DNA of 60,501 bases, counting the filler. It is 5 parts of 5 records of this genome, joined end to end, with 100 filler letters (N's around TTAATTAATTAA, not from the genome) between each part and the next. Parts side by side here need not be neighbours in the genome. Positions count along the whole stretch, not along the records: positions 55,355 to 60,501 come from DRR723986_64021; 4 more parts are not named here. One strand, given 5' to 3'. The notes under the pieces were generated by a model. That model worked only from the letters and a program-made list of their open reading frames with translations. It was not told the DNA's origin and ran no database searches. Of the stretch, positions 1-60,501 are shown piece by piece. Made by a program: the position numbers and the translations under genes. Each line of letters begins with the position of its first letter. Within the stretch, counting starts at the first letter, position 1.

Positions 1-1
1 C

Positions 2-1126
2 TTCGTTTGGTGGGTTGGTATTGGTCACGCTGGTACTCTTATTTCAGCAGTACTTTTACTTTTCAGACAGAAGTGGAGAACTTCAATTAACAGAGCTGCA
101 GAAGCGATGACTATTTTCGCGGTTATCTGTGCGGCAATGTTCCCGGTTCTTCACATGGGTCGTCCATGGTTAGGAGCTTATTGGGCACTTCCACTTCCAA
201 ACGTATTTGGATCACTTTGGGTAAACTTTAACTCCCCACTACTTTGGGATGTGTTTGCGATCTCGACTTACTTCTCTGTATCACTTGTATTCTGGTATAT
301 TGGTTTGATTCCTGATTTCGCGACAATTAGAGATAGAGCTACTGGTTTAAGAAAGATTATTTACGGAGCACTTTCATTTGGTTGGGATGGCGCAGCAAAA
401 TCCTGGAGCAGATACGAATCAGTTTCCTTGATCCTTGCAGGTTTGGCTACTCCACTGGTACTTTCTGTACACACGATTGTATCCTTTGACTTTGCAACTT
501 CAGTAATACCAGGATGGCACACGACTATCTTCCCTCCATACTTTGTGGCGGGTGCGATTTTCTCAGGCTTCGCGATGGTATTGACGCTGATGATTGTAAC
601 TCGTAAGGTCTACAAACTGGAAGATTACATTACAATGGGTCACATCGAATTGATGAACATTGTAATTATCATCACAGGATCTATCGTAGGTATTGCATAC
701 ATCACCGAGTTTTTCATTGCTTGGTATTCAGGTGTAGAAGCAGAGCAATATGCATTCATTAACCGTGCTACAGGGCCTTACTGGTGGGCATATTGGTCAA
801 TGATGACATGTAACGTTATTTCTCCACAGCTTTTCTGGTTTAAGAAAATCCGTACATCCATCGTAGCTACCTTCGCTTTGTCTATCGTAGTGAACATCGG
901 TATGTGGTTTGAAAGATTTGTAATCATCGTAACCTCTCTACACAGAGATTATCTTCCATCTTCTTGGGCGATGTTCTATCCAACTTGGGCAGATGTAGGA
1001 GTTTACCTATTCACATTTGGTTTGTTCTTCACTTTGTTCTTCTTGTTTGCCAAATTCTTCCCGGTAATCAACATGGCAGAAGTGAAATCTGTATTGAAGT
1101 CTTCATCTGATAAAGTGCATAAATAA
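2..1126 (+). CDS. actC: Alternative complex III subunit ActC (NrfD/PsrC family), 5'-partial
   Basis: Frame is open from position 2 ([16 protein letters not shown]...), upstream of the track's ATG at 107. Motifs [40 protein letters not shown]. Confidence 0.95.
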
Positions 1127-1128
1127 TC

Positions 1129-1659
1129 ATGGAAAGAGATACACATTTTGTTACTGGAGTTTATGAAGACGAGGATGTATTGCTTCAGGCAATCACCCAA
1201 GTAAGGTCTTCAGGTATTAAAATCCATGAGGTCTATTCACCATACCCTGTTCACGGGATAGATGATTACCTCGGATATAAAAGAAGTAAGTTGCCAATTG
1301 CAGCTTTCTTATTCGGATTGCTTGGAACTACTTTGGCTTTGACCATGCAGTTTTACATGATGAAGTTTGACTGGCCAATGATCATTGGTGGTAAGGATTA
1401 TGGCGCTTTTCCTGACTTTATTCCTGTTACATTCGAATTGACTGTCTTGTTGGCATCATTCGGAATGGTAGGCGTATTTATGGTAAGTACTAACCTGAAG
1501 CCTTGGGCACAACCTAGAATCTTTGATTTAAGAATCACTGACGATAAGCATGTGATGGCAATTGACATAGCAAATAACTCAGCTATGGAATTGGCAAAGA
1601 TTGAAGAGATATTGAAATCTTCTGGAGCATCAGAGGTTAATAAAAAAAGTTTTGAATAG
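1129..1659 (+). CDS. actD: Alternative complex III subunit ActD (DUF3341)
   Basis: YSPYPVHG and WPMIIGGK...FIPVTFELTVL motifs, two TM helices, directly after actC. Confidence 0.92.
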   Translation: MERDTHFVTGVYEDEDVLLQAITQVRSSGIKIHEVYSPYPVHGIDDYLGYKRSKLPIAAFLFGLLGTTLALTMQFYMMKFDWPMIIGGKDYGAFPDFIPVTFELTVLLASFGMVGVFMVSTNLKPWAQPRIFDLRITDDKHVMAIDIANNSAMELAKIEEILKSSGASEVNKKSFE

Positions 1660-1672
1660 TAAATCTGGAAAA

Positions 1673-2377
1673 ATGAAGATTGCTAAGACACTAAGTATTT
1701 TAGGGATTGCAGCAGCAGGGATTGCCCTTGCGGGCTGTAGAGCCGGAGGCGAAAATCAAGGCTTGGAATATGCCCCTCAGATGTATCACTCGGTAGCCTA
1801 CGAACCATTGACTCAAATCATGGATTCAGAGACTAAGGGAGATTTGATCTCTACCCGAGAAGATGGAAAGGGAGAATATTTTAACAGTAATATCAACAAC
1901 CCTCACAATATGAATATGCGAGAGCCTGTTGCCAATACTGTTCCTAGAAATAAACAAGGCTATTTGCCGTATCGCTACAAGGCTTTTGAAATAGAGGAAG
2001 CCGGTGCTACGATGAAAAACCCTATAGAGCTATCTGATGAAGTGCTTACAGATGGTAAAAGATTATACCAACTTTACTGTACTCCCTGTCATGGAACAGG
2101 TGGCATGGGTGATGGCAAAGTCGGAGAAATCATTGGTGGTGTTGCTAACTTGACAGGTGGCGCCTATGTTGGACTTTCCGAAGGTCATATTTTTCACGTG
2201 ATCACTAAAGGTAAAGGCAGAATGGGAGCTCATGGATCTCAGATTACACCAGAAAACAGATGGAAAATTGTTCACTACGTGAAACAAGAAATCCAAGGTG
2301 GTCAGAATGCTGATAATGCAGTAGCAGTAGTAGCGGAAGACCAAGATGTTACACAACTAGAAACTCCAGCTAATTAA
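1673..2377 (+). CDS. actE: Alternative complex III monoheme cytochrome c lipoprotein ActE
   Basis: Lipobox ALAG-C, YAPQMYHSVAYEP motif, one CxxCH (CTPCH), distal Met in GRMGAH. ATG 1673 preferred over TTG 1652. Confidence 0.9.
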   Translation: MKIAKTLSILGIAAAGIALAGCRAGGENQGLEYAPQMYHSVAYEPLTQIMDSETKGDLISTREDGKGEYFNSNINNPHNMNMREPVANTVPRNKQGYLPYRYKAFEIEEAGATMKNPIELSDEVLTDGKRLYQLYCTPCHGTGGMGDGKVGEIIGGVANLTGGAYVGLSEGHIFHVITKGKGRMGAHGSQITPENRWKIVHYVKQEIQGGQNADNAVAVVAEDQDVTQLETPAN

Positions 2378-2379
2378 TT

Positions 2380-3672
2380 ATGGCTCATCACGTACAACAC
2401 TTTAATCTGGATCAGAAGTTTGATTTCACCGATGCTATTAAGAAAATCGTTTTTACGGTTTTGGGTATTGGTGCTGCATTGCTAGTCATTGGTATTTTAA
2501 TGGCGGTGTTTGGTGGTGGTCACCACGAAGCAGCTGAAGCAGAAGGACATGCTTTTCATTGGTATGAGCGACTTTACGCTAACTTGTGGATAAACAATGT
2601 TTACTTCACAGGTATTGCTATTATCGGTGTATTCTTTTTCGCTATTCAATATGCTGCTCAGGCAGGGTGGTCTACGGCTATCATTCGAGTTATGCTTTCT
2701 CTTGGTAACTGGTTGCCAATAGCAGGGATCTTGATGATCGTTACCTTCTTTATAGCAAATCACGATTTGTTCCATTGGACTCACGCTTATCTATTTGATA
2801 AGTCCTCTCCGGAATACGATAGCATAATCGATGGAAAAGGTTCATTCTTCTATTGGCCTATGGCAAAAGGAACATTCCCAATATTCTACATCTTTAGAAT
2901 GGTATTGTTCTTTGGATTCTGGGTATTCTTTTTCAAGAAATTCCAACAATTCACTTACAATGAAGACATCATCGGTGGCACTTCTTCCTGGTACAAAATC
3001 AGAAGCTGGTCAGCCTTTTTCTTGATCTTCTTTGCTGTATCTTCTTCGATAGCTGCATGGGATTGGGTGATGTCCATTGACACGCACTGGTTCTCTACAC
3101 TATTTGGCTGGTATGTATTCTCATCTTGGTTTGTTGCAGGTTTGTCTGCGATTACTTTGATCACGATCTTCCTGAAGAGCCAAGGCTTGTTGGAGATGGT
3201 CAATGAGAATCACGTTCATGATTTGGGTAAATTCATCTTTGGGTTCACCATTTTCTGGACTTACCTATGGTTTTCTCAGTTCCTGTTGATCTATTATGCC
3301 AACATTCCTGAAGAGACTGTGTACTTCATTGAAAGATTGTCAAGCGATATTTATGGTCCTTTCATATTTGTGAACTTGGGGCTAAACTTTGTCCTTCCTT
3401 TCTTGTTATTAATGACAAGAGATTCTAAAAGACATGGAGTATTCTTGAAACTGGTTTGTGCTCTAATCATCGCTGGTCACTGGGTGGATTTCTTCCTAAT
3501 GGTTCAGCCTGGTACTTTAGGACACAATGGAGGAGTTGGGTTTATGGAAGTAGGTATGTTCTTGGTATATGGAGCTGCATTCACATTCGTAGTTCTTTCT
3601 GGATTGGCAAAAGGGAACCTAGTTCCTAAAAACCATCCAATGCTTGAAGAAAGCTATAATCATCACATTTAA
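2380..3672 (+). CDS. actF: Alternative complex III subunit ActF
   Basis: Polytopic NrfD-like protein with WDWVMSIDTHWFST, HDLGKF and YYANIPEET motifs; position in operon. Confidence 0.92.
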   Translation: MAHHVQHFNLDQKFDFTDAIKKIVFTVLGIGAALLVIGILMAVFGGGHHEAAEAEGHAFHWYERLYANLWINNVYFTGIAIIGVFFFAIQYAAQAGWSTAIIRVMLSLGNWLPIAGILMIVTFFIANHDLFHWTHAYLFDKSSPEYDSIIDGKGSFFYWPMAKGTFPIFYIFRMVLFFGFWVFFFKKFQQFTYNEDIIGGTSSWYKIRSWSAFFLIFFAVSSSIAAWDWVMSIDTHWFSTLFGWYVFSSWFVAGLSAITLITIFLKSQGLLEMVNENHVHDLGKFIFGFTIFWTYLWFSQFLLIYYANIPEETVYFIERLSSDIYGPFIFVNLGLNFVLPFLLLMTRDSKRHGVFLKLVCALIIAGHWVDFFLMVQPGTLGHNGGVGFMEVGMFLVYGAAFTFVVLSGLAKGNLVPKNHPMLEESYNHHI

Positions 3673-3694
3673 TAACAGCCGAAATAATTAAGGT

Positions 3695-4726
3695 ATGTAC
3701 GGATTTCTGATTGGAGTAGGGGTTCTTTTGATATTTTCCATAATATGGATGGTCTATCGAATCCAAACATTAGTCTCAGTTGTAAAAGGATCGGATAAAA
3801 AGATCGCATCAGGGAGTAATAAGGTTAATGCTATATTATTTATCGTTTTCCTGGTAGCAGGAGGAGCTTTAATGTTCTGGTATTCTATCAAAGAATTTGA
3901 TAATTATCAGTTGCCAATTGCATCAGAGCATGGCGTGATTACAGATTCTTTGTTTTGGTGGTCAATGGGTGTGACTGGTATAGTTTTCTTGATCACTCAT
4001 ATATTGCTTTTCATTTTCCCATACAAATATCAATACAGCGAGAAGCGTAAGGCATCCTTTTATCCTGACAACAATAAGCTCGAGGTAATCTGGACAATCG
4101 TTCCAGCAATCGTTCTTGCAGGTTTGGTGATTTCAGGTTGGGTAGCTTGGTCGGATATTACTGCTCCTGCTCCTGAAAATGCCCATACTATAGAGATTAT
4201 GGGGTATCAGTTTGCTTGGGAAGTGAGATATCCTGGTAAAGACAATGTATTAGGAGACTATGATTATCGATTAATCACAGCTACTAATTCACATGGGATA
4301 GATTTCTCAGATAAAAACTCTGTTGATGATTTTCCATCTCCTGTAGTAGTAATTCCTAAAGGGGAGCCTGTGCTCTTTAAAATCAGAGCAAGGGATGTGC
4401 TTCATTCAGTATTCGCCCCTCATATGAGATTGAAAATGGATGCTGTACCTGGCATGCCAACTCGTTTTTGGTTTGTCCCTACCAAGACAACTGCTGAAAT
4501 GAGAGAAGAGACAGGAAATCCGGATTTCAATTATGAGATTGCTTGTACAGAAATTTGTGGAAGAGGTCATTTCTCTATGAGAAAAGTAATCGAGGTAGTA
4601 GAGCCTGAGGCTTATCAGAAGTGGTATGCGGAGCAGAGATCTTTTATCCAAATGAATCCAGCTTTGGCTTCTGGCGTGTCTGCGGAGGTAAAGGAAGTAG
4701 CAGAAGTTCAATTAACTGAAAAGTAA
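3695..4726 (+). CDS. coxB: Cytochrome c oxidase subunit II
   Basis: LEVIWTIVP; CuA ligands DVLHS and CTEICGRGHFSM; no CxxCH, so aa3 rather than caa3. Confidence 0.96.
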   Translation: MYGFLIGVGVLLIFSIIWMVYRIQTLVSVVKGSDKKIASGSNKVNAILFIVFLVAGGALMFWYSIKEFDNYQLPIASEHGVITDSLFWWSMGVTGIVFLITHILLFIFPYKYQYSEKRKASFYPDNNKLEVIWTIVPAIVLAGLVISGWVAWSDITAPAPENAHTIEIMGYQFAWEVRYPGKDNVLGDYDYRLITATNSHGIDFSDKNSVDDFPSPVVVIPKGEPVLFKIRARDVLHSVFAPHMRLKMDAVPGMPTRFWFVPTKTTAEMREETGNPDFNYEIACTEICGRGHFSMRKVIEVVEPEAYQKWYAEQRSFIQMNPALASGVSAEVKEVAEVQLTEK

Positions 4727-4744
4727 CAAACAAAATTATAGATT

Positions 4745-6628
4745 ATGTCAACAGCATCTGTCGCAAATCATGACGCAGCCCACGATCATCACGATCATGA
4801 GCATCATGATAATTTTGTAACGAAATATATCTTCTCTCAAGATCACAAAATGATCGCAAAACAGTACTTGGTTACTGGTATGTTTTGGGCTCTTATAGGT
4901 GGATTACTTTCTATCCTATTTAGATTACAATTGGGTTTTCCAGAAATGGATATGTCTTTCCTTCGTCCAATTCTTGGAGGTTGGATAGATGAAGCAGGGA
5001 AATTGGATCCTACATTCTACTTGGCATTAGTTACAATGCACGGTACCATAATGGTATTCTTTGTATTGACAGCAGGTTTGAGTGGGACATTTTCCAATTT
5101 CTTGATTCCATTGCAAATTGGAGCGAGAGATATGGCTTCTGGATTTATGAATATGCTATCGTACTGGTTGTTTTTCCTTTCCGGTGTGATCATGTTTATT
5201 TCACTTTTCCTAAAAACTGGTCCTGCTGCAGGTGGATGGGTGGTATATCCACCGCTTTCAGCTTTGGAGCAAGCTATTCCAGGTTCAGGCTTGGGGATGA
5301 CTCTTTGGTTGGTAGCGATGACTTTCTTTATTGCTTCCTCTCTGATGGGGGGTATCAATTACATCACCACAGTGATTAACTTGAGAACAAAAGGAATGTC
5401 TTTCTCTAAACTTCCTTTGACTATCTGGGCTTTCTTCTTGACAGCTGTGATCGGCCTTTTGTCCTTTCCAGTATTATTTGCAGCAGCATTGTTACTTGTA
5501 TTTGACAGAAGCTTTGGTACTTCATTTTACCTTTCTGATATCTATATCGGTGGGGAAGCACTTCCAAACACCGGCGGTAGCCCAGTATTGTACCAGCATT
5601 TATTCTGGTTCTTAGGCCACCCTGAAGTTTACATCGTATTGCTTCCTGCTTTGGGTATTACCTCTGAAGTAATTGCTACCAACTCAAGAAAGCCAATCTT
5701 CGGGTACAAAGCGATGATTATATCTTTGCTAGGTATCACTGTTCTTTCCTTCGTGGTTTGGGCTCACCATATGTTCGTATCAGGTATGAATCCATTCCTT
5801 GGATCTATCTTTATGTTCTTGACCTTGATCATCGCAGTGCCTTCAGCAGTAAAAGTATTTAACTACTTGACAACGCTTTGGAGAGGTAACTTGATCTTCA
5901 CTCCTGCGATGTTGTTCTCGATAGGTCTAGTTTCCTTCTTTATTTCCGGTGGTTTGACTGGTATTTTCTTGGGGAACTCAGCTATTGATATCCAATTGCA
6001 CGACACTTATTTTGTAGTAGCTCACTTCCACTTAGTGATGGGGTCTGCGTCCTTTTTCGGAATGATAGCGGGTGTTTACCACTGGTTCCCAAAAATGTTC
6101 GGAAGAATGATGGATGCCAAATTGGGTTACATTCACTTCTGGATAACTTTTGTAGGAGTTTACATGGTATTCTTCCCTATGCACTACATAGGTATTGCAG
6201 GCTTCCCAAGAAGATATTACAGCTGGACAAACTTTGAGTTTGCCAATATGTACACTGATTTGAACATGTTTGTATCTGTTGCTGCTATTATCACCTTTAG
6301 CGCTCAGTTCATATTCTTGTTCAATTTCTTCTACTCAATGTATAAAGGTAGAAAAGCCACACTTAACCCTTGGAGATCTAATACGCTTGAGTGGACTACA
6401 CCAGTAGAACCAGGGCATGGTAACTGGCCAGGTGAAATTCCTGCAGTTTATAGATGGCCATATGACTACTCTAAGCCAGGTGCTGAAGAGGATTTCATCC
6501 CACAGACAGTACCTCTTTCTGCAACTCCTGAATCCAACCTTCCTCATGAGCAAGAATTGGTGAAAGTGGAGTTGGAAATTATGAAGGAAGAAGAGGAAGT
6601 TTTGGTCTCAAATGAAACAAGTCACTAA
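4745..6628 (+). CDS. ctaD: Cytochrome c oxidase subunit I (A1-type)
   Basis: TMHGTIM, WFLGHPEVY, WAHHM, HDTYFVVAHFH, GFPRRY motifs. Confidence 0.98.
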   Translation: MSTASVANHDAAHDHHDHEHHDNFVTKYIFSQDHKMIAKQYLVTGMFWALIGGLLSILFRLQLGFPEMDMSFLRPILGGWIDEAGKLDPTFYLALVTMHGTIMVFFVLTAGLSGTFSNFLIPLQIGARDMASGFMNMLSYWLFFLSGVIMFISLFLKTGPAAGGWVVYPPLSALEQAIPGSGLGMTLWLVAMTFFIASSLMGGINYITTVINLRTKGMSFSKLPLTIWAFFLTAVIGLLSFPVLFAAALLLVFDRSFGTSFYLSDIYIGGEALPNTGGSPVLYQHLFWFLGHPEVYIVLLPALGITSEVIATNSRKPIFGYKAMIISLLGITVLSFVVWAHHMFVSGMNPFLGSIFMFLTLIIAVPSAVKVFNYLTTLWRGNLIFTPAMLFSIGLVSFFISGGLTGIFLGNSAIDIQLHDTYFVVAHFHLVMGSASFFGMIAGVYHWFPKMFGRMMDAKLGYIHFWITFVGVYMVFFPMHYIGIAGFPRRYYSWTNFEFANMYTDLNMFVSVAAIITFSAQFIFLFNFFYSMYKGRKATLNPWRSNTLEWTTPVEPGHGNWPGEIPAVYRWPYDYSKPGAEEDFIPQTVPLSATPESNLPHEQELVKVELEIMKEEEEVLVSNETSH

Positions 6629-7688
6629 TAAATCAATAAGCAGCTTTCGTCGTGTTAATTTAATCACGGTGATAGCTGTTTATATACTGATTCTAATTGG
6701 TGGAATAGTAAGGAGCACCGGTTCTGGTATGGGGTGCCCTGATTGGCCAAAATGTTTTGGAAGTGTGATTCCCCCAACGAATGTGGATCAACTTCCTTCA
6801 AATTATCAGGAGATTTATCTCAATAAAAGATTGGCTAAGAACGAAAGGTTCGTGGCAACACTTGAAAAATTAGGATTCTCAAAAAAGGCTAAGGAGATAG
6901 CTAATGATAAATCCATTCTGATCGAAGAGGAATTTAATGCAGTAAAGACCTGGATAGAATACCTGAATAGATTGGCTGGAGTTGTAATTGGTCTATTGAT
7001 CGTTTTGACTGTATGGAAATCATTTCCCCTCAGAAAAGCAGATCGTTGGATTACAATTTTATCTGTTTTCAATCTAGTCTTAGTCATTTTCATTGGATGG
7101 ATTGGTTCCATTGTAGTGTCTACTAATTTGCTGCATTGGATGATTACTTTCCACATGATATTGGCTTTGCTTCTCGTTTCACTTTTGATCTATGTTTATC
7201 ATAGGTCGGGTAAGTTGATTGCGGGTCCGGGAGTGAAGATGGATGTGCCAAAAAGAATTGAACTAGTGCTATTTATCGGGACGGTATTAATGGTAGTTCA
7301 GATTGTTTTAGGCACTCAGGTACGAGAACAGATAGATGTTATCTCTTCTTCTTTAGGTAATATGCTTAGAGATGAGTGGATAGGAAGAGTGGGCTTGGAT
7401 TTTCTTATTCATAGATCATTTTCCTTAATTCTACTAGGAATCCATGTCTTATATTTCTTTTGGGCATTTAAATATACCCTAAGAAAGTCTCAAGTTAATC
7501 TTTGGTCTCAGCTCTTGATGATTTTGATTATACTGGAAATAGCTACAGGAATGGGAATGGCGTACTTTGGTATTCCTGCCTTTCTTCAGCCGATTCATCT
7601 CTTATTAGGTTCTTTGATTATAGGGGTTCAGGTTATTTTACTTCTTGAAATCAAAGAAAACATTCAGTTTCGATTAAATACAAATTGA
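6612..7688 (+). CDS. ctaA: Heme A synthase (COX15/CtaA family)
   Basis: GGIVRSTGSGMGCPDWPKCFG, about 8 TM helices, conserved His in FHM, IHR and IHL; overlaps subunit I gene by 17 nt. Confidence 0.9.
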   Translation: MKQVTNKSISSFRRVNLITVIAVYILILIGGIVRSTGSGMGCPDWPKCFGSVIPPTNVDQLPSNYQEIYLNKRLAKNERFVATLEKLGFSKKAKEIANDKSILIEEEFNAVKTWIEYLNRLAGVVIGLLIVLTVWKSFPLRKADRWITILSVFNLVLVIFIGWIGSIVVSTNLLHWMITFHMILALLLVSLLIYVYHRSGKLIAGPGVKMDVPKRIELVLFIGTVLMVVQIVLGTQVREQIDVISSSLGNMLRDEWIGRVGLDFLIHRSFSLILLGIHVLYFFWAFKYTLRKSQVNLWSQLLMILIILEIATGMGMAYFGIPAFLQPIHLLLGSLIIGVQVILLLEIKENIQFRLNTN

Positions 7689-8593
7689 TCATGAGGACAG
7701 TTTCAGTAACTGACCATAGTAGTAGTTTAGTGATAAGCAAATTGAAGGCTTACGCTGAGTTGATTAAATTAAGGCTTTCAGCTTTGGTTACCTTTTCTGC
7801 TGTATTTGGTTATATACTTGGTGATCGTGGTGTTAGTTTCGGGTGGTCTGGGTTTTTAGGCTTAGCTCTAGGCGGCTTCTTGATTAGCGGTGCATCCTGT
7901 GCTGCTAATGAAATTTTAGAGCGTGATCTGGATAAGCTAATGAAGCGTACTCAAAATCGTCCTCTTCCATTAAAACTTATTTCCTTACAAGAAGCCCTTT
8001 GGGTGACCTCCCTAGTCGCAGTGATTGGTGTCGGGTTGCTTTGGTACTTTACTAACCCCTTGACTACATGGCTAGGTGTATTGAGCATGGTCCTTTATGT
8101 CTTTGTTTATACTCCGTTAAAACGTGTAGGTCCTGTAGCAGTATTTGTAGGTGCGATCCCGGGAGCACTTCCTCCTTTGTTAGGGTGGACTGCAGCGACT
8201 GGTTCTATAACCCATGAAGCCTTGATAATTTTTGGGATTCAATTCATCTGGCAATTCCCGCACTTCTGGGCAATCGCTTGGGTGGGGGATGAAGACTATA
8301 AGGCTGCAGGATTTAAGTTACTACCCAGTGGTGGCGGGAAAGACCTCAATACAGCAATTCAAATTATGATATACACTTTGTTCTTGTTACCTCTAGGATT
8401 GCTCCCAAGCTATTTTGGACTTACAGGGATGACATCAGGTATAGTAGCCACCGTTTGTGGGGTGTTGTTTTTGGCTCAGACTTTCTCTTTAATGAAAGAC
8501 TGTTCGCGTAAATCAGCTTTACGAATAATGTTTGGTTCCTTTTTGTATTTGCCAATTGTGCAGATTGCTTACCTCTTAGATAAATTACCTTAA
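7685..8593 (+). CDS. cyoE: Protoheme IX farnesyltransferase (heme O synthase)
   Basis: DLDKLMKRTQNRPLP, YTPLKR, GAIPGALPPLLGW, WQFPHFWAI. True start may be ATG 7691. Confidence 0.96.
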   Translation: MIMRTVSVTDHSSSLVISKLKAYAELIKLRLSALVTFSAVFGYILGDRGVSFGWSGFLGLALGGFLISGASCAANEILERDLDKLMKRTQNRPLPLKLISLQEALWVTSLVAVIGVGLLWYFTNPLTTWLGVLSMVLYVFVYTPLKRVGPVAVFVGAIPGALPPLLGWTAATGSITHEALIIFGIQFIWQFPHFWAIAWVGDEDYKAAGFKLLPSGGGKDLNTAIQIMIYTLFLLPLGLLPSYFGLTGMTSGIVATVCGVLFLAQTFSLMKDCSRKSALRIMFGSFLYLPIVQIAYLLDKLP

Positions 8594-8595
8594 GA

Positions 8596-9177
8596 ATGGA
8601 AAAGGAACTTAAATACGTAGATATGGTTGAGCAGCCCATTGCAATGCATCCTAAAAAGTTTGCATTATGGCTGTTCCTAGTGACCGTTGTGATGATCTTT
8701 GCTGCCCTTACTAGCGCCTATATAGTTCGGCAATCTGAGGGGAATTGGTTGGAATATGAGCTCCCTACCATTTTCTGGTATAGCTCAGGAATAGTTGTAA
8801 TTAGTAGCATTTGCCTTCAGTATGCTTATTCAGCTGCTAAAAAAGATAATTTTGTAGGACTTAGGGCAGGCCTTAGTTTGGCAGTGCTGTTTGGTATCGC
8901 TTTCCTTGTTAGTCAATGGTACAGCTGGGTAGCCTTAGTTGATGAAAATGTGTTTTTCGTTGGCAATCCTTCGGGATCATTTCTCTATGTATTCACGGGA
9001 TTGCATGCTGTTCACTTAATCAGCGGTGTGATATTTCTGATTATTGTATTAATTTCGACCTACAGATATAAAGTGCATTCCAAGTCTATGGATACACTTG
9101 AAATGGCAACTACTTTCTGGCATTTTCTAGCTGCATTGTGGTTATATCTATTTATGTTTTTGCTTTTGAATCATTAA
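8596..9177 (+). CDS. Cytochrome c oxidase subunit III (first of two)
   Basis: LWLFL...FAAL..AY, TGLHAVH and FWHF motifs. Confidence 0.92.
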   Translation: MEKELKYVDMVEQPIAMHPKKFALWLFLVTVVMIFAALTSAYIVRQSEGNWLEYELPTIFWYSSGIVVISSICLQYAYSAAKKDNFVGLRAGLSLAVLFGIAFLVSQWYSWVALVDENVFFVGNPSGSFLYVFTGLHAVHLISGVIFLIIVLISTYRYKVHSKSMDTLEMATTFWHFLAALWLYLFMFLLLNH

Positions 9178-9204
9178 AATAAACCAAGTACAAATTAATA
9201 TCTT

Positions 9205-9981
9205 ATGTCTGCGCATTCTACTGCTATAGGAGTAAGCTCGAAAAGAGGCGTTTGGGGAGGTGGTAATGAACCTCTCAAAGCTAGCTATGGAAAACTCATG
9301 ATGTGGTTTTTCCTTCTTTCTGATATCTTTACTTTTGCCGCTTTTTTGATTACCTATCTTGCCATTCGGGTAAGTTATCCGGCTTATGCTGGCCCTGCCA
9401 CTGAGTTTGTGGGGTCTAATGAGTACTGGCCAATACCTGAATTGGTTTTTGATGCTATTCCATTTGTACATGGAGTTCATGCACCGCTTGTATTCGTAGG
9501 TATAATGACTTTTATTTTGATTGCAAGCTCTGTTACTATGGTGTTGGCTGTAGAAGCTGGACACCGGAATGACAGAAATGATGTAGTAAAATGGATGCTA
9601 TGGACGCTAGTAGGAGGTATTACTTTCCTAAGCTGTCAGGCATGGGAGTGGAGTCACTTCATTCACGGATCTGAAAATGGTGTTGTTTTAAATTATATCA
9701 ATGGAATTAGCCAAAATGTAACAGAAACTGTATTTGGTGCAAACCTGTTGGTAAATGAATATGGACCTGCTTCCTTTGCAAACCTATTCTTCTTCATTAC
9801 GGGATTCCACGGTTTCCACGTAACCATAGGTGTTATCCTCCTATTTATGGTGTTTTACCAAGCTGCAGTGGGCGTTTACGATAGAAGAGGTCACTACGAG
9901 ATGGTTGAAAAAGTCGGATTGTACTGGCACTTTGTAGATCTTGTTTGGGTCTTTGTATTTACTTTATTCTACCTGATCTAA
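9205..9981 (+). CDS. Cytochrome c oxidase subunit III (second of two)
   Basis: MMWFFLLSD, TGFHGFHV and LYWHFVDLVW motifs. Confidence 0.93.
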   Translation: MSAHSTAIGVSSKRGVWGGGNEPLKASYGKLMMWFFLLSDIFTFAAFLITYLAIRVSYPAYAGPATEFVGSNEYWPIPELVFDAIPFVHGVHAPLVFVGIMTFILIASSVTMVLAVEAGHRNDRNDVVKWMLWTLVGGITFLSCQAWEWSHFIHGSENGVVLNYINGISQNVTETVFGANLLVNEYGPASFANLFFFITGFHGFHVTIGVILLFMVFYQAAVGVYDRRGHYEMVEKVGLYWHFVDLVWVFVFTLFYLI

Positions 9982-9999
9982 GCTATAACAATTAGAATT

Positions 10000-10332
10000 A
10001 TGGATATTCAAGAAAATAAATCAACGCTTAACGTAGTTCCAAGGAACAACGATAAGATTAAGAAAATCTGGAAGACTGCTTTGATTTTGCTAGCTATAAC
10101 TGCTGCAGAATTCGTAATGGCTTTCACAATGCCTAGAGGAATCATCCTTTATGTATTGTTCATGGCATTGACAATATGGAAAGCTAAATATATCATCATG
10201 CAATTCATGCACCTTGGTGATGAAGTGAAGCCATTGATCTATTCTATTCTGGTCCCTATCGCATTCTTGTTTTGGCTGATCATTGTCTTAATCAAAGAAG
10301 GCTCGGATATATTCAACATGCGTTGGTTCTAA
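10000..10332 (+). CDS. Cytochrome c oxidase subunit IV family protein
   Basis: Three TM helices, KAKYII..FMHL..E motif, last structural gene of the oxidase block. Confidence 0.88.
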   Translation: MDIQENKSTLNVVPRNNDKIKKIWKTALILLAITAAEFVMAFTMPRGIILYVLFMALTIWKAKYIIMQFMHLGDEVKPLIYSILVPIAFLFWLIIVLIKEGSDIFNMRWF

Positions 10333-10353
10333 ACAGAGTTTAAAAGATATTTT

Positions 10354-10394
10354 AAAAGGAAGGTTGAAGTGAGAAACTTTGACCTTCCTTTTTT
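10354..10394 (+). terminator. Rho-independent terminator
   Basis: AAAAGGAAGGTTGAAGT / ACTTTGACCTTCCTTTT stem ending in a T run, just after the subunit IV stop. Confidence 0.8.
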
Positions 10395-10408
10395 GTTAAA
10401 TCACTAAT

Positions 10409-11083
10409 ATGAGAAGTTTGAGATTATTACAAGGTATGGTGCTAGTCTGCATACTCTTGGTGCCCATATTAATTTTCCTGTTTCTTAAGGGGTTTGGTAA
10501 TAACACATATGATATCCCCGTTTTTTTTGAAAAGGGCGTCGATAATCCTTTTCAGGAATGTCCAGTGGCTGATACTACCCAGCATTACATTCCGGACTTT
10601 ACCTTCACCAATCAAGATGGGGAACAAGTAGGAAGAGCTGATATGGAAGGTAAAGTGACAATTGTTGACTTTTTCTTTACATCCTGTCCAAGTATCTGTC
10701 CTAAAATGTCTGCTGAGATGGAGCGCGTTAATGATATGTTTAGAGATGAAGACAAGGTGCGAATCATGTCTATTAGCATTGATCCCACTTATGACAGTCC
10801 GGAGGTCTTAAAGAAATATGCAGATGAGCATCATGCTGAAGCCGGAAAGTGGGACTTTCTAACGGGTGGGGTTCAGGAAACCTATGATTTAGCAAAATGT
10901 GGTTTTATCATTCCTAGTGTAGATGGGTTAGGTGTTCCTGATGATTTTGTTCATAGTGACAAATTTGTATTAGTTGATGAACAAGGAAGAATAAGAGGGT
11001 ATTATAGTGGAACCTCTCGGGAAGATGTGGATTTATTAATGTTGGAGACTAAAGTTTTATTACATGCAAGCGAAGGAAAATAG
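10409..11083 (+). CDS. SCO1/SenC family copper chaperone
   Basis: FFFTSCPSICP (CxxxC), SISIDP..D, HSDKFVLVD..GRIRGYY; N-terminal TM. Confidence 0.94.
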   Translation: MRSLRLLQGMVLVCILLVPILIFLFLKGFGNNTYDIPVFFEKGVDNPFQECPVADTTQHYIPDFTFTNQDGEQVGRADMEGKVTIVDFFFTSCPSICPKMSAEMERVNDMFRDEDKVRIMSISIDPTYDSPEVLKKYADEHHAEAGKWDFLTGGVQETYDLAKCGFIIPSVDGLGVPDDFVHSDKFVLVDEQGRIRGYYSGTSREDVDLLMLETKVLLHASEGK

Positions 11084-11618
11084 TTTGTTGGAGAATGAAG
11101 GGAAAGTTAAAGGATGGATTATCGCCATTTCGGTAATTATTCCTGTGGCAGTAGCCGTGCTCATATTCATGCCTACTAAAATTGATTTGGGGTCTGAATG
11201 GGTTTATTTTTTACCTCACCTTAATGCTGTGATGAATACCGCCGCTACGGTAGCATTGATAGCAGGCTTGGTTTTTATCAAAAACGGGAATATCCCATAT
11301 CACCGCGCCTCCATGACCACAGCATTTGTATTAGGAGCTATATTCCTTGTTTCTTATGTAATTTATCATGCAGCTGCTGAGAGCACTTCATTTGGAGGTG
11401 AAGGGTCTATTCGGAGTATTTACTATTTTCTTTTAATTACTCATATTGTCCTTGCAGCAGTAGCACTTTTTCCAATCTTGTTCGCATACTATTACGGTTA
11501 CACTGAACAGTATGTCAAGCACCGAAAAGTTGTTAAATTTGCCTATCCAATCTGGCTTTATGTAACAGTCTCCGGTGTGATTGTTTACTTGATGATCAGT
11601 CCTTATTATCTACATTAA
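11064..11618 (+). CDS. DUF420 (CtaM/YozB-like) membrane protein
   Basis: LPHLNA..N, HRASM, FLVSYVIYH, THIVL and IWLYVTVSG motifs. Confidence 0.9.
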   Translation: MQAKENSLLENEGKVKGWIIAISVIIPVAVAVLIFMPTKIDLGSEWVYFLPHLNAVMNTAATVALIAGLVFIKNGNIPYHRASMTTAFVLGAIFLVSYVIYHAAAESTSFGGEGSIRSIYYFLLITHIVLAAVALFPILFAYYYGYTEQYVKHRKVVKFAYPIWLYVTVSGVIVYLMISPYYLH

Positions 11619-11652
11619 AAACCTACCTTCAATTCCGTTCGTAGGAAATAGT

Positions 11653-11904
11653 ATGCAAAAAGCTCTTAAAATAGGATTTCTTTCTCTGATTGCTCTATTG
11701 CTACACACTGCCTCTTATGCTCAGTGTGCTATGTGTCGCGCATCCGTCGAAAATAATGTAAGCAACGGAGACACTAGCGTGGCTGCTGGTCTTAATCTAG
11801 GCATTATGTATTTGTTCGTGATGCCGTACCTAATAGCGATGGTGCTGGGATTTTTCTGGTATCGTAATGCTAAGAAAAGAAAAGCTAAAATTGCCATGCA
11901 CTAA
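11653..11904 (+). CDS. Small exported/membrane protein with CAMC motif
   Basis: Signal peptide ending AYA, then QCAMCRA, then GLNLGIMYL TM helix and a basic tail. Confidence 0.8.
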   Translation: MQKALKIGFLSLIALLLHTASYAQCAMCRASVENNVSNGDTSVAAGLNLGIMYLFVMPYLIAMVLGFFWYRNAKKRKAKIAMH

Positions 11905-11914
11905 CGAATAGAAG

Positions 11915-11946
11915 AGCAAAGTTTGATCAAAGACTTTGCTTTTTTT
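11915..11946 (+). terminator. Rho-independent terminator
   Basis: AGCAAAGT / ACTTTGCT stem followed by TTTTTT. Confidence 0.7.
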
Positions 11947-11959
11947 ATTTTACATCTAA

Positions 11960-14900
11960 ATGAAGCAGGATTCCCGCCGCCTGATCATATTGATCAGTAT
12001 TTTCTCTCTTCTTGCAGTATTGATTTTGAATTTCTTTTTCTTTCAGAAAAGTGATCAGGACACCTATTTGCAAGCGCTACAAGATCGGATTCAGACTATT
12101 GACAAAGAATTTGATGAGGATTTCATTCAGGTTCTAATGGAGGTTAGACCAGATGATACCTTAAGTTTTGGTCAAATCAGTACTCCTTTACACAAACATC
12201 CTTTTTTTATACTTAGTCCGGAAAAAGAGCTATTATACTGGTCAGACTTTACACTTACGTTGGATTTTTCACAAGTTGATCTTTCCAAAGAATACCAGTT
12301 GTTGGACGATCCTTATGGTACGCTTTTGTTAAAAATAAGGAGCGTGAAAAGGAATGGGGCTGATTATATTATGCTTCACGTGCTTAGGCTGATTTGGCCA
12401 GGCAACATTGAAAACAACTACCTAATCACTGGTCCCAATCCAGAAATCTTTGGAAATAATAGATTTGAGTTGCTTGCGAATCCCGAGGAAGGAGCTGCAA
12501 TAGTTAAGAACCCTGCGGGGATTCCGCTTTTCGGGATCAATTTTCTTTTTGGATATAGCCCGGCTGGACGAGTGGTTAATCCTGCAATTCTGATCTTCTT
12601 CACCTCAGTATTTCTTCTCTATTTTCTATTAAGCTCTGATTTTGTGCTGAGCAAGTGGAAATCAGGAAGAAGATGGCAAGCTATAAGCTACGCGATTTTT
12701 GTACTTGGGGCATTTAGATTTATGATGTTGATCCTGGATTTCCCAAGTAACTACCTCAATTTGTCATTATTTGATTCTGCCAATTATGCCTCTTCCTGGT
12801 TCAATCCTAGTTTGGGTGATTTGTTGATTAATACGATCTGTGGTGTTTTGATTTTAGCCATGGTTATCTATCAACTTGCTTCGAGAGTAATGCATGAAAA
12901 AATCAAAGTGCTAAAGAGCAAGAATGAGTTTTTGGTATTTTTCTTCTTCTCCTTCCTGATTAGTTCAATAGGCTTGTACCTGGTATGGTCACTTCCGAGA
13001 GACTTGATGATCAACTCGCAATGGGCCTTAGACATCAGCTCTATCCCATCATTTGATTGGTTTAAAGGACTAAGTTTCTTCATGCTATTCCTATGGGGAG
13101 CAGTATATGTCTTGCTTTCGCTTACTATGTTCAGTTTGCTTCTGGAGGTCAATAACCGCAAAAAAGACTATTACAAGTGGATTGCTGTTTTAGGTCTGCC
13201 CATCGCGGTATCTTTATTTTTCTTTTCGCTCTGGGGAGGTATTGTATGGCTTATCCATCTTATTTTCTTGATCATAATTATTCGTCTGGAGCTTTTCAAA
13301 AACGCATTTAAACTTGGTCTAGATACCTTTCTTACTTTTTTCTTTGCATGTTTGGTGGCTGCCATTATTGGAGGGATAAGTACTTTTCAAACAGAGAAAA
13401 GTGAGTTGATTCAATCGAAGAGTCGCTTCGCAAATCAAAATCTTATTGAGAATGATGTGATGACAGAGTTTTTCTTGGGTGAAATTTTCACCAGGATTAA
13501 AAATGATTTATTCATACAGAATAGAATAGCAGACCCACTTTTCTCCAAAGACCCGATTGAAACTAAAATCAGAAGAATTTATCTCGATAATTACTTTGAT
13601 CAGTTTGAAGTACAAGTCCGGATTTTTTCTTCTTCAGGACAGCAAATTTTAGGTTCCTCTAATTCAGAAAGTCTAAAAGATCTTCAGTTGGAGTACATAA
13701 ATAGCGATTATGCAACTAGCGTGAAGGATCTGTACTTTATCAGAGGCAATGAGGCTAATAATGGAAACCGCTTTATTGCCTTTGTACCAATGAGCAAAGA
13801 AGGGACGTCGCTAGGAACTGTTTTTCTTGAGCTTCGACAGTTGCGCGTACAGCCTACGAGTGTATATCCTAAATTATTGTTGGATAAGAAATATAATGAC
13901 AAGCTCGATCCTATAATTTATGATTATGCCATTTTCAAGGAGGGAGAATTTATCAGGAATTCCGGCTCGTTTAATTATCTCAATAGTGGTTTTAGTCGAG
14001 TACTGAGTCGCAATGCTTTATTGACTGAGGGAGTGCACCAAGACGGATATCATCATTTTGGGATAAAAAATGGGGATGAGTTGATAATTGTCTCATCAAA
14101 GAATATTTCAGTCGCTCATTTCTTTGGGAATATTTCGCTATTCTTTGTGCTGTTTGTGATTATGACTTTCCTGGCTATTCTGATCAATACATTGATCACT
14201 GGAGTCAAAAATTTCGAATTCAATTACTCCACCAAGCTTCAGCTTTACCTTAATTTCGCTTTCTTTTTCCCCATCCTCATTATCAGTATTATCACGATTG
14301 GCTTGTTGGCTAATAGCTATCGGGATGATCTGGATAGACAATACATCCAAAAGGCAGCGTTGATCAGAGGCAATCTTGGTAGCTTTCTCAATAACCAGCG
14401 TCTTGAAAATGTAGATAACGATCTACTCAATGAGGAAGTGAATGAATTGGCAAATACCATAGCCAGTGACATCCATATTTATACCACTAAGGGCAAATTA
14501 GAGTCTACCAATCGCCCAAATATCTTTGATAAGAAAATTCTGGCGCCGATAATTAATCCTAAAGCGATGGCTGAAATTGAAGAAATGGGGCAGTCCCAGT
14601 TTCTGGCTGATGAGCAAATCGGGAAATTGCGTTATAAGTCTGTTTATTTATCAATTCCAGCCACAGCGAATCAGCAGAATTTAGGAATTTTGGCTGTTCC
14701 ATTCTTTGAGTCAGAAACAGAATTGAATACGTTGATCGCAGATGTGTTGAGCAATATTTTCAATGCCTTTGTGGTGATTTTCATTTTGTTTTTATTCGTC
14801 TCCTACTTTGTCTCCACTAACCTTACTTTCCCTTTCAAATTGCTTACACAAAAGCTGAAGGCTACCAATTTGGAAGATAACGAACCTATGTATTGGGGAT

Positions 14901-15664
14901 CAAAAGATGAAATAGGGTTACTTGTAAATGAATACAACAACATGCTTTTTAAGCTTGAAAGCTCGAAGAAAGTACTCGCATCCACCGAGAAAGAATCTGC
15001 TTGGAGGGAAATGGCAAAGCAGGTAGCACATGAGATCAAGAATCCACTTACACCAATGAAGCTTACTCTCCAGCATTTGATTCGCCTTCAGGATGCTGGT
15101 AGATTAGATGATGCAGAAAAGCTGAAACGATCGCTGGAGACGTTGATCCATCAGGTAGATGCACTCAGTGGGATAGCATCCTCATTTTCCACTTTTGCAA
15201 AAATGCCTTTGCCAAATAATGAGTTGATGAACTTTAAAGCTGTGCTGAATAAAGTGTTGGAGTTATTCAGTGGCGATCAGCAAGTCGAGTTGGTTTTTCA
15301 GGACGATTCATTTACAGATAATATTCCGATTTTGGGTGATGATAAGCTTTTTGGACGAGTAATTTCCAATCTTATAATTAATGGGGTTCAAGCTGTCGAG
15401 CCAGGAGTCAAGCCAATTATACGTATTTGGCTTTGGATGACTGATCAGGCGGTTTTTCTTGAAATTACAGATAATGGTAAAGGGATTTCGGATGATCTAA
15501 AGGATAAAATCTTCATTCCAAATTTCTCTACCAAGTCCACAGGATCGGGCTTGGGATTGGCTATCGCAAAAAGTGGAGTAGAGACAGCGGGAGGTAAAAT
15601 CTGGTTTGAAACTGAGGTTGGAAAGGGTACCACATTCTATCTCACCTTTCCATTGATGGGATAA
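11960..15664 (+). CDS. Multi-TM sensor histidine kinase (NtrY-like HAMP-HisKA-HATPase)
   Basis: H-box AWREMAKQVAHEIKNPLTP, N-box NLIINGVQA, DNGKG, FIPNFSTK, GSGLGL; many TM segments. Confidence 0.93.
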   Translation: MKQDSRRLIILISIFSLLAVLILNFFFFQKSDQDTYLQALQDRIQTIDKEFDEDFIQVLMEVRPDDTLSFGQISTPLHKHPFFILSPEKELLYWSDFTLTLDFSQVDLSKEYQLLDDPYGTLLLKIRSVKRNGADYIMLHVLRLIWPGNIENNYLITGPNPEIFGNNRFELLANPEEGAAIVKNPAGIPLFGINFLFGYSPAGRVVNPAILIFFTSVFLLYFLLSSDFVLSKWKSGRRWQAISYAIFVLGAFRFMMLILDFPSNYLNLSLFDSANYASSWFNPSLGDLLINTICGVLILAMVIYQLASRVMHEKIKVLKSKNEFLVFFFFSFLISSIGLYLVWSLPRDLMINSQWALDISSIPSFDWFKGLSFFMLFLWGAVYVLLSLTMFSLLLEVNNRKKDYYKWIAVLGLPIAVSLFFFSLWGGIVWLIHLIFLIIIIRLELFKNAFKLGLDTFLTFFFACLVAAIIGGISTFQTEKSELIQSKSRFANQNLIENDVMTEFFLGEIFTRIKNDLFIQNRIADPLFSKDPIETKIRRIYLDNYFDQFEVQVRIFSSSGQQILGSSNSESLKDLQLEYINSDYATSVKDLYFIRGNEANNGNRFIAFVPMSKEGTSLGTVFLELRQLRVQPTSVYPKLLLDKKYNDKLDPIIYDYAIFKEGEFIRNSGSFNYLNSGFSRVLSRNALLTEGVHQDGYHHFGIKNGDELIIVSSKNISVAHFFGNISLFFVLFVIMTFLAILINTLITGVKNFEFNYSTKLQLYLNFAFFFPILIISIITIGLLANSYRDDLDRQYIQKAALIRGNLGSFLNNQRLENVDNDLLNEEVNELANTIASDIHIYTTKGKLESTNRPNIFDKKILAPIINPKAMAEIEEMGQSQFLADEQIGKLRYKSVYLSIPATANQQNLGILAVPFFESETELNTLIADVLSNIFNAFVVIFILFLFVSYFVSTNLTFPFKLLTQKLKATNLEDNEPMYWGSKDEIGLLVNEYNNMLFKLESSKKVLASTEKESAWREMAKQVAHEIKNPLTPMKLTLQHLIRLQDAGRLDDAEKLKRSLETLIHQVDALSGIASSFSTFAKMPLPNNELMNFKAVLNKVLELFSGDQQVELVFQDDSFTDNIPILGDDKLFGRVISNLIINGVQAVEPGVKPIIRIWLWMTDQAVFLEITDNGKGISDDLKDKIFIPNFSTKSTGSGLGLAIAKSGVETAGGKIWFETEVGKGTTFYLTFPLMG

Positions 15665-15710
15665 TTCATCTTTTTAGTACCTTCCAACCAAAAGGGATTT
15701 CGGAGTGAGC

Positions 15711-18700
15711 ATGCGTAATTGGCTACTTTTCTGGGTATTAGTGTGTGGCTTTTCCAATTCGGTAATGGCTCAGGAAAAATGCCGATGGGTACAGTCTGAG
15801 GTTTTTGCAATTCCTACAGTTCCAGACTCGCTTTCCTTATTGGAAGAAACTATCAGAATTACAGATAAGGAAGGGATTTCGTATAATTTCAAATATGATC
15901 TAAATGCTAATAAGCTTCAAGTGCTTTTTGAAAGTGAAGTAAAACCTGATTCACTTTTGCTTTGCTACAGGACTTTTTCCATACGCTTTGATCAGCCAGT
16001 TGCGCGCAGGACTTTATTGTCGGATTATGATTCTACAGCCCAATTCAAAGACCATAGAATGGCTGAGTTGCCTGCATTTGATTTTCGTGAGGAGCTTTTT
16101 CCAACGACAAACCTTTACAAATCGGGAAGTCTCACGCGCGGAATTTCCTTCGGAAATACACAAAATGTATTTGTCAACTCAGCGCTTAATCTTCAACTAG
16201 AAGGCGATATTTCCGAAAATCTAAAAATCCGTGCAAGTATCACCGATCAAAATGTACCATTTCAACCCGAAGGAAATACACAGCAAATCCAGGACTTTGA
16301 CAATGTGCTGATCGAGCTGTATAATGATGACTTTAGTTTGGCGGCGGGAGATGTGGTTTTGCAGCAGCGGCAGTCTGAATTTCTGCGCTATTACAAAAAT
16401 GTGCAGGGATTGCAGTTTACCTCCAAATACAAGATGAGTGATAAGTGGACCGCGAGTTCCCAAGCTTTTGCTTCCATTGCCAAAGGGAAATTTGCGTCGA
16501 TTCAATTACCAATTTTGGAAGGTGTGCTCGGCCCGTATCGAGTTAGTGGGCCAAATAATGAGCGATTTGTAATCATCATGGCCAATTCCGAGCGGGTATT
16601 TCTGGATGGAAAGCAGCTAAAGCGAGGTTTCAATGAAGATTATGTGATTGATTACAATCAGGCAGAAATCACCTTTACCCCAAAAGTTCTAATCACTCAG
16701 TATTCCCGAGTTAGGGTTGATTTTGAATATGCTGAGCGGAATTATTCCCGATCTATCATCGGCGCGAATCACAGCCAAACAAACGGAAAGGTGGATGTGT
16801 ACTTGAATTATTACCAGGAAAAAGACAATAGAAACCGTCCGCTTTTTACAGATTTTTCCCAGAGTGAATTAGGGCTAATGGCTTTAGTTGGCGATAGTGC
16901 AACACTTGCGAGAATACCTCGGATTGATAGTGTGGCTTTTGATCAGAATAGAATTTTATATAAAAAAGTCACCGAGTTTGATGTTTTGGGGAATCCATTG
17001 GTTTATTATGAATATTCCAATGATCCTGAGCTAGCTCATTATGATTTGGGCTTTACCCAAGTAGGATCTGGGCTTGGAGATTATCGTCGTTCCAACCAAT
17101 TGTCGAACGGGACAGTCTACGAATATGTTCCGCGGCAAAATGGACAGCCACAGGGTGATTATTCTATTTTGTCCCAATTGCCACTTCCCGATAGCAAACG
17201 AATGGTGACTGCTGGCTCAAGGATACGGCTAAATGAGCATGAGAAAGTTTATACAGAATTGGGGCTTTCTTCAGTGGACAAAAATCTATTTTCTGTATTA
17301 GATGATGATGACAATCAAGGGCTGGGGATGAAGGTTGGCTTGCAAAGTGAAGGTCGGGAGTCTTCACTTTTCAAAGGTTATATCATGAAAGGGCAGACGG
17401 AGTACGAATACAATTCCACCAACTTCAATTTTATAGATCGATTTAGGTATATCGAGTTTGATCGGGATTGGGGACTTAGCCAGCAAGCTTTGCAAAGTGC
17501 AGCTGCGGAGCAGTTTTTCCGCGCTGGGATTGGTTTCGAAAAAGATGTGCTCAATCGATTCGACTATCTTTTTTACCTGAGAAATAGAGAAAATGTGTTG
17601 AACGGAACACAGCATTCAGCTAACTGGAATTTGCAGTTGGGATCCAAAATCAGACTCAGGCAAGAGTTTTTTCGCTTGAATTCCACTCAGGATTCATTGA
17701 AGTCTGACTGGACTCGGTACTTGGGTGATGTGAGTTATAATTCCAAAATCATCGTTCCAGGCTATCAGTTTTCATTGGATCAAAATGCTTTGAGAAGTGC
17801 CGAGACGGATTCGGTTGTGAGCACAGCAATGAACTATAAGCAGCATTTGCTCTATTTGCGAAGCAATGACTCACTCAGTTATTCCTTTTTGGCTGATGCA
17901 GCTTGGCGTGAAGATAAGGCTCCTATAGCTGGAGAATTGATGAAAGATACCAGAGCTTTTACTTCCAACTTTACTTTCAGAAAGCAATGGACTCAGCACA
18001 GCCTGAGCAGTACGTTTACTTACAGGGAACTGGAGTATTTGCAGCGAGATCTACAATCCGAACTTACCGTGATGGGTAAGCTAGATTATCAGGGAAGCTT
18101 GGGTAAAAATCTCATTCGAAATGAAATCAGCTATGCCATTGGAAACGGGCGGGAGTTGCAACGGGAATTCGTCTTTTTGCCAGCTCCAAATGGTGATGGG
18201 ACGCATACTTGGAGAGATGATAATGGAGATGGCGTACAGCAGCTGAATGAATTTTACTTGGCAATCAACCCAGAAGAAAAGCAATACATCAAGATATTTG
18301 TACCGACTGATACCTATATCCAAGCCTACACAAGTATTTTGAATTACAGATTACAGGCAAAATTCCCGGAAACTTGGAAAGAGGCTGGTGGCTTGCGGAC
18401 ATTTTTGCATAAGTTTTCAAATACCACCAGTCTGAGTGTGGAGAAGAAAGTCACTTCGGATGACTTTGTGGATCGGATAAATCCTTTTATTGGAGGAGTG
18501 AATAGGGAAGACGTTTTATCTCTCAGGCAAGTGATCCGCTCGAGTTTTTTCTTCAATCGGGCTTCTGCCAGTTATGGATTTGATTTGTCATATTTCGATT
18601 CTCAGTTCAAGCAATTGCTTTCCGGGGGATTTGAAGATTTGATTCAGAAGGATTGGAAGTTGAATACGAGGTATAATTTCAACGGGCAGACTACTTTGAG

Positions 18701-19175
18701 GATTATTGCAGGAACCGGTAACCGACTTTCGGCATCTGATTTCTTAGAAAACAGGAATTACAATATTTCTCAAAATCTAATTGGACCTGAGTTTTCCTGG
18801 CAACCCACACCATATTTCCGGACTACAGCTACTTATTCTTTTACGGGAAAAGTCAATACTGAGAATATTGAATTCGAGGAAAAGGCGCAATTGCATCAAG
18901 TAGGACTAGATCTTCGCTTTGCGCGAGCAGTAAAAACTACGCTGACAGGCAATCTCAAGTTGATTCAGATTGATTACAATGGTGTTGCAAATTCTCCAGT
19001 TGGCTATGAAATGCTCCAAGCGTTGACACCAGGAACAAATGTCACTTGGAATGTGAATTGGCTACAGAAAATAGGAGAGGGATTACAATTGAACTTGGTG
19101 TATGAAGGTCGAAATTCGCAGGGATTGGATAAGATTGTCCATGTTGGGAGAATGCAAGTTTCCGCTCTATTTTGA
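15711..19175 (+). CDS. Large hypothetical protein, predicted outer-membrane beta-barrel
   Basis: Signal peptide, extensive alternating aromatic/polar beta-strand pattern, C-terminal Phe (QVSALF). Start is ATG 15711 or GTG 15705. Confidence 0.7.
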   Translation: MRNWLLFWVLVCGFSNSVMAQEKCRWVQSEVFAIPTVPDSLSLLEETIRITDKEGISYNFKYDLNANKLQVLFESEVKPDSLLLCYRTFSIRFDQPVARRTLLSDYDSTAQFKDHRMAELPAFDFREELFPTTNLYKSGSLTRGISFGNTQNVFVNSALNLQLEGDISENLKIRASITDQNVPFQPEGNTQQIQDFDNVLIELYNDDFSLAAGDVVLQQRQSEFLRYYKNVQGLQFTSKYKMSDKWTASSQAFASIAKGKFASIQLPILEGVLGPYRVSGPNNERFVIIMANSERVFLDGKQLKRGFNEDYVIDYNQAEITFTPKVLITQYSRVRVDFEYAERNYSRSIIGANHSQTNGKVDVYLNYYQEKDNRNRPLFTDFSQSELGLMALVGDSATLARIPRIDSVAFDQNRILYKKVTEFDVLGNPLVYYEYSNDPELAHYDLGFTQVGSGLGDYRRSNQLSNGTVYEYVPRQNGQPQGDYSILSQLPLPDSKRMVTAGSRIRLNEHEKVYTELGLSSVDKNLFSVLDDDDNQGLGMKVGLQSEGRESSLFKGYIMKGQTEYEYNSTNFNFIDRFRYIEFDRDWGLSQQALQSAAAEQFFRAGIGFEKDVLNRFDYLFYLRNRENVLNGTQHSANWNLQLGSKIRLRQEFFRLNSTQDSLKSDWTRYLGDVSYNSKIIVPGYQFSLDQNALRSAETDSVVSTAMNYKQHLLYLRSNDSLSYSFLADAAWREDKAPIAGELMKDTRAFTSNFTFRKQWTQHSLSSTFTYRELEYLQRDLQSELTVMGKLDYQGSLGKNLIRNEISYAIGNGRELQREFVFLPAPNGDGTHTWRDDNGDGVQQLNEFYLAINPEEKQYIKIFVPTDTYIQAYTSILNYRLQAKFPETWKEAGGLRTFLHKFSNTTSLSVEKKVTSDDFVDRINPFIGGVNREDVLSLRQVIRSSFFFNRASASYGFDLSYFDSQFKQLLSGGFEDLIQKDWKLNTRYNFNGQTTLRIIAGTGNRLSASDFLENRNYNISQNLIGPEFSWQPTPYFRTTATYSFTGKVNTENIEFEEKAQLHQVGLDLRFARAVKTTLTGNLKLIQIDYNGVANSPVGYEMLQALTPGTNVTWNVNWLQKIGEGLQLNLVYEGRNSQGLDKIVHVGRMQVSALF

Positions 19176-19185
19176 TAAAAACATG

Positions 19186-19193
19186 TAACTTTG
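19186..19193 (+). promoter_or_regulatory. Bacteroidota -7 promoter element
   Basis: TAACTTTG matches TAnnTTTG in the intergenic region upstream of the SDR and ispG genes. Confidence 0.55.
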
Positions 19194-19238
19194 CCGAAGG
19201 AGAATAGTTGTCACACTAACTATTAAACTACGAATCAA

Positions 19239-19943
19239 ATGAGCAAAAGCATTCTCGTCACCGGAGGTACCAAAGGAATAGGAAGAGCGATTATTGAGCG
19301 CTTCGCAGCGGAAGGTTTTGACGTCTTCACCTGTGCGCGAAATGCAGCTGACTTAGCTGACTTGAAGACTTATTTGGAAAGCCAATATCCTTCGATAAAC
19401 ATTCTGGCGATTCAGGCTGACCTTTCCAAAAAGGAAGAAGTGACTAAGTTTGTAGATGAAATCAAATCAGTTTCGATTCCTGATGTCTTGGTAAATAACA
19501 CCGGAGTCTTTTTGCCAGGTGCTATTCACAATGAGCCTGAAGGGAATTTTGAGCTAATGATGCAAACCAATTTGTATTCTGCTTATTATCTGACTCGTGG
19601 TTTTGTCAACGAAATGATTGCGAAGAAATCAGGACATATTTTCACCATGGGCTCAGTCGCTGGACTTACAGCCTACCCAAATGGTGGTACTTATGCTGTT
19701 TCCAAATGGGCGATGCTCGGAATGACCAAGTGTCTGCGTGAAGAATTAAAACCACATCAGATCAAAGTAACATCCATTCTTGCCGGCGCAACTTATACTT
19801 CGAGCTGGGAAGGAGTTGATTTGCCTGTGGAGCGATTTATGAAAGCAGAAGATGTGGCCGAGAGTGTTTGGGCCGCTTATAACCTTTCGCCCCAATCTGT
19901 TGTTGAAGAACTAGTAATCCGACCTCAATTAGGAGATATATAA
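19239..19943 (+). CDS. Short-chain dehydrogenase/reductase
   Basis: TGGTKGIG, NNTG, catalytic YAVSK. Confidence 0.95.
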   Translation: MSKSILVTGGTKGIGRAIIERFAAEGFDVFTCARNAADLADLKTYLESQYPSINILAIQADLSKKEEVTKFVDEIKSVSIPDVLVNNTGVFLPGAIHNEPEGNFELMMQTNLYSAYYLTRGFVNEMIAKKSGHIFTMGSVAGLTAYPNGGTYAVSKWAMLGMTKCLREELKPHQIKVTSILAGATYTSSWEGVDLPVERFMKAEDVAESVWAAYNLSPQSVVEELVIRPQLGDI

Positions 19944-19948
19944 ACCCC

Positions 19949-21931
19949 ATGCATACAAATATTAAATCTTTAGACCTGCTGTATTGCGATAGTCTGACAA
20001 GTTACTCAAGGAGAAAAACCATTCCGGTAAAAATTGGTGATGTCGTCATTGGCGGTGATAATCCCATTGTAGTCCAATCCATGACTACGGTGGATACCAT
20101 GGATACAGAAGGCTCAATCGAGCAAAGTATTCGCATGATTGAGGCGGGTTGTGAACTGGTGAGAATTACAGCTCCAAGCATTAAGGAAGCAGAGAATTTA
20201 AGACATATCAAGGATGGGCTTCGTAAAAGAGGATACAATACACCATTGGTTGCTGATATTCACTTTACCCCAAATGCTGCAGAAGTAGCAGCTAGGATCG
20301 TAGAAAAAGTACGCGTGAATCCAGGGAATTATGCGGACAAGAAGAAATTCGAAGTAATAGAATATACAGATGAGACGTATCAAGAAGAGCTGGATCGTAT
20401 TCGCGAGCGGTTTTTGCCTTTGGTGAAAATCTGCAAGGAACACGGAACGGCGATGCGAATTGGAACAAACCATGGTTCTCTTTCTGATCGAATCATGAGT
20501 AGATATGGTGATACTCCACTGGGAATGGTGGAGTCAGCATTGGAATTTTTGAGAATCTGTGAAGATGAGAATTACTACGATATCGTAATCTCGATGAAGT
20601 CTTCGAATACTCAGGTTATGGTTCAAGCTTACCGGTTGCTTGTAGAGAAGCTGGACGAAGGAGGATTCAAACCTTACCCTTTGCACCTCGGAGTGACTGA
20701 AGCTGGCGAAGCGGAAGACGGTAGAATCAAATCGGCTGTTGGAATTGGGACATTGCTGGAAGATGGTTTGGGAGATACGGTTCGTGTATCCTTGACAGAA
20801 GATCCTGAGTTTGAAGCGCCAGTTGCTAAAGCATTGATCGACCGCTATGCACATCGTGCAGGACATGCGGAGATAAAGTCTATTGAAAATTATCCAGTCA
20901 ATCCTTACGAGCATTTCAAGCGCCACTCTGCAGAGATTTACAATTTTGGTGGACATAATGTCCCAAGGGTAATTACAGATATTTCAAAGGTTGAAAAGAT
21001 TACAGAAAAGGAAATGAAGTCTGTAGGCCATTTCTATTTGCCAGAACTGGACAAGTGGAAAATGAATGACCAAGGCTGTGATTTTGTTTATTCTGGAGCC
21101 AACCCGATTCCTTTTATGCTACCAAATGGGATGAAGGAAATACAGGATGCAGCGATATGGACTGTTGGTTCTGATCAGCAAAATAAATTCCCCCTTTACG
21201 ATTTAGTGGGTTTTTCTTCTGCTGAGAAATTTCATAGAGAATTGAATTTCCTTGAAGTCTATGATACTGAGATAGCAGAGGCAATCACACTGACGTCAGA
21301 TCGAAGGGATACTGTCTTGATTCTGAAAACTGAAAATAGACATGCGATGCCAGCAATGCGACGGGCTTTTGTGAGTTTGCTTGAAGCCAAATCGGGCATT
21401 CCGGTGATTCTGAAAGTGAGTTACCCTGACCAATCTCAGGATGAGACTATGCTTTATGCTGCAACAGACGTTGGTGGGTTGTTGATAGATGGATTAGGCG
21501 ATGGAATCTTTATTTCCTTAGAAAAGGAGAAAGAACATTCCCGCGAGGAAGTGTTAGCACAAATCAAACTTCATAATTCTGTGGGATTTGGAGTTTTGCA
21601 GGCAGCGAGAACTCGAATGTCTAAGACTGAATACATTTCCTGCCCCTCCTGTGGAAGAACCTTGTTTGATTTGCAAGAAACTACTGCGATGATCCGTAAG
21701 CGAACTGATCATCTAAAAGGAGTGAAGATCGGAATTATGGGTTGCATCGTGAATGGTCCTGGAGAAATGGCAGACGCAGATTATGGCTATGTAGGATCGG
21801 GCAAAGGGAAAATTACGCTATACAAAGGCAAAGAAGTGATGAAGCGTTCCGTTCCTTCTGAGAAAGCCGTTGATAAGTTAATAGAAATAATCAAGGAAGA
21901 CGGAATGTGGAACGAACCTGAGATTATCTAA
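19949..21931 (+). CDS. ispG: (E)-4-hydroxy-3-methylbut-2-enyl-diphosphate synthase, long form with insertion domain
   Basis: VQSMT, PLVADIHF, RIGTNHGSLS, LHLGVTEAG; 4Fe-4S ligands CPSCGR and GCIVNGPGE. Confidence 0.97.
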   Translation: MHTNIKSLDLLYCDSLTSYSRRKTIPVKIGDVVIGGDNPIVVQSMTTVDTMDTEGSIEQSIRMIEAGCELVRITAPSIKEAENLRHIKDGLRKRGYNTPLVADIHFTPNAAEVAARIVEKVRVNPGNYADKKKFEVIEYTDETYQEELDRIRERFLPLVKICKEHGTAMRIGTNHGSLSDRIMSRYGDTPLGMVESALEFLRICEDENYYDIVISMKSSNTQVMVQAYRLLVEKLDEGGFKPYPLHLGVTEAGEAEDGRIKSAVGIGTLLEDGLGDTVRVSLTEDPEFEAPVAKALIDRYAHRAGHAEIKSIENYPVNPYEHFKRHSAEIYNFGGHNVPRVITDISKVEKITEKEMKSVGHFYLPELDKWKMNDQGCDFVYSGANPIPFMLPNGMKEIQDAAIWTVGSDQQNKFPLYDLVGFSSAEKFHRELNFLEVYDTEIAEAITLTSDRRDTVLILKTENRHAMPAMRRAFVSLLEAKSGIPVILKVSYPDQSQDETMLYAATDVGGLLIDGLGDGIFISLEKEKEHSREEVLAQIKLHNSVGFGVLQAARTRMSKTEYISCPSCGRTLFDLQETTAMIRKRTDHLKGVKIGIMGCIVNGPGEMADADYGYVGSGKGKITLYKGKEVMKRSVPSEKAVDKLIEIIKEDGMWNEPEII

Positions 21932-21961
21932 GGCAGCATCCCATTAAGTGTGTAAGTGTAG

Positions 21962-22061
21962 NNNNNNNNNNNNNNNNNNNNNNNNNNNNNNNNNNNNNNN
22001 NNNNNTTAATTAATTAANNNNNNNNNNNNNNNNNNNNNNNNNNNNNNNNNNNNNNNNNNNN
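21962..22061. other. Artificial contig spacer
   Basis: N44-TTAATTAATTAA-N44, with stops in all frames. Confidence 0.98.
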
Positions 22062-22075
22062 TAAGCTAAGATATT

Positions 22076-22159
22076 CGAAAGACGAATGACGAGAATCGAG
22101 AATCGAAATACGAATGACGAAAATCGAAAATCGAAAAACGAGAATCGAAAAACGAGATA
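22076..22159 (+). repeat. Degenerate 7-nt tandem repeat, 12 units (CGAnnnn)
   Basis: cgaaaga cgaatga cgagaat cgagaat cgaaata cgaatga cgaaaat cgaaaat cgaaaaa cgagaat cgaaaaa cgagata; phase is unbroken. Confidence 0.93.
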
Positions 22160-22244
22160 ATAACCTTACAAAACCAAGTCTTTGCTCTAGAATCTAACAG
22201 TGAGGAACGAACGATCTAAAATCTATGAGCGAAGCGATACAAAA

Positions 22245-23453
22245 ATGAAACGTGCAATTGTACATATGGATTTAGACACTTTTTTTGTGTCTTGTGAACG
22301 ACTAATAGATAGCCGGTTAAATGGAAAACCTGTGCTAATTGGCGGAACCTCTGACCGTGGTGTGGTAGCATCATGCAGTTATGAAGCGCGCCGCTTTGGT
22401 ATTCATTCAGCTATGCCCATGCGTATGGCGAAACAACTGTGCCCTGAGGCGATTATACTTAGGGGAAATTCGGGTGTGTATTCTAAATACTCTAAACTGG
22501 TAACAGACATTATCAAAGAAGAAGTCCCCTTATATGAAAAATCTTCTATTGACGAATTTTATCTTGACCTCACTGGGATGGATCGTTTTTTTGGCTGTCA
22601 TAAAATTGCTTCAGAGATGCGGGCTAAAATCATCAGAGAAAGTGGTTTACCCATCTCTTTTGGATTATCAGTAAATAAAACTGTCTCGAAAATTGCGACA
22701 GGTGAAGCCAAGCCCAACAATGAAATCAATATCCTCACTGGAAATGAAAAACCATTTCTTGCTCCATTATCAGTCAAAAAAATTCCCATGGTGGGAGATA
22801 AAACCTACCGTACCCTATGCAATTTGGGTGTTAAACGGATTCGATCTATTCAAGAAATGCCGTTGGAATTAATGCAGAAAGTATTTGGTAAAAACGGCAT
22901 CATCATGTGGAAAAAAGCGAACGGAATAGATAATTCGCCAGTAATGCCTTATCAAGAACGCAAGTCGATTTCAACTGAGCGCACCTTTGATAAAGACACG
23001 ATTGACACTATAAAACTTGAAGGTATTTTAACTGCTATTGCCGAAAATTTAGTGTTTCAATTAAGACGAGGAAATAAGTTGACAGCTTGTGTTACAGTTA
23101 AAATTCGTTACTCAGATTTTCAAACTTATACCTTGCAAAAACGCATCCCATACACTGCATCTGACCATACTATTATTCCTTTGGTACTTGAGCTTTATCG
23201 CAAATTATACAATCGTAGAATGTTGGTGCGATTAATCGGTGTGCGATTTAGCCATTTGGTTGAGGGTGGGCACCAAATTAACCTATTTGAAGACAGTCAT
23301 ATTATTAATTTATATCAAGCCATGGATCATATTCGTGAACGCTATGGAGATCGAGCAATCATGAAAGCTTCGGGAATGGGAGCTAAAAGCATTAGTAGAT
23401 GGAACCCATTTAATGGAGAACCGCCACCTTTGTTAGCCAATAGAAGAAGATAA
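22245..23453 (+). CDS. dinB: DNA polymerase IV (Y-family)
   Basis: IVHMDLDTFFVS, SCSYEARRFG, SIDEFYLD, SKIA...AKPN, RKSISTE. ATG 22245 preferred over GTG 22200. Confidence 0.96.
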   Translation: MKRAIVHMDLDTFFVSCERLIDSRLNGKPVLIGGTSDRGVVASCSYEARRFGIHSAMPMRMAKQLCPEAIILRGNSGVYSKYSKLVTDIIKEEVPLYEKSSIDEFYLDLTGMDRFFGCHKIASEMRAKIIRESGLPISFGLSVNKTVSKIATGEAKPNNEINILTGNEKPFLAPLSVKKIPMVGDKTYRTLCNLGVKRIRSIQEMPLELMQKVFGKNGIIMWKKANGIDNSPVMPYQERKSISTERTFDKDTIDTIKLEGILTAIAENLVFQLRRGNKLTACVTVKIRYSDFQTYTLQKRIPYTASDHTIIPLVLELYRKLYNRRMLVRLIGVRFSHLVEGGHQINLFEDSHIINLYQAMDHIRERYGDRAIMKASGMGAKSISRWNPFNGEPPPLLANRRR

Positions 23454-23473
23454 ATTGTTATCTTCAAATCTGA

Positions 23474-25588
23474 ATGAAAAAATTCCTTGCCATATTAACA
23501 CTGCTTCTAAGCACGGCTACTCTCTATTCTCAAACCACTCTAGAAGAAAAAATACAAAAATTAGAGCAGCAACTTAAAGAGGCAACAGAAGACACTGTGC
23601 GTATTCAACTCCTATGCACCATAAGTAATACAGGTAGCGGATTAGATTCTGAAAGATCTCTAAGGTATTCACATGAGGCTTTAGAATTAGCGCAACGAAC
23701 AAATAATCGATTCTATATTTCCAAGGCATTGATATCCGTAAGTCAAAGTTATACAGACCAAGGTGAGTATAATAGAAGTTTGATGACGGCACAAAAAGCA
23801 CTTGAGTCCCTTGCTCCTGACACTATAAATTATCAAAACAACTCTCCCAGAGAGAACCGGATGCTTGGGCAAATATACAATCGAATAGGGATGACCTACG
23901 ATCATAAAAGCAAATATGCACTATCAATTAAACACTATTTACAGGCATTGGATGTCTTTGAATATATGGAAGACGTGGAAGCAACCGCAACTTGTTATAA
24001 TAATATCGGGATAAGTTATCTCTACGCAAATGATTTGGATAAATCTGAGGAATATTTAAAAGAATCGTTCAAAATCTACATGATATTAGAAGATACCTCA
24101 ACTGCCTATACCGCAAAAATGAATTTAGGTGTCATCCAATACTATCGAGAAGATTTCGAAGGATGTATTCAAATATTCAAAGAAGTAGAAGTTGTTTTGA
24201 AAAAAAACGGAGACCTCCAAATGTTAGGTCATTGCCAAACCAATATAGGTGAGACATACAAAGAATTGGGGAATTATGACTCTGCTTTAGTCTATATCCA
24301 AAAAGGAATAGAAATTGATTTCAAACTGGGCACACCTGAGGGGTTAAATGCGGACTATAGAATACTTGGAGATTTATACCTCAAAATGGGGAAACTTGAT
24401 TTGGCCAGAGAATATTTCAATAAAGCGCTTGAAATAGCGCAGGATATAGGACGGAAATCAGATTTAAGAGAGTCCTATAATAAACTCTATGAGCTAGAAG
24501 TTGAACAAGGCAATTACAAGGAAGCATTGTCTTATTATAAAACCTACAAGGCTTATGCCGATACCATTGAGTCTGAAAGTAATTCGACAAAATTAGGTAA
24601 GGCAGAAGCTGAGAATGAATTCAACAAACAAATCGCCATTAAAGAAATTGAAAACAAAAAATTATTAGAAATAGAAGAAGAAAAGCGAGCAAGACAAACT
24701 ACCATTCTGTATTTCACAATCGCGATAATGGTTGTTGTATTGTTTTTTGTATACATGATATGGCGTTCATTAAAGAATGTCAAAAAACAAAAAGAACTCG
24801 TTCAAAAAGCCAATGTGGAAATCGAAGAAAAAAATAAAGAGTTAACAGACTCTATTAAATACGCCAAACGAATTCAGATAGCGCTATTAAAAGAAAATAA
24901 CGACCAGCTCAAAAACATACCTGAGCACTTTATTCTATTTGAACCAAAAGATATTGTCAGTGGCGACTTTTATTGGACCTACCATATGGAACAATATTGG
25001 TACATAGCGGCTGCAGACTGCACCGGACATGGTGTTCCAGGAGCAATGCTTACCATGCTAGGAACCGCCTATCTCAATGAAATTTGTTCGGGGAATGACC
25101 TGCACACTCCGGCTCAATTATTGGATTTACTCAAACAAAAAATAACAACAGAATTAAGTCAAACGGGGTCACAAGGTGAATCAAAAGATGGCATGGACAT
25201 GTCAGTAATTCGAATGAATTTAACTACTGGCGAAGTTGAATGGGCTGGTGCGAACAATCCGCTATATCAAATTAGTAATGACACCTTAACCGAAATAAAA
25301 GCTGATAAACAACCTATCGGTTACTCAGACAAAGTATCAGCCTATACCAATCACACTATTCACCTTAAAAAAGGTGATTCACTCTACCTATTTTCTGACG
25401 GATATGCCGACCAATTTGGTGGCGAAAAGGGTAAAAAATACAAATACTCTAACTTTAAAAAAATCCTAAGCCAAACAAATTCAATGTCTCCAGAGGATCA
25501 AAAAACTGCGCTACTTGAATCGTTCAGAAATTGGCAAGGAAATTTAGAGCAGTTGGATGATGTTTGTGTAATCGGTATTCGGTTCTAA
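23474..25588 (+). CDS. TPR-repeat membrane sensor with cytoplasmic SpoIIE/PP2C phosphatase domain
   Basis: Signal peptide, TPRs, one TM, coiled coil, then KDIVSGDFY, ADCTGHGVPGA, DGMD, SDGYADQFGG, DDV. Confidence 0.92.
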   Translation: MKKFLAILTLLLSTATLYSQTTLEEKIQKLEQQLKEATEDTVRIQLLCTISNTGSGLDSERSLRYSHEALELAQRTNNRFYISKALISVSQSYTDQGEYNRSLMTAQKALESLAPDTINYQNNSPRENRMLGQIYNRIGMTYDHKSKYALSIKHYLQALDVFEYMEDVEATATCYNNIGISYLYANDLDKSEEYLKESFKIYMILEDTSTAYTAKMNLGVIQYYREDFEGCIQIFKEVEVVLKKNGDLQMLGHCQTNIGETYKELGNYDSALVYIQKGIEIDFKLGTPEGLNADYRILGDLYLKMGKLDLAREYFNKALEIAQDIGRKSDLRESYNKLYELEVEQGNYKEALSYYKTYKAYADTIESESNSTKLGKAEAENEFNKQIAIKEIENKKLLEIEEEKRARQTTILYFTIAIMVVVLFFVYMIWRSLKNVKKQKELVQKANVEIEEKNKELTDSIKYAKRIQIALLKENNDQLKNIPEHFILFEPKDIVSGDFYWTYHMEQYWYIAAADCTGHGVPGAMLTMLGTAYLNEICSGNDLHTPAQLLDLLKQKITTELSQTGSQGESKDGMDMSVIRMNLTTGEVEWAGANNPLYQISNDTLTEIKADKQPIGYSDKVSAYTNHTIHLKKGDSLYLFSDGYADQFGGEKGKKYKYSNFKKILSQTNSMSPEDQKTALLESFRNWQGNLEQLDDVCVIGIRF

Positions 25589-26251
25589 ATGACAAAAGAT
25601 CAGCAACGAGCCATCAAAATTGCAAAGATTATTTTAATCAATGCATTTCCCATTATCGGGCATTTCTTATTTGATTGGGGATTGTTTGAAGTAGCGCTCA
25701 CCTACATCATTGAAACTTTCGTCATCTTCATGATTTTCTTCATTAACAGCTACTTTATTGTCAAAGAAACACGATATCCTATCCCCTTTGCCATGATCCA
25801 ATTGTTTTTTGTGATTATTCCTATTGGTGGATTCGCAGCAGTGTACACATTCGTAGCGTTTGCTTTAACCGAGCCGGTACTTTGGAACACAAAACCAAAG
25901 TTCGACCACCTTGCTTCTCGCTTAGATGATTACCATTTAATAGAAGTCATTTGCTGCTTCTTTATAATTGAGGGCATCTCATTTGCCCTTAAAGCAAAGA
26001 AAAATCAAAAAATCACGACCATATGGTACAACTTAAGAAAACTGCTTTTTGTCCATGTCTTTGTTATTCTGTTCCTAATTGCTTCAGCCTTTATTCCACC
26101 CAATATCGTTTTACAAATTGTCTTCCTGGTTTCATTTAAAATTCTTTTGGACTATGCCGTGGACAACGAGCAATTTATGGATAATCTCTACGCTAAATTT
26201 AAAAACTCTAAGCGTTTCAATCGCCATTTAGATGACGAAGATGATGATTGA
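25589..26251 (+). CDS. Hypothetical membrane protein (DUF6498-like)
   Basis: About five TM helices and an N..PI.G.F.F.W......Y..E pattern; starts on the base after the upstream stop. Confidence 0.65.
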   Translation: MTKDQQRAIKIAKIILINAFPIIGHFLFDWGLFEVALTYIIETFVIFMIFFINSYFIVKETRYPIPFAMIQLFFVIIPIGGFAAVYTFVAFALTEPVLWNTKPKFDHLASRLDDYHLIEVICCFFIIEGISFALKAKKNQKITTIWYNLRKLLFVHVFVILFLIASAFIPPNIVLQIVFLVSFKILLDYAVDNEQFMDNLYAKFKNSKRFNRHLDDEDDD

Positions 26252-26329
26252 CAATAATAAACTGAAATCTTTTACGTTCATTTACAACCAATTCTAAAGA
26301 TTTCCCGTCATTGAATTAAAGCAATCATT

Positions 26330-26959
26330 ATGAACTCAAAATTTGCCCCAGTATTTCTTCTTGGATTTATCCTTTTAGTTTCTTGTAAAAAGAATGATAA
26401 AATTCATCCTGTCATCTCCTTAAATGGAGATTATGAACAAAACGTTTCATTAGGAAGTAATTATACAGACCCTGGTGCAACAGCTGTTGACAACAAAGAA
26501 GGAGACATCTCTGATCGAATTGTGGTAACTGGTTCAGTAAATACAAATCAAGTTGGTGACTATAAATTATTTTATAATGTAGATGATGAAGTTGGGAATC
26601 CTGCTCCAACAGCGACAAGATATGTCAACGTCATTAATGATGCTGACCATATGGTAGGAACCTATACGGCAACTCCAGTTTGCTCTGGAACATGGACGAG
26701 TTACCAACCTTACAATACAACGATAACCGTAGATGAAAAAAACAATAATCAAATTTGGATAAAGCAGGTACTATATCTCGTACAAGATGATCCTGTTCTT
26801 GGTGAGATTGATGGAAACACTGTCACTATCCCCCTTCAAACAGTTGGACAACACACTATAGAAGGAACTGCAAGCCTTGCAGGAAACGACTTTTATTTAA
26901 ACGTGACCATTGATGATGGTTTAAGTTACCAATGTGCCATTGATTACGTGAAACTATAA
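26330..26959 (+). CDS. Lipoprotein with Ig-like (DUF5011-type) domain
   Basis: Lipobox LVS-C; PVISLNG...YTDPGATAVD..EGDIS...G.Y...Y.V.D..GN pattern. Confidence 0.85.
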   Translation: MNSKFAPVFLLGFILLVSCKKNDKIHPVISLNGDYEQNVSLGSNYTDPGATAVDNKEGDISDRIVVTGSVNTNQVGDYKLFYNVDDEVGNPAPTATRYVNVINDADHMVGTYTATPVCSGTWTSYQPYNTTITVDEKNNNQIWIKQVLYLVQDDPVLGEIDGNTVTIPLQTVGQHTIEGTASLAGNDFYLNVTIDDGLSYQCAIDYVKL

Positions 26960-26962
26960 TTT

Positions 26963-28681
26963 TTGAACCTGAGGGTTTCTTTATACACACTATTTTGGAT
27001 AGGGCTTTTTATTAGCCCTATCTTTTTTTTGCAGCTAAGCATAGAGCCTTCTCAGGTGCCGCGTTTCGCTTTAGTTTGCCTATCATTATTGGCTTTTTTT
27101 ATATGGCTTCTCAATACAGATAACACAATTTATCTACCGAAAAAAGTGGTGCTATATCCGCTTTTATTGTTTTATCTCATCAACCTTTCTTCTTCATTTT
27201 GGTCGTTAAATTTTGCTGAAGGATTTTATGAGTCTCAAAAAATTCTGCTTTTCATTGCACTCATTATCTTCTCAGGCACCTTATTTAAAGAAACGAAACC
27301 TGATGTACTTATGAACATGTCAATTTTAGGCATGCTCTCATTATTGGTGGTTAGTTTGCTTGACCTTTTTCTATCCTCAGACCATTTCAACACAGATAGC
27401 CTTCAATTGTTTGGACATGTCAATATTCTATCTTGCATTCTTTTACTGAGCCTTATTCTAACCTCTTTCGTTTATTACCACTTTAAAAAGTATCACATTG
27501 CTTATGCAGTTGTTTTTGCTATCACCCTAGGCCTTATCATTTATCTGCAAACACGATCTGTTTTCATAGGCTTGATCCTTATTTCAATCTTTGTTTTGGC
27601 TTTTTCATTAACCAAACAAAAATCAAAAAAACCAATTGCGATTTTTGCCGGAGTATTCGCAATTGGAATGATCGGTTTGATTCTACTTTTTTCTGCTGAC
27701 CATACATCCTTATCTGAAAGATTCAGTCTTTGGTCAAAATCCTCACAACTCATTCAAGAAAACCTTCTTCTTGGTGTGGGCACTGGTAACTGGCAGTTTA
27801 ATTATACCCAATTTGGTATTGCAGATATTCCACGAGCATTTGATTATAATGTGGCCTTTAAAAGACCTCACAACGATTTTATTTCTATTATTTCAGAAGT
27901 TGGGATTTTAGGATTTTTACCTGTAATGTGGATCCTAATTTGGATGATGAAATCGATATTTCAATCTCGTAAGAATATAGACTGGTCATATCTTATCATT
28001 ATTTGCGGATTAGTCGGATTATTTGTGTTTGCAAACTTTAGCTTTCCGAAAGAGCGAATAACACTCATAGTACTTGGCAGTATCCTTTTTACTGGCTTTT
28101 TATTCAAAAATGATGGATTGATTGCCTCAGCTCAAAAAAAGAAAGACCTAATTTCAATTAGTTTCATTGCGGCGTTGATCGTACTAATTACCATGTCCTT
28201 TTACCGAATTAAAGGTGAATACCATACCAAGCAAATTCTTTCAAATCAAGAATTAGGTAAAGGCCTATTTGTCATTGATCAAAGCAAAAAAGCGCAATCT
28301 ATTTTTTATTCGGTTGACCCTACCGGCACGCCGATTAAAAGTTACGAAGGCTGGGGGTACAATGAAATTACAGATTTACCTTCGCTGCTCAAAGCTAATG
28401 AAGAGGCTGTTACGCTCTGCCCCTATAATTATCAAGTGTTAACGAATTATGGCTATATCTTAGAGCGCAGTTTTCAATTCAAAGACGCAGAAAAAGTGTT
28501 GATGTTCTCTGATAAAATCAACCACAAATATGAACCTACCTTACTTAATTTATCGGTACTCAACTATAATTTGGGGCATTATGAAGAGTCTTTAAATTGG
28601 TTGAAAAAAATTGATGGATATCAAACAAAATATCCTCAAAATCTTCAACGGATATCTCAAGCCATCTTCCAAACACAGTAA
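26963..28681 (+). CDS. O-antigen ligase (Wzy_C) family protein with C-terminal TPR-like region
   Basis: Many TM helices; QTRS, SERF.LW, GVGTGNW and PHNDF...SE.G motifs. Confidence 0.85.
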   Translation: MNLRVSLYTLFWIGLFISPIFFLQLSIEPSQVPRFALVCLSLLAFFIWLLNTDNTIYLPKKVVLYPLLLFYLINLSSSFWSLNFAEGFYESQKILLFIALIIFSGTLFKETKPDVLMNMSILGMLSLLVVSLLDLFLSSDHFNTDSLQLFGHVNILSCILLLSLILTSFVYYHFKKYHIAYAVVFAITLGLIIYLQTRSVFIGLILISIFVLAFSLTKQKSKKPIAIFAGVFAIGMIGLILLFSADHTSLSERFSLWSKSSQLIQENLLLGVGTGNWQFNYTQFGIADIPRAFDYNVAFKRPHNDFISIISEVGILGFLPVMWILIWMMKSIFQSRKNIDWSYLIIICGLVGLFVFANFSFPKERITLIVLGSILFTGFLFKNDGLIASAQKKKDLISISFIAALIVLITMSFYRIKGEYHTKQILSNQELGKGLFVIDQSKKAQSIFYSVDPTGTPIKSYEGWGYNEITDLPSLLKANEEAVTLCPYNYQVLTNYGYILERSFQFKDAEKVLMFSDKINHKYEPTLLNLSVLNYNLGHYEESLNWLKKIDGYQTKYPQNLQRISQAIFQTQ

Positions 28682-28794
28682 AAGACTTTTTATTGGTTAA
28701 CGCAATAAGCGTTGATTCCAATTGTTGACTCAAAGAATACTACATTTAAGTAGACACTTTTTGAAATCTGACGAATCTGCCCTATCTTAATCTT

Positions 28795-29772
28795 GTGAAA
28801 AGTCTCCTCATTTTCAGTAGTTTAATCTTATCTGCTTGGATTAGCCATGCCGATATCATCATTAAACACAATCAAAAATCTTACGAAATTGAAGTTTCAA
28901 CTTGCGTTGAACATTGGGGAATGGGTGAATCAACAACCGACCTTTTCTTAGCTTACATATCTACTAACGAATATCAAAAATGTCATCAATTTGAGGTGGA
29001 TGAAAATGCTGTCATGACCAAATTAGGAGCAACTGGAGATTCATGTTTCTATTATAAAATCCCTTTAGGAAGAAAAAGACATTTTGGTAAAAAAGTATAC
29101 TTCAATAATAAGTTCATACTCGAAACGGCAGATATCAAAACAGACTTTAGCCAAATCAGAGAAATATATCCCTATGATCAATGTGACCCTAATTACTACA
29201 ACTATATGGGTTCTGATTTACCTTTTATTGATGTAGAAAATCGATCGCTTTTTGCAGTTTCCCAAGTCATTTATGAAGAAAGTTGTGACGATTTAGATTA
29301 TGCAAAACGTTGCTATGAATTTGTGGCCAAGCATTTTGAATACGGTCAGCCCGAATCGGGTTTTAAAAGTTTGAATTACACCTTGATGAATCGCAAAGGA
29401 GACTGTGGTAATTTGAGCAGTGTTTTTGTCACGCTTTTGCGGATGCAAGACATTCCAGCTAGGCACTTAATGGGATTTAGACCGGATGGCACTTTACACG
29501 TTTGGGCAGATTTTTATTTGGCGAATTATGGATGGATTCCGGTGGATGTGACTTACAAACATGATTACCCATCTGGTGACTATTTCGGTAATATTAAATT
29601 TGAGCATAACGGTTTTATTGTTCAACGGGGAATTGCTCATCAAATTGATGTGCTAGAGAAGCCAAAACGCATAACAGGCTTGCAAACCTACACTTATCAA
29701 GTTGCTTATACCAAAGAGCATAATGCCAAGGTATATATCCAAAGAAAAGTCAATTGTATCCAAAAAATTTAA
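28795..29772 (+). CDS. Exported transglutaminase-like protein
   Basis: Catalytic triad motifs GDCGN, HVWADFY, GWIPVD; N-terminal signal peptide. Confidence 0.88.
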   Translation: MKSLLIFSSLILSAWISHADIIIKHNQKSYEIEVSTCVEHWGMGESTTDLFLAYISTNEYQKCHQFEVDENAVMTKLGATGDSCFYYKIPLGRKRHFGKKVYFNNKFILETADIKTDFSQIREIYPYDQCDPNYYNYMGSDLPFIDVENRSLFAVSQVIYEESCDDLDYAKRCYEFVAKHFEYGQPESGFKSLNYTLMNRKGDCGNLSSVFVTLLRMQDIPARHLMGFRPDGTLHVWADFYLANYGWIPVDVTYKHDYPSGDYFGNIKFEHNGFIVQRGIAHQIDVLEKPKRITGLQTYTYQVAYTKEHNAKVYIQRKVNCIQKI

Positions 29773-29853
29773 TCGGGTCAATTTTATTTGTTCTCTTTCC
29801 CAAGTCAGGTCTAATAATATTGTATCTTATAAATCAGTATATTGCAGTACCCA

Positions 29854-32526
29854 ATGCAAAATAACTTCCATATTTTAAAATCTCAGTGGTTGGATAGAAT
29901 AAGAATTCTAACTATTATTTTGTGTTGTGCTTCTCAAGGCTATTCTCAATATCAAAACATGGAATGGGCGGCCGTAAACGTGGGTAACGGTGATGATAGA
30001 CCTCTAGGCTTGGCTGTTGATCACCTCGGAAACACATATCAAACAGGTTACTTTACATCCAGTGTTGACTTTGATCCAGGTCCTGGAACTTTTTATGAAA
30101 CGGCAAATGATGATGATATTTTTGTCCAAAAGCTGGATGAATTTGGAAATTTAGTTTGGCTAAAAACGTTTTCGGGCCCTGACGATCATAAAGGTGTTGG
30201 GCTTGAAGTGGATCAAAATTTAAACGTATATATTACTGGAGTTTTTGACAATACAGTTGACTTTGACCCTGGAGCTGGAATATTCAATTTAACTCCAGTT
30301 TTAGATCATGCCATGTTTGTTACGAAATTAGATGTGAATGGAGATTTTATATGGGCAAAGATGATTGAAGGCCCAGGAAATGTGGAAGTCCAGAACATGT
30401 CAATGGATGGAGCCTTCAACTTATATTTCTGTGGTAAGTTCGAAAACGCAGTTGATTTCGATCCTGGACCAAGTACTTTTTATTTGTTAGAAGAAGGAGT
30501 AATTGATGCCTTTATGCTGAAACTAGATTCTGCTGGGAATTTTATTTGGGCAAAACAAGTGAACGGATATAATGGAGATGGTATAGTTTATTCAAAAGAT
30601 ATTCACGCTGATCAATACGAACAAGTTTATTTGACCGGAACTTATTATGATGGTATAGACTTTGATCCCGGACCAGATACGGTGAATCTGCCATTACAAA
30701 ATGCATTATTCATATTGAAATTAGATGTCAATGGCGATTTCATTTGGGCAAAGGAATATGCCGGACAGCAAACAGCATGGGAAAACTCGAATGCTGTTGC
30801 AGTAGGCAATGATGGTAGTGTTTACACCACTGGAAAATTTAATGGAATTGCAGATTTTGAGCCCGGTTCTGGAATCACAAACATGTCAAGCACTCATGGT
30901 AATGATAGAGACTGTTTTCTTCTAAAATTAGATTCTATGGGCGTGTTTCAATGGGTCACGCATATTCACAATACTGGCGATTATGATGAAGGGTTTGATT
31001 TAGCTATGGAACAAGGAGGAAACATAATTTGGACTGGTCAGCTTACAAACAAGGTGTTTGTTTATAATGTAAGCCCGGCAGGAGCTTTTAATTGCAAATC
31101 CTATTTTCCAGGGATTGGGGTATCAACAAAGATAGCTGCAGAAAACACGGGAGATGTAGTAGTAAATGGACATTTTTGGTACTCTATGGACTTTGATCCT
31201 AGCAGTGCTGTAAATCAATTCAGCTCTTCTAGTGGTTTTGATCATGACGTTTATGCTGTTCGTCTTGGTGGTTGTTTTACAACAGCTTCAAATATTACAG
31301 TAGACACTTGTGGATTGTATCAAACACCAAGCGGAAATCAGTCTTTTGGACCAAGTTCATTTTATGGAACGGTCGTGGATACTTTAACCAATTCTGCCGG
31401 TTATGATAGCTTAATTTATATTGATTTAGCTATTAGTCACACACAAAGCACTCAATCAATTGGGTTTTGTGGCTCTTTTACAGTGCCTAGTGGAGATGAA
31501 ACTTATTATTCAGCAGGCACTTTCTCTGATACTATTCCTTCAGTTGCTGGCTGTGACAGTATATTAACATTTAACTTATCGTTAATGAATTCTTCTAGTA
31601 GTATTGATATATTCTCTTGCAGTCCATATACAAGTCCGAGTGGAAATCAAGTTTTAACTTCTTCTGGAACTTTCTTTGATATCATTCCAAATTATTTAGG
31701 CTGCGATAGTGTGATAATGATCAATTTCGAATTGTTTGATAGCGACAGTGTTACCAGTATATCCAGCGGTTTTTGTGGATCTTATACAGTACCAAGCGGG
31801 GATGAAACATATTACTCTCCTGGCACCTACATGGATACAATTCCTTCCGTTTTGGGATGTGACAGTTTGTTGGAAATCCATATCGATTTTTTGAATTCAT
31901 ATAGTAATCTGAATATTCTTTCATGTAACCCTTACACAAGTCCTAGCGGGAGTTCAATCTATTCTACAAGTGGAGTTTACACTGATACAATTCTAAATAG
32001 CTCAGGTTGCGATAGCATTATAACAATTAACTACACTCAGCCCATAATTGATGTAAATGTTGCTAATCTAACAACATATTTATCTGCTGCTGCTTCAGGT
32101 TCTTTATCTTACCAATGGATTGATTGTAATTTGAATATGCAAGTAATTAGTAATGAAACGAATCAAGATTTTTATCCATCACAGAATGGTGATTATGCTG
32201 TCATTGTAGGTGATTTGGGATGCAGTGATACTAGCGCATGTATTTCAATAGATCAACTAGATATTTCAAATTTAGTTCAATCAAATTACAGGGTTGAAGT
32301 CTACCCAAACCCTGTGATGGATATTGCAAATATTCATATTACAGGCCAGGATGGGTCATTTGGACTTAGACTTACGGATATTTCTGGAAAATTAGTCTTA
32401 GAAGATAGACTAAGTTCAAACGAATTTCATCAATTGTCTTTTAAGCATTTAAATTCAGGAAGTTATATGCTAAAAATTGTTGATAAGGTGGGTAACACAA
32501 AACAGTTCAAATTAATTGTTTTATAG
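29854..32526 (+). CDS. T9SS-secreted protein with SBBP-type beta-propeller, Cys-containing stalk repeats and type A CTD
   Basis: Repeated G.F...VDFDPG...D.F..KLD..G...WAK units; about five C..YT.PSG...DT....G(C/Y)DS repeats; VYPNP...G.Y...I CTD. Start uncertain (29842 or 29854). Confidence 0.88.
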   Translation: MQNNFHILKSQWLDRIRILTIILCCASQGYSQYQNMEWAAVNVGNGDDRPLGLAVDHLGNTYQTGYFTSSVDFDPGPGTFYETANDDDIFVQKLDEFGNLVWLKTFSGPDDHKGVGLEVDQNLNVYITGVFDNTVDFDPGAGIFNLTPVLDHAMFVTKLDVNGDFIWAKMIEGPGNVEVQNMSMDGAFNLYFCGKFENAVDFDPGPSTFYLLEEGVIDAFMLKLDSAGNFIWAKQVNGYNGDGIVYSKDIHADQYEQVYLTGTYYDGIDFDPGPDTVNLPLQNALFILKLDVNGDFIWAKEYAGQQTAWENSNAVAVGNDGSVYTTGKFNGIADFEPGSGITNMSSTHGNDRDCFLLKLDSMGVFQWVTHIHNTGDYDEGFDLAMEQGGNIIWTGQLTNKVFVYNVSPAGAFNCKSYFPGIGVSTKIAAENTGDVVVNGHFWYSMDFDPSSAVNQFSSSSGFDHDVYAVRLGGCFTTASNITVDTCGLYQTPSGNQSFGPSSFYGTVVDTLTNSAGYDSLIYIDLAISHTQSTQSIGFCGSFTVPSGDETYYSAGTFSDTIPSVAGCDSILTFNLSLMNSSSSIDIFSCSPYTSPSGNQVLTSSGTFFDIIPNYLGCDSVIMINFELFDSDSVTSISSGFCGSYTVPSGDETYYSPGTYMDTIPSVLGCDSLLEIHIDFLNSYSNLNILSCNPYTSPSGSSIYSTSGVYTDTILNSSGCDSIITINYTQPIIDVNVANLTTYLSAAASGSLSYQWIDCNLNMQVISNETNQDFYPSQNGDYAVIVGDLGCSDTSACISIDQLDISNLVQSNYRVEVYPNPVMDIANIHITGQDGSFGLRLTDISGKLVLEDRLSSNEFHQLSFKHLNSGSYMLKIVDKVGNTKQFKLIVL

Positions 32527-34980
32527 ATGAAAAAACTACTCTTCATATTACCCCTATTAATACCTTTTTTAAGTTTTAGTCAATTTGGAGAAGAGCATGT
32601 AATAAGTCATAAAGATTGGATTCTATATAGTCCTTTTTCATTTCATGTTGCCGACTTAGATGGGGATGGAGACCAAGATGTCGTAGTGGGCTCTTACTAT
32701 TCTTCAGATAACTTGGGATGGTATGAAAATTTAGGCTCCAACAAATATGGCCACTTTATTTTAATCGACAACGTGTCAGAATCACCTAGTGATGTTGATG
32801 CAGCAGATATGGATAATGATGGAGACATGGATATCATTGCCAGTTTTAAAGATGATCAGAAAGTCGTTTGGTACCCAAACAACTCTGGAGTTTTCGGGAG
32901 TCCCATTACGGTATCAAGTATTACATGGGAACCTTATGCTATTCGTGTGGCAGATTTTGATGGCGACAGTGATTTGGATGTTGTTTCAGCCTGTTATGAG
33001 GGTGATAATGTTGTTTGGAATGAAAATCTAGGTGCTGGTGTTTTTGGACCAGACCAACAAATTACGAATCTCGTGGATGGCGTAAAACAAGTCGATACTG
33101 CTGATTTCAATAATGATGGTTTCGTTGATGTGTTGTCCATGTCTCGTAATCCAGGCGGTACAGACAAGAAAATTGCGTGGTATTCAAATGATGGGCTTGG
33201 AAACTTTGGTGCCCAACAAATTGTTTATAATAATCTTGCTATGGAAGATAAGAATGCTTTGGCAAGTGATATTGATGGAGATGGAGATTTTGACATTGTA
33301 GCTTCTTCTATCGGTTCGGATAAAATATCCTGGTTTGAGAATGATGGGCTAGGAAATTTTTCTACAGAAAGTGATATTTCTGATGGAACTTATGAATACG
33401 ATTTTATAGCAGTCGGAGATTTAAACGGAGACAATATTGATGATGTTGTTGGTAGTGAAAGTACCGGAATAGGATTCATTTCAATATTTCTAAATTCTGG
33501 AGCAGGCACATTTAGTTTACCAGTAGATATACTTTATGATGTTAAAGGCGTTCATAGAGTTTATATTCATGATATGGATGGGGATGGGGATAATGATGTG
33601 GTTTACACCGCTTGGGCGGATGAAATAGCCTGGATAGAAAACCTAGGGGGTGGTACATTCGGAAATCAACATTTTGTCGCAGTTAGCACATTCGAAGCTT
33701 CAGAAGTGCTAAGTTTTGACGCTAATCAAGATGGCTTTAATGATATCATTTCTTTATCGGCCCTGACAGATAGAATTTTGTGGCATAAAAATGACGGAGG
33801 AGGTATATTCAGTAGTTCTCATGAAATTGATAAGGAAGCCACATTAAGTTCAATACAGGCAACTACGAGTGATTTTAATAATGACGGGCTCATAGATATT
33901 TTAACGGGCTCGGATTATGGCACGCTTTACTCATGGTATGAGAACCAAAACGGCGGTAGTTTATCTTCTGAAATATCTATAACTGGTTCAGGATCAGGTT
34001 TTACAGTAACATCAATCGAGTCAGCAGATATTAATAATGACGGTTTTGAAGATGTTCTTGCAGTTGAAAATCAAAGTATTTCATGGTTTGAAAACTTCCA
34101 CCCTGGCTTCAGTAATGCCAATGGGGTAGGGCCAAATCATTATGAGTCGGCCTTTCCATTTGACATGGATAATGATGGGGACATAGACATCATGTGTACT
34201 TCAGATATTTTTAATAAAGTACGTTGGTATGAGAACTTAGCATTCGGGACTTTCGGTTCTTATCAAGATATTCAATTTGTTCTCAGTCCAATAGATGGTT
34301 TTGTTGCGGATTTTAACGGTGACAGTATTGGGGATATTGTAACAAATGGGAATAACGCAATCTACTATTTGGAAGGATTAGGTGGGGCAACATATGCCTC
34401 AAACGTTCAAATTGGAAGTCAAACTGGCATTGTAAAAATGATAACGGGTGATATAGATGATGACGGTGACCCGGATCTTTTAGTCGCATCCTCAGGTGAC
34501 AATACAGTCGCATGGTATGAAAACCTAAATGGTACATTTGGAACAAAGCAAATAATCTCTGACTCTTCGAATGCTGTCTCAGGAATAGCTGTTTCAGACA
34601 TTGACAATGACGGCGACTTAGATGTGTCAGTGTCTTCTTACGGGGACGGCAAAATTTCGTGGTTTGAAAATTATCTCTATGGAGGTTTACAAGCATCAGG
34701 ACATCTTTATATTGATCACGCCGAAAACGGAATTATTGATTCAAATGACAATCCAATGTTATGGGCTCAGGTTCTTACGAACCCGTCCAATTCATTCGCA
34801 TATACAGGGGATGACGGCAACTATTTTATTAACTTTAATTTTAATCAGCCAGGACCATATACGTTAGCTCCAACTTTTCCTCCTGGCTGGAAAATCACCT
34901 CCGACTCTCTCCAGTATAATATTCTTCTGGATGCTAACTATACAAATGCCGATAGTTTAGATTTTGGATTTTATCCAGAT
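32527..34980 (+). CDS. Secreted FG-GAP/VCBS-repeat protein, 3'-partial
   Basis: Signal peptide; many D.D.DGD.D...WYEN repeats; runs into the spacer. Confidence 0.9.
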
Positions 34981-35080
34981 NNNNNNNNNNNNNNNNNNNN
35001 NNNNNNNNNNNNNNNNNNNNNNNNTTAATTAATTAANNNNNNNNNNNNNNNNNNNNNNNNNNNNNNNNNNNNNNNNNNNN
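34981..35080. other. Artificial contig spacer
   Basis: N44-TTAATTAATTAA-N44. Confidence 0.98.
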
Positions 35081-35081
35081 T

Positions 35082-36371
35082 CACTTCTTTGAACACCTGA
35101 TGTTTGAAGGCACCACCAATATTGAACGTCATACTTATGATAAATTTGTTGAAGGTGCTGGTGGTACATTAAACGCCAACACAAGTCATGACAGAACGTT
35201 TTACTACGAACTCCTTCCTTCAAACCAAACTGAGTTAGGAATTTGGCTGGAGTCTGAACGATTACTGCACGCAAAAGTTGAAGATATAGGAATTGAAACT
35301 CAAAGAGAGGTCGTAAAAGAAGAGAAAAGACAACGAATGGATAACCAACCTTATGGTTCACTAATGTATGAAGTATTCAGAAGAGCCTACAAAGAGCACC
35401 CTTATCAATGGATACCTATTGGAAGCATGGAGGATTTAGATGCTGCCCAAGAAGAAGATTATGTAGATTTCTATAGAACATTCTACGTACCACATAACGC
35501 TACACTATCTATCGCTGGAGATATTGACATCAAAGAAACCAAAGAATGGATAGATAAATATTTCGGTTCAATTCCGAATGGAGACGAATTAGATGTTTAT
35601 AGAGATTTGGAATTCTTGAGTCTTGAAGCATTTCAAGAAAAATACGAAGATCAAATGGGAGGAAGAGCCACGTCAAAAGACTTTATGGGCGACTGGCACA
35701 ACAAGATGCCTACTGAAGAAATGATTAAAAAGTATTTCCCTAAAATTTCTAACGAACCCCATGACATTCCTAGACCTACTATCAAAGAAGGTTTATTAAA
35801 TGGAGAAATAAGAGATACCATTTACGATAACATTCAACTTCCTGCAGTAATCATGGCTTATAGAGTTCCTGAACTGAAACACGAAGACACTTATGCTGTT
35901 CAAATGTTGAGCATGTTATTGTCTCAAGGAAATAGTTCGAGATTCAATAAAAATGTAGTTGAAAAACAGCAGAAAGCAATGGCAGCATTTGCTTTTCCTT
36001 TCGGGTTAGAAGATCCAGGCATAACACTTTCATTGGCTTTAGCCAATATGGGGATAGATCTAAAAGATCTTGAAGCAGCCCTAGATGCTGAAGTTGAGAA
36101 CACTCAAAATGAGTTGATTTCTGACGAAGAATTTGAAAAATTAAGAAATATGATAGAGAATGACATCATTTCAGCAAATTCAACCATGGCTGGAATTGCA
36201 GAAACATTGGCAAACAATCATGTTTACGGCGGATCAACCAACTTGATCAATACCGAAATTGAAAAATACATGGCTGTTACAAAGCAGGATATTCAAAACG
36301 TAGCAAAGAAATACTTCATCCCTTCTAACAGAGTGATTTTGTATTACTTACCAAAAGAACAAGAAAATTAA
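35082..36371 (+). CDS. M16 family zinc metallopeptidase, catalytic subunit, 5'-partial
   Basis: Contig starts at HFFEHLMFEGT (HxxEH); NANTSHDRT.Y, EVVKEEKR.R and HPY motifs. Confidence 0.93.
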   Translation, partial: HFFEHLMFEGTTNIERHTYDKFVEGAGGTLNANTSHDRTFYYELLPSNQTELGIWLESERLLHAKVEDIGIETQREVVKEEKRQRMDNQPYGSLMYEVFRRAYKEHPYQWIPIGSMEDLDAAQEEDYVDFYRTFYVPHNATLSIAGDIDIKETKEWIDKYFGSIPNGDELDVYRDLEFLSLEAFQEKYEDQMGGRATSKDFMGDWHNKMPTEEMIKKYFPKISNEPHDIPRPTIKEGLLNGEIRDTIYDNIQLPAVIMAYRVPELKHEDTYAVQMLSMLLSQGNSSRFNKNVVEKQQKAMAAFAFPFGLEDPGITLSLALANMGIDLKDLEAALDAEVENTQNELISDEEFEKLRNMIENDIISANSTMAGIAETLANNHVYGGSTNLINTEIEKYMAVTKQDIQNVAKKYFIPSNRVILYYLPKEQEN

Positions 36372-36399
36372 TTGATAAATAAGACTAAAAATAATTAAG

Positions 36400-38532
36400 A
36401 TGAAAAAGTATATAATTTTAAGTATCACGGCCTTATTTATAAGCACAGGTGGTTTCTCCCAAATTGACCGATCGGTGGTTCCTAAACCTCAGCCGAATCC
36501 TGAAATTAAAATCAACATACCAGAGGTATTGACTATGGAAAATGGCCTAAAAGTCATTGTAGTTGAAAATCACAAACTACCCAAAGTGTCCTTCCAATTA
36601 TTTGTTGATTATCCAGTCGTACCAGAAGGCAACAAAGCTGGATTATCATCAATTTTTGGAGAAATGTTGGGCTCAGGAACTACAAAAACGAACAAAGATG
36701 ACTTTGATGCAAAAGTGGATTACATGGGAGCGAGTGTCAGCACAAGCTCTAGAGGTTTTTTCGCCTCTTCATTGAAAAAACACACTCCTAAATTATTGAG
36801 TTTATTAGAAGAGATGATTACTGGTCCTGCTTTTCCAGAATCAGAGTTTGATAGAATCGTCAATCAGTCGGTGTCAGCATTAGCAAGTGAAAAATCTGAT
36901 CCTAACGCAATGGCAAGCAATGTTGCTGGTGTTGTTAATTATGGTGAAAATCATCCTTACGGTGAAGTAACTACTGAACAGACTCTTGGAAACATTCAAT
37001 TAGAGGATATTAAAAATCACTACAACAATTACTTTATGCCTAACATGGCCTATTTAGTTATAGTAGGAGACGTCACTCAAGCAGAAGCAAAAGACTATGT
37101 CAACAAATATTTCAGCTCATGGAAAAAAGGCGAGGCTAAGAAAACAAGTAATTTCACAACCCCGAAAAGCGAAGGAAACAATGTTTATTTTGTTGATAAA
37201 CCTGGAGCAGTTCAAAGTAGAATCACAATTACTCACAACTTAGATTTAACCCCAGGACATGAAGATTTAATCAAGTTAAGAGTGTTAAACCAAATTTTAG
37301 GAGGAGGAAGCTTTTCAGCAAGATTGATGTCAAATTTAAGAGAAGACAAAGCATATACTTATGGTTGCTATTCTCAAATTAGTCCTGACCTTATCAAAGG
37401 GAGTTTTACCGCGGGTGGATCATTTAGAAATGAAGTTACAGATAGTGCAGTCGTTCAGATTTTAGCTGAAATAAGTAAAATTTGCTCTGAAGAAGTCACT
37501 GACAAAGAATTAGAGTTGGTAAAAAATTCAATGACTGGTGCCTTTGCAAGATCATTAGAAAACCCGGAAACTATGGCAAGGTTTGCACTAAACACTGTGA
37601 GATATAATCTTCCTGCAGATTATTATGCTACTTATCTCAAAAATTTGGAGAAAGTAACGAAACAAGAACTGCTAGCAGCAGCTAAAAAATATTTAAGACC
37701 TGAAAACTTAAACATAATCATTGTAGGTAACGAAGAAATAGCAGATAAACTTACTGTATTTGATACCAACGGAGAAATGGAGAGAAAAGATGCTGAAGGA
37801 AAAGAACAAGTAAAATTAAAGGCCGTTCAACCTGGAATTACAGCTCAATCTATTTTTAAAACTTATGTCTATAAATCAATGGGAGTAAGTTCAGAAGAAG
37901 AGTATGCGAAAAAAATGAAGAAAATCGGTTTCATTCAAAAAACTCAAACTGCATTTATGGAGGCTTTCGGTGCAGACATGTTCTTAACTACTTATTCAGG
38001 TACTCCAAACAAAACGGCATCTATATTAAAGATCAAAAGTCCACAAGGAAATATGACCGCACAAAAAGAATACTTTAATGGTGAAGCCGGTGGAACATTT
38101 GTCATGGGACAAGGAAAAACCAAGTATGAAGGTGATGAGCTTGAAGATAAAAAAGCAGGTGCTTTCCCTTTAAGTCAGGTGGGATATATCAATAGCAGCG
38201 TTTACAAAACGGAGTTATTAGGCATTGATGAGGTTGACGGACAAGAATATTATAAGATAAAAGTAACAAAGGAAGGAGATGAAGACTTTGGCTACGAATA
38301 CTATTCAACTGAAACTGGATGGTTGAGCATGGAAGAGAACTTTACAACTGACGAAGAGGGTAACACGGTAACTGCCCTTGTGTATCACAGTGACTATCAA
38401 GAAGTAAAAAAAGGCTTGGTATTGCCTCACAAAATGAAAGTAGTGAATCAAGGTCAGACGATTGAATTCACTTTATCAAGTGTGGTGATTAAAAAGAAAC
38501 CAAAATCAACAGCCTTTGAAGGACAATTTTAA
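36400..38532 (+). CDS. M16 family non-catalytic partner subunit with C-terminal extension
   Basis: Signal peptide, NGLKVIVVE, NQILGGG...RL..NLREDK.YTYG; no HxxEH. Confidence 0.88.
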   Translation: MKKYIILSITALFISTGGFSQIDRSVVPKPQPNPEIKINIPEVLTMENGLKVIVVENHKLPKVSFQLFVDYPVVPEGNKAGLSSIFGEMLGSGTTKTNKDDFDAKVDYMGASVSTSSRGFFASSLKKHTPKLLSLLEEMITGPAFPESEFDRIVNQSVSALASEKSDPNAMASNVAGVVNYGENHPYGEVTTEQTLGNIQLEDIKNHYNNYFMPNMAYLVIVGDVTQAEAKDYVNKYFSSWKKGEAKKTSNFTTPKSEGNNVYFVDKPGAVQSRITITHNLDLTPGHEDLIKLRVLNQILGGGSFSARLMSNLREDKAYTYGCYSQISPDLIKGSFTAGGSFRNEVTDSAVVQILAEISKICSEEVTDKELELVKNSMTGAFARSLENPETMARFALNTVRYNLPADYYATYLKNLEKVTKQELLAAAKKYLRPENLNIIIVGNEEIADKLTVFDTNGEMERKDAEGKEQVKLKAVQPGITAQSIFKTYVYKSMGVSSEEEYAKKMKKIGFIQKTQTAFMEAFGADMFLTTYSGTPNKTASILKIKSPQGNMTAQKEYFNGEAGGTFVMGQGKTKYEGDELEDKKAGAFPLSQVGYINSSVYKTELLGIDEVDGQEYYKIKVTKEGDEDFGYEYYSTETGWLSMEENFTTDEEGNTVTALVYHSDYQEVKKGLVLPHKMKVVNQGQTIEFTLSSVVIKKKPKSTAFEGQF

Positions 38533-38536
38533 TTGT

Positions 38537-38569
38537 AAACCGTCTCAACTTGTTTGAGGCGGTTTTTTT
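38537..38569 (+). terminator. Rho-independent terminator
   Basis: AAACCGTCTCAA / TTGAGGCGGTTT stem followed by a T run. Confidence 0.85.
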
Positions 38570-38583
38570 CTTATCTTTTCGTT

Positions 38584-38952
38584 ATGAAAAGGAACTACAC
38601 TCTATTTTTTGCTTTAGTCTTAGGCTTATTGACAATTGGCGCAAATAGCACTTACAGCCACAAAGGAATCATGACTGTTGAAGCTAAACTAATTGAGAAA
38701 CCCTTCATTAATAAGGTTGGAAAAGAAGGAAGTTTTAAGGACCTCTACCTAGAAATAAAACAACATACTTACTTCATTAAGTGGAGCGCATCCAAAGTGA
38801 CCAAAGCAGAAATGATGCCTTTTCTTAATCGTAAGGTTAAGGTGAAAATTGATATTCGAAATGGTTTGTGGGATACTGACGACCCAAATATTCAAAGCCG
38901 AGTCGGTGATTATGTAGCAATTTTGAAACTTTTCGACTCCAAAAGTGAGTAA
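38584..38952 (+). CDS. Hypothetical exported protein
   Basis: ATG 38584 gives a signal peptide; the track's TTG 38554 lies inside the terminator. Confidence 0.7.
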   Translation: MKRNYTLFFALVLGLLTIGANSTYSHKGIMTVEAKLIEKPFINKVGKEGSFKDLYLEIKQHTYFIKWSASKVTKAEMMPFLNRKVKVKIDIRNGLWDTDDPNIQSRVGDYVAILKLFDSKSE

Positions 38953-39012
38953 TTCACCGAATTGTTAACAAAAAGGTAACCACATCTTTAGGCTGACATA
39001 GCAAAAATGTCG

Positions 39013-39020
39013 TAAATTTG
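39013..39020 (+). promoter_or_regulatory. Bacteroidota -7 promoter element
   Basis: TAAATTTG in the intergenic region upstream of 39064. Confidence 0.5.
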
Positions 39021-39063
39021 GTAGGCTGTCGAAGAAACACTACTCGAATTGCCTTTTAAATAA

Positions 39064-40776
39064 GTGAAGAAATTAACTCTTATCATAACATTATTTGTTG
39101 GCCTTTACTGCCCTGCTCAAGTTTTTACAGAAGATTTTGAGAGCGGATCTGGTGGCTATACTTCTTCAATTACTGAATGTACAGATAATGCCGGAGATTA
39201 TTTCATATTAACTGATGGCTCAAATGTTGGAGGTACATATGGTGGCTCTACGGGAAGTTATTTTGCAGCTGCCGATATTGATGCAGCTGGATGTCCAGCA
39301 GCCACAGGAGCCAATGCTACCTTAACATGGACAGGGATTAATATCTCAGGATGCACAGGGCTTTCTTTGAGTATTGATGCCGCCGAAGATGATGATGGAA
39401 GCAATCAGGATTGGGACGCCTCCGATTACGTTCACATTGACGTCAGTATTGACGGAGGTGCGTTTCAAAACATCATCTGGTTTGAGTCTGCAGGAGCAAC
39501 TAACACAGAACCTCTTGTTGACACAGATTTTAATGGAACCGGGGATGGAACTGCTGTGACATCTACTTTTCAAACTTTTTCTAACGCAATAGCTGGTACT
39601 GGTGCTTCATTGACCATTCGAATTACGTTTGACTTGGATGCCGGAGATGAGGACATTGCCTTAGACAACTTAGTGATTACAGGAACGGGATGTGGCTCAC
39701 CAGTTGAAGATTGTACAAACGGAATTGATGATGATGGTGATGGTGATATCGATTGTGCCGATTCAGATTGTGCTGCACACGCGTCTTGCACAGGCGGATC
39801 AGGATGTATGTCAGGAACCTTAGGGGTTACAGGAGCAGGCTGCGGATGTCTAGCCGGCTGTGATTTAACTTCATTTGGCGGCCCTAATTGCAGCCCCTCA
39901 GTCGGAGGAAATTGTTCTGCTGGAACACAAAATATGCAGGTCGATATTACTGTTCCAGATGGATGTACATTCACTGTTACAGCAGACATGCAGAACAGAG
40001 CTGGAGGGTGTGATGCCTCTGGAGCAGATGGTGGAGACGGACTCAAAGTGGATATCCCCGGAGGACCGAAACCGTTTCAAACTGGAACTCCAAACCAGCC
40101 CATAACGGACAGTTACACGTTGGCTGGCCCTTCAACAATTAGAGTTTCTGGGATGGCCAATCGAGCAGATGAAATTATTACTTATACGGTTACTTCAAGT
40201 GGAGCTTTTTGTGTTGACTGCTCAAGTATTTTACCAATTGAATTAACTGAATTCAACGCGATAGCACTTGAAAATAATCTCGTTGAGCTCACATGGATTA
40301 CTTTGTCAGAAAGAGAAAACGACTTTTTTACGATTGAACGTTCTGCTGATGGAGTAGACTTTGAACCTTATCATATCACAGACGGTCAAGGAACTTCGAC
40401 AATGGCGCATTCCTATCATACTTATGATTCATCTCCTTTACCGGGAGTATCATACTATCGTTTGAAACAAACCGATTTTGATGGAAATTTCACCCATTCA
40501 TACATCAAATCAGTTTACATTTCATCCGGAGGTAATTTCGATATCTACCCTAACCCATCAAATGGCAATTTTTTCATAAAGGGTAAAAACATTAGTACTT
40601 CTCAAATCATTATCTATAACTCTATTGGGCAAAGAATTAATTACTCTCCTAACCAACTTACTACAAAAGGAGATTTAGAACTGGAATTTGACGGCCAATC
40701 TTTGGAACCCGGAATATACATTGTTCAAATTGTAAATGGTGGCATTCAAGAAAGTATTAAACTAGTGATTAAATAG
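39064..40776 (+). CDS. T9SS-secreted Cys/Asp-rich protein with type A CTD
   Basis: Signal peptide; EDCTNGIDDDGDGDIDCADSDC motif; LPIEL..F / YYRLKQ.D.DG module; IYPNP CTD. Confidence 0.88.
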   Translation: MKKLTLIITLFVGLYCPAQVFTEDFESGSGGYTSSITECTDNAGDYFILTDGSNVGGTYGGSTGSYFAAADIDAAGCPAATGANATLTWTGINISGCTGLSLSIDAAEDDDGSNQDWDASDYVHIDVSIDGGAFQNIIWFESAGATNTEPLVDTDFNGTGDGTAVTSTFQTFSNAIAGTGASLTIRITFDLDAGDEDIALDNLVITGTGCGSPVEDCTNGIDDDGDGDIDCADSDCAAHASCTGGSGCMSGTLGVTGAGCGCLAGCDLTSFGGPNCSPSVGGNCSAGTQNMQVDITVPDGCTFTVTADMQNRAGGCDASGADGGDGLKVDIPGGPKPFQTGTPNQPITDSYTLAGPSTIRVSGMANRADEIITYTVTSSGAFCVDCSSILPIELTEFNAIALENNLVELTWITLSERENDFFTIERSADGVDFEPYHITDGQGTSTMAHSYHTYDSSPLPGVSYYRLKQTDFDGNFTHSYIKSVYISSGGNFDIYPNPSNGNFFIKGKNISTSQIIIYNSIGQRINYSPNQLTTKGDLELEFDGQSLEPGIYIVQIVNGGIQESIKLVIK

Positions 40777-40868
40777 GTTTTTATCTTTCACCCTTATTAA
40801 CTATTTTGATGAATTCGGTGTTAATAAATATAAAGCCTATTCTCCTTTGAGCTAGCACACTAAAACCT

Positions 40869-40876
40869 TATCTTTG
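40869..40876 (+). promoter_or_regulatory. Bacteroidota -7 promoter element abutting the dnaB start
   Basis: TATCTTTG with only 5 nt before ATG 40882. Confidence 0.55.
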
Positions 40877-40881
40877 TAAGG

Positions 40882-42417
40882 ATGGACGAGAAAAAAGTCA
40901 ATACACCTAAACGATCTTTAATTAAGCAATCTGTGCAAGCGATTGGAGAAATGGGTAAACTCCCTCCCCAAGCGGTTGAAGTAGAAGAAGCAGTTCTAGG
41001 AGCTATGCTACTTGAAAGAAGTGCGGTGAATGACGCTATTGACATCCTTCATGCTGAGAGTTTTTATAAAGTTGAACACCAAAAAATATTCGCAGTAATT
41101 CTTGAATTATTCGGAAATTCAGAAAATATCGACATTCTTTCAGTTACTGAAAAATTAAGAAAAAACGGTGAACTTCAATTGGTAGGAGGACCTGGATATA
41201 TCTCGTCTTTAACCAATAGAGTAGCTTCAGCGGCTCACGTTGAATATCACGCACGTATTATATCTGAAAAGTTTATTTTAAGATCTTTAATTGAGGTGTC
41301 ATCTGAAGTTATTAAAAACTCCTATGATGAAACCAAAGATGTTTTCAATGTCTTAAATGAAGCCGAAGATGGACTTTTCAAGATAGCTGAAGGAAATTTG
41401 AAAAAAGGTTACTCTAACGTAAAGGACCTGGTTAAAGAAGCAACGGAAGAAATTGAAGCTGCCTCTAAAAACAAAGATGGAGTTTCTGGAATTCCAACTG
41501 GATTTACTGATTTAGATAGATTAACCTCTGGCTGGCAAAAGTCGGACATGATTGTATTGGCTGCACGTCCAGGAATGGGTAAAACAGCATTTGTATTGTC
41601 AATGGCTAGAAACACTGCTGTTCAATTCGGTCAAGGTGTTGCAATTTTTTCTTTGGAGATGTCAAATGTTCAATTGGTCAAAAGAATGATGGCCATGGAA
41701 ACCGGTATCTCTTCTGAAAAATTTAGAAAAGGATTCACGGACGAAGCCGATTGGGAAAAACTGCACAGTAAAATTAGTGGACTAGCTGACGCGCCTATCT
41801 ATATTGACGACACCCCTGCTCTATCCATATTTGAGTTAAGAGCAAAGTGTCGAAGAATGAAGATGCAACATGACATTCAGTGTGTAATTATTGATTATTT
41901 GCAGCTGATGACAGCTGGAATGAAAGGCGGAAATCGTGAACAAGAAATCTCAACCATCTCGCGGTCTATTAAAGAAATTGCAAAAGAATTAAATGTTCCA
42001 ATGATTGCATTATCGCAACTTTCTCGATCTGTTGAAACACGTGGTGGTGACAAACGACCAATGTTATCAGATTTACGTGAATCCGGAGCGATTGAACAGG
42101 ATGCTGATATGGTTTGTTTCATTTACCGTCCGGAGTATTACGGATTAACTGAAGATGAAAACGGCATGCCTACTGACGGAGTTGGCGAGATTATTGTTGC
42201 TAAGCATAGAAATGGATCATTAGACACCATTCGGTTGAAGTTTGTCAAAGAACTAACACGATTTGACAATCTGGACGCCTTTGACTCTATGGATTATGGA
42301 AGTGGTTTTTCACCTAACAAAGAGTTTGAAAGTAGCACTGACACCATTACCTTAGGTAGTAAAATGAATGATGATGACGATCTGCTAAACAATTTAGATG
42401 ACGAAGTTCCTTTCTAA
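40882..42417 (+). CDS. dnaB: Replicative DNA helicase
   Basis: PPQA...EEAVLGA, Walker A AARPGMGKT, FSLEM, IIDYLQLM, SQLSR, DLRESGAIEQDAD, KHRNG. Confidence 0.98.
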   Translation: MDEKKVNTPKRSLIKQSVQAIGEMGKLPPQAVEVEEAVLGAMLLERSAVNDAIDILHAESFYKVEHQKIFAVILELFGNSENIDILSVTEKLRKNGELQLVGGPGYISSLTNRVASAAHVEYHARIISEKFILRSLIEVSSEVIKNSYDETKDVFNVLNEAEDGLFKIAEGNLKKGYSNVKDLVKEATEEIEAASKNKDGVSGIPTGFTDLDRLTSGWQKSDMIVLAARPGMGKTAFVLSMARNTAVQFGQGVAIFSLEMSNVQLVKRMMAMETGISSEKFRKGFTDEADWEKLHSKISGLADAPIYIDDTPALSIFELRAKCRRMKMQHDIQCVIIDYLQLMTAGMKGGNREQEISTISRSIKEIAKELNVPMIALSQLSRSVETRGGDKRPMLSDLRESGAIEQDADMVCFIYRPEYYGLTEDENGMPTDGVGEIIVAKHRNGSLDTIRLKFVKELTRFDNLDAFDSMDYGSGFSPNKEFESSTDTITLGSKMNDDDDLLNNLDDEVPF

Positions 42418-43663
42418 AATACTGCTTTTGCTCGCTTTGATTTCACCTATTAAATCAAATGCTTCAACGATTCTGGTACCAATGGATGAAACGCAAGTCA
42501 ATCATTTAAAGGCATATGGCGTAGCTTTTTGGGTGCTTGAAAATAAAGTGGTAATGGAATGGCTTTTGAATTACAGAGGCGGGAGCTTTCTTTTTCCACA
42601 TAACCAACTGATTGAAGAAGAACTGATTATTAAAGGAGTATCCTATGCAGTGGTACCCGATCAAAAAATCCAACAAATCAAATCACAAATTGCTGACCCT
42701 GAAGTGAACATGGAAGTTGTTCAGTTAGAGACAGCTCCAAAAATCGCGGTCTATACGCCGAAAGGAAAACAGCCTTGGGATGATGCTGTGACCATGGTGC
42801 TGACTTATGCAGAAATCCCTTATGATGAAATATATGACTCGTCTATCGTCACTGGCGTGCTACCTGAATACGACTGGTTACACCTGCATCATGAAGATTT
42901 CACAGGTCAATATGGTAAATTCTATCGTAATTATCATACCCAATCTTGGTATCAAAAACAAGTCAAAGACAACGAACAAATGGCTGCAACTTTAGGATTT
43001 GATAAGGTTTCTGAGCTGAAAAGAAATGTCTCAGTTAGAATTAAGGAATTCGTTGCTGGAGGTGGATTCTTGTTTACTATGTGTAGCGGAACCGACAGCT
43101 ATGACATTGCACTAAGCGCTCAGAATACAGACATATGCGAGCACATGTACGACCATGATCCAAGCGAACCAAACTATCAAAGTAAAATTGACTATAATCA
43201 AACACTTGCGTTTAGAGATTTCACCATAGTGAAGGACCCTATGGAGTATGAATACTCAGATATAGATGGCACTAAAGATCACAGGATTCCTGAAAGCCAA
43301 GACAAGTTTTTCTTATTTGAATTCTCTGCTAAATGGGATGTAGTTCCTACAATGCTTTGCCAAAACCACACCATGGAAATTGATGGATTCATGGGGCAAA
43401 CAACAGACTTTAGACTTGAATTTATTAAACCGGATGTCTTGATAATGGGTCAAAATAAAGCGCTCGGAACTGCACGATACATACATGGAGAATTTGGCGA
43501 AGGGACATGGACTTTTTATGGTGGACATGATCCCGAAGATTACAAACACTTTGTCGGAGATCCACCAACAGATTTAAATTTACACCCTAATTCTCCTGGA
43601 TACAGATTAATTCTTAATAACATTCTTTTTCCAGCAGCAAAAAAGAAAAAAAGAAAAACTTAG
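42398..43663 (+). CDS. Conserved exported protein with class I glutamine-amidotransferase-like motifs (family I recall often being labelled 'asparagine synthetase B')
   Basis: Signal peptide; HLKAYG, WLLNYRGGSF, HLHHEDFTGQ, GGFLFTMCSG, GGHDPED; overlaps dnaB by 20 nt. Confidence 0.75.
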   Translation: MTKFLSKILLLLALISPIKSNASTILVPMDETQVNHLKAYGVAFWVLENKVVMEWLLNYRGGSFLFPHNQLIEEELIIKGVSYAVVPDQKIQQIKSQIADPEVNMEVVQLETAPKIAVYTPKGKQPWDDAVTMVLTYAEIPYDEIYDSSIVTGVLPEYDWLHLHHEDFTGQYGKFYRNYHTQSWYQKQVKDNEQMAATLGFDKVSELKRNVSVRIKEFVAGGGFLFTMCSGTDSYDIALSAQNTDICEHMYDHDPSEPNYQSKIDYNQTLAFRDFTIVKDPMEYEYSDIDGTKDHRIPESQDKFFLFEFSAKWDVVPTMLCQNHTMEIDGFMGQTTDFRLEFIKPDVLIMGQNKALGTARYIHGEFGEGTWTFYGGHDPEDYKHFVGDPPTDLNLHPNSPGYRLILNNILFPAAKKKKRKT

Positions 43664-43681
43664 CTTCTTACGAATCCCCTA

Positions 43682-45985
43682 ATGAAAAATTACTACTTAA
43701 ACTCTACTCTACTATTATTTTCTCTATTTCTTTTCATTAATCCTACGGTTAATGCACAGAATGTTGGATGGAATAACATGAGAGCCAACGGACAAATGAA
43801 AAAAGGAAATGCTGCAAAAGCAATTTATTTTTTCAATAAATCTTTGTCAAAAGACAGTACTAACTACAAGGCAAATATTGGATTAGGTAAAACCTATCTG
43901 TATTCTTACCAGCTGTATGATTCATCTACCATTTATCTAGAGCGCGGTTTAAGGCATCAAACTAAAGACACAAACTATATAAATTATTATGACCTTGCGA
44001 ATTCTTTACGACTTTCTCACAGGCCAAATGAAGCTATTCAATTCTACGAATTATTCAAACAAAATTACGTTGAAGCAAAGAAATTGGATAATAAAGAGTT
44101 GAATGATGAAATTGAGAAGAACATCACATATTGTAGAAACTCTGCGGTCAAATTAGCTAATCCTCAAACCGAAATCACAGTCCAAAACATGGACTTTTAC
44201 ATCAATTCAAGAGAGAGTGAATACACACCTGTCTATGTTGAATCTGATAGCTCTTTGATGTATAATGCTCGATACAAAGACTTGAAGAACGAGAAACAAT
44301 TTGCAGATTATCAATACATGGAAAATGTCTACTACTTTGATTTAGAAGAGTTAAGCGCAGCCACTTTTGATGAATCGGTAAAACAGGCTAGTCACAGAGC
44401 CGTTGTTGGGAAAAACTTCGGTTCAGACACAATTATGCTGTTTTATCAAAATAAGTTATGGATAGGATCAACTTTTGAAAAACGATTGAACGAACAAAAA
44501 CCATTGCCTGAAAACCTATCAAATTTTTACTTTCAACCTCATGGAGTTTTTACAAGAGATAATGAGAGCTTTTATTTTTCAGCCATGAAAACTGAAGAAG
44601 ACAATCTAGACATCTACGAAAGTCATAAAAATGAGGATGGTACATGGAGTGATCCAGTAAAAGTGAAAGGACAAATCAACACTGAATTCAGAGAAGACAG
44701 TCCTTTTTTAACAGCTGATGGGCAAACCATGTACTTTTCATCAAAAGGTCATAATTCATCAGGAGGATACGATATTTATAAAAGTCAATTAATAGATGGG
44801 GAATGGACTAAGCCCGAATCACTCCCGTATCCGATTAATTCAGCCGGAGATGATATTTATTACACTTTAGATGAATCAGAAAAATTTGGCTACCTATCTT
44901 CAAATAGAGTTGGAGGATTTGGTTTAATGGACATTTATACGGTTTTATTAACACCTGTACCTACGTTTGATTGTCCTCAATTTGAAAACCCTGAACTATT
45001 AGTTCATTTAGACATTTCTGAAAGTGTAGACACTTCTTCAGTAGATGTAATTTACACTTGGCATTTTGAAGACGGCACCAAAGTTATTGGTTTAGAACAA
45101 GAAAAACTCTTTCATTCTCCCGGGACACACAAAATTAAAATCGACATTACTGATATAAAAGGCGGTCAAACAGAACTTGCTGAAATCATTGAAGAAGTTG
45201 TTATTGACAGTGTTGATTATATTGGCTTTAAGAACAACAAAAATTATATTTTAGGCGACACCGCTCATCTTGATGCTTCAGTAAGCTACCTTGAAGGTGT
45301 CTCATTCACGAATTATTTTTGGGCCATAGACGATTCAATATTAAGCATTGATCAAACCACCCTCGACATTCCACTTACCAAGACTGGAGAGGTTGTAGTT
45401 TCGCTTCAAGTTTATGGTAAACAAGGAATCGATCAAGTTTCGTTCTGTAGAACTGATACTTTGTTTGTTCGCGACATTAATGTATCTGATTCAACTAACG
45501 GATCTTCGGATACTACATTGGTTGTCAACAATAACAACAATGGGAATAATTCAAACTCAGACTCCACAGCGTTCATCAATTCCGACTCATTAAATGTATT
45601 AATTGATAACAATACGGTTATTGAAAATTCAGATATTAAACCAATTTACTTTGCATTTGACAAAGCTGATCTGTCATCTAAATCAGTAGCAGAATTAGAT
45701 AAAATTGTGAGCTATTTAAGTAAATATCCGTCCGTAAAACTAATCATATCGGGACACACTGACGCCATGGGAAGTGAAGAGTACAACAAGCTTCTTTCGC
45801 AAAAACGAATCCATTCAACTATTGCTTATTTAAATTCAAGAGGTATAAACTCAAGCAGAATAGTCAAAACAATCAGCCATGGAGAAAGTAAACCGGCAAT
45901 GCCAAATACTAAACCGGATGGTTCAGATAATTTCAACGGACGTAAATTAAACAGAAGGGTAGAATTTACCGTTATTAAAAAGTAA
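43682..45985 (+). CDS. TPR-PD40-PKD-OmpA domain periplasmic protein (PorE-like architecture)
   Basis: Signal peptide, TPRs, PD40 (EDSPFLTADGQTMYFSS), PKD-like (YTWHFEDG), OmpA C-domain (IYFAFDK, GHTD, LSQKR, NRRVEF). Confidence 0.9.
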   Translation: MKNYYLNSTLLLFSLFLFINPTVNAQNVGWNNMRANGQMKKGNAAKAIYFFNKSLSKDSTNYKANIGLGKTYLYSYQLYDSSTIYLERGLRHQTKDTNYINYYDLANSLRLSHRPNEAIQFYELFKQNYVEAKKLDNKELNDEIEKNITYCRNSAVKLANPQTEITVQNMDFYINSRESEYTPVYVESDSSLMYNARYKDLKNEKQFADYQYMENVYYFDLEELSAATFDESVKQASHRAVVGKNFGSDTIMLFYQNKLWIGSTFEKRLNEQKPLPENLSNFYFQPHGVFTRDNESFYFSAMKTEEDNLDIYESHKNEDGTWSDPVKVKGQINTEFREDSPFLTADGQTMYFSSKGHNSSGGYDIYKSQLIDGEWTKPESLPYPINSAGDDIYYTLDESEKFGYLSSNRVGGFGLMDIYTVLLTPVPTFDCPQFENPELLVHLDISESVDTSSVDVIYTWHFEDGTKVIGLEQEKLFHSPGTHKIKIDITDIKGGQTELAEIIEEVVIDSVDYIGFKNNKNYILGDTAHLDASVSYLEGVSFTNYFWAIDDSILSIDQTTLDIPLTKTGEVVVSLQVYGKQGIDQVSFCRTDTLFVRDINVSDSTNGSSDTTLVVNNNNNGNNSNSDSTAFINSDSLNVLIDNNTVIENSDIKPIYFAFDKADLSSKSVAELDKIVSYLSKYPSVKLIISGHTDAMGSEEYNKLLSQKRIHSTIAYLNSRGINSSRIVKTISHGESKPAMPNTKPDGSDNFNGRKLNRRVEFTVIKK

Positions 45986-45988
45986 GCT

Positions 45989-46942
45989 ATGAAAACAATT
46001 CTTGTCGCAACACTTTGTTTATTTGGCTTAATCAGCACGAGTCAAATCGTACCATCTTCCTACGAGAATATCGAATTTTTGATGACTTTCGGAAAAGGCG
46101 CGGATGCTAAATGGGGAGATGACGATCACGTTCAAACCCACTTTTTTGTCATTCCTAAATCGGAAACCTCCCCGGTTTATATTAGAATTTTCGATCCAGG
46201 TACAGGAGGGAAATTCGACACAAAAAACGGCAATTTTAATACTTCTTGCTCATTCACTTTATACGCTGGAAACGGGGTGCATTCTCAAAAAGCATCACGT
46301 CAAATAAATCCTGCGGCTGGCTATGATAAAGGAAAAGTAGTATACTCCAAAACTTTTGGAAATTCAACTGATCTGGATGGTAAATGGGTTAGCTTTGGCC
46401 CCATCAATCCCTCCGAAGGTGAATACTCTTCAGAATTTGGTGGTTATATTTTCAAAATGATTTGCAAAGGTTTAAATGGTGATGACGGAAACGCTTATAA
46501 ATATGCTTTGAGTTACAGCAAAACTGAAAACCTTTTTGTTGAGAACGGAAATATTTTCACATATGAAATGAGTTTCAAACTAAAAAAGGACCTCAATGCT
46601 ACGGCTCATGTATATCCATTTATCAAAGAAAATATAGTTTCAATTACACAATGGAACTTTGATGCTGATGCAGATCTTGAAATGAGAATCACTTCAATTG
46701 CTCGTAAACTCGTTCCTGCTGCGGCTAGCTTAGACGGCAAATGGAGTTCTACAAAATTCATGATAAAACCAAAAGAAGTAAACACTTCTGTTGATATCCA
46801 AATGATTAAACAATCAGCCTCTGAAAATGACATGGTGATCTATATCCTGAATCAGTTTAATGAAGCCATGCCTCTATTTTCAGTGCCTATTGGAGGAAAG
46901 CCGAAATACAAGTATGAAGTAAAAGTTAAAACACGGTTTTAA
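45989..46942 (+). CDS. Hypothetical exported protein
   Basis: Signal peptide, beta-rich 317-aa ORF tightly coupled to both neighbours; WGDDDH and IRIFDP motifs. Confidence 0.75.
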   Translation: MKTILVATLCLFGLISTSQIVPSSYENIEFLMTFGKGADAKWGDDDHVQTHFFVIPKSETSPVYIRIFDPGTGGKFDTKNGNFNTSCSFTLYAGNGVHSQKASRQINPAAGYDKGKVVYSKTFGNSTDLDGKWVSFGPINPSEGEYSSEFGGYIFKMICKGLNGDDGNAYKYALSYSKTENLFVENGNIFTYEMSFKLKKDLNATAHVYPFIKENIVSITQWNFDADADLEMRITSIARKLVPAAASLDGKWSSTKFMIKPKEVNTSVDIQMIKQSASENDMVIYILNQFNEAMPLFSVPIGGKPKYKYEVKVKTRF

Positions 46943-49452
46943 TGAGGATTACTTTTGCCCTCCTCTTGTTAACTAGTCTAAGCGGAATTGCACAGCAATA
47001 CAACTTTAAGCATTTCAATGAAATAGAGCTGAAGTCTGACTTTTTCTATGACATTGATCAAAACAGTCACGGTGAACTATATATAGCATCATCAAAAGGA
47101 CTGCTTATTTATAATGGAATAGGATTTCAACAATTAACCGACCGCGATTCTTTGATAGACGAATTCATATCAAACATCTATATTGATCGTAAAGATCACG
47201 TTTGGATAGCCTATTACAAAGGTGGTCTTTCGAAAATTGAAAACGGTACAATATCTCATTATTGCAGCGACTGTTATGTCGAAGAGATTTTTGAATTAAG
47301 CGAGCACGAAACGATATTCACCACTGACCAAAACGCTTTTAAAATAGTGGGTAATAAAATGGCACCGATATCGGAGTATCAAAATTTAAAAACGGTTCAA
47401 AATCTACCTGAAAACAAACAAATTCATTTGACCAAAGACAATCGACTGTTATTCATTGATGATCCCAACACTTCGCAACTCATTTTAGATAGTGTGGATT
47501 TATTTTCTTGCGCTAATAACAATTACCCATTAACTGTCAAAAGAAAAAACATATTATTCGTTTACAATGAAGGTGTGCAAGGGTTACCCAAATTAGAAAT
47601 GACTATGACGGTTGAAGAATTGGGAATCCATTCTGACATCACCACAATTCTGATGAGAAGCAAAAAAGTAGTCATTGGCACAGAGTCTGAAGGACTGTAT
47701 GAAATTTATTTGAACCCAGGATATCAATCTTATTCTATTCAACATTTTTCGAAAAAAAACGGTTTGGGTATTGAAAAAGTAAACTGTCTTTTTGTTGATA
47801 ATGAACGCAATCTTTGGGTTGGGTCTTACGGAGATGGGATAACAGTTCTCCCCAAAAAAAGAACCTCCATTCACGCCTTAACGAATGATAATAGAAAAAA
47901 CAAAATATTGGACATTGAATACCACCGTGGTGAACTTTACATAGCTTCAGAAAACAGTCTAAGATTCATGAAAAAAGATGCAGACAATCGTAAATTCCAA
48001 TTATTTGAAAATAGAACTATAACTGATTTGCATTCTTACGGTGATACGTTATGGATAGGCACATCTATGGGTTTATACTTTATGAATGAAAAGGGTATCC
48101 AAAAGTTTAAATTCGAGAGCTTAAGAGAAAAACCAGGATATATAAATAAAATACAGAGTCATGACGGCTCGGTATACCTAGGAACAAATACCGGACTTTT
48201 CATTCACAACCTTAAAACAAATGAATCATTGAAAATCACAACGAATGATGGCCTGGCTCATAACGTTGTCGAAAACTTCATTATTGACGACTCACGAACT
48301 TTTTGGTTTGATTCACCGAACAGCCCATTTTACTCCTATCAAAATGGAGAATTTGAATATTATAAAAACGTAGACGGATTTGAAAGCTTTAACATTACGG
48401 ATATCAGACAAGTTGCAAACGGTGAAATTTGGTTCGGGACAGCTGGGGATGGGATTTTCGTCTATAATGATGGAAACTTCAAGCAAATTTCATCTGATCA
48501 AAAGCTATTTGATAATTACATCTATTTTTTAGAAGAATCAAGAGATGGTAAAGTTATAGCTGGTCATAAATCCGGTATTTCAGTAATTCAAAATAATAAA
48601 GATCAAGTTTCAATAACAGATTTAGGTGTAATCAATGACCTTGAATATATTATTCAGAACTCTTCTTATTTATCGGCCAGTGACTATTTATGGGTCGGCA
48701 CATCATATGGTGCAGCAAGAATTCCTAGAATTTCTGAATTTGACAAAAAATTCATCCCGCCGTTATCCATCAACTCTGTTTCCATCAATCAAATCGATTA
48801 TTCAGCAGACAGTATAATCAGTTTACCTTATGACAATTATTACGTAGAAATCAATTTTGGAGCAGTATACCTGTCAAATGCTTCATCAATTAAATACAAA
48901 TATATCTTAGAGGGATTTGATAAAGATTGGTCTACCATAGGTTACAATGAAAATGTTGCTCGATACCAGTCTTTGCTAGACGGCGAGTACACATTTAGAG
49001 TAAAACTAATTCTTGACAACCGCGAATTAGACAACGAACAAGTATTCTCTTTCACTGTTGAAAAACCATACTGGAAAAAAACGAGCTTTTATATCTGGAT
49101 GGGTGTGCTAGTAATCGTTCTTTTCTTTATCTCATTATGGATTGCTAATAGAAGAAACCGTAGAATCCGTGTCAAACTGACAAAGGAAGTAAAAGAAAGA
49201 ACGACCGACTTAGTAAAGAAGAATTCCGAAATCACTTCAATCAATCATGAATTGGAAGCAATTTCAGAGCAATATTTACAAGCTAAAAACACTGCTGAAT
49301 ATAAAGCAGGACAAATAGAAGAAAGTATTACCTACGCAAAGCATATTCAAAAAGCCCTTCTTCGTAAAAAAGAATATGTGGAATGGATGTCTGCGTTTTC
49401 TGAGTTCTTTTTAATATTTAAACCGAAAGATGTTGTAAGCGGAGATTTTTAT
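46942..49452 (+). CDS. Beta-propeller/Y_Y_Y membrane sensor with SpoIIE/PP2C domain, 3'-partial
   Basis: Reg_prop repeats (LWVGSYGDG, IWFGTAGDG), YKYILEGFD..W Y_Y_Y domain, TM, coiled coil; ends at KPKDVVSGDFY. Confidence 0.88.
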
Positions 49453-49552
49453 NNNNNNNNNNNNNNNNNNNNNNNNNNNNNNNNNNNNNNNNNNNNTTAA
49501 TTAATTAANNNNNNNNNNNNNNNNNNNNNNNNNNNNNNNNNNNNNNNNNNNN
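49453..49552. other. Artificial contig spacer
   Basis: N44-TTAATTAATTAA-N44. Confidence 0.98.
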
Positions 49553-51814
49553 ATCGCCGGCATCCAGGTTCGTATATGTAGCCTGGCGTGCACTGCCGGC
49601 ATCAACCCATTCGCGGTCCCAGCCTTCCAACTTCCAGGCATAGCGATTGCGGCCAGGATTAACAAAGTCGAGCGCCACACATTCCAGTGAAAAGACCGAC
49701 TCACGCCACGAAAACTGAATTCGATCCAGTTCCCCAACAACAGCCGGCAGATTAAATCCACCCTGCCCTTCAGGAAAAACCGGTACAGACTTGTTAAACA
49801 GTTTTAAGTCACTGAGAATTACCGGTGGAAGATGTTGATTGTCGCGCAATTCATGCGGCCGTACAATGTTAATCCCGCCAGGACCACCAAATGCGAGCGA
49901 ACCATTCAGCAGGCGCGCATGTGCATTTAGATTAAACTCTGAGTTCTGCGCATTGTCATCCATGCCGTATATCCGGCTGCGACCGCTTGACAAATCATAG
50001 TGTATCAGGCCGCTGTTACTCGCTATCCAGAGCTTTTTGTCTTCGTCCTCTTCAATGCTGTACAGCACCCTGCTGGGCAAGTTTAAGCCCAGCGAAACCG
50101 GACGCGGCGCCGTACTCTCGGCGGGATCTGAAATTACGAACAGACCATTTGTGGCCGCCACCCAAATCCTGGCGTCACTGGACTGAAACAGACTCAAAAC
50201 CGTTTGCGGGAAGTTATTACTGCTCTGCGTACCACAGTGTTCAAAGCGGCCGCTAGCCTGATCGAATATCTGCAATCCCTTGGTTGTCCCAACCCAGATT
50301 CGACCATCCTGGTCTTCCAGGAGCGCAAGCACATAATCGCTCGCAATTGTGGCTGGATCATCGGGATTGTGCTTGTTAAACTTTGTGTCTTCGGCGGCGC
50401 CTGTTCGCAGCATCAGACCCGCATGCGCCACTCCCGCCATTAAATCGCCTGCTTTGGTGACGAGCATGCAGACTACCATGCTGTTCACGCTTTGGCTTTC
50501 GACTATTTCGTTCACAAGCGGATCGTAAATGGCGTATCCGCAATCATATCCAAGAATGATACGGCCCAGTTTGTCAACTGCTAAGGACATGATGTCATTT
50601 TGCAGCTCTGTCGTTTCCGACGTCAAACCGTAGCACTTAAATTCACTCTGCACCGGCTCAAGCGAATACAAACCACCAGCGGATCCGATCCACAGTATGC
50701 CCTGGCCATCCACTGCCAGGCTGTTAACATATGCGGATTCGGCGCCCAGGCTTGTTAAAACAAACGAGTCGTACAACTCCAGTGTTTTGCGTTCCAGATG
50801 TGCGACGGCAACTCCGGCACGCGAAGCACACCACAGTGAACCGGCACTGTCAATTAAACAAAACTGCAAGAACTCGTGTGGCAAGCCCTTGGGATCGTCT
50901 GCATGGCTGCGGTATATCTCACATTGTGACGGATCGTCCCCTTTGATTCGCGCCAGCCCCTTGCTGAATGTGATCCAGACGTCACCGCGATAGTCAATCG
51001 CCAAGCCGGCAAAGTGCGCCTTCTCGGCGCACAGCTCAGTGCCGAGAAACTGCTCATCAAGGGTCAGATCATGCAGGTTTAGAATGAACAGTCGTCCATT
51101 AACACTCAAGATCCAGACAGAATTCCTGTCGCGAAACTTCAGGCTTGTAGCCACCTGTTGCTCGGAACCGACCGGGCCCGGCGGGTATTCAAGAGTTTTG
51201 AGTTCCTGGCTTTGTAAGTCGAATAGAAGCAGGCCGCGAACTGAACCGATCAGAATCGCATTCTGCTGTGCAAGCGGCAGCAGCGAATACACCAGACTAA
51301 GTTCAGCAGAAAAAGACAATTTGCGATAGCTCCCCGCCTGAACGTCAACACGCACCAGCCCCTGCCCACAGCCCAGCCAAAGTACACCGTTGGGAAACTC
51401 ACACATCGTCAGAATGTATAACTCGTTCCACTCTGATGCTGAACTTTTGACCGTACCGGCCGCTCTGGTTTCCGGAGTGGCCTCAAAAGGATGAAATTCG
51501 TCGCGCAAGCGATCATAGCGGTTTAGCCCGCGATCATAGGTTCCGGCCCACAATGTTCCGGCCTGATCTTCAAACAGGGAGTGTACGTCTCCACTCGTTA
51601 GACTCCGCGAAGCCTTCTCCGGGCTGTGATTGTAGACTTTGAAGCCAGTGCCGTCGTAGCGATTTAGCCCGTCTTCGGTCCCGATCCAGATATATCCGCG
51701 CCTGTCCTGCAGGAGGCAGATCACACCATTCTGCGAAAGCCCATCCCGCATCGTCAGATGTTCAAAACGCAGGCTCGGTTTGGCACTTTTTGTTTGCACA
51801 GCTGTAGTTTCCAT
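49553..51814 (-). CDS. Two-component regulator propeller / Y_Y_Y sensor protein, 3'-partial
   Basis: FEHLT..DGLSQN, QD..GYIWIGTEDGLNRYDG repeats, YAWKLEGWD.EW, YTNL; output domain is cut off by the spacer. Confidence 0.9.
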
Positions 51815-51970
51815 ACTCCTAATTTCGCAATTGTATAGCGAGTAACAATGGGTACGCTGAATCCGCTAATCGCAGACTACCATGATTCTACGTTGATCGC
51901 AACAATTGGCGCGCTTATATTATGTGCCATACTACCTGCCCGGAATTCCACAAAAAGTGTGGTCCATCTT

Positions 51971-53485
51971 ATGATACGTCTTTTGCTTCTTGTTTTAACC
52001 TTTTCGAGCCTGGCCACATACTTACATGCCCGCACCTTACTTGTCGGCACGGAAGGTGAATTCAGCACTATCGAATCCGCAGCGGCGGCGGCGCAGCCTG
52101 GTGACAGTATTTTGGTGAGTGCGGGTGTGTGGGGTGGTGGCAACTTTCTGATTGATCTGCAGGGACGCGCTGATGCCTGGATACATTTGATAGGCGAAGA
52201 TACGGATGAAGCCGTAATAATTCGGGGTGGCTCAGAGGCTTTGCACATTACTGATCCTGCCTTTCTGTACATCGCGGGATTTACCTTTGAGCAGCAAACG
52301 GCCAATGGCGTTAATATCGACGATGGCGGAACCTATGCGACTCCGGCACATGATGTTCTGATTGAAGATTGCAAATTCGGGAACATCGATGCAATCGGCA
52401 ATAATGACCTACTTAAACTTTCCGGCCTCAATAATTTTACAATCCGCAATTGTGAGTTCTTCGAAGGAGCCGCAGGTGGGTCGGGAATTGATATGGTCGG
52501 TTGCCACGAAGGAATCATTGAAGACAACACGTTTCTATTTTTGGGCGCCAGTGGAATACAAGCCAAGGGCGGCACGCAATTTATCAGCATTCGCCGCAAC
52601 ACATTTTTCCGCGCCGGTGCGCGTGCACTTAACCTTGGCGGCAGCACTGGTCTGCAATTCTTTCGTCCGCTCAACGCACCCTTTGAAGCCGCCGATCTTT
52701 TTGTCTACTCCAATGTGTTCATCGAGGGAGAAGCTGCAGTAGCCTTCGTTGGTTCCGTCAGAGTTCACGTCGTTAACAATTCATTCTACCATCCGCAAAA
52801 ATGGGTGGCACGCATCCTGCAGGAAACCGTGGATCCAGACCGTTTTCTGTCCTGCGGCGACAATGTATTTCGCAACAACCTGGTTGAAGTCAACGCCCAG
52901 CTCTCGCGTCCGTTTAACGTCGGACCGGATACGCGCCCGGAGTCATTCACTATCGACCACAATTTGTGGTATGACGCCAATGCGCCATGGAGCTACGATC
53001 GCGATTTTCCGGTCCCGCAGATCGGATCCATCTACGATCAAAATCCCATGATTCAGAGTCCACTTGATGGTGACTTTACGTTGCTGCCCGGCAGCCCGGC
53101 CATTGGGCGTGGACTGCCCGTTGAGCTTCCGGAACTTGACTTTCAAGGCCGGCAGTTTGGATTACCGCGTTCAATCGGTGCTATGGAATTTGACGATGCT
53201 GTCGCAACAAACGTAGCAGAAATGGACGCGGTACAAGCTCTGCAACTCTTTCCCAACCCGGCGCATGCAAGGCTAACAATCACACTTCCCCACAAGGTTG
53301 CAGTTGACGCCAAGGTAGAGCTGACCGTGACAACACTCGACGGCAAGTCACAAACATTGGACTATCGATTGTTAGACAACATTACGCTGGAAACTACAAC
53401 ACACAACTTGCCACAGGGCGTATACCTCCTCCAGCTTGCGGTCGGAAATTTTCACACGGCCGAACTCTTTTTTAAAAATGACTAA
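51971..53485 (+). CDS. Right-handed parallel beta-helix protein with T9SS-type C-terminal domain
   Basis: ATG 51971 gives a signal peptide; AQPGD.I...G.W start, PbH1-like repeats, LLPGSPAIG.G, D..G..R..GA.E; LFPNP...LPQGVYLL CTD. Confidence 0.85.
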   Translation: MIRLLLLVLTFSSLATYLHARTLLVGTEGEFSTIESAAAAAQPGDSILVSAGVWGGGNFLIDLQGRADAWIHLIGEDTDEAVIIRGGSEALHITDPAFLYIAGFTFEQQTANGVNIDDGGTYATPAHDVLIEDCKFGNIDAIGNNDLLKLSGLNNFTIRNCEFFEGAAGGSGIDMVGCHEGIIEDNTFLFLGASGIQAKGGTQFISIRRNTFFRAGARALNLGGSTGLQFFRPLNAPFEAADLFVYSNVFIEGEAAVAFVGSVRVHVVNNSFYHPQKWVARILQETVDPDRFLSCGDNVFRNNLVEVNAQLSRPFNVGPDTRPESFTIDHNLWYDANAPWSYDRDFPVPQIGSIYDQNPMIQSPLDGDFTLLPGSPAIGRGLPVELPELDFQGRQFGLPRSIGAMEFDDAVATNVAEMDAVQALQLFPNPAHARLTITLPHKVAVDAKVELTVTTLDGKSQTLDYRLLDNITLETTTHNLPQGVYLLQLAVGNFHTAELFFKND

Positions 53486-53825
53486 TTCGCATTTGTTTTT
53501 TAATTCACATTTTTCAATATTCTGACGTCGCACCGCCAAAGAACAATCCGATGTTCTTACCGACAGCGTCGATTATATCGGCAATGTATCATTTACAAAA
53601 TGTCTACTGTTCGGCATTTGTAAGTGTCTCAGGGTCTGTCAGGTCGATTAAACCCGCGCCTGGCGGACGATTAACGTCACTACATTCTGACACTGCTTTT
53701 CAACTTCCGGCTCTGACCGGGACGCATAGACTGTTTCTAATTTGCTGTTAAACGCGCAACCGACTGCCACCGCCGTTAAACCGCTTAACCATATGTTAAT
53801 ATCCATTACTTTTCAGGAGTCCATT

Positions 53826-54197
53826 ATGCAACGCATAGTAGGAATGCTTAGCGCTATTTGTTTGACCTTTGTTTTGATGGCAATGTTACCGGCACAGGCC
53901 GACGCCGGATGCCACAATGGCTGGAAGTTTGTTAACGATGGCCCATGCGCTATTAAAATCACAGTCAACACTGATGGCCCGTGCCTCCAGGCACAGAATG
54001 TGTTTACGATTCCTGCTAATTCGACGCTCACGGTGTCTGAAGTCTGCTGTATAACAGCTGTAAAAGTCGAACTCGGTGGCCCATGTTTTGGTTCACAAAT
54101 CTTCCTGCCGGTACGTTGTATTACAGGGCAGCAGTGTGACTTGCCTGCGCCGTTTACGTCGGTTGGGGTCCGCGAGTGTTTGGTCAGAATCAATTAA
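53826..54197 (+). CDS. Small secreted Cys-rich protein, paralog 1 (123 aa)
   Basis: AGGAG at 53815 before ATG 53826; signal peptide ending ADA; homologous to the next ORF. Confidence 0.8.
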   Translation: MQRIVGMLSAICLTFVLMAMLPAQADAGCHNGWKFVNDGPCAIKITVNTDGPCLQAQNVFTIPANSTLTVSEVCCITAVKVELGGPCFGSQIFLPVRCITGQQCDLPAPFTSVGVRECLVRIN

Positions 54198-54314
54198 ACA
54201 CCTGCACCATGTAATTAACATAAATATTCGGCGAACAGGGTTCAGTTGTTCTTTTGTGAGCATTCCCTGCGCTGCCATCGCCGACTTTTTCAAACTGTTC
54301 AAGGAAAGTTCAAG

Positions 54315-54680
54315 ATGAAGACACATAAGTTTGCACTGTTCCTGTGTGCCGTACTTGGACTCTTCAGTCTCGCAGCCCAGATCGAAGCGGCAGACTGCAC
54401 GTTTGGTTTAAAGTTTGTTAATGACGGCCCCTGCACTGTACGCTTCACGGCCACAACAAATAACGGTTGTGCTATATCAAGCACCGTGGTTCCGCCGGGC
54501 TGGAGTGCTTTTGTCCAGGGCAGCAACTGCTGTTTTGAAGCTGTAGAGGTGGAAATCATTGGTGACTGTCAGGGCATTCCTGGTGGCACAACCTACTATA
54601 CGGAGGTAGGTTTTGGCATCGTATTACCGGGTCCGTACAGCGCACTTTCGCTGGACGAGTGTGAAGCACGCATTTTTTAA
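54315..54680 (+). CDS. Small secreted Cys-rich protein, paralog 2 (121 aa)
   Basis: AAGGA at 54301 before ATG 54315; signal peptide; shares KFVNDGPC and the Cys pattern with paralog 1. Confidence 0.8.
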   Translation: MKTHKFALFLCAVLGLFSLAAQIEAADCTFGLKFVNDGPCTVRFTATTNNGCAISSTVVPPGWSAFVQGSNCCFEAVEVEIIGDCQGIPGGTTYYTEVGFGIVLPGPYSALSLDECEARIF

Positions 54681-54850
54681 ACACTTGTGATTGGCGGACT
54701 GTAAAACTGTTGCGCGCGCATTAACATTCTGCCCTAAGAACTCAGTTGCTAAGGTGCGGACTAAAAGCCTTGCACCTTACCACTCCGTGACAAACAACAT
54801 TGCTATTAAAGCCTGAGATGCACCCAAGCCTTTGGCGCGGGGCAGCTCAA

Positions 54851-54890
54851 AGTGTTCTGGGGCGTTCTGGAGCGTTTTGGGGCGATCTGG
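54851..54890. repeat. Degenerate 10-nt tandem repeat, 4 units
   Basis: agtgttctgg ggcgttctgg agcgttttgg ggcgatctgg. Confidence 0.75.
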
Positions 54891-55254
54891 AGTAGAATTG
54901 GCGGAACAGGGGCAGAAAAAGATTTTTGAGCGCTTCGCCGCGGCATGCGATGCCTGCCATTTCGGCTTGCTTTTTACTCTTGTTAGTTAGCGGGTGTGAA
55001 GTTAGAGTCTATTGATTATTTAAGTTTTTTGGCGCGCAGCCCTAATCCTGACAGTGTTGAGAGCCTTTTGGCTGGGAAATTCGCGGTGACGGTCGGGAGT
55101 TCAAAAGCCGCGGAGTGAGCAACGCCAGGTTTTTGGGAGGTCAGAAATTGGGTAGTATGAAGTTAGTTATAGCTGGTAGCGGCAGATTCGCGGGTTGGCT
55201 GGTAGTTTGGGGAATGAGGAGGGATTAACGGGCAGTGTGAACTGTTTAACGGGA

Positions 55255-55354
55255 NNNNNNNNNNNNNNNNNNNNNNNNNNNNNNNNNNNNNNNNNNNNTT
55301 AATTAATTAANNNNNNNNNNNNNNNNNNNNNNNNNNNNNNNNNNNNNNNNNNNN
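55255..55354. other. Artificial contig spacer
   Basis: N44-TTAATTAATTAA-N44. Confidence 0.98.
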
Positions 55355-55408
55355 TAGAGAGGGGAAAGCGGAGGTGCGTATATATAAGTGTTGTGTACAA
55401 TTTGAAAA

Positions 55409-56038
55409 ATGAGATTTAACAAACCAGCATATCCAACAGTTCATTTTAGCGAAGAAATTTGGGTTAATTGTCCAAAGTGCTCTGAACCTGCTTTGGTAAA
55501 AACCGAACTACCAAAATATACGATACTTTTTCCTTGGGGACACAAATCAATCTGTAGCTGCAGTCATTGTGGATTCCAAGAAACGAACGAGAGTAATTGG
55601 TCGGGGTTTGTTCAGGGGTTTATTAACCGAGCATGCGGAAATTGTGGAAGTGGAATATCTTACACCACGGAACCGACAAAAGAACCATATGAAACATCAG
55701 AAATTACATGTGACGTATGCAAGGCAACAAGAGAGTATGAGATTAAATGGTATCGCTACCGAAATGACAAACCTACAGACCCTTATTTTGGGTTTGATTT
55801 ATTTCTTCAAACCAGTATAAAAGATAATGTACTTTGGTTGTACAATATTGACCATTTAGACTATCTAAAAGAATATGTTGAAGCTAAGCTTAGGGAAGAT
55901 GATGGAAGACACAAATACTCTATGATAACAAATTTACCTCAATGGGTTAAGTCAAGTAAGAATCGTGAAGTGATTGTCAAAAAGGTTAATAAGTTGAGGC
56001 ACGAATTAGAAAAGAAAACTGTACACAACAACACCTAA
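55409..56038 (+). CDS. Hypothetical zinc-ribbon protein (cassette 1)
   Basis: Four CxxC motifs (CPKC, CSHC, CGNC, CDVC); DPYFG..L.LQ...LW.YN..HL and LPQWVK motifs. Confidence 0.8.
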   Translation: MRFNKPAYPTVHFSEEIWVNCPKCSEPALVKTELPKYTILFPWGHKSICSCSHCGFQETNESNWSGFVQGFINRACGNCGSGISYTTEPTKEPYETSEITCDVCKATREYEIKWYRYRNDKPTDPYFGFDLFLQTSIKDNVLWLYNIDHLDYLKEYVEAKLREDDGRHKYSMITNLPQWVKSSKNREVIVKKVNKLRHELEKKTVHNNT

Positions 56039-56083
56039 GAAAACATGCCCTTCGGGACACGTTTCTTAGCCAAACGTAGCTGC
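56023..56083 (+). other. attC-like recombination site (about 60 bp)
   Basis: ACACAAC, 5 nt, CTAAGAAA...cTTCGg loop...TTTCTTAG, 6 nt, GTAGCTG. Confidence 0.7.
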
Positions 56084-56108
56084 AACCTAAAACATCAAAA
56101 ACACAATA

Positions 56109-57148
56109 ATGAAATTTCTTCTGTCAACATTCACTTTACTTCTGTTTTTTTCTTGTGACGGACAGCAACACAAAACTGTTGAATTAAAAGAACCTAAAGT
56201 TTATACGAGTGCTGACATTGTTACAAGCAATTTACTAGACAAAAATGGAAACCTATGGTTTGGAACATCAACCGAAGGACTTTAAAATATGACGGAAAAA
56301 CATTCACTAATATTAATGAAGAAAAAGGTCTTTGTTCTAATCAAATTTGGAGCATTATTGAAGATGACAAAGGGATAATCTGGCTGGCAACAAATAAAGG
56401 ATTGTGCAAATACAATGGCAAGGTGTTTACACAAATTTCACTTCCCTATGTTGAAACAAGTAGCGAATGGTACAAAAACATTTACCCAACAGTCAACCCA
56501 AATCAAGCAAATTCAATAATTCAAGACAATATTGGAATATTTTGGATTGGAACTTCAGGTGGTGGTGCTTACAAATATGACGGAACAACATTTCAAAGCA
56601 TATTGGCTGACAAAGGCAGAAAATATGAAGACAGTCTTCATCACAATGTCATACAAAGCATTATACAGGACAAAAATGGAAACATTTGGTTTGCTTCAAT
56701 GAGTAATGGGGGACTTACAAAATACAATGGCGAAACATTCCAAGAGTTCAAAACGGAAAATGGATTAAGTGATAATATGGTTCGTTATCTCTATCAAGAC
56801 CAAGAAGGAAATATTTGGATAGGAACAAATGGAAATCGAAATAGTGGATTGGATAAGTTTGACGGAAAAGACTTTAGTAACTTTAATGAAAGTAATGGTT
56901 TGTGCAGTAATAATGTTGCCGTTATATTCCAAAGTTCAGACGGAATAATTTGGTTAGGTAGCGACAGAGAAGCTCTTTGCTATTTTGAAAATGGAAGTTT
57001 CAAATCTTTAGACAAATTATCAGGAATTTCGATAAGGACAATCATAGAAGATAAAGATGGAAATATTTGGTTCGGTGGCAGAAAAGGAAATTTGTGGAAA
57101 TATGACGGAGAGAAATTGACAGACCTAACCCAATGGAAAAATGAATAA
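56109..57148 (+). pseudogene. Frameshifted beta-propeller (Reg_prop) lipoprotein (cassette 2)
   Basis: ATG 56109, lipobox FFS-C, first repeat DKNGNLWFGTSTEGL, then TAA at 56283; repeats continue in the frame of track ORF 56255-57148. One missing base restores GLYKYDG. Confidence 0.8.
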
Positions 57149-57156
57149 AAGGCAGC

Positions 57157-57223
57157 AGCGAACAAGGTATGTGCATGGCTTCCTAACGTCAGCCACGACA
57201 CTATATACAAACCGTTGTTGTAG
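57157..57223 (+). other. attC-like recombination site
   Basis: AGCGAAC just after the stop, GTATGTGCATGGCT / AGCCACGACACTATATAC imperfect stem, then GTTGTTGTAG. Confidence 0.6.
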
Positions 57224-57247
57224 GGCATTTGCCAAAGACGTAACACT

Positions 57248-57505
57248 ATGATTACAGCAGAGAAAATAGAAATTTATCGAAAATACGGAGGAGATATTGA
57301 TGGTTTATCTCGAGGAGGTAAAAGCGAAGAAAAGGCATTGTTAGAAGATAAAGATTGGTGGTTAATTGATAGCATATTACAAGATTTAGAGATGATTAAC
57401 AAAGGACTATGTTCTTGGGACTTTTTAGCGCGATTTGAAAAATTATTGGAAGATAATTTTGACAGTGGAGCAAGAGAACTGATTTGTAGGAACAGTTTAT
57501 ATTAA
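57248..57505 (+). CDS. Hypothetical protein, 85 aa (cassette 3)
   Basis: ATG about 30 nt after the GTT core site; natural-looking helical sequence (IY.KY.GDIDG). Confidence 0.75.
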   Translation: MITAEKIEIYRKYGGDIDGLSRGGKSEEKALLEDKDWWLIDSILQDLEMINKGLCSWDFLARFEKLLEDNFDSGARELICRNSLY

Positions 57506-57596
57506 TAAATAACACTCCGAAACGCAAAGGATTGTTTAAAGTAAACAAGGAGGATTATGTGCTCAATGTTTATCGACTGATTGAGAAATTGGATAA

Positions 57597-57707
57597 ATGA
57601 AATATAAAAACTACAAATCAACCATTCACAATTTTGCACATTCGTTCATGAGCATTAATTATAAGAAAAGTAGTCGATTAGCAATTAATGTTCTGATTGA
57701 TCACTAG
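57597..57707 (+). pseudogene. Probable truncated gene remnant (36 codons)
   Basis: MKYKNYKSTIHNFAHSFMSINYKKSSRLAINVLIDH*, reading like a protein N-terminus cut short before the next attC-like site. Confidence 0.4.
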
Positions 57708-57741
57708 CTCGTGGAACAATAAGATTAAAATTGAAACATGG

Positions 57742-57923
57742 CTATAACATTTTCTAGGAATGAATAGGGAGGCTTCGGTCTGGATATTTTCGTGGGAATT
57801 ACAAAGTCCGCCACAATTTATAGATTTAAAACAAGAGGTGACTTTGAGCAGCTAAAAAGGTTAGTGAATTCTAATCTCCACTTATCAATAGCTCAGCGTT
57901 GGGAAATTTTAAGAACGTTGTAA
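57742..57923 (+). other. Long degenerate attC-like site
   Basis: CTATAAC at 57742; remnant arms CTAGGAATGAATAGGGAG / CTCCACTTATCAATAG; GTT cores at 57898 and 57917. Confidence 0.45.
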
Positions 57924-57946
57924 CCAATAATTCAATCAAATTCAAA

Positions 57947-58648
57947 GTGAATATATTTTCTTATCATTTAGTAAAGCTTCCATTTTTTGATGCGATAAAA
58001 TGTATATTCTCGAATCCTATTTCCAAGAACACCATAGGGCTGGTTCACTCAGAATGTATGACAACGATGACCTTAGGTTCTCCTATCTTTTCTACCTCTA
58101 GGGTTTTAATCGGGCAAGTCGCCATTTTCATACAGTGGGAAGATGAAATTGCACTCGAGAACTATTTAGATAAGGACAGTTTTGGTAGAATTCTAGCAAA
58201 AGGCTGGCACGTGCGGATGTCTTTTATCAGAGCATGGGGGAGAATCAGAGGATTTAAAATACCAGATAGTAGAACCAACTTGGAAACTACAAATTCTCCA
58301 GTGGTCGCTGTGACTTTGGCCCGAATGAAACCTTTTGCAGTCCCAAGATTTATTCATTGGGGAAGGCCAGTAGAAAAGCTGGTACGAGACCATCCAGGAA
58401 CCATACTTTCGTTAGCATCAGTGAAGTTTCCAAACACCGTCTCAACTTTTTCAATTTGGAAAACCGAAAAAGAAATGACAGATATGGTTCGTGGGCATAG
58501 TGCAGTTGAAAAACCTAAACGACATTCGGCTGCAATGGAAGAAAGAGAGAGGAAAGAATTTCATTTTGAGTTTGTGACACTAAGGTTTCGACCTATTTCT
58601 GAATTTGGTAAATGGAAAGGCCAATCGAATTTTATTTCCAGCACTTAA
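57947..58648 (+). CDS. Spheroidene monooxygenase (CrtA)/DUF3291-like dimeric alpha-beta barrel protein
   Basis: QWEDE.AL..Y, PVVAVTLAR, TFSIW....M, H..AM and F..LRFRP....G.W.G pattern. GTG 57947 is the likely start. Confidence 0.6.
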   Translation: MNIFSYHLVKLPFFDAIKCIFSNPISKNTIGLVHSECMTTMTLGSPIFSTSRVLIGQVAIFIQWEDEIALENYLDKDSFGRILAKGWHVRMSFIRAWGRIRGFKIPDSRTNLETTNSPVVAVTLARMKPFAVPRFIHWGRPVEKLVRDHPGTILSLASVKFPNTVSTFSIWKTEKEMTDMVRGHSAVEKPKRHSAAMEERERKEFHFEFVTLRFRPISEFGKWKGQSNFISST

Positions 58649-58663
58649 AGTATTCCAGGAAAA

Positions 58664-59524
58664 ATGGGAACAGCATCTAGCAAGCAGAGCGTACAGGATT
58701 GGGTTACTCAGCAATGGGTCATTCTTTTTGGAAAAAAAATTGATTTCATAGAGCATAAATGGCTTATGGGACCTTTTGGCAACACCAATGGGATCGGTAT
58801 AAAATTTATAAAGCAATTAGCAGAAAAAGAACATTTAACTATTGCTAAGGAGGAAAATGATAAAGGATTAATTCAATCAATAAAGCAACTCAATCTGACT
58901 AAAATTGAATTGCATTCGCTATCTGAAAATGTGATTGACTTTTATCAGAACACTTCGAATTACGACCTTCAATTAAGCGTAAAATGGAATCCATTTTTTA
59001 AAATATTCGGTATTTTGCTGCGGATCCTTTTCAGTAAAAGGATAGAACAATTAAATGTTCCCATTCAACGTGTTAAAGACTCCAAGGGATTGACAAGTGA
59101 AATAATCCAGCTGCTTGATCCTGTTACAAATGATGTTAAAAGGACAATTTGGTTAAGGACATTTAAATCAACAGGTCAAGTCGTTTACTCTGGTGTGTAT
59201 GAAATTTGTATCATGCCATCTGGAAAAGCATGTATAAAAGCGATTTTCCCACTGCCCAACGGAAATGCAACTGTGATTTTGTCTCCCAGAGTTGGAGGAA
59301 ATGGTGAGCTTATTTTAGAATCATCGGGGAAACAAATTGGTGATAGTGGATTTTACTTTTTGCTAAAGGATTCAAAAGGACACTTATGGACAAAATTTTT
59401 AAAATCATTTAAAGACAAACTTGTAGTAAGAAGTGTAAATGAAAGTATTTCTGCTACACAAACTCTGACTTTATGGGATATGAGAGTTTTAGAATTTGAA
59501 TACGAAATAAAGACCAAACACTAG
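58664..59524 (+). CDS. Hypothetical protein
   Basis: 286-aa ORF 15 nt after the previous gene; DWVTQQWV, FY..TS.Y, W.R, YSG.Y and FPLPNGNA motifs. Confidence 0.75.
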   Translation: MGTASSKQSVQDWVTQQWVILFGKKIDFIEHKWLMGPFGNTNGIGIKFIKQLAEKEHLTIAKEENDKGLIQSIKQLNLTKIELHSLSENVIDFYQNTSNYDLQLSVKWNPFFKIFGILLRILFSKRIEQLNVPIQRVKDSKGLTSEIIQLLDPVTNDVKRTIWLRTFKSTGQVVYSGVYEICIMPSGKACIKAIFPLPNGNATVILSPRVGGNGELILESSGKQIGDSGFYFLLKDSKGHLWTKFLKSFKDKLVVRSVNESISATQTLTLWDMRVLEFEYEIKTKH

Positions 59525-59570
59525 TAAATTAATACTGAAAACCAGAAGGTAAACTTAGCAAAGACAAACA

Positions 59571-60296
59571 ATGCCACCAATAAAGATGAGACACCTACTA
59601 TTATTGTTTTTTGTCCTGAACGTACAGGCGCATGCTTTTGGACAGCAATCTGACACAGTTTGGTTTAATAATAAATGGGAGCAGACTGAACGGGCAAACA
59701 AACACTACTACAGAGTGATTCAAAAGGATTCTGTTAATGGAAGAAAATTCATTGTACAGGATTTCTATCCTACTGGGCAATTGCAGATGAAAGGAAATTA
59801 TGTTTCTATTAATCCAGAAAAAAGAGATGGTGAATTTATTTGGTGGTTTCAGAATGGTAGCATTCAAAGAGAGGCATTCTATAAGAATGACACAATTGTT
59901 AAAATGACTGATTGGGATGAAAACGGAAAAATAGTACGCCAGCAAGAATACCTACGGACCGTAACATATCAGGATGGGGAGCCTATCTATGATTTAAAAT
60001 CAATTGACGTCGGTCCAGAGTTTCCTGGAGGCAATGCTGCTTTGTATGCTTTTATTTCTAAAAACTTGGAGTATCCAAAAGAGGCAGCAAAAAATGGGAT
60101 TACGGGGAAAGTAGTTGCCAAGTTTGTGATCGATCTAAAAGGAAAGGTTAAGAATCTAGAGATAATTCAAAGTGTTCATGAACTTTTGGATCAAGAGGCG
60201 TTAAGAGTGATGCGTTTAATGCCTAAATGGACGCCAGGAGAGCAAAATGGTAAAAAGGTGAACGTAATGCTCGCCCTGCCTATTAATTTTAATTAG
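59571..60296 (+). CDS. TonB C-terminal domain protein with MORN-like repeats
   Basis: Signal peptide; PEFPGG...L..FI.KNL.YP, G.V...FVID..G, LD.EALRV...MPKWTPG, LPINF. Confidence 0.9.
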   Translation: MPPIKMRHLLLLFFVLNVQAHAFGQQSDTVWFNNKWEQTERANKHYYRVIQKDSVNGRKFIVQDFYPTGQLQMKGNYVSINPEKRDGEFIWWFQNGSIQREAFYKNDTIVKMTDWDENGKIVRQQEYLRTVTYQDGEPIYDLKSIDVGPEFPGGNAALYAFISKNLEYPKEAAKNGITGKVVAKFVIDLKGKVKNLEIIQSVHELLDQEALRVMRLMPKWTPGEQNGKKVNVMLALPINFN

Positions 60297-60387
60297 CGAA
60301 AAATATGCTGACAAATCACTAAAAACGAAGGGAAGTCCGGAATTTCAAACCTTCCAAGCTTTGCAAATTGCTAAAACTAAGTTCTAT

Positions 60388-60501
60388 TTATAGTACGGGA
60401 TTAGCCTCATCACTAGCTTTGTAATTTATTTTGAAGAGTGCCAAGAAGTCATTTACTACGATCTTCGGAACGTAGCGCTTGACACCTTCTTTGTCTTCGT
60501 A
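60388..60501 (-). CDS. ssb: Single-stranded DNA-binding protein, C-terminal fragment (5'-partial)
   Basis: Minus strand reads YEDKEGVKRYVPKIVVNDFLAL...*, matching the SSB Y.DK.G..RY..EIV motif; not in the ORF track. Confidence 0.7.
   Translation of the reverse strand, partial: YEDKEGVKRYVPKIVVNDFLALFKINYKASDEANPVL

Follow-up and report, generated by a model that had tools for sequence, protein, structure and literature searches.

Integrons are the classic device by which bacteria capture and shuffle genes, and they are defined by the integrase IntI with its special domain. To our knowledge, they are regarded as rare or absent in the Bacteroidota. The IntegronFinder 2.0 study, in the section that bears on this phylum, reports one complete integron (PMC9024848), and a 2024 preprint lists Bacteroidota with the clades in which no integrons had been found before (bioRxiv 2024.07.02.601686). 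In the portions of the literature cited here, IntI is defined by PF00589 together with intI_Cterm, an extra domain near patch III (PMC4889954, PMC9668308), and only the AAC/GTT triplet of attC is described as strongly conserved (PMC4889954).

The window analyzed here, a stretch of 60,501 nt, consists of five contigs joined by N linkers. The array opens right at the 5′ end of the last contig, where the artificial joint N44-TTAATTAATTAA-N44 sits 35 nt before the start of cassette 1, so no 5′ extension of the contig is possible within the window. Region 55355-57505 most likely represents a fragment of an integron-type chromosomal gene-cassette array, as judged from sequence features; taken jointly with that reading, the array probably sits on the chromosome of a marine Crocinitomix closely related to C. 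algicola (Bacteroidota, Flavobacteriales). The original prediction of an integron-like array is supported by homology breakpoints, sites in relatives, covariance models, and a recombinase at the head of related arrays. The features are as follows:

55355..55389, + strand: possible 3′ remnant of a preceding site (L′ half and spacer), cut by the contig edge; weak
55390-56078, + strand: cassette 1, from the inverted repeat at its ends and homology breakpoints
55390-55399, + strand: R′-type core GTTGTGTACA, 5′ boundary of cassette 1, where DNA homology starts in relatives
55409-56038, + strand: cassette 1 gene, encoding a 209-aa Cys-rich protein with four CxxC motifs (ORF call)
56021..56083, + strand: site 1, attC-like and degenerate, second-best match of model R1 in the whole window
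56077..57216, + strand: cassette 2, whose frameshifted gene encodes a beta-propeller protein (Reg_prop) bearing a lipoprotein-type signal
57155..57222, + strand: site 2, attC-like, with intact AAC (57161-57163) and GTT (57217-57219), best match of both models
57217..57505, + strand: start of cassette 3 (GTTGTAGGGC) and an 85-aa ORF at 57248-57505 (ORF call)
57806..57906, + strand: weak candidate for a decayed third site (R″ CCACAAT, R′ GTTGGGA)
57899..60296, + strand: three co-oriented genes of 249, 286, and 241 aa, the last with MORN_2 and TonB_C

Cassette 1 begins with GTTGTGTACA at 55390-55399, and the exact reverse complement TGTACACAAC lies at 56020-56029, as had been predicted. A repeat search extends this inverted repeat (10/10 exact) to 55389-55403 and 56016-56030, with 14 of 15 positions complementary. 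By our estimate a 10-nt inverted repeat, taken alone, would turn up by chance a few times per 5 kb; it is the placement at the gene ends and, above all, the comparative data that put this repeat well beyond chance. The encoded protein matches no Pfam, NCBIfam, or PADLOC family but has 62 homologues; the one in C. algicola is 98% identical, and those in Olleya, Vicingaceae, Flagellimonas, Roseivirga, and Saprospiraceae are 75-85% identical. The ORFs of the three cassettes start 19, 32, and 31 nt past their cores and are short, unrelated, and co-oriented, in agreement with the earlier description.

A blastn comparison of the window contig with 80 fetched loci reveals homology confined to cassette 1. 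The expectation that homology would break at the cassette ends is borne out in eight other Bacteroidota genomes, where it starts at GTT (55390) and/or stops at AAC (56030): the start is found in L001, L004, L005, and L006, and the end in L002-L005 and L015. The window and L001-L004 all share GTTGTGTACAAT; ahead of its G the sequences are unrelated. The C. algicola copy (L001) is 96.6% identical over 55390-56114 but differs both in the element upstream and in the gene downstream; identity collapses past GT(T)AGC, where the next gene encodes a PLD-like protein in C. algicola as opposed to the Reg_prop protein in the window. No target-site duplication was seen at the cassette 1 junctions read. 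Judged by these comparisons, the cassettes are discrete units, with homology between genomes ending at the GTT and AAC triplets. The stretch at the contig edge (55355..55389) is unrelated to the C. algicola sequence upstream of the same cassette and is undetected by covariance model R1 as a truncated site; approximately 16 nt ahead of the cassette 1 GTT resemble the flank in L003.

The arrays of the relatives are long runs of short co-oriented ORFs. Extension in the 5′ direction, which the prediction had proposed, was possible through the near-identical C. algicola contig and revealed some 18 further co-oriented short ORFs with sites. The cargo of this array is of the kind typical for chromosomal integrons and includes a GNAT, a toxin-antitoxin cassette of two genes, and Cass2 “integron-associated effector binding protein.” IS91, IS110, and IS1182 elements are present in some arrays. 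Using a strict pairing detector, the site density is approximately 1 per kb in L004, L016, L015, and L002, versus 4 in 55 kb in window contigs 1-4; this detector is strand-symmetric, which makes a comparison of strands meaningless, and density alone was therefore used.

Two covariance models of our own, R1 and R2, were built solely from other genomes, without window sequence. Their seeds were picked by a detector that demands pairing, so that pairing and covariation counts are partly circular and model E-values are rough, and it is on these terms that R1 finds 73 matches at E≤1 across 25 loci, 72 of them on the cassette strand and 43 being non-seeds, while R2 places 30/32 matches on the cassette strand in 28 loci. 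Similar sites do occur beside many other genes of the relatives, as predicted. The cassette 1 gene has R1 sites on both sides in L002, L015, L016, and L017, and on one side only in L001, L003, L004, and L014. A conserved gene order with no breakpoints at these ends and no similar sites elsewhere is not what the relatives present. The ORF-less repeats of L004 and L001 had no match in Rfam, even at E≤1.

The order of elements in the relatives’ sites is R″ (..AAC), spacer, L″, loop, L′, spacer, R′ (GTT..), and the AAC/GTT frame is invariant. The spacers measure 3 nt on the 5′ side versus 5-6 nt on the 3′ side, and it is here that the asymmetry of the site resides; the first 6-11 L-box pairs contain no constant bulge, mismatches being found deeper in the stem. 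In integrons, the choice of strand is set by extrahelical L-box bases. Terminal repeats differ from cassette to cassette, and the units abut head to tail with one site in common. Read from these sites, a cassette opens with 9-10 nt that are reverse-complementary to the R″ of the site at its own 3′ end, a relationship that we call the chain rule. In a set of 58 confident intergenic sites from 24 loci, the R′ 9-mer possesses an exact reverse complement 100-3500 nt downstream for 22/58 and upstream for 1/58; the control with scrambled 6-mers gave 20/1130. Per locus, the rule is obeyed by 6/7 sites in L016 and 5/6 in L004, and on plasmid L082, which lies outside all models, by 3/5 exactly plus one with a single mismatch. 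In the window, the predicted pairing of each cassette’s own ends holds for cassette 1 (10/10) but is partial and weak for cassette 2, with a GCTGC/GCAGC core and about 7/9 positions with a gap; the start of cassette 3 has no downstream reverse complement ending in AAC with two or fewer mismatches.

These data bear upon two other explanations. It is very improbable that the hairpins are terminators or generic intergenic repeats, with the ends of cassette 1 representing its own untranslated regions and nothing mobile. Bacteroidota terminators frequently lack a T run, the 56035-56069 hairpin begins at the stop codon, and a 10-nt inverted repeat can be chance; however, this explanation leaves unaccounted for the directional chain rule (22/58 vs 1/58), the invariant AAC/GTT frame with unpaired spacers, the swap of neighbors exactly at GTT in a strain 96.6% identical, and the presence of the cassette 1 gene in unrelated arrays of several families. 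Equally hard to credit is the notion of cassette 1 as a small transposon or a unit resembling a MITE, moved by a transposase acting on terminal inverted repeats. The terminal repeats differ per cassette and define no family, the units abut and share one site, the junctions read are without target-site duplication, and the L″/L′ hairpin and then the next GTT invariably come after the 3′ repeat, all of which outweighs the 14/15 inverted repeats at both gene ends and the IS91, IS110, and IS1182 elements of some arrays that would speak for it.

Turning to the array fragment itself, the top two R1 matches in 60.5 kb fall at 57155-57222 and 56021-56083; the check by custom covariance model that the prediction had proposed came out in its favor. 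Site 2 is complete in its attC architecture, which recurs in 72 same-strand matches among the relatives. It scores 13.9 bits with R1 (E ~0.6, top of 60.5 kb, both strands) and 22.7 bits with R2, which is significant (E 0.006); the next R2 match in the whole window, both strands, is at 10.6 bits. The predicted GCAGCGAAC was found at 57155-57163, and the center of the site is homologous to Flagellimonas site L004 9558-9629. Site 1 scores 13.8 bits with R1 (E 0.62, 60.5 kb, both strands) and 8.6 bits, within noise, with R2. It reads R″ ACACAAC, spacer, L″ CTAAGAAA, loop, L′ TTTCTTAG, CCAAAC, GT-AGC, and is complete except for one T of GTT; in C. algicola the orthologous site keeps GTTAGC and reaches 22.3 bits. 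The L″/L′ boxes of site 1 are identical to those at L016 8801-8933. The core GTAGCTGC is present at 56077-56084, one base from the predicted start at 56076.

Some elements of the original prediction need to be qualified. An imperfect hairpin does follow both AAC ends, but site 2 (57161-57219) folds like its shuffles (z ~-0.15); the hairpin at 56035-56069 has a bottom-strand z of -2.4, with 3/200 shuffles equally good. The description of the cores as non-canonical was overstated, the AAC/GTT triplet and R at position 4 being retained. A third boundary, implied near 57917-57930, is unsupported: the best model match there is 57806-57906 at 8.9 bits, non-significant with an R1 E of 0.33 in a 3.3-kb search. 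Both window sites were missed by the strict pairing detector, and an energy scan for AAC...GTT segments was uninformative, being biased to long segments. By our own models, two sites, one of them degenerate, lie on one strand 1.1 kb apart in a contig without a recombinase, as in a CALIN, in which at least two attC sites cluster away from any integrase; IntegronFinder would probably assign the window array to this class, no recombinase lying nearby.

The ORF of cassette 2 is split between two frames (56109-56285 and 56255-57148), with a Reg_prop match at 1.2e-32. The cassette 3 protein matches no Pfam, NCBIfam, or PADLOC family, and no relatives of ORF3, ORF5, or ORF6 turned up among the fetched loci. 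The window copy looks partly decayed or affected by sequencing errors, since site 1 is without a T of GTT, a frameshift interrupts gene 2, and no 3′ site is recognizable for cassette 3. The genes at 57899..60296 constitute either the flank of the array or a multi-gene unit; no site-model match above noise occurs in this region, and the genes of 249 and 286 aa have no homologues among the fetched loci.

No recombinase was found in any of the five window contigs, as the prediction had stated for the window. A full-length recombinase heads the arrays, on the same strand, in 5/5 loci that possess one (L004, L016, L081, L082, and L083), two of them chromosomal and three on plasmids. On the plasmids, all 14 R1 matches are downstream of the recombinase, 13 on its strand, with none in the 12 kb that precede it. 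In 5/5 loci, 34-132 nt separate the recombinase stop from the first crossover point, whose cassette obeys the chain rule; ATATAAACAA|GTTGG at this point is common to L004 and L081. In integrons, attI and a promoter adjoin intI, which usually diverges from the cassettes; in these relatives the recombinase gene is co-oriented rather than divergent. The enzyme is an Xer-like tyrosine recombinase with similar bit scores against integron-integrase and XerA models, and among solved structures archaeal XerA and a XerC-like protein come closest to it. All of 22 family members keep the catalytic R, K, H-x-x-R, H, and Y. The family as a whole lacks the IntI-specific domain, with 19 profile positions where IntI4 has 62 residues (180-241) and, in the recombinase of related arrays, 19-22 residues against 62-68; approximately 100 extra N-terminal residues are present, which had no family match in a Pfam scan. 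Against TIGR02249 the recombinase of related arrays scores 190-196 bits versus a cutoff of 265. Given that this enzyme does not fall within the definition of IntI, we use “integron-like” rather than “integron.” Nor does the family resemble Xer resolution of chromosome dimers, in which XerC/D or XerA acts on one dif at the terminus and cassettes are lacking, since it heads arrays of many hairpins, also on plasmids. The 10 kb of C. algicola sequence upstream contain no recombinase, and none precedes the Olleya (L002) array, so that, with none at the window, the link to an Xer-like enzyme rests on five loci from other genera. A truncated relative of the enzyme adjoins tet(X3) on Acinetobacter plasmids; no R1 site was found at this locus with filters off (best 8.5 bits).

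A further explanation is that the window holds a fragment of an ordinary integron upon which a canonical IntI encoded elsewhere acts, the Xer-like recombinase being a bystander or serving another function. The lack of a recombinase within reach of the window, L001, and L002 arrays would fit, as would reports, in the sections cited, that the IntI domain is essential (PMC8138268, PMC9668308) and that integrons are listed for Bacteroidota, one of them complete, in Salinibacter ruber (PMC9024848, PMC8618304). We nevertheless consider it unlikely: 0 of 78 integrase-sized ORFs from 15 loci, which are not whole genomes, reach the integron-integrase cutoff, the Xer-like gene is followed 34-132 nt on by the first chain-rule crossover in 5/5 loci, and the L004 and L016 enzymes, although from different orders, are 37% identical over their full length.

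Under the preferred reading of an integron-type array, each cassette would comprise a promoterless gene and an imperfect palindromic 3′ site, and would be excised as a circle and re-inserted by crossover at the conserved GTT, a process of which the sequence appears to carry the footprint. A circular cassette 1 would be joined where G|TTGTGTACA closes its 3′ site. The catalyst, by extension from the relatives, would be a tyrosine recombinase encoded at the array head on the cassette strand, and by analogy the site may be recognized as a folded single strand. The window genes (55409-57505) would accordingly belong to the accessory genome, as cargo shuffled recently, and not to its core. Whether a separate, widespread Bacteroidota lineage of integron type exists, with an Xer-like enzyme that has an N-terminal extension in place of the IntI domain, we regard as evenly balanced; it could have arisen independently or preserve an early intermediate between Xer and IntI. 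On the same even terms, both chromosomes and plasmids would carry such platforms in Flavobacteriales, Cytophagales, and Bacteroidales, with cassettes exchanged across these orders. The tet(X3) neighbor hints that clinically relevant genes may have left the Bacteroidota via such platforms. If a large family does run arrays without the IntI domain in marine and host-associated Bacteroidota, current finders overlook a reservoir of mobile genes; if true, the indispensability of that domain for recognition of folded sites becomes testable on a natural counter-example, and the origin of integrons from Xer-like enzymes opens to experiment.

In the integrons of Treponema and some other groups the integrase is co-oriented with the cassettes, as in the arrays here, although those integrases carry the IntI domain. 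The dif modules of Acinetobacter plasmids are likewise discrete gene modules moved by Xer-type recombinases, using 28-nt double-stranded dif-like sites in alternating orientation, whereas the sites here are hairpins of 45-190 nt with AAC/GTT ends that follow the chain rule. The enzyme family shares with Vibrio cholerae IntI4 (PDB 2a3v) the build of a simple tyrosine recombinase of the Xer/IntI kind but differs in lacking the IntI-specific domain and in its approximately 100 extra N-terminal residues. Archaeal integrons, as portrayed in the cited part of PMC9668308, resemble these arrays in having runs of short ORFs and folded attC sites in a clade thought devoid of them; their IntIs are reported to keep the IntI-specific domain, unlike the Bacteroidota enzyme. 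Against the sedentary chromosomal integrons and CALIN of PMC4889954 and PMC9024848, in the sections cited, the present arrays stand out by 3-nt 5′ and 5-6-nt 3′ spacers, an L box that usually starts GTATA, R-box complementarity of 9-10 nt, and a recombinase on the cassette strand without the IntI-specific domain. They have in common with those systems co-oriented short promoterless genes; imperfect palindromes with AAC/GTT, R and L boxes, unpaired spacers, and a variable loop; chimeric sites in which the 5′ end of a cassette pairs with its own R″; kinship of sites within an array; a tendency of arrays to break assemblies; and a cargo of toxin-antitoxin, GNAT, Cass2, and many unknown proteins.

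The array in the window is a genuine fragment of an integron-like cassette array, slightly decayed or with sequencing errors, and represents a Bacteroidota variant that has been little described and has a recombinase outside the definition of the integron integrase (IntI). Cassette breakpoints, chimeric sites and model matches all favor the integron-like reading, which was that of the original prediction. The window consists of five concatenated contigs with four N44-TTAATTAATTAA-N44 linkers (21962-22061, 34981-35080, 49453-49552, and 55255-55354), and adjacency across linkers is meaningless. The array starts at the first base of the fifth contig (GC 0.358), while contigs 1-4 carry ordinary Bacteroidota housekeeping genes, for example, alternative complex III, cytochrome oxidase, DnaB, and T9SS sorting tails. 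The contig at 49553-55254 has a GC content of 0.508 versus 0.36-0.40 in the remaining four, and could be foreign DNA or a binning error; a Reg_prop/Y_Y_Y protein is among its products. The cassette 1 gene is 98% (protein) and 96.6% (DNA) identical to that of Crocinitomix algicola 0182, which identifies the source organism as a close relative of C. algicola.

Contigs and cassette genes of the window
1-21961; 22062-34980; 35081-49452; 49553-55254; 55355-60501: the five contigs
55409-56038, plus strand: cassette 1 gene (ORF1), 209-aa Cys-rich protein, no family match
Cassette 2 gene (ORF2): frameshifted, for a Reg_prop beta-propeller protein bearing a lipoprotein-type signal
57248-57505, plus strand: cassette 3 gene (ORF3), 85-aa protein, no family match

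For the ORF1 and ORF3 proteins no family was found in Pfam, NCBIfam, or PADLOC. The sequence strings originally quoted are all present, at positions right to within one base. The complementarity of the cassette 1 ends is stronger than had been claimed (14 of 15 positions, 55389-55403 versus 56016-56030); the pair proposed for cassette 2 is present but weak. A hairpin had been proposed after each AAC: that at 56035-56069, 3′ of the ORF1 stop codon, beats most shuffles (bottom-strand z -2.4), and the second, after cassette 2, is no better than shuffled sequence (z about -0.15). The ORF2 frameshift falls in a T3/A4 run (56280-56290), and the first recombination site reads GT-A at 56076-56079 versus GTTA in C. 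algicola; since each amounts to one base lost from a short homopolymer, either sequencing errors or real decay is possible.

ORF1 has 62 homologues, spread over Crocinitomicaceae, Flavobacteriaceae, Vicingaceae, Saprospiraceae, Cytophagales, and Bacteroidales, with identity between families of up to 85%. Against 80 loci retrieved by genome scan with ORF1, blastn matches to contig 5 were confined to cassette 1, beginning at 55390 in four loci and ending at 56030 in five, and homology thus breaks at the GTT/AAC ends as foreseen. GTTGTGTACAAT lies 5′ of ORF1 in the window and in loci L001-L004, the sequence before the G being unrelated among them; CTGTACACAAC closes cassette 1 at its 3′ side, and the sequences part again beyond it. 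The most informative case is C. algicola (L001), in which cassette 1 is near-identical inside, but both neighbors differ: upstream lies an ORF-less repeat, a different element from that in the window, and downstream GTTAGC is followed by a PLD-like gene, where the window has GT-AGC and the propeller gene. Judged from these alignments, cassettes have been reshuffled between closely related strains, and the GTT cores are where they are joined. Streptomyces, Amycolatopsis, Acidobacteriota, and others (L026-L080) encode distant relatives of the C-terminal half of the cassette 1 protein (residues ~94-200).

Two covariance models were built from relatives. R1 rests on 30 sites from seven relatives and contains no window sequence; R2 rests on 17 short sites from nine loci, and neither window sequence nor the C. 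algicola orthologue of site 1 went into it. Seed pairing was 84-90% versus 25-39% in slid controls, with many double changes, figures that are partly circular because seeds were chosen by a pairing detector. Over the whole window and both strands, the top two R1 matches were 57155-57222 (site 2, 13.9 bits) and 56021-56083 (site 1, 13.8 bits), both on the plus strand; these scores are marginal (E about 0.6), the next, elsewhere, being 12.6 bits. R2 raises site 2 to 22.7 bits (E 0.006) versus 10.6 bits for the next match, and site 1 falls to 8.6 bits. A custom covariance model had been proposed; built here from relatives only, such models pick out both window sites, site 2 being significant with R2 and site 1 marginal. 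The C. algicola orthologue of site 1, with its GTT intact, scores 22.3 bits with R1; the L″ and L′ boxes of site 1 are shared with a Bacteroidales MAG site, and the center of site 2 with a Flagellimonas site. On relatives, 72 of 73 R1 matches (43 of the 73 non-seeds) and 30 of 32 R2 matches lie on the cassette strand. The third predicted site did not hold up: its best candidate (57806-57906) reaches only 8.9 bits, and the cassette 3 start has no downstream partner. In the first 35 nt of contig 5, R1 detected no site.

Upstream of the cassette 1 copy, C. algicola carries ~18 short co-oriented ORFs, and the cargo of its array is typical of integrons, with Cass2, a toxin-antitoxin pair, and GNAT. 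L001 1993-2487 and 5301-5885 hold Cass2, which is an "integron-associated effector binding protein," and a single cassette that combines a HigB/Gp49-like toxin and its antidote. Similar arrays occur in Flagellimonas (L004), a Bacteroidales MAG (L016), Catalimonadaceae (L015), Olleya (L002), Carboxylicivirga (L017), and Lishizhenia (L008). The junctions read share the layout nnnnnnAAC, ~3 unpaired nt, L″ (often beginning GTATA), loop, L′, 5-6 unpaired nt, and GTT(G/A)nnnnn; whole sites measure 44-190 nt, as set by the loop, 120-125 nt being a common size class. The arrays consist of discrete cassettes joined at AAC/GTT triplets, with chimeric sites. They follow a chain rule, in which each cassette opens with 9-10 nt that are reverse-complementary to R″ in its own 3′ site.

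Chain-rule pairs
L004: GTTGTAGCGC/GCGCTACAAC
L016: GTTGGCAGC/GCTGCCAAC
L001: GTTGTGGTG/CACCACAAC

In a count that needed no second round of detection, the R′ 9-mer recurred as its exact reverse complement within 3.5 kb downstream for 22 of 58 confident intergenic sites (controls: upstream, 1/58; scrambled, 20/1130). In integrons, such a directional footprint results when cassettes are excised as circles and re-inserted at G|TT.

ORF-less repeats
L004 8550-8913 and nine more places within 9621-20415: 9 full copies and 1 partial
L001 3073-3186; 5078-5204; 7143-7279; 9840-9984: ~145-190 nt

The L004 repeat (364 nt) follows nearly every cassette, starts GTTGGAGCAC, and stops just short of the next GTTG; both of its strands are highly structured (z -5.4 and -6.3), and Rfam gave no match, even at E<=1. 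The four L001 copies, directly upstream of cassettes, start GTTAAACAACC and end TTTATTTGAYC before the next GTTG; this repeat might carry a promoter.

As originally stated, the recombinase is absent from the window, with no tyrosine recombinase in any contig (38 ORFs scanned in contigs 1-4). C. algicola likewise has none in the 10 kb upstream, and none precedes the Olleya array. The 78 integrase-sized ORFs of 15 loci include two of note, L004 7305-8417 and L016 706-1857, each at the array head on the cassette strand. Their best model is "XerA / integron integrase" (206-210 bits, cutoff 220); with "integron integrase" the match is split in two pieces (190-196 bits, cutoff 265). The two are 37% identical over their full length, including ~100 extra N-terminal residues. 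The closest solved structures, archaeal XerA and a XerC-like protein, align without a break. With Vibrio IntI4 the alignment falls into two pieces, 68 IntI4 residues standing opposite 22 in a single protein and 62 opposite 19 positions of a 22-member family profile; the IntI-specific domain is therefore absent. Catalytic positions are invariant in 22 members of the family, which is large in Flavobacteriaceae and bears mostly generic names, sometimes "integron integrase" and once, in Zobellia, "Integron-related Integrase," which suggests that annotators noticed the enzyme.

As an independent test, R1 was run on three plasmid loci from Bacteroidota (Chryseobacterium, Rufibacter, and Persicobacter), each with a full-length relative. 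All 14 matches lay downstream of the recombinase gene, 13 on its strand, with none in the 12 kb upstream. The chain rule is also valid here. Across the three plasmid loci, L004, and L016, the recombinase stop codon is followed after 34-132 nt by the first crossover point. ATATAAACAA|GTTGG is common to a Flagellimonas chromosome and a Chryseobacterium plasmid. A truncated relative (51% identity to residues 140-371) occurs in 50 Acinetobacter plasmid records; in NZ_CP041297.1 (L084, 6055-8076) it lies 190 nt upstream of tet(X3) in the same orientation, with a GTTATGTGCC core 18 nt 5′ of the start codon and a hairpin lacking GTT after the stop codon. R1 found no site at this locus, and the arrangement is only suggestive of a departure of tet(X3) from Bacteroidota via such a platform.

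In the main texts searched, which cover few subscription journals, we found no description of these arrays; an earlier one may exist. Bacteroidota are listed among phyla with integrons by one source (PMC8618304) and counted among clades previously found without them by another (bioRxiv 2024.07.02.601686); a third gives In0 only for Bacteroidetes and later one complete integron, in Salinibacter ruber (PMC9024848). The text on a Tenacibaculum genome states that IntegronFinder found no integron (PMC10013915).

Arrays in five loci are headed by a tyrosine recombinase with its catalytic residues intact. This Xer-like enzyme would perform the recombination, and may also serve arrays with no enzyme nearby, like that in the window; by analogy, the sites might act as folded single strands. 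The IntI-specific domain is called necessary in one account (PMC9668308), and another describes the insertion as "not fully conserved" in an integron-like subgroup, yet essential (PMC8138268). The array recombinase fails the IntI definition, and its N-terminal extension is the obvious candidate to replace the domain in site recognition. Two arrays harbor intron-related elements:

L016 11596-12090, minus strand: group II intron domains, within the array, opposite to the cassettes
L081 (Chryseobacterium plasmid) 18744-20060, minus strand: reverse transcriptase/maturase gene, within the array, opposite to the cassettes

These recall the group IIC-attC introns of classical integrons.
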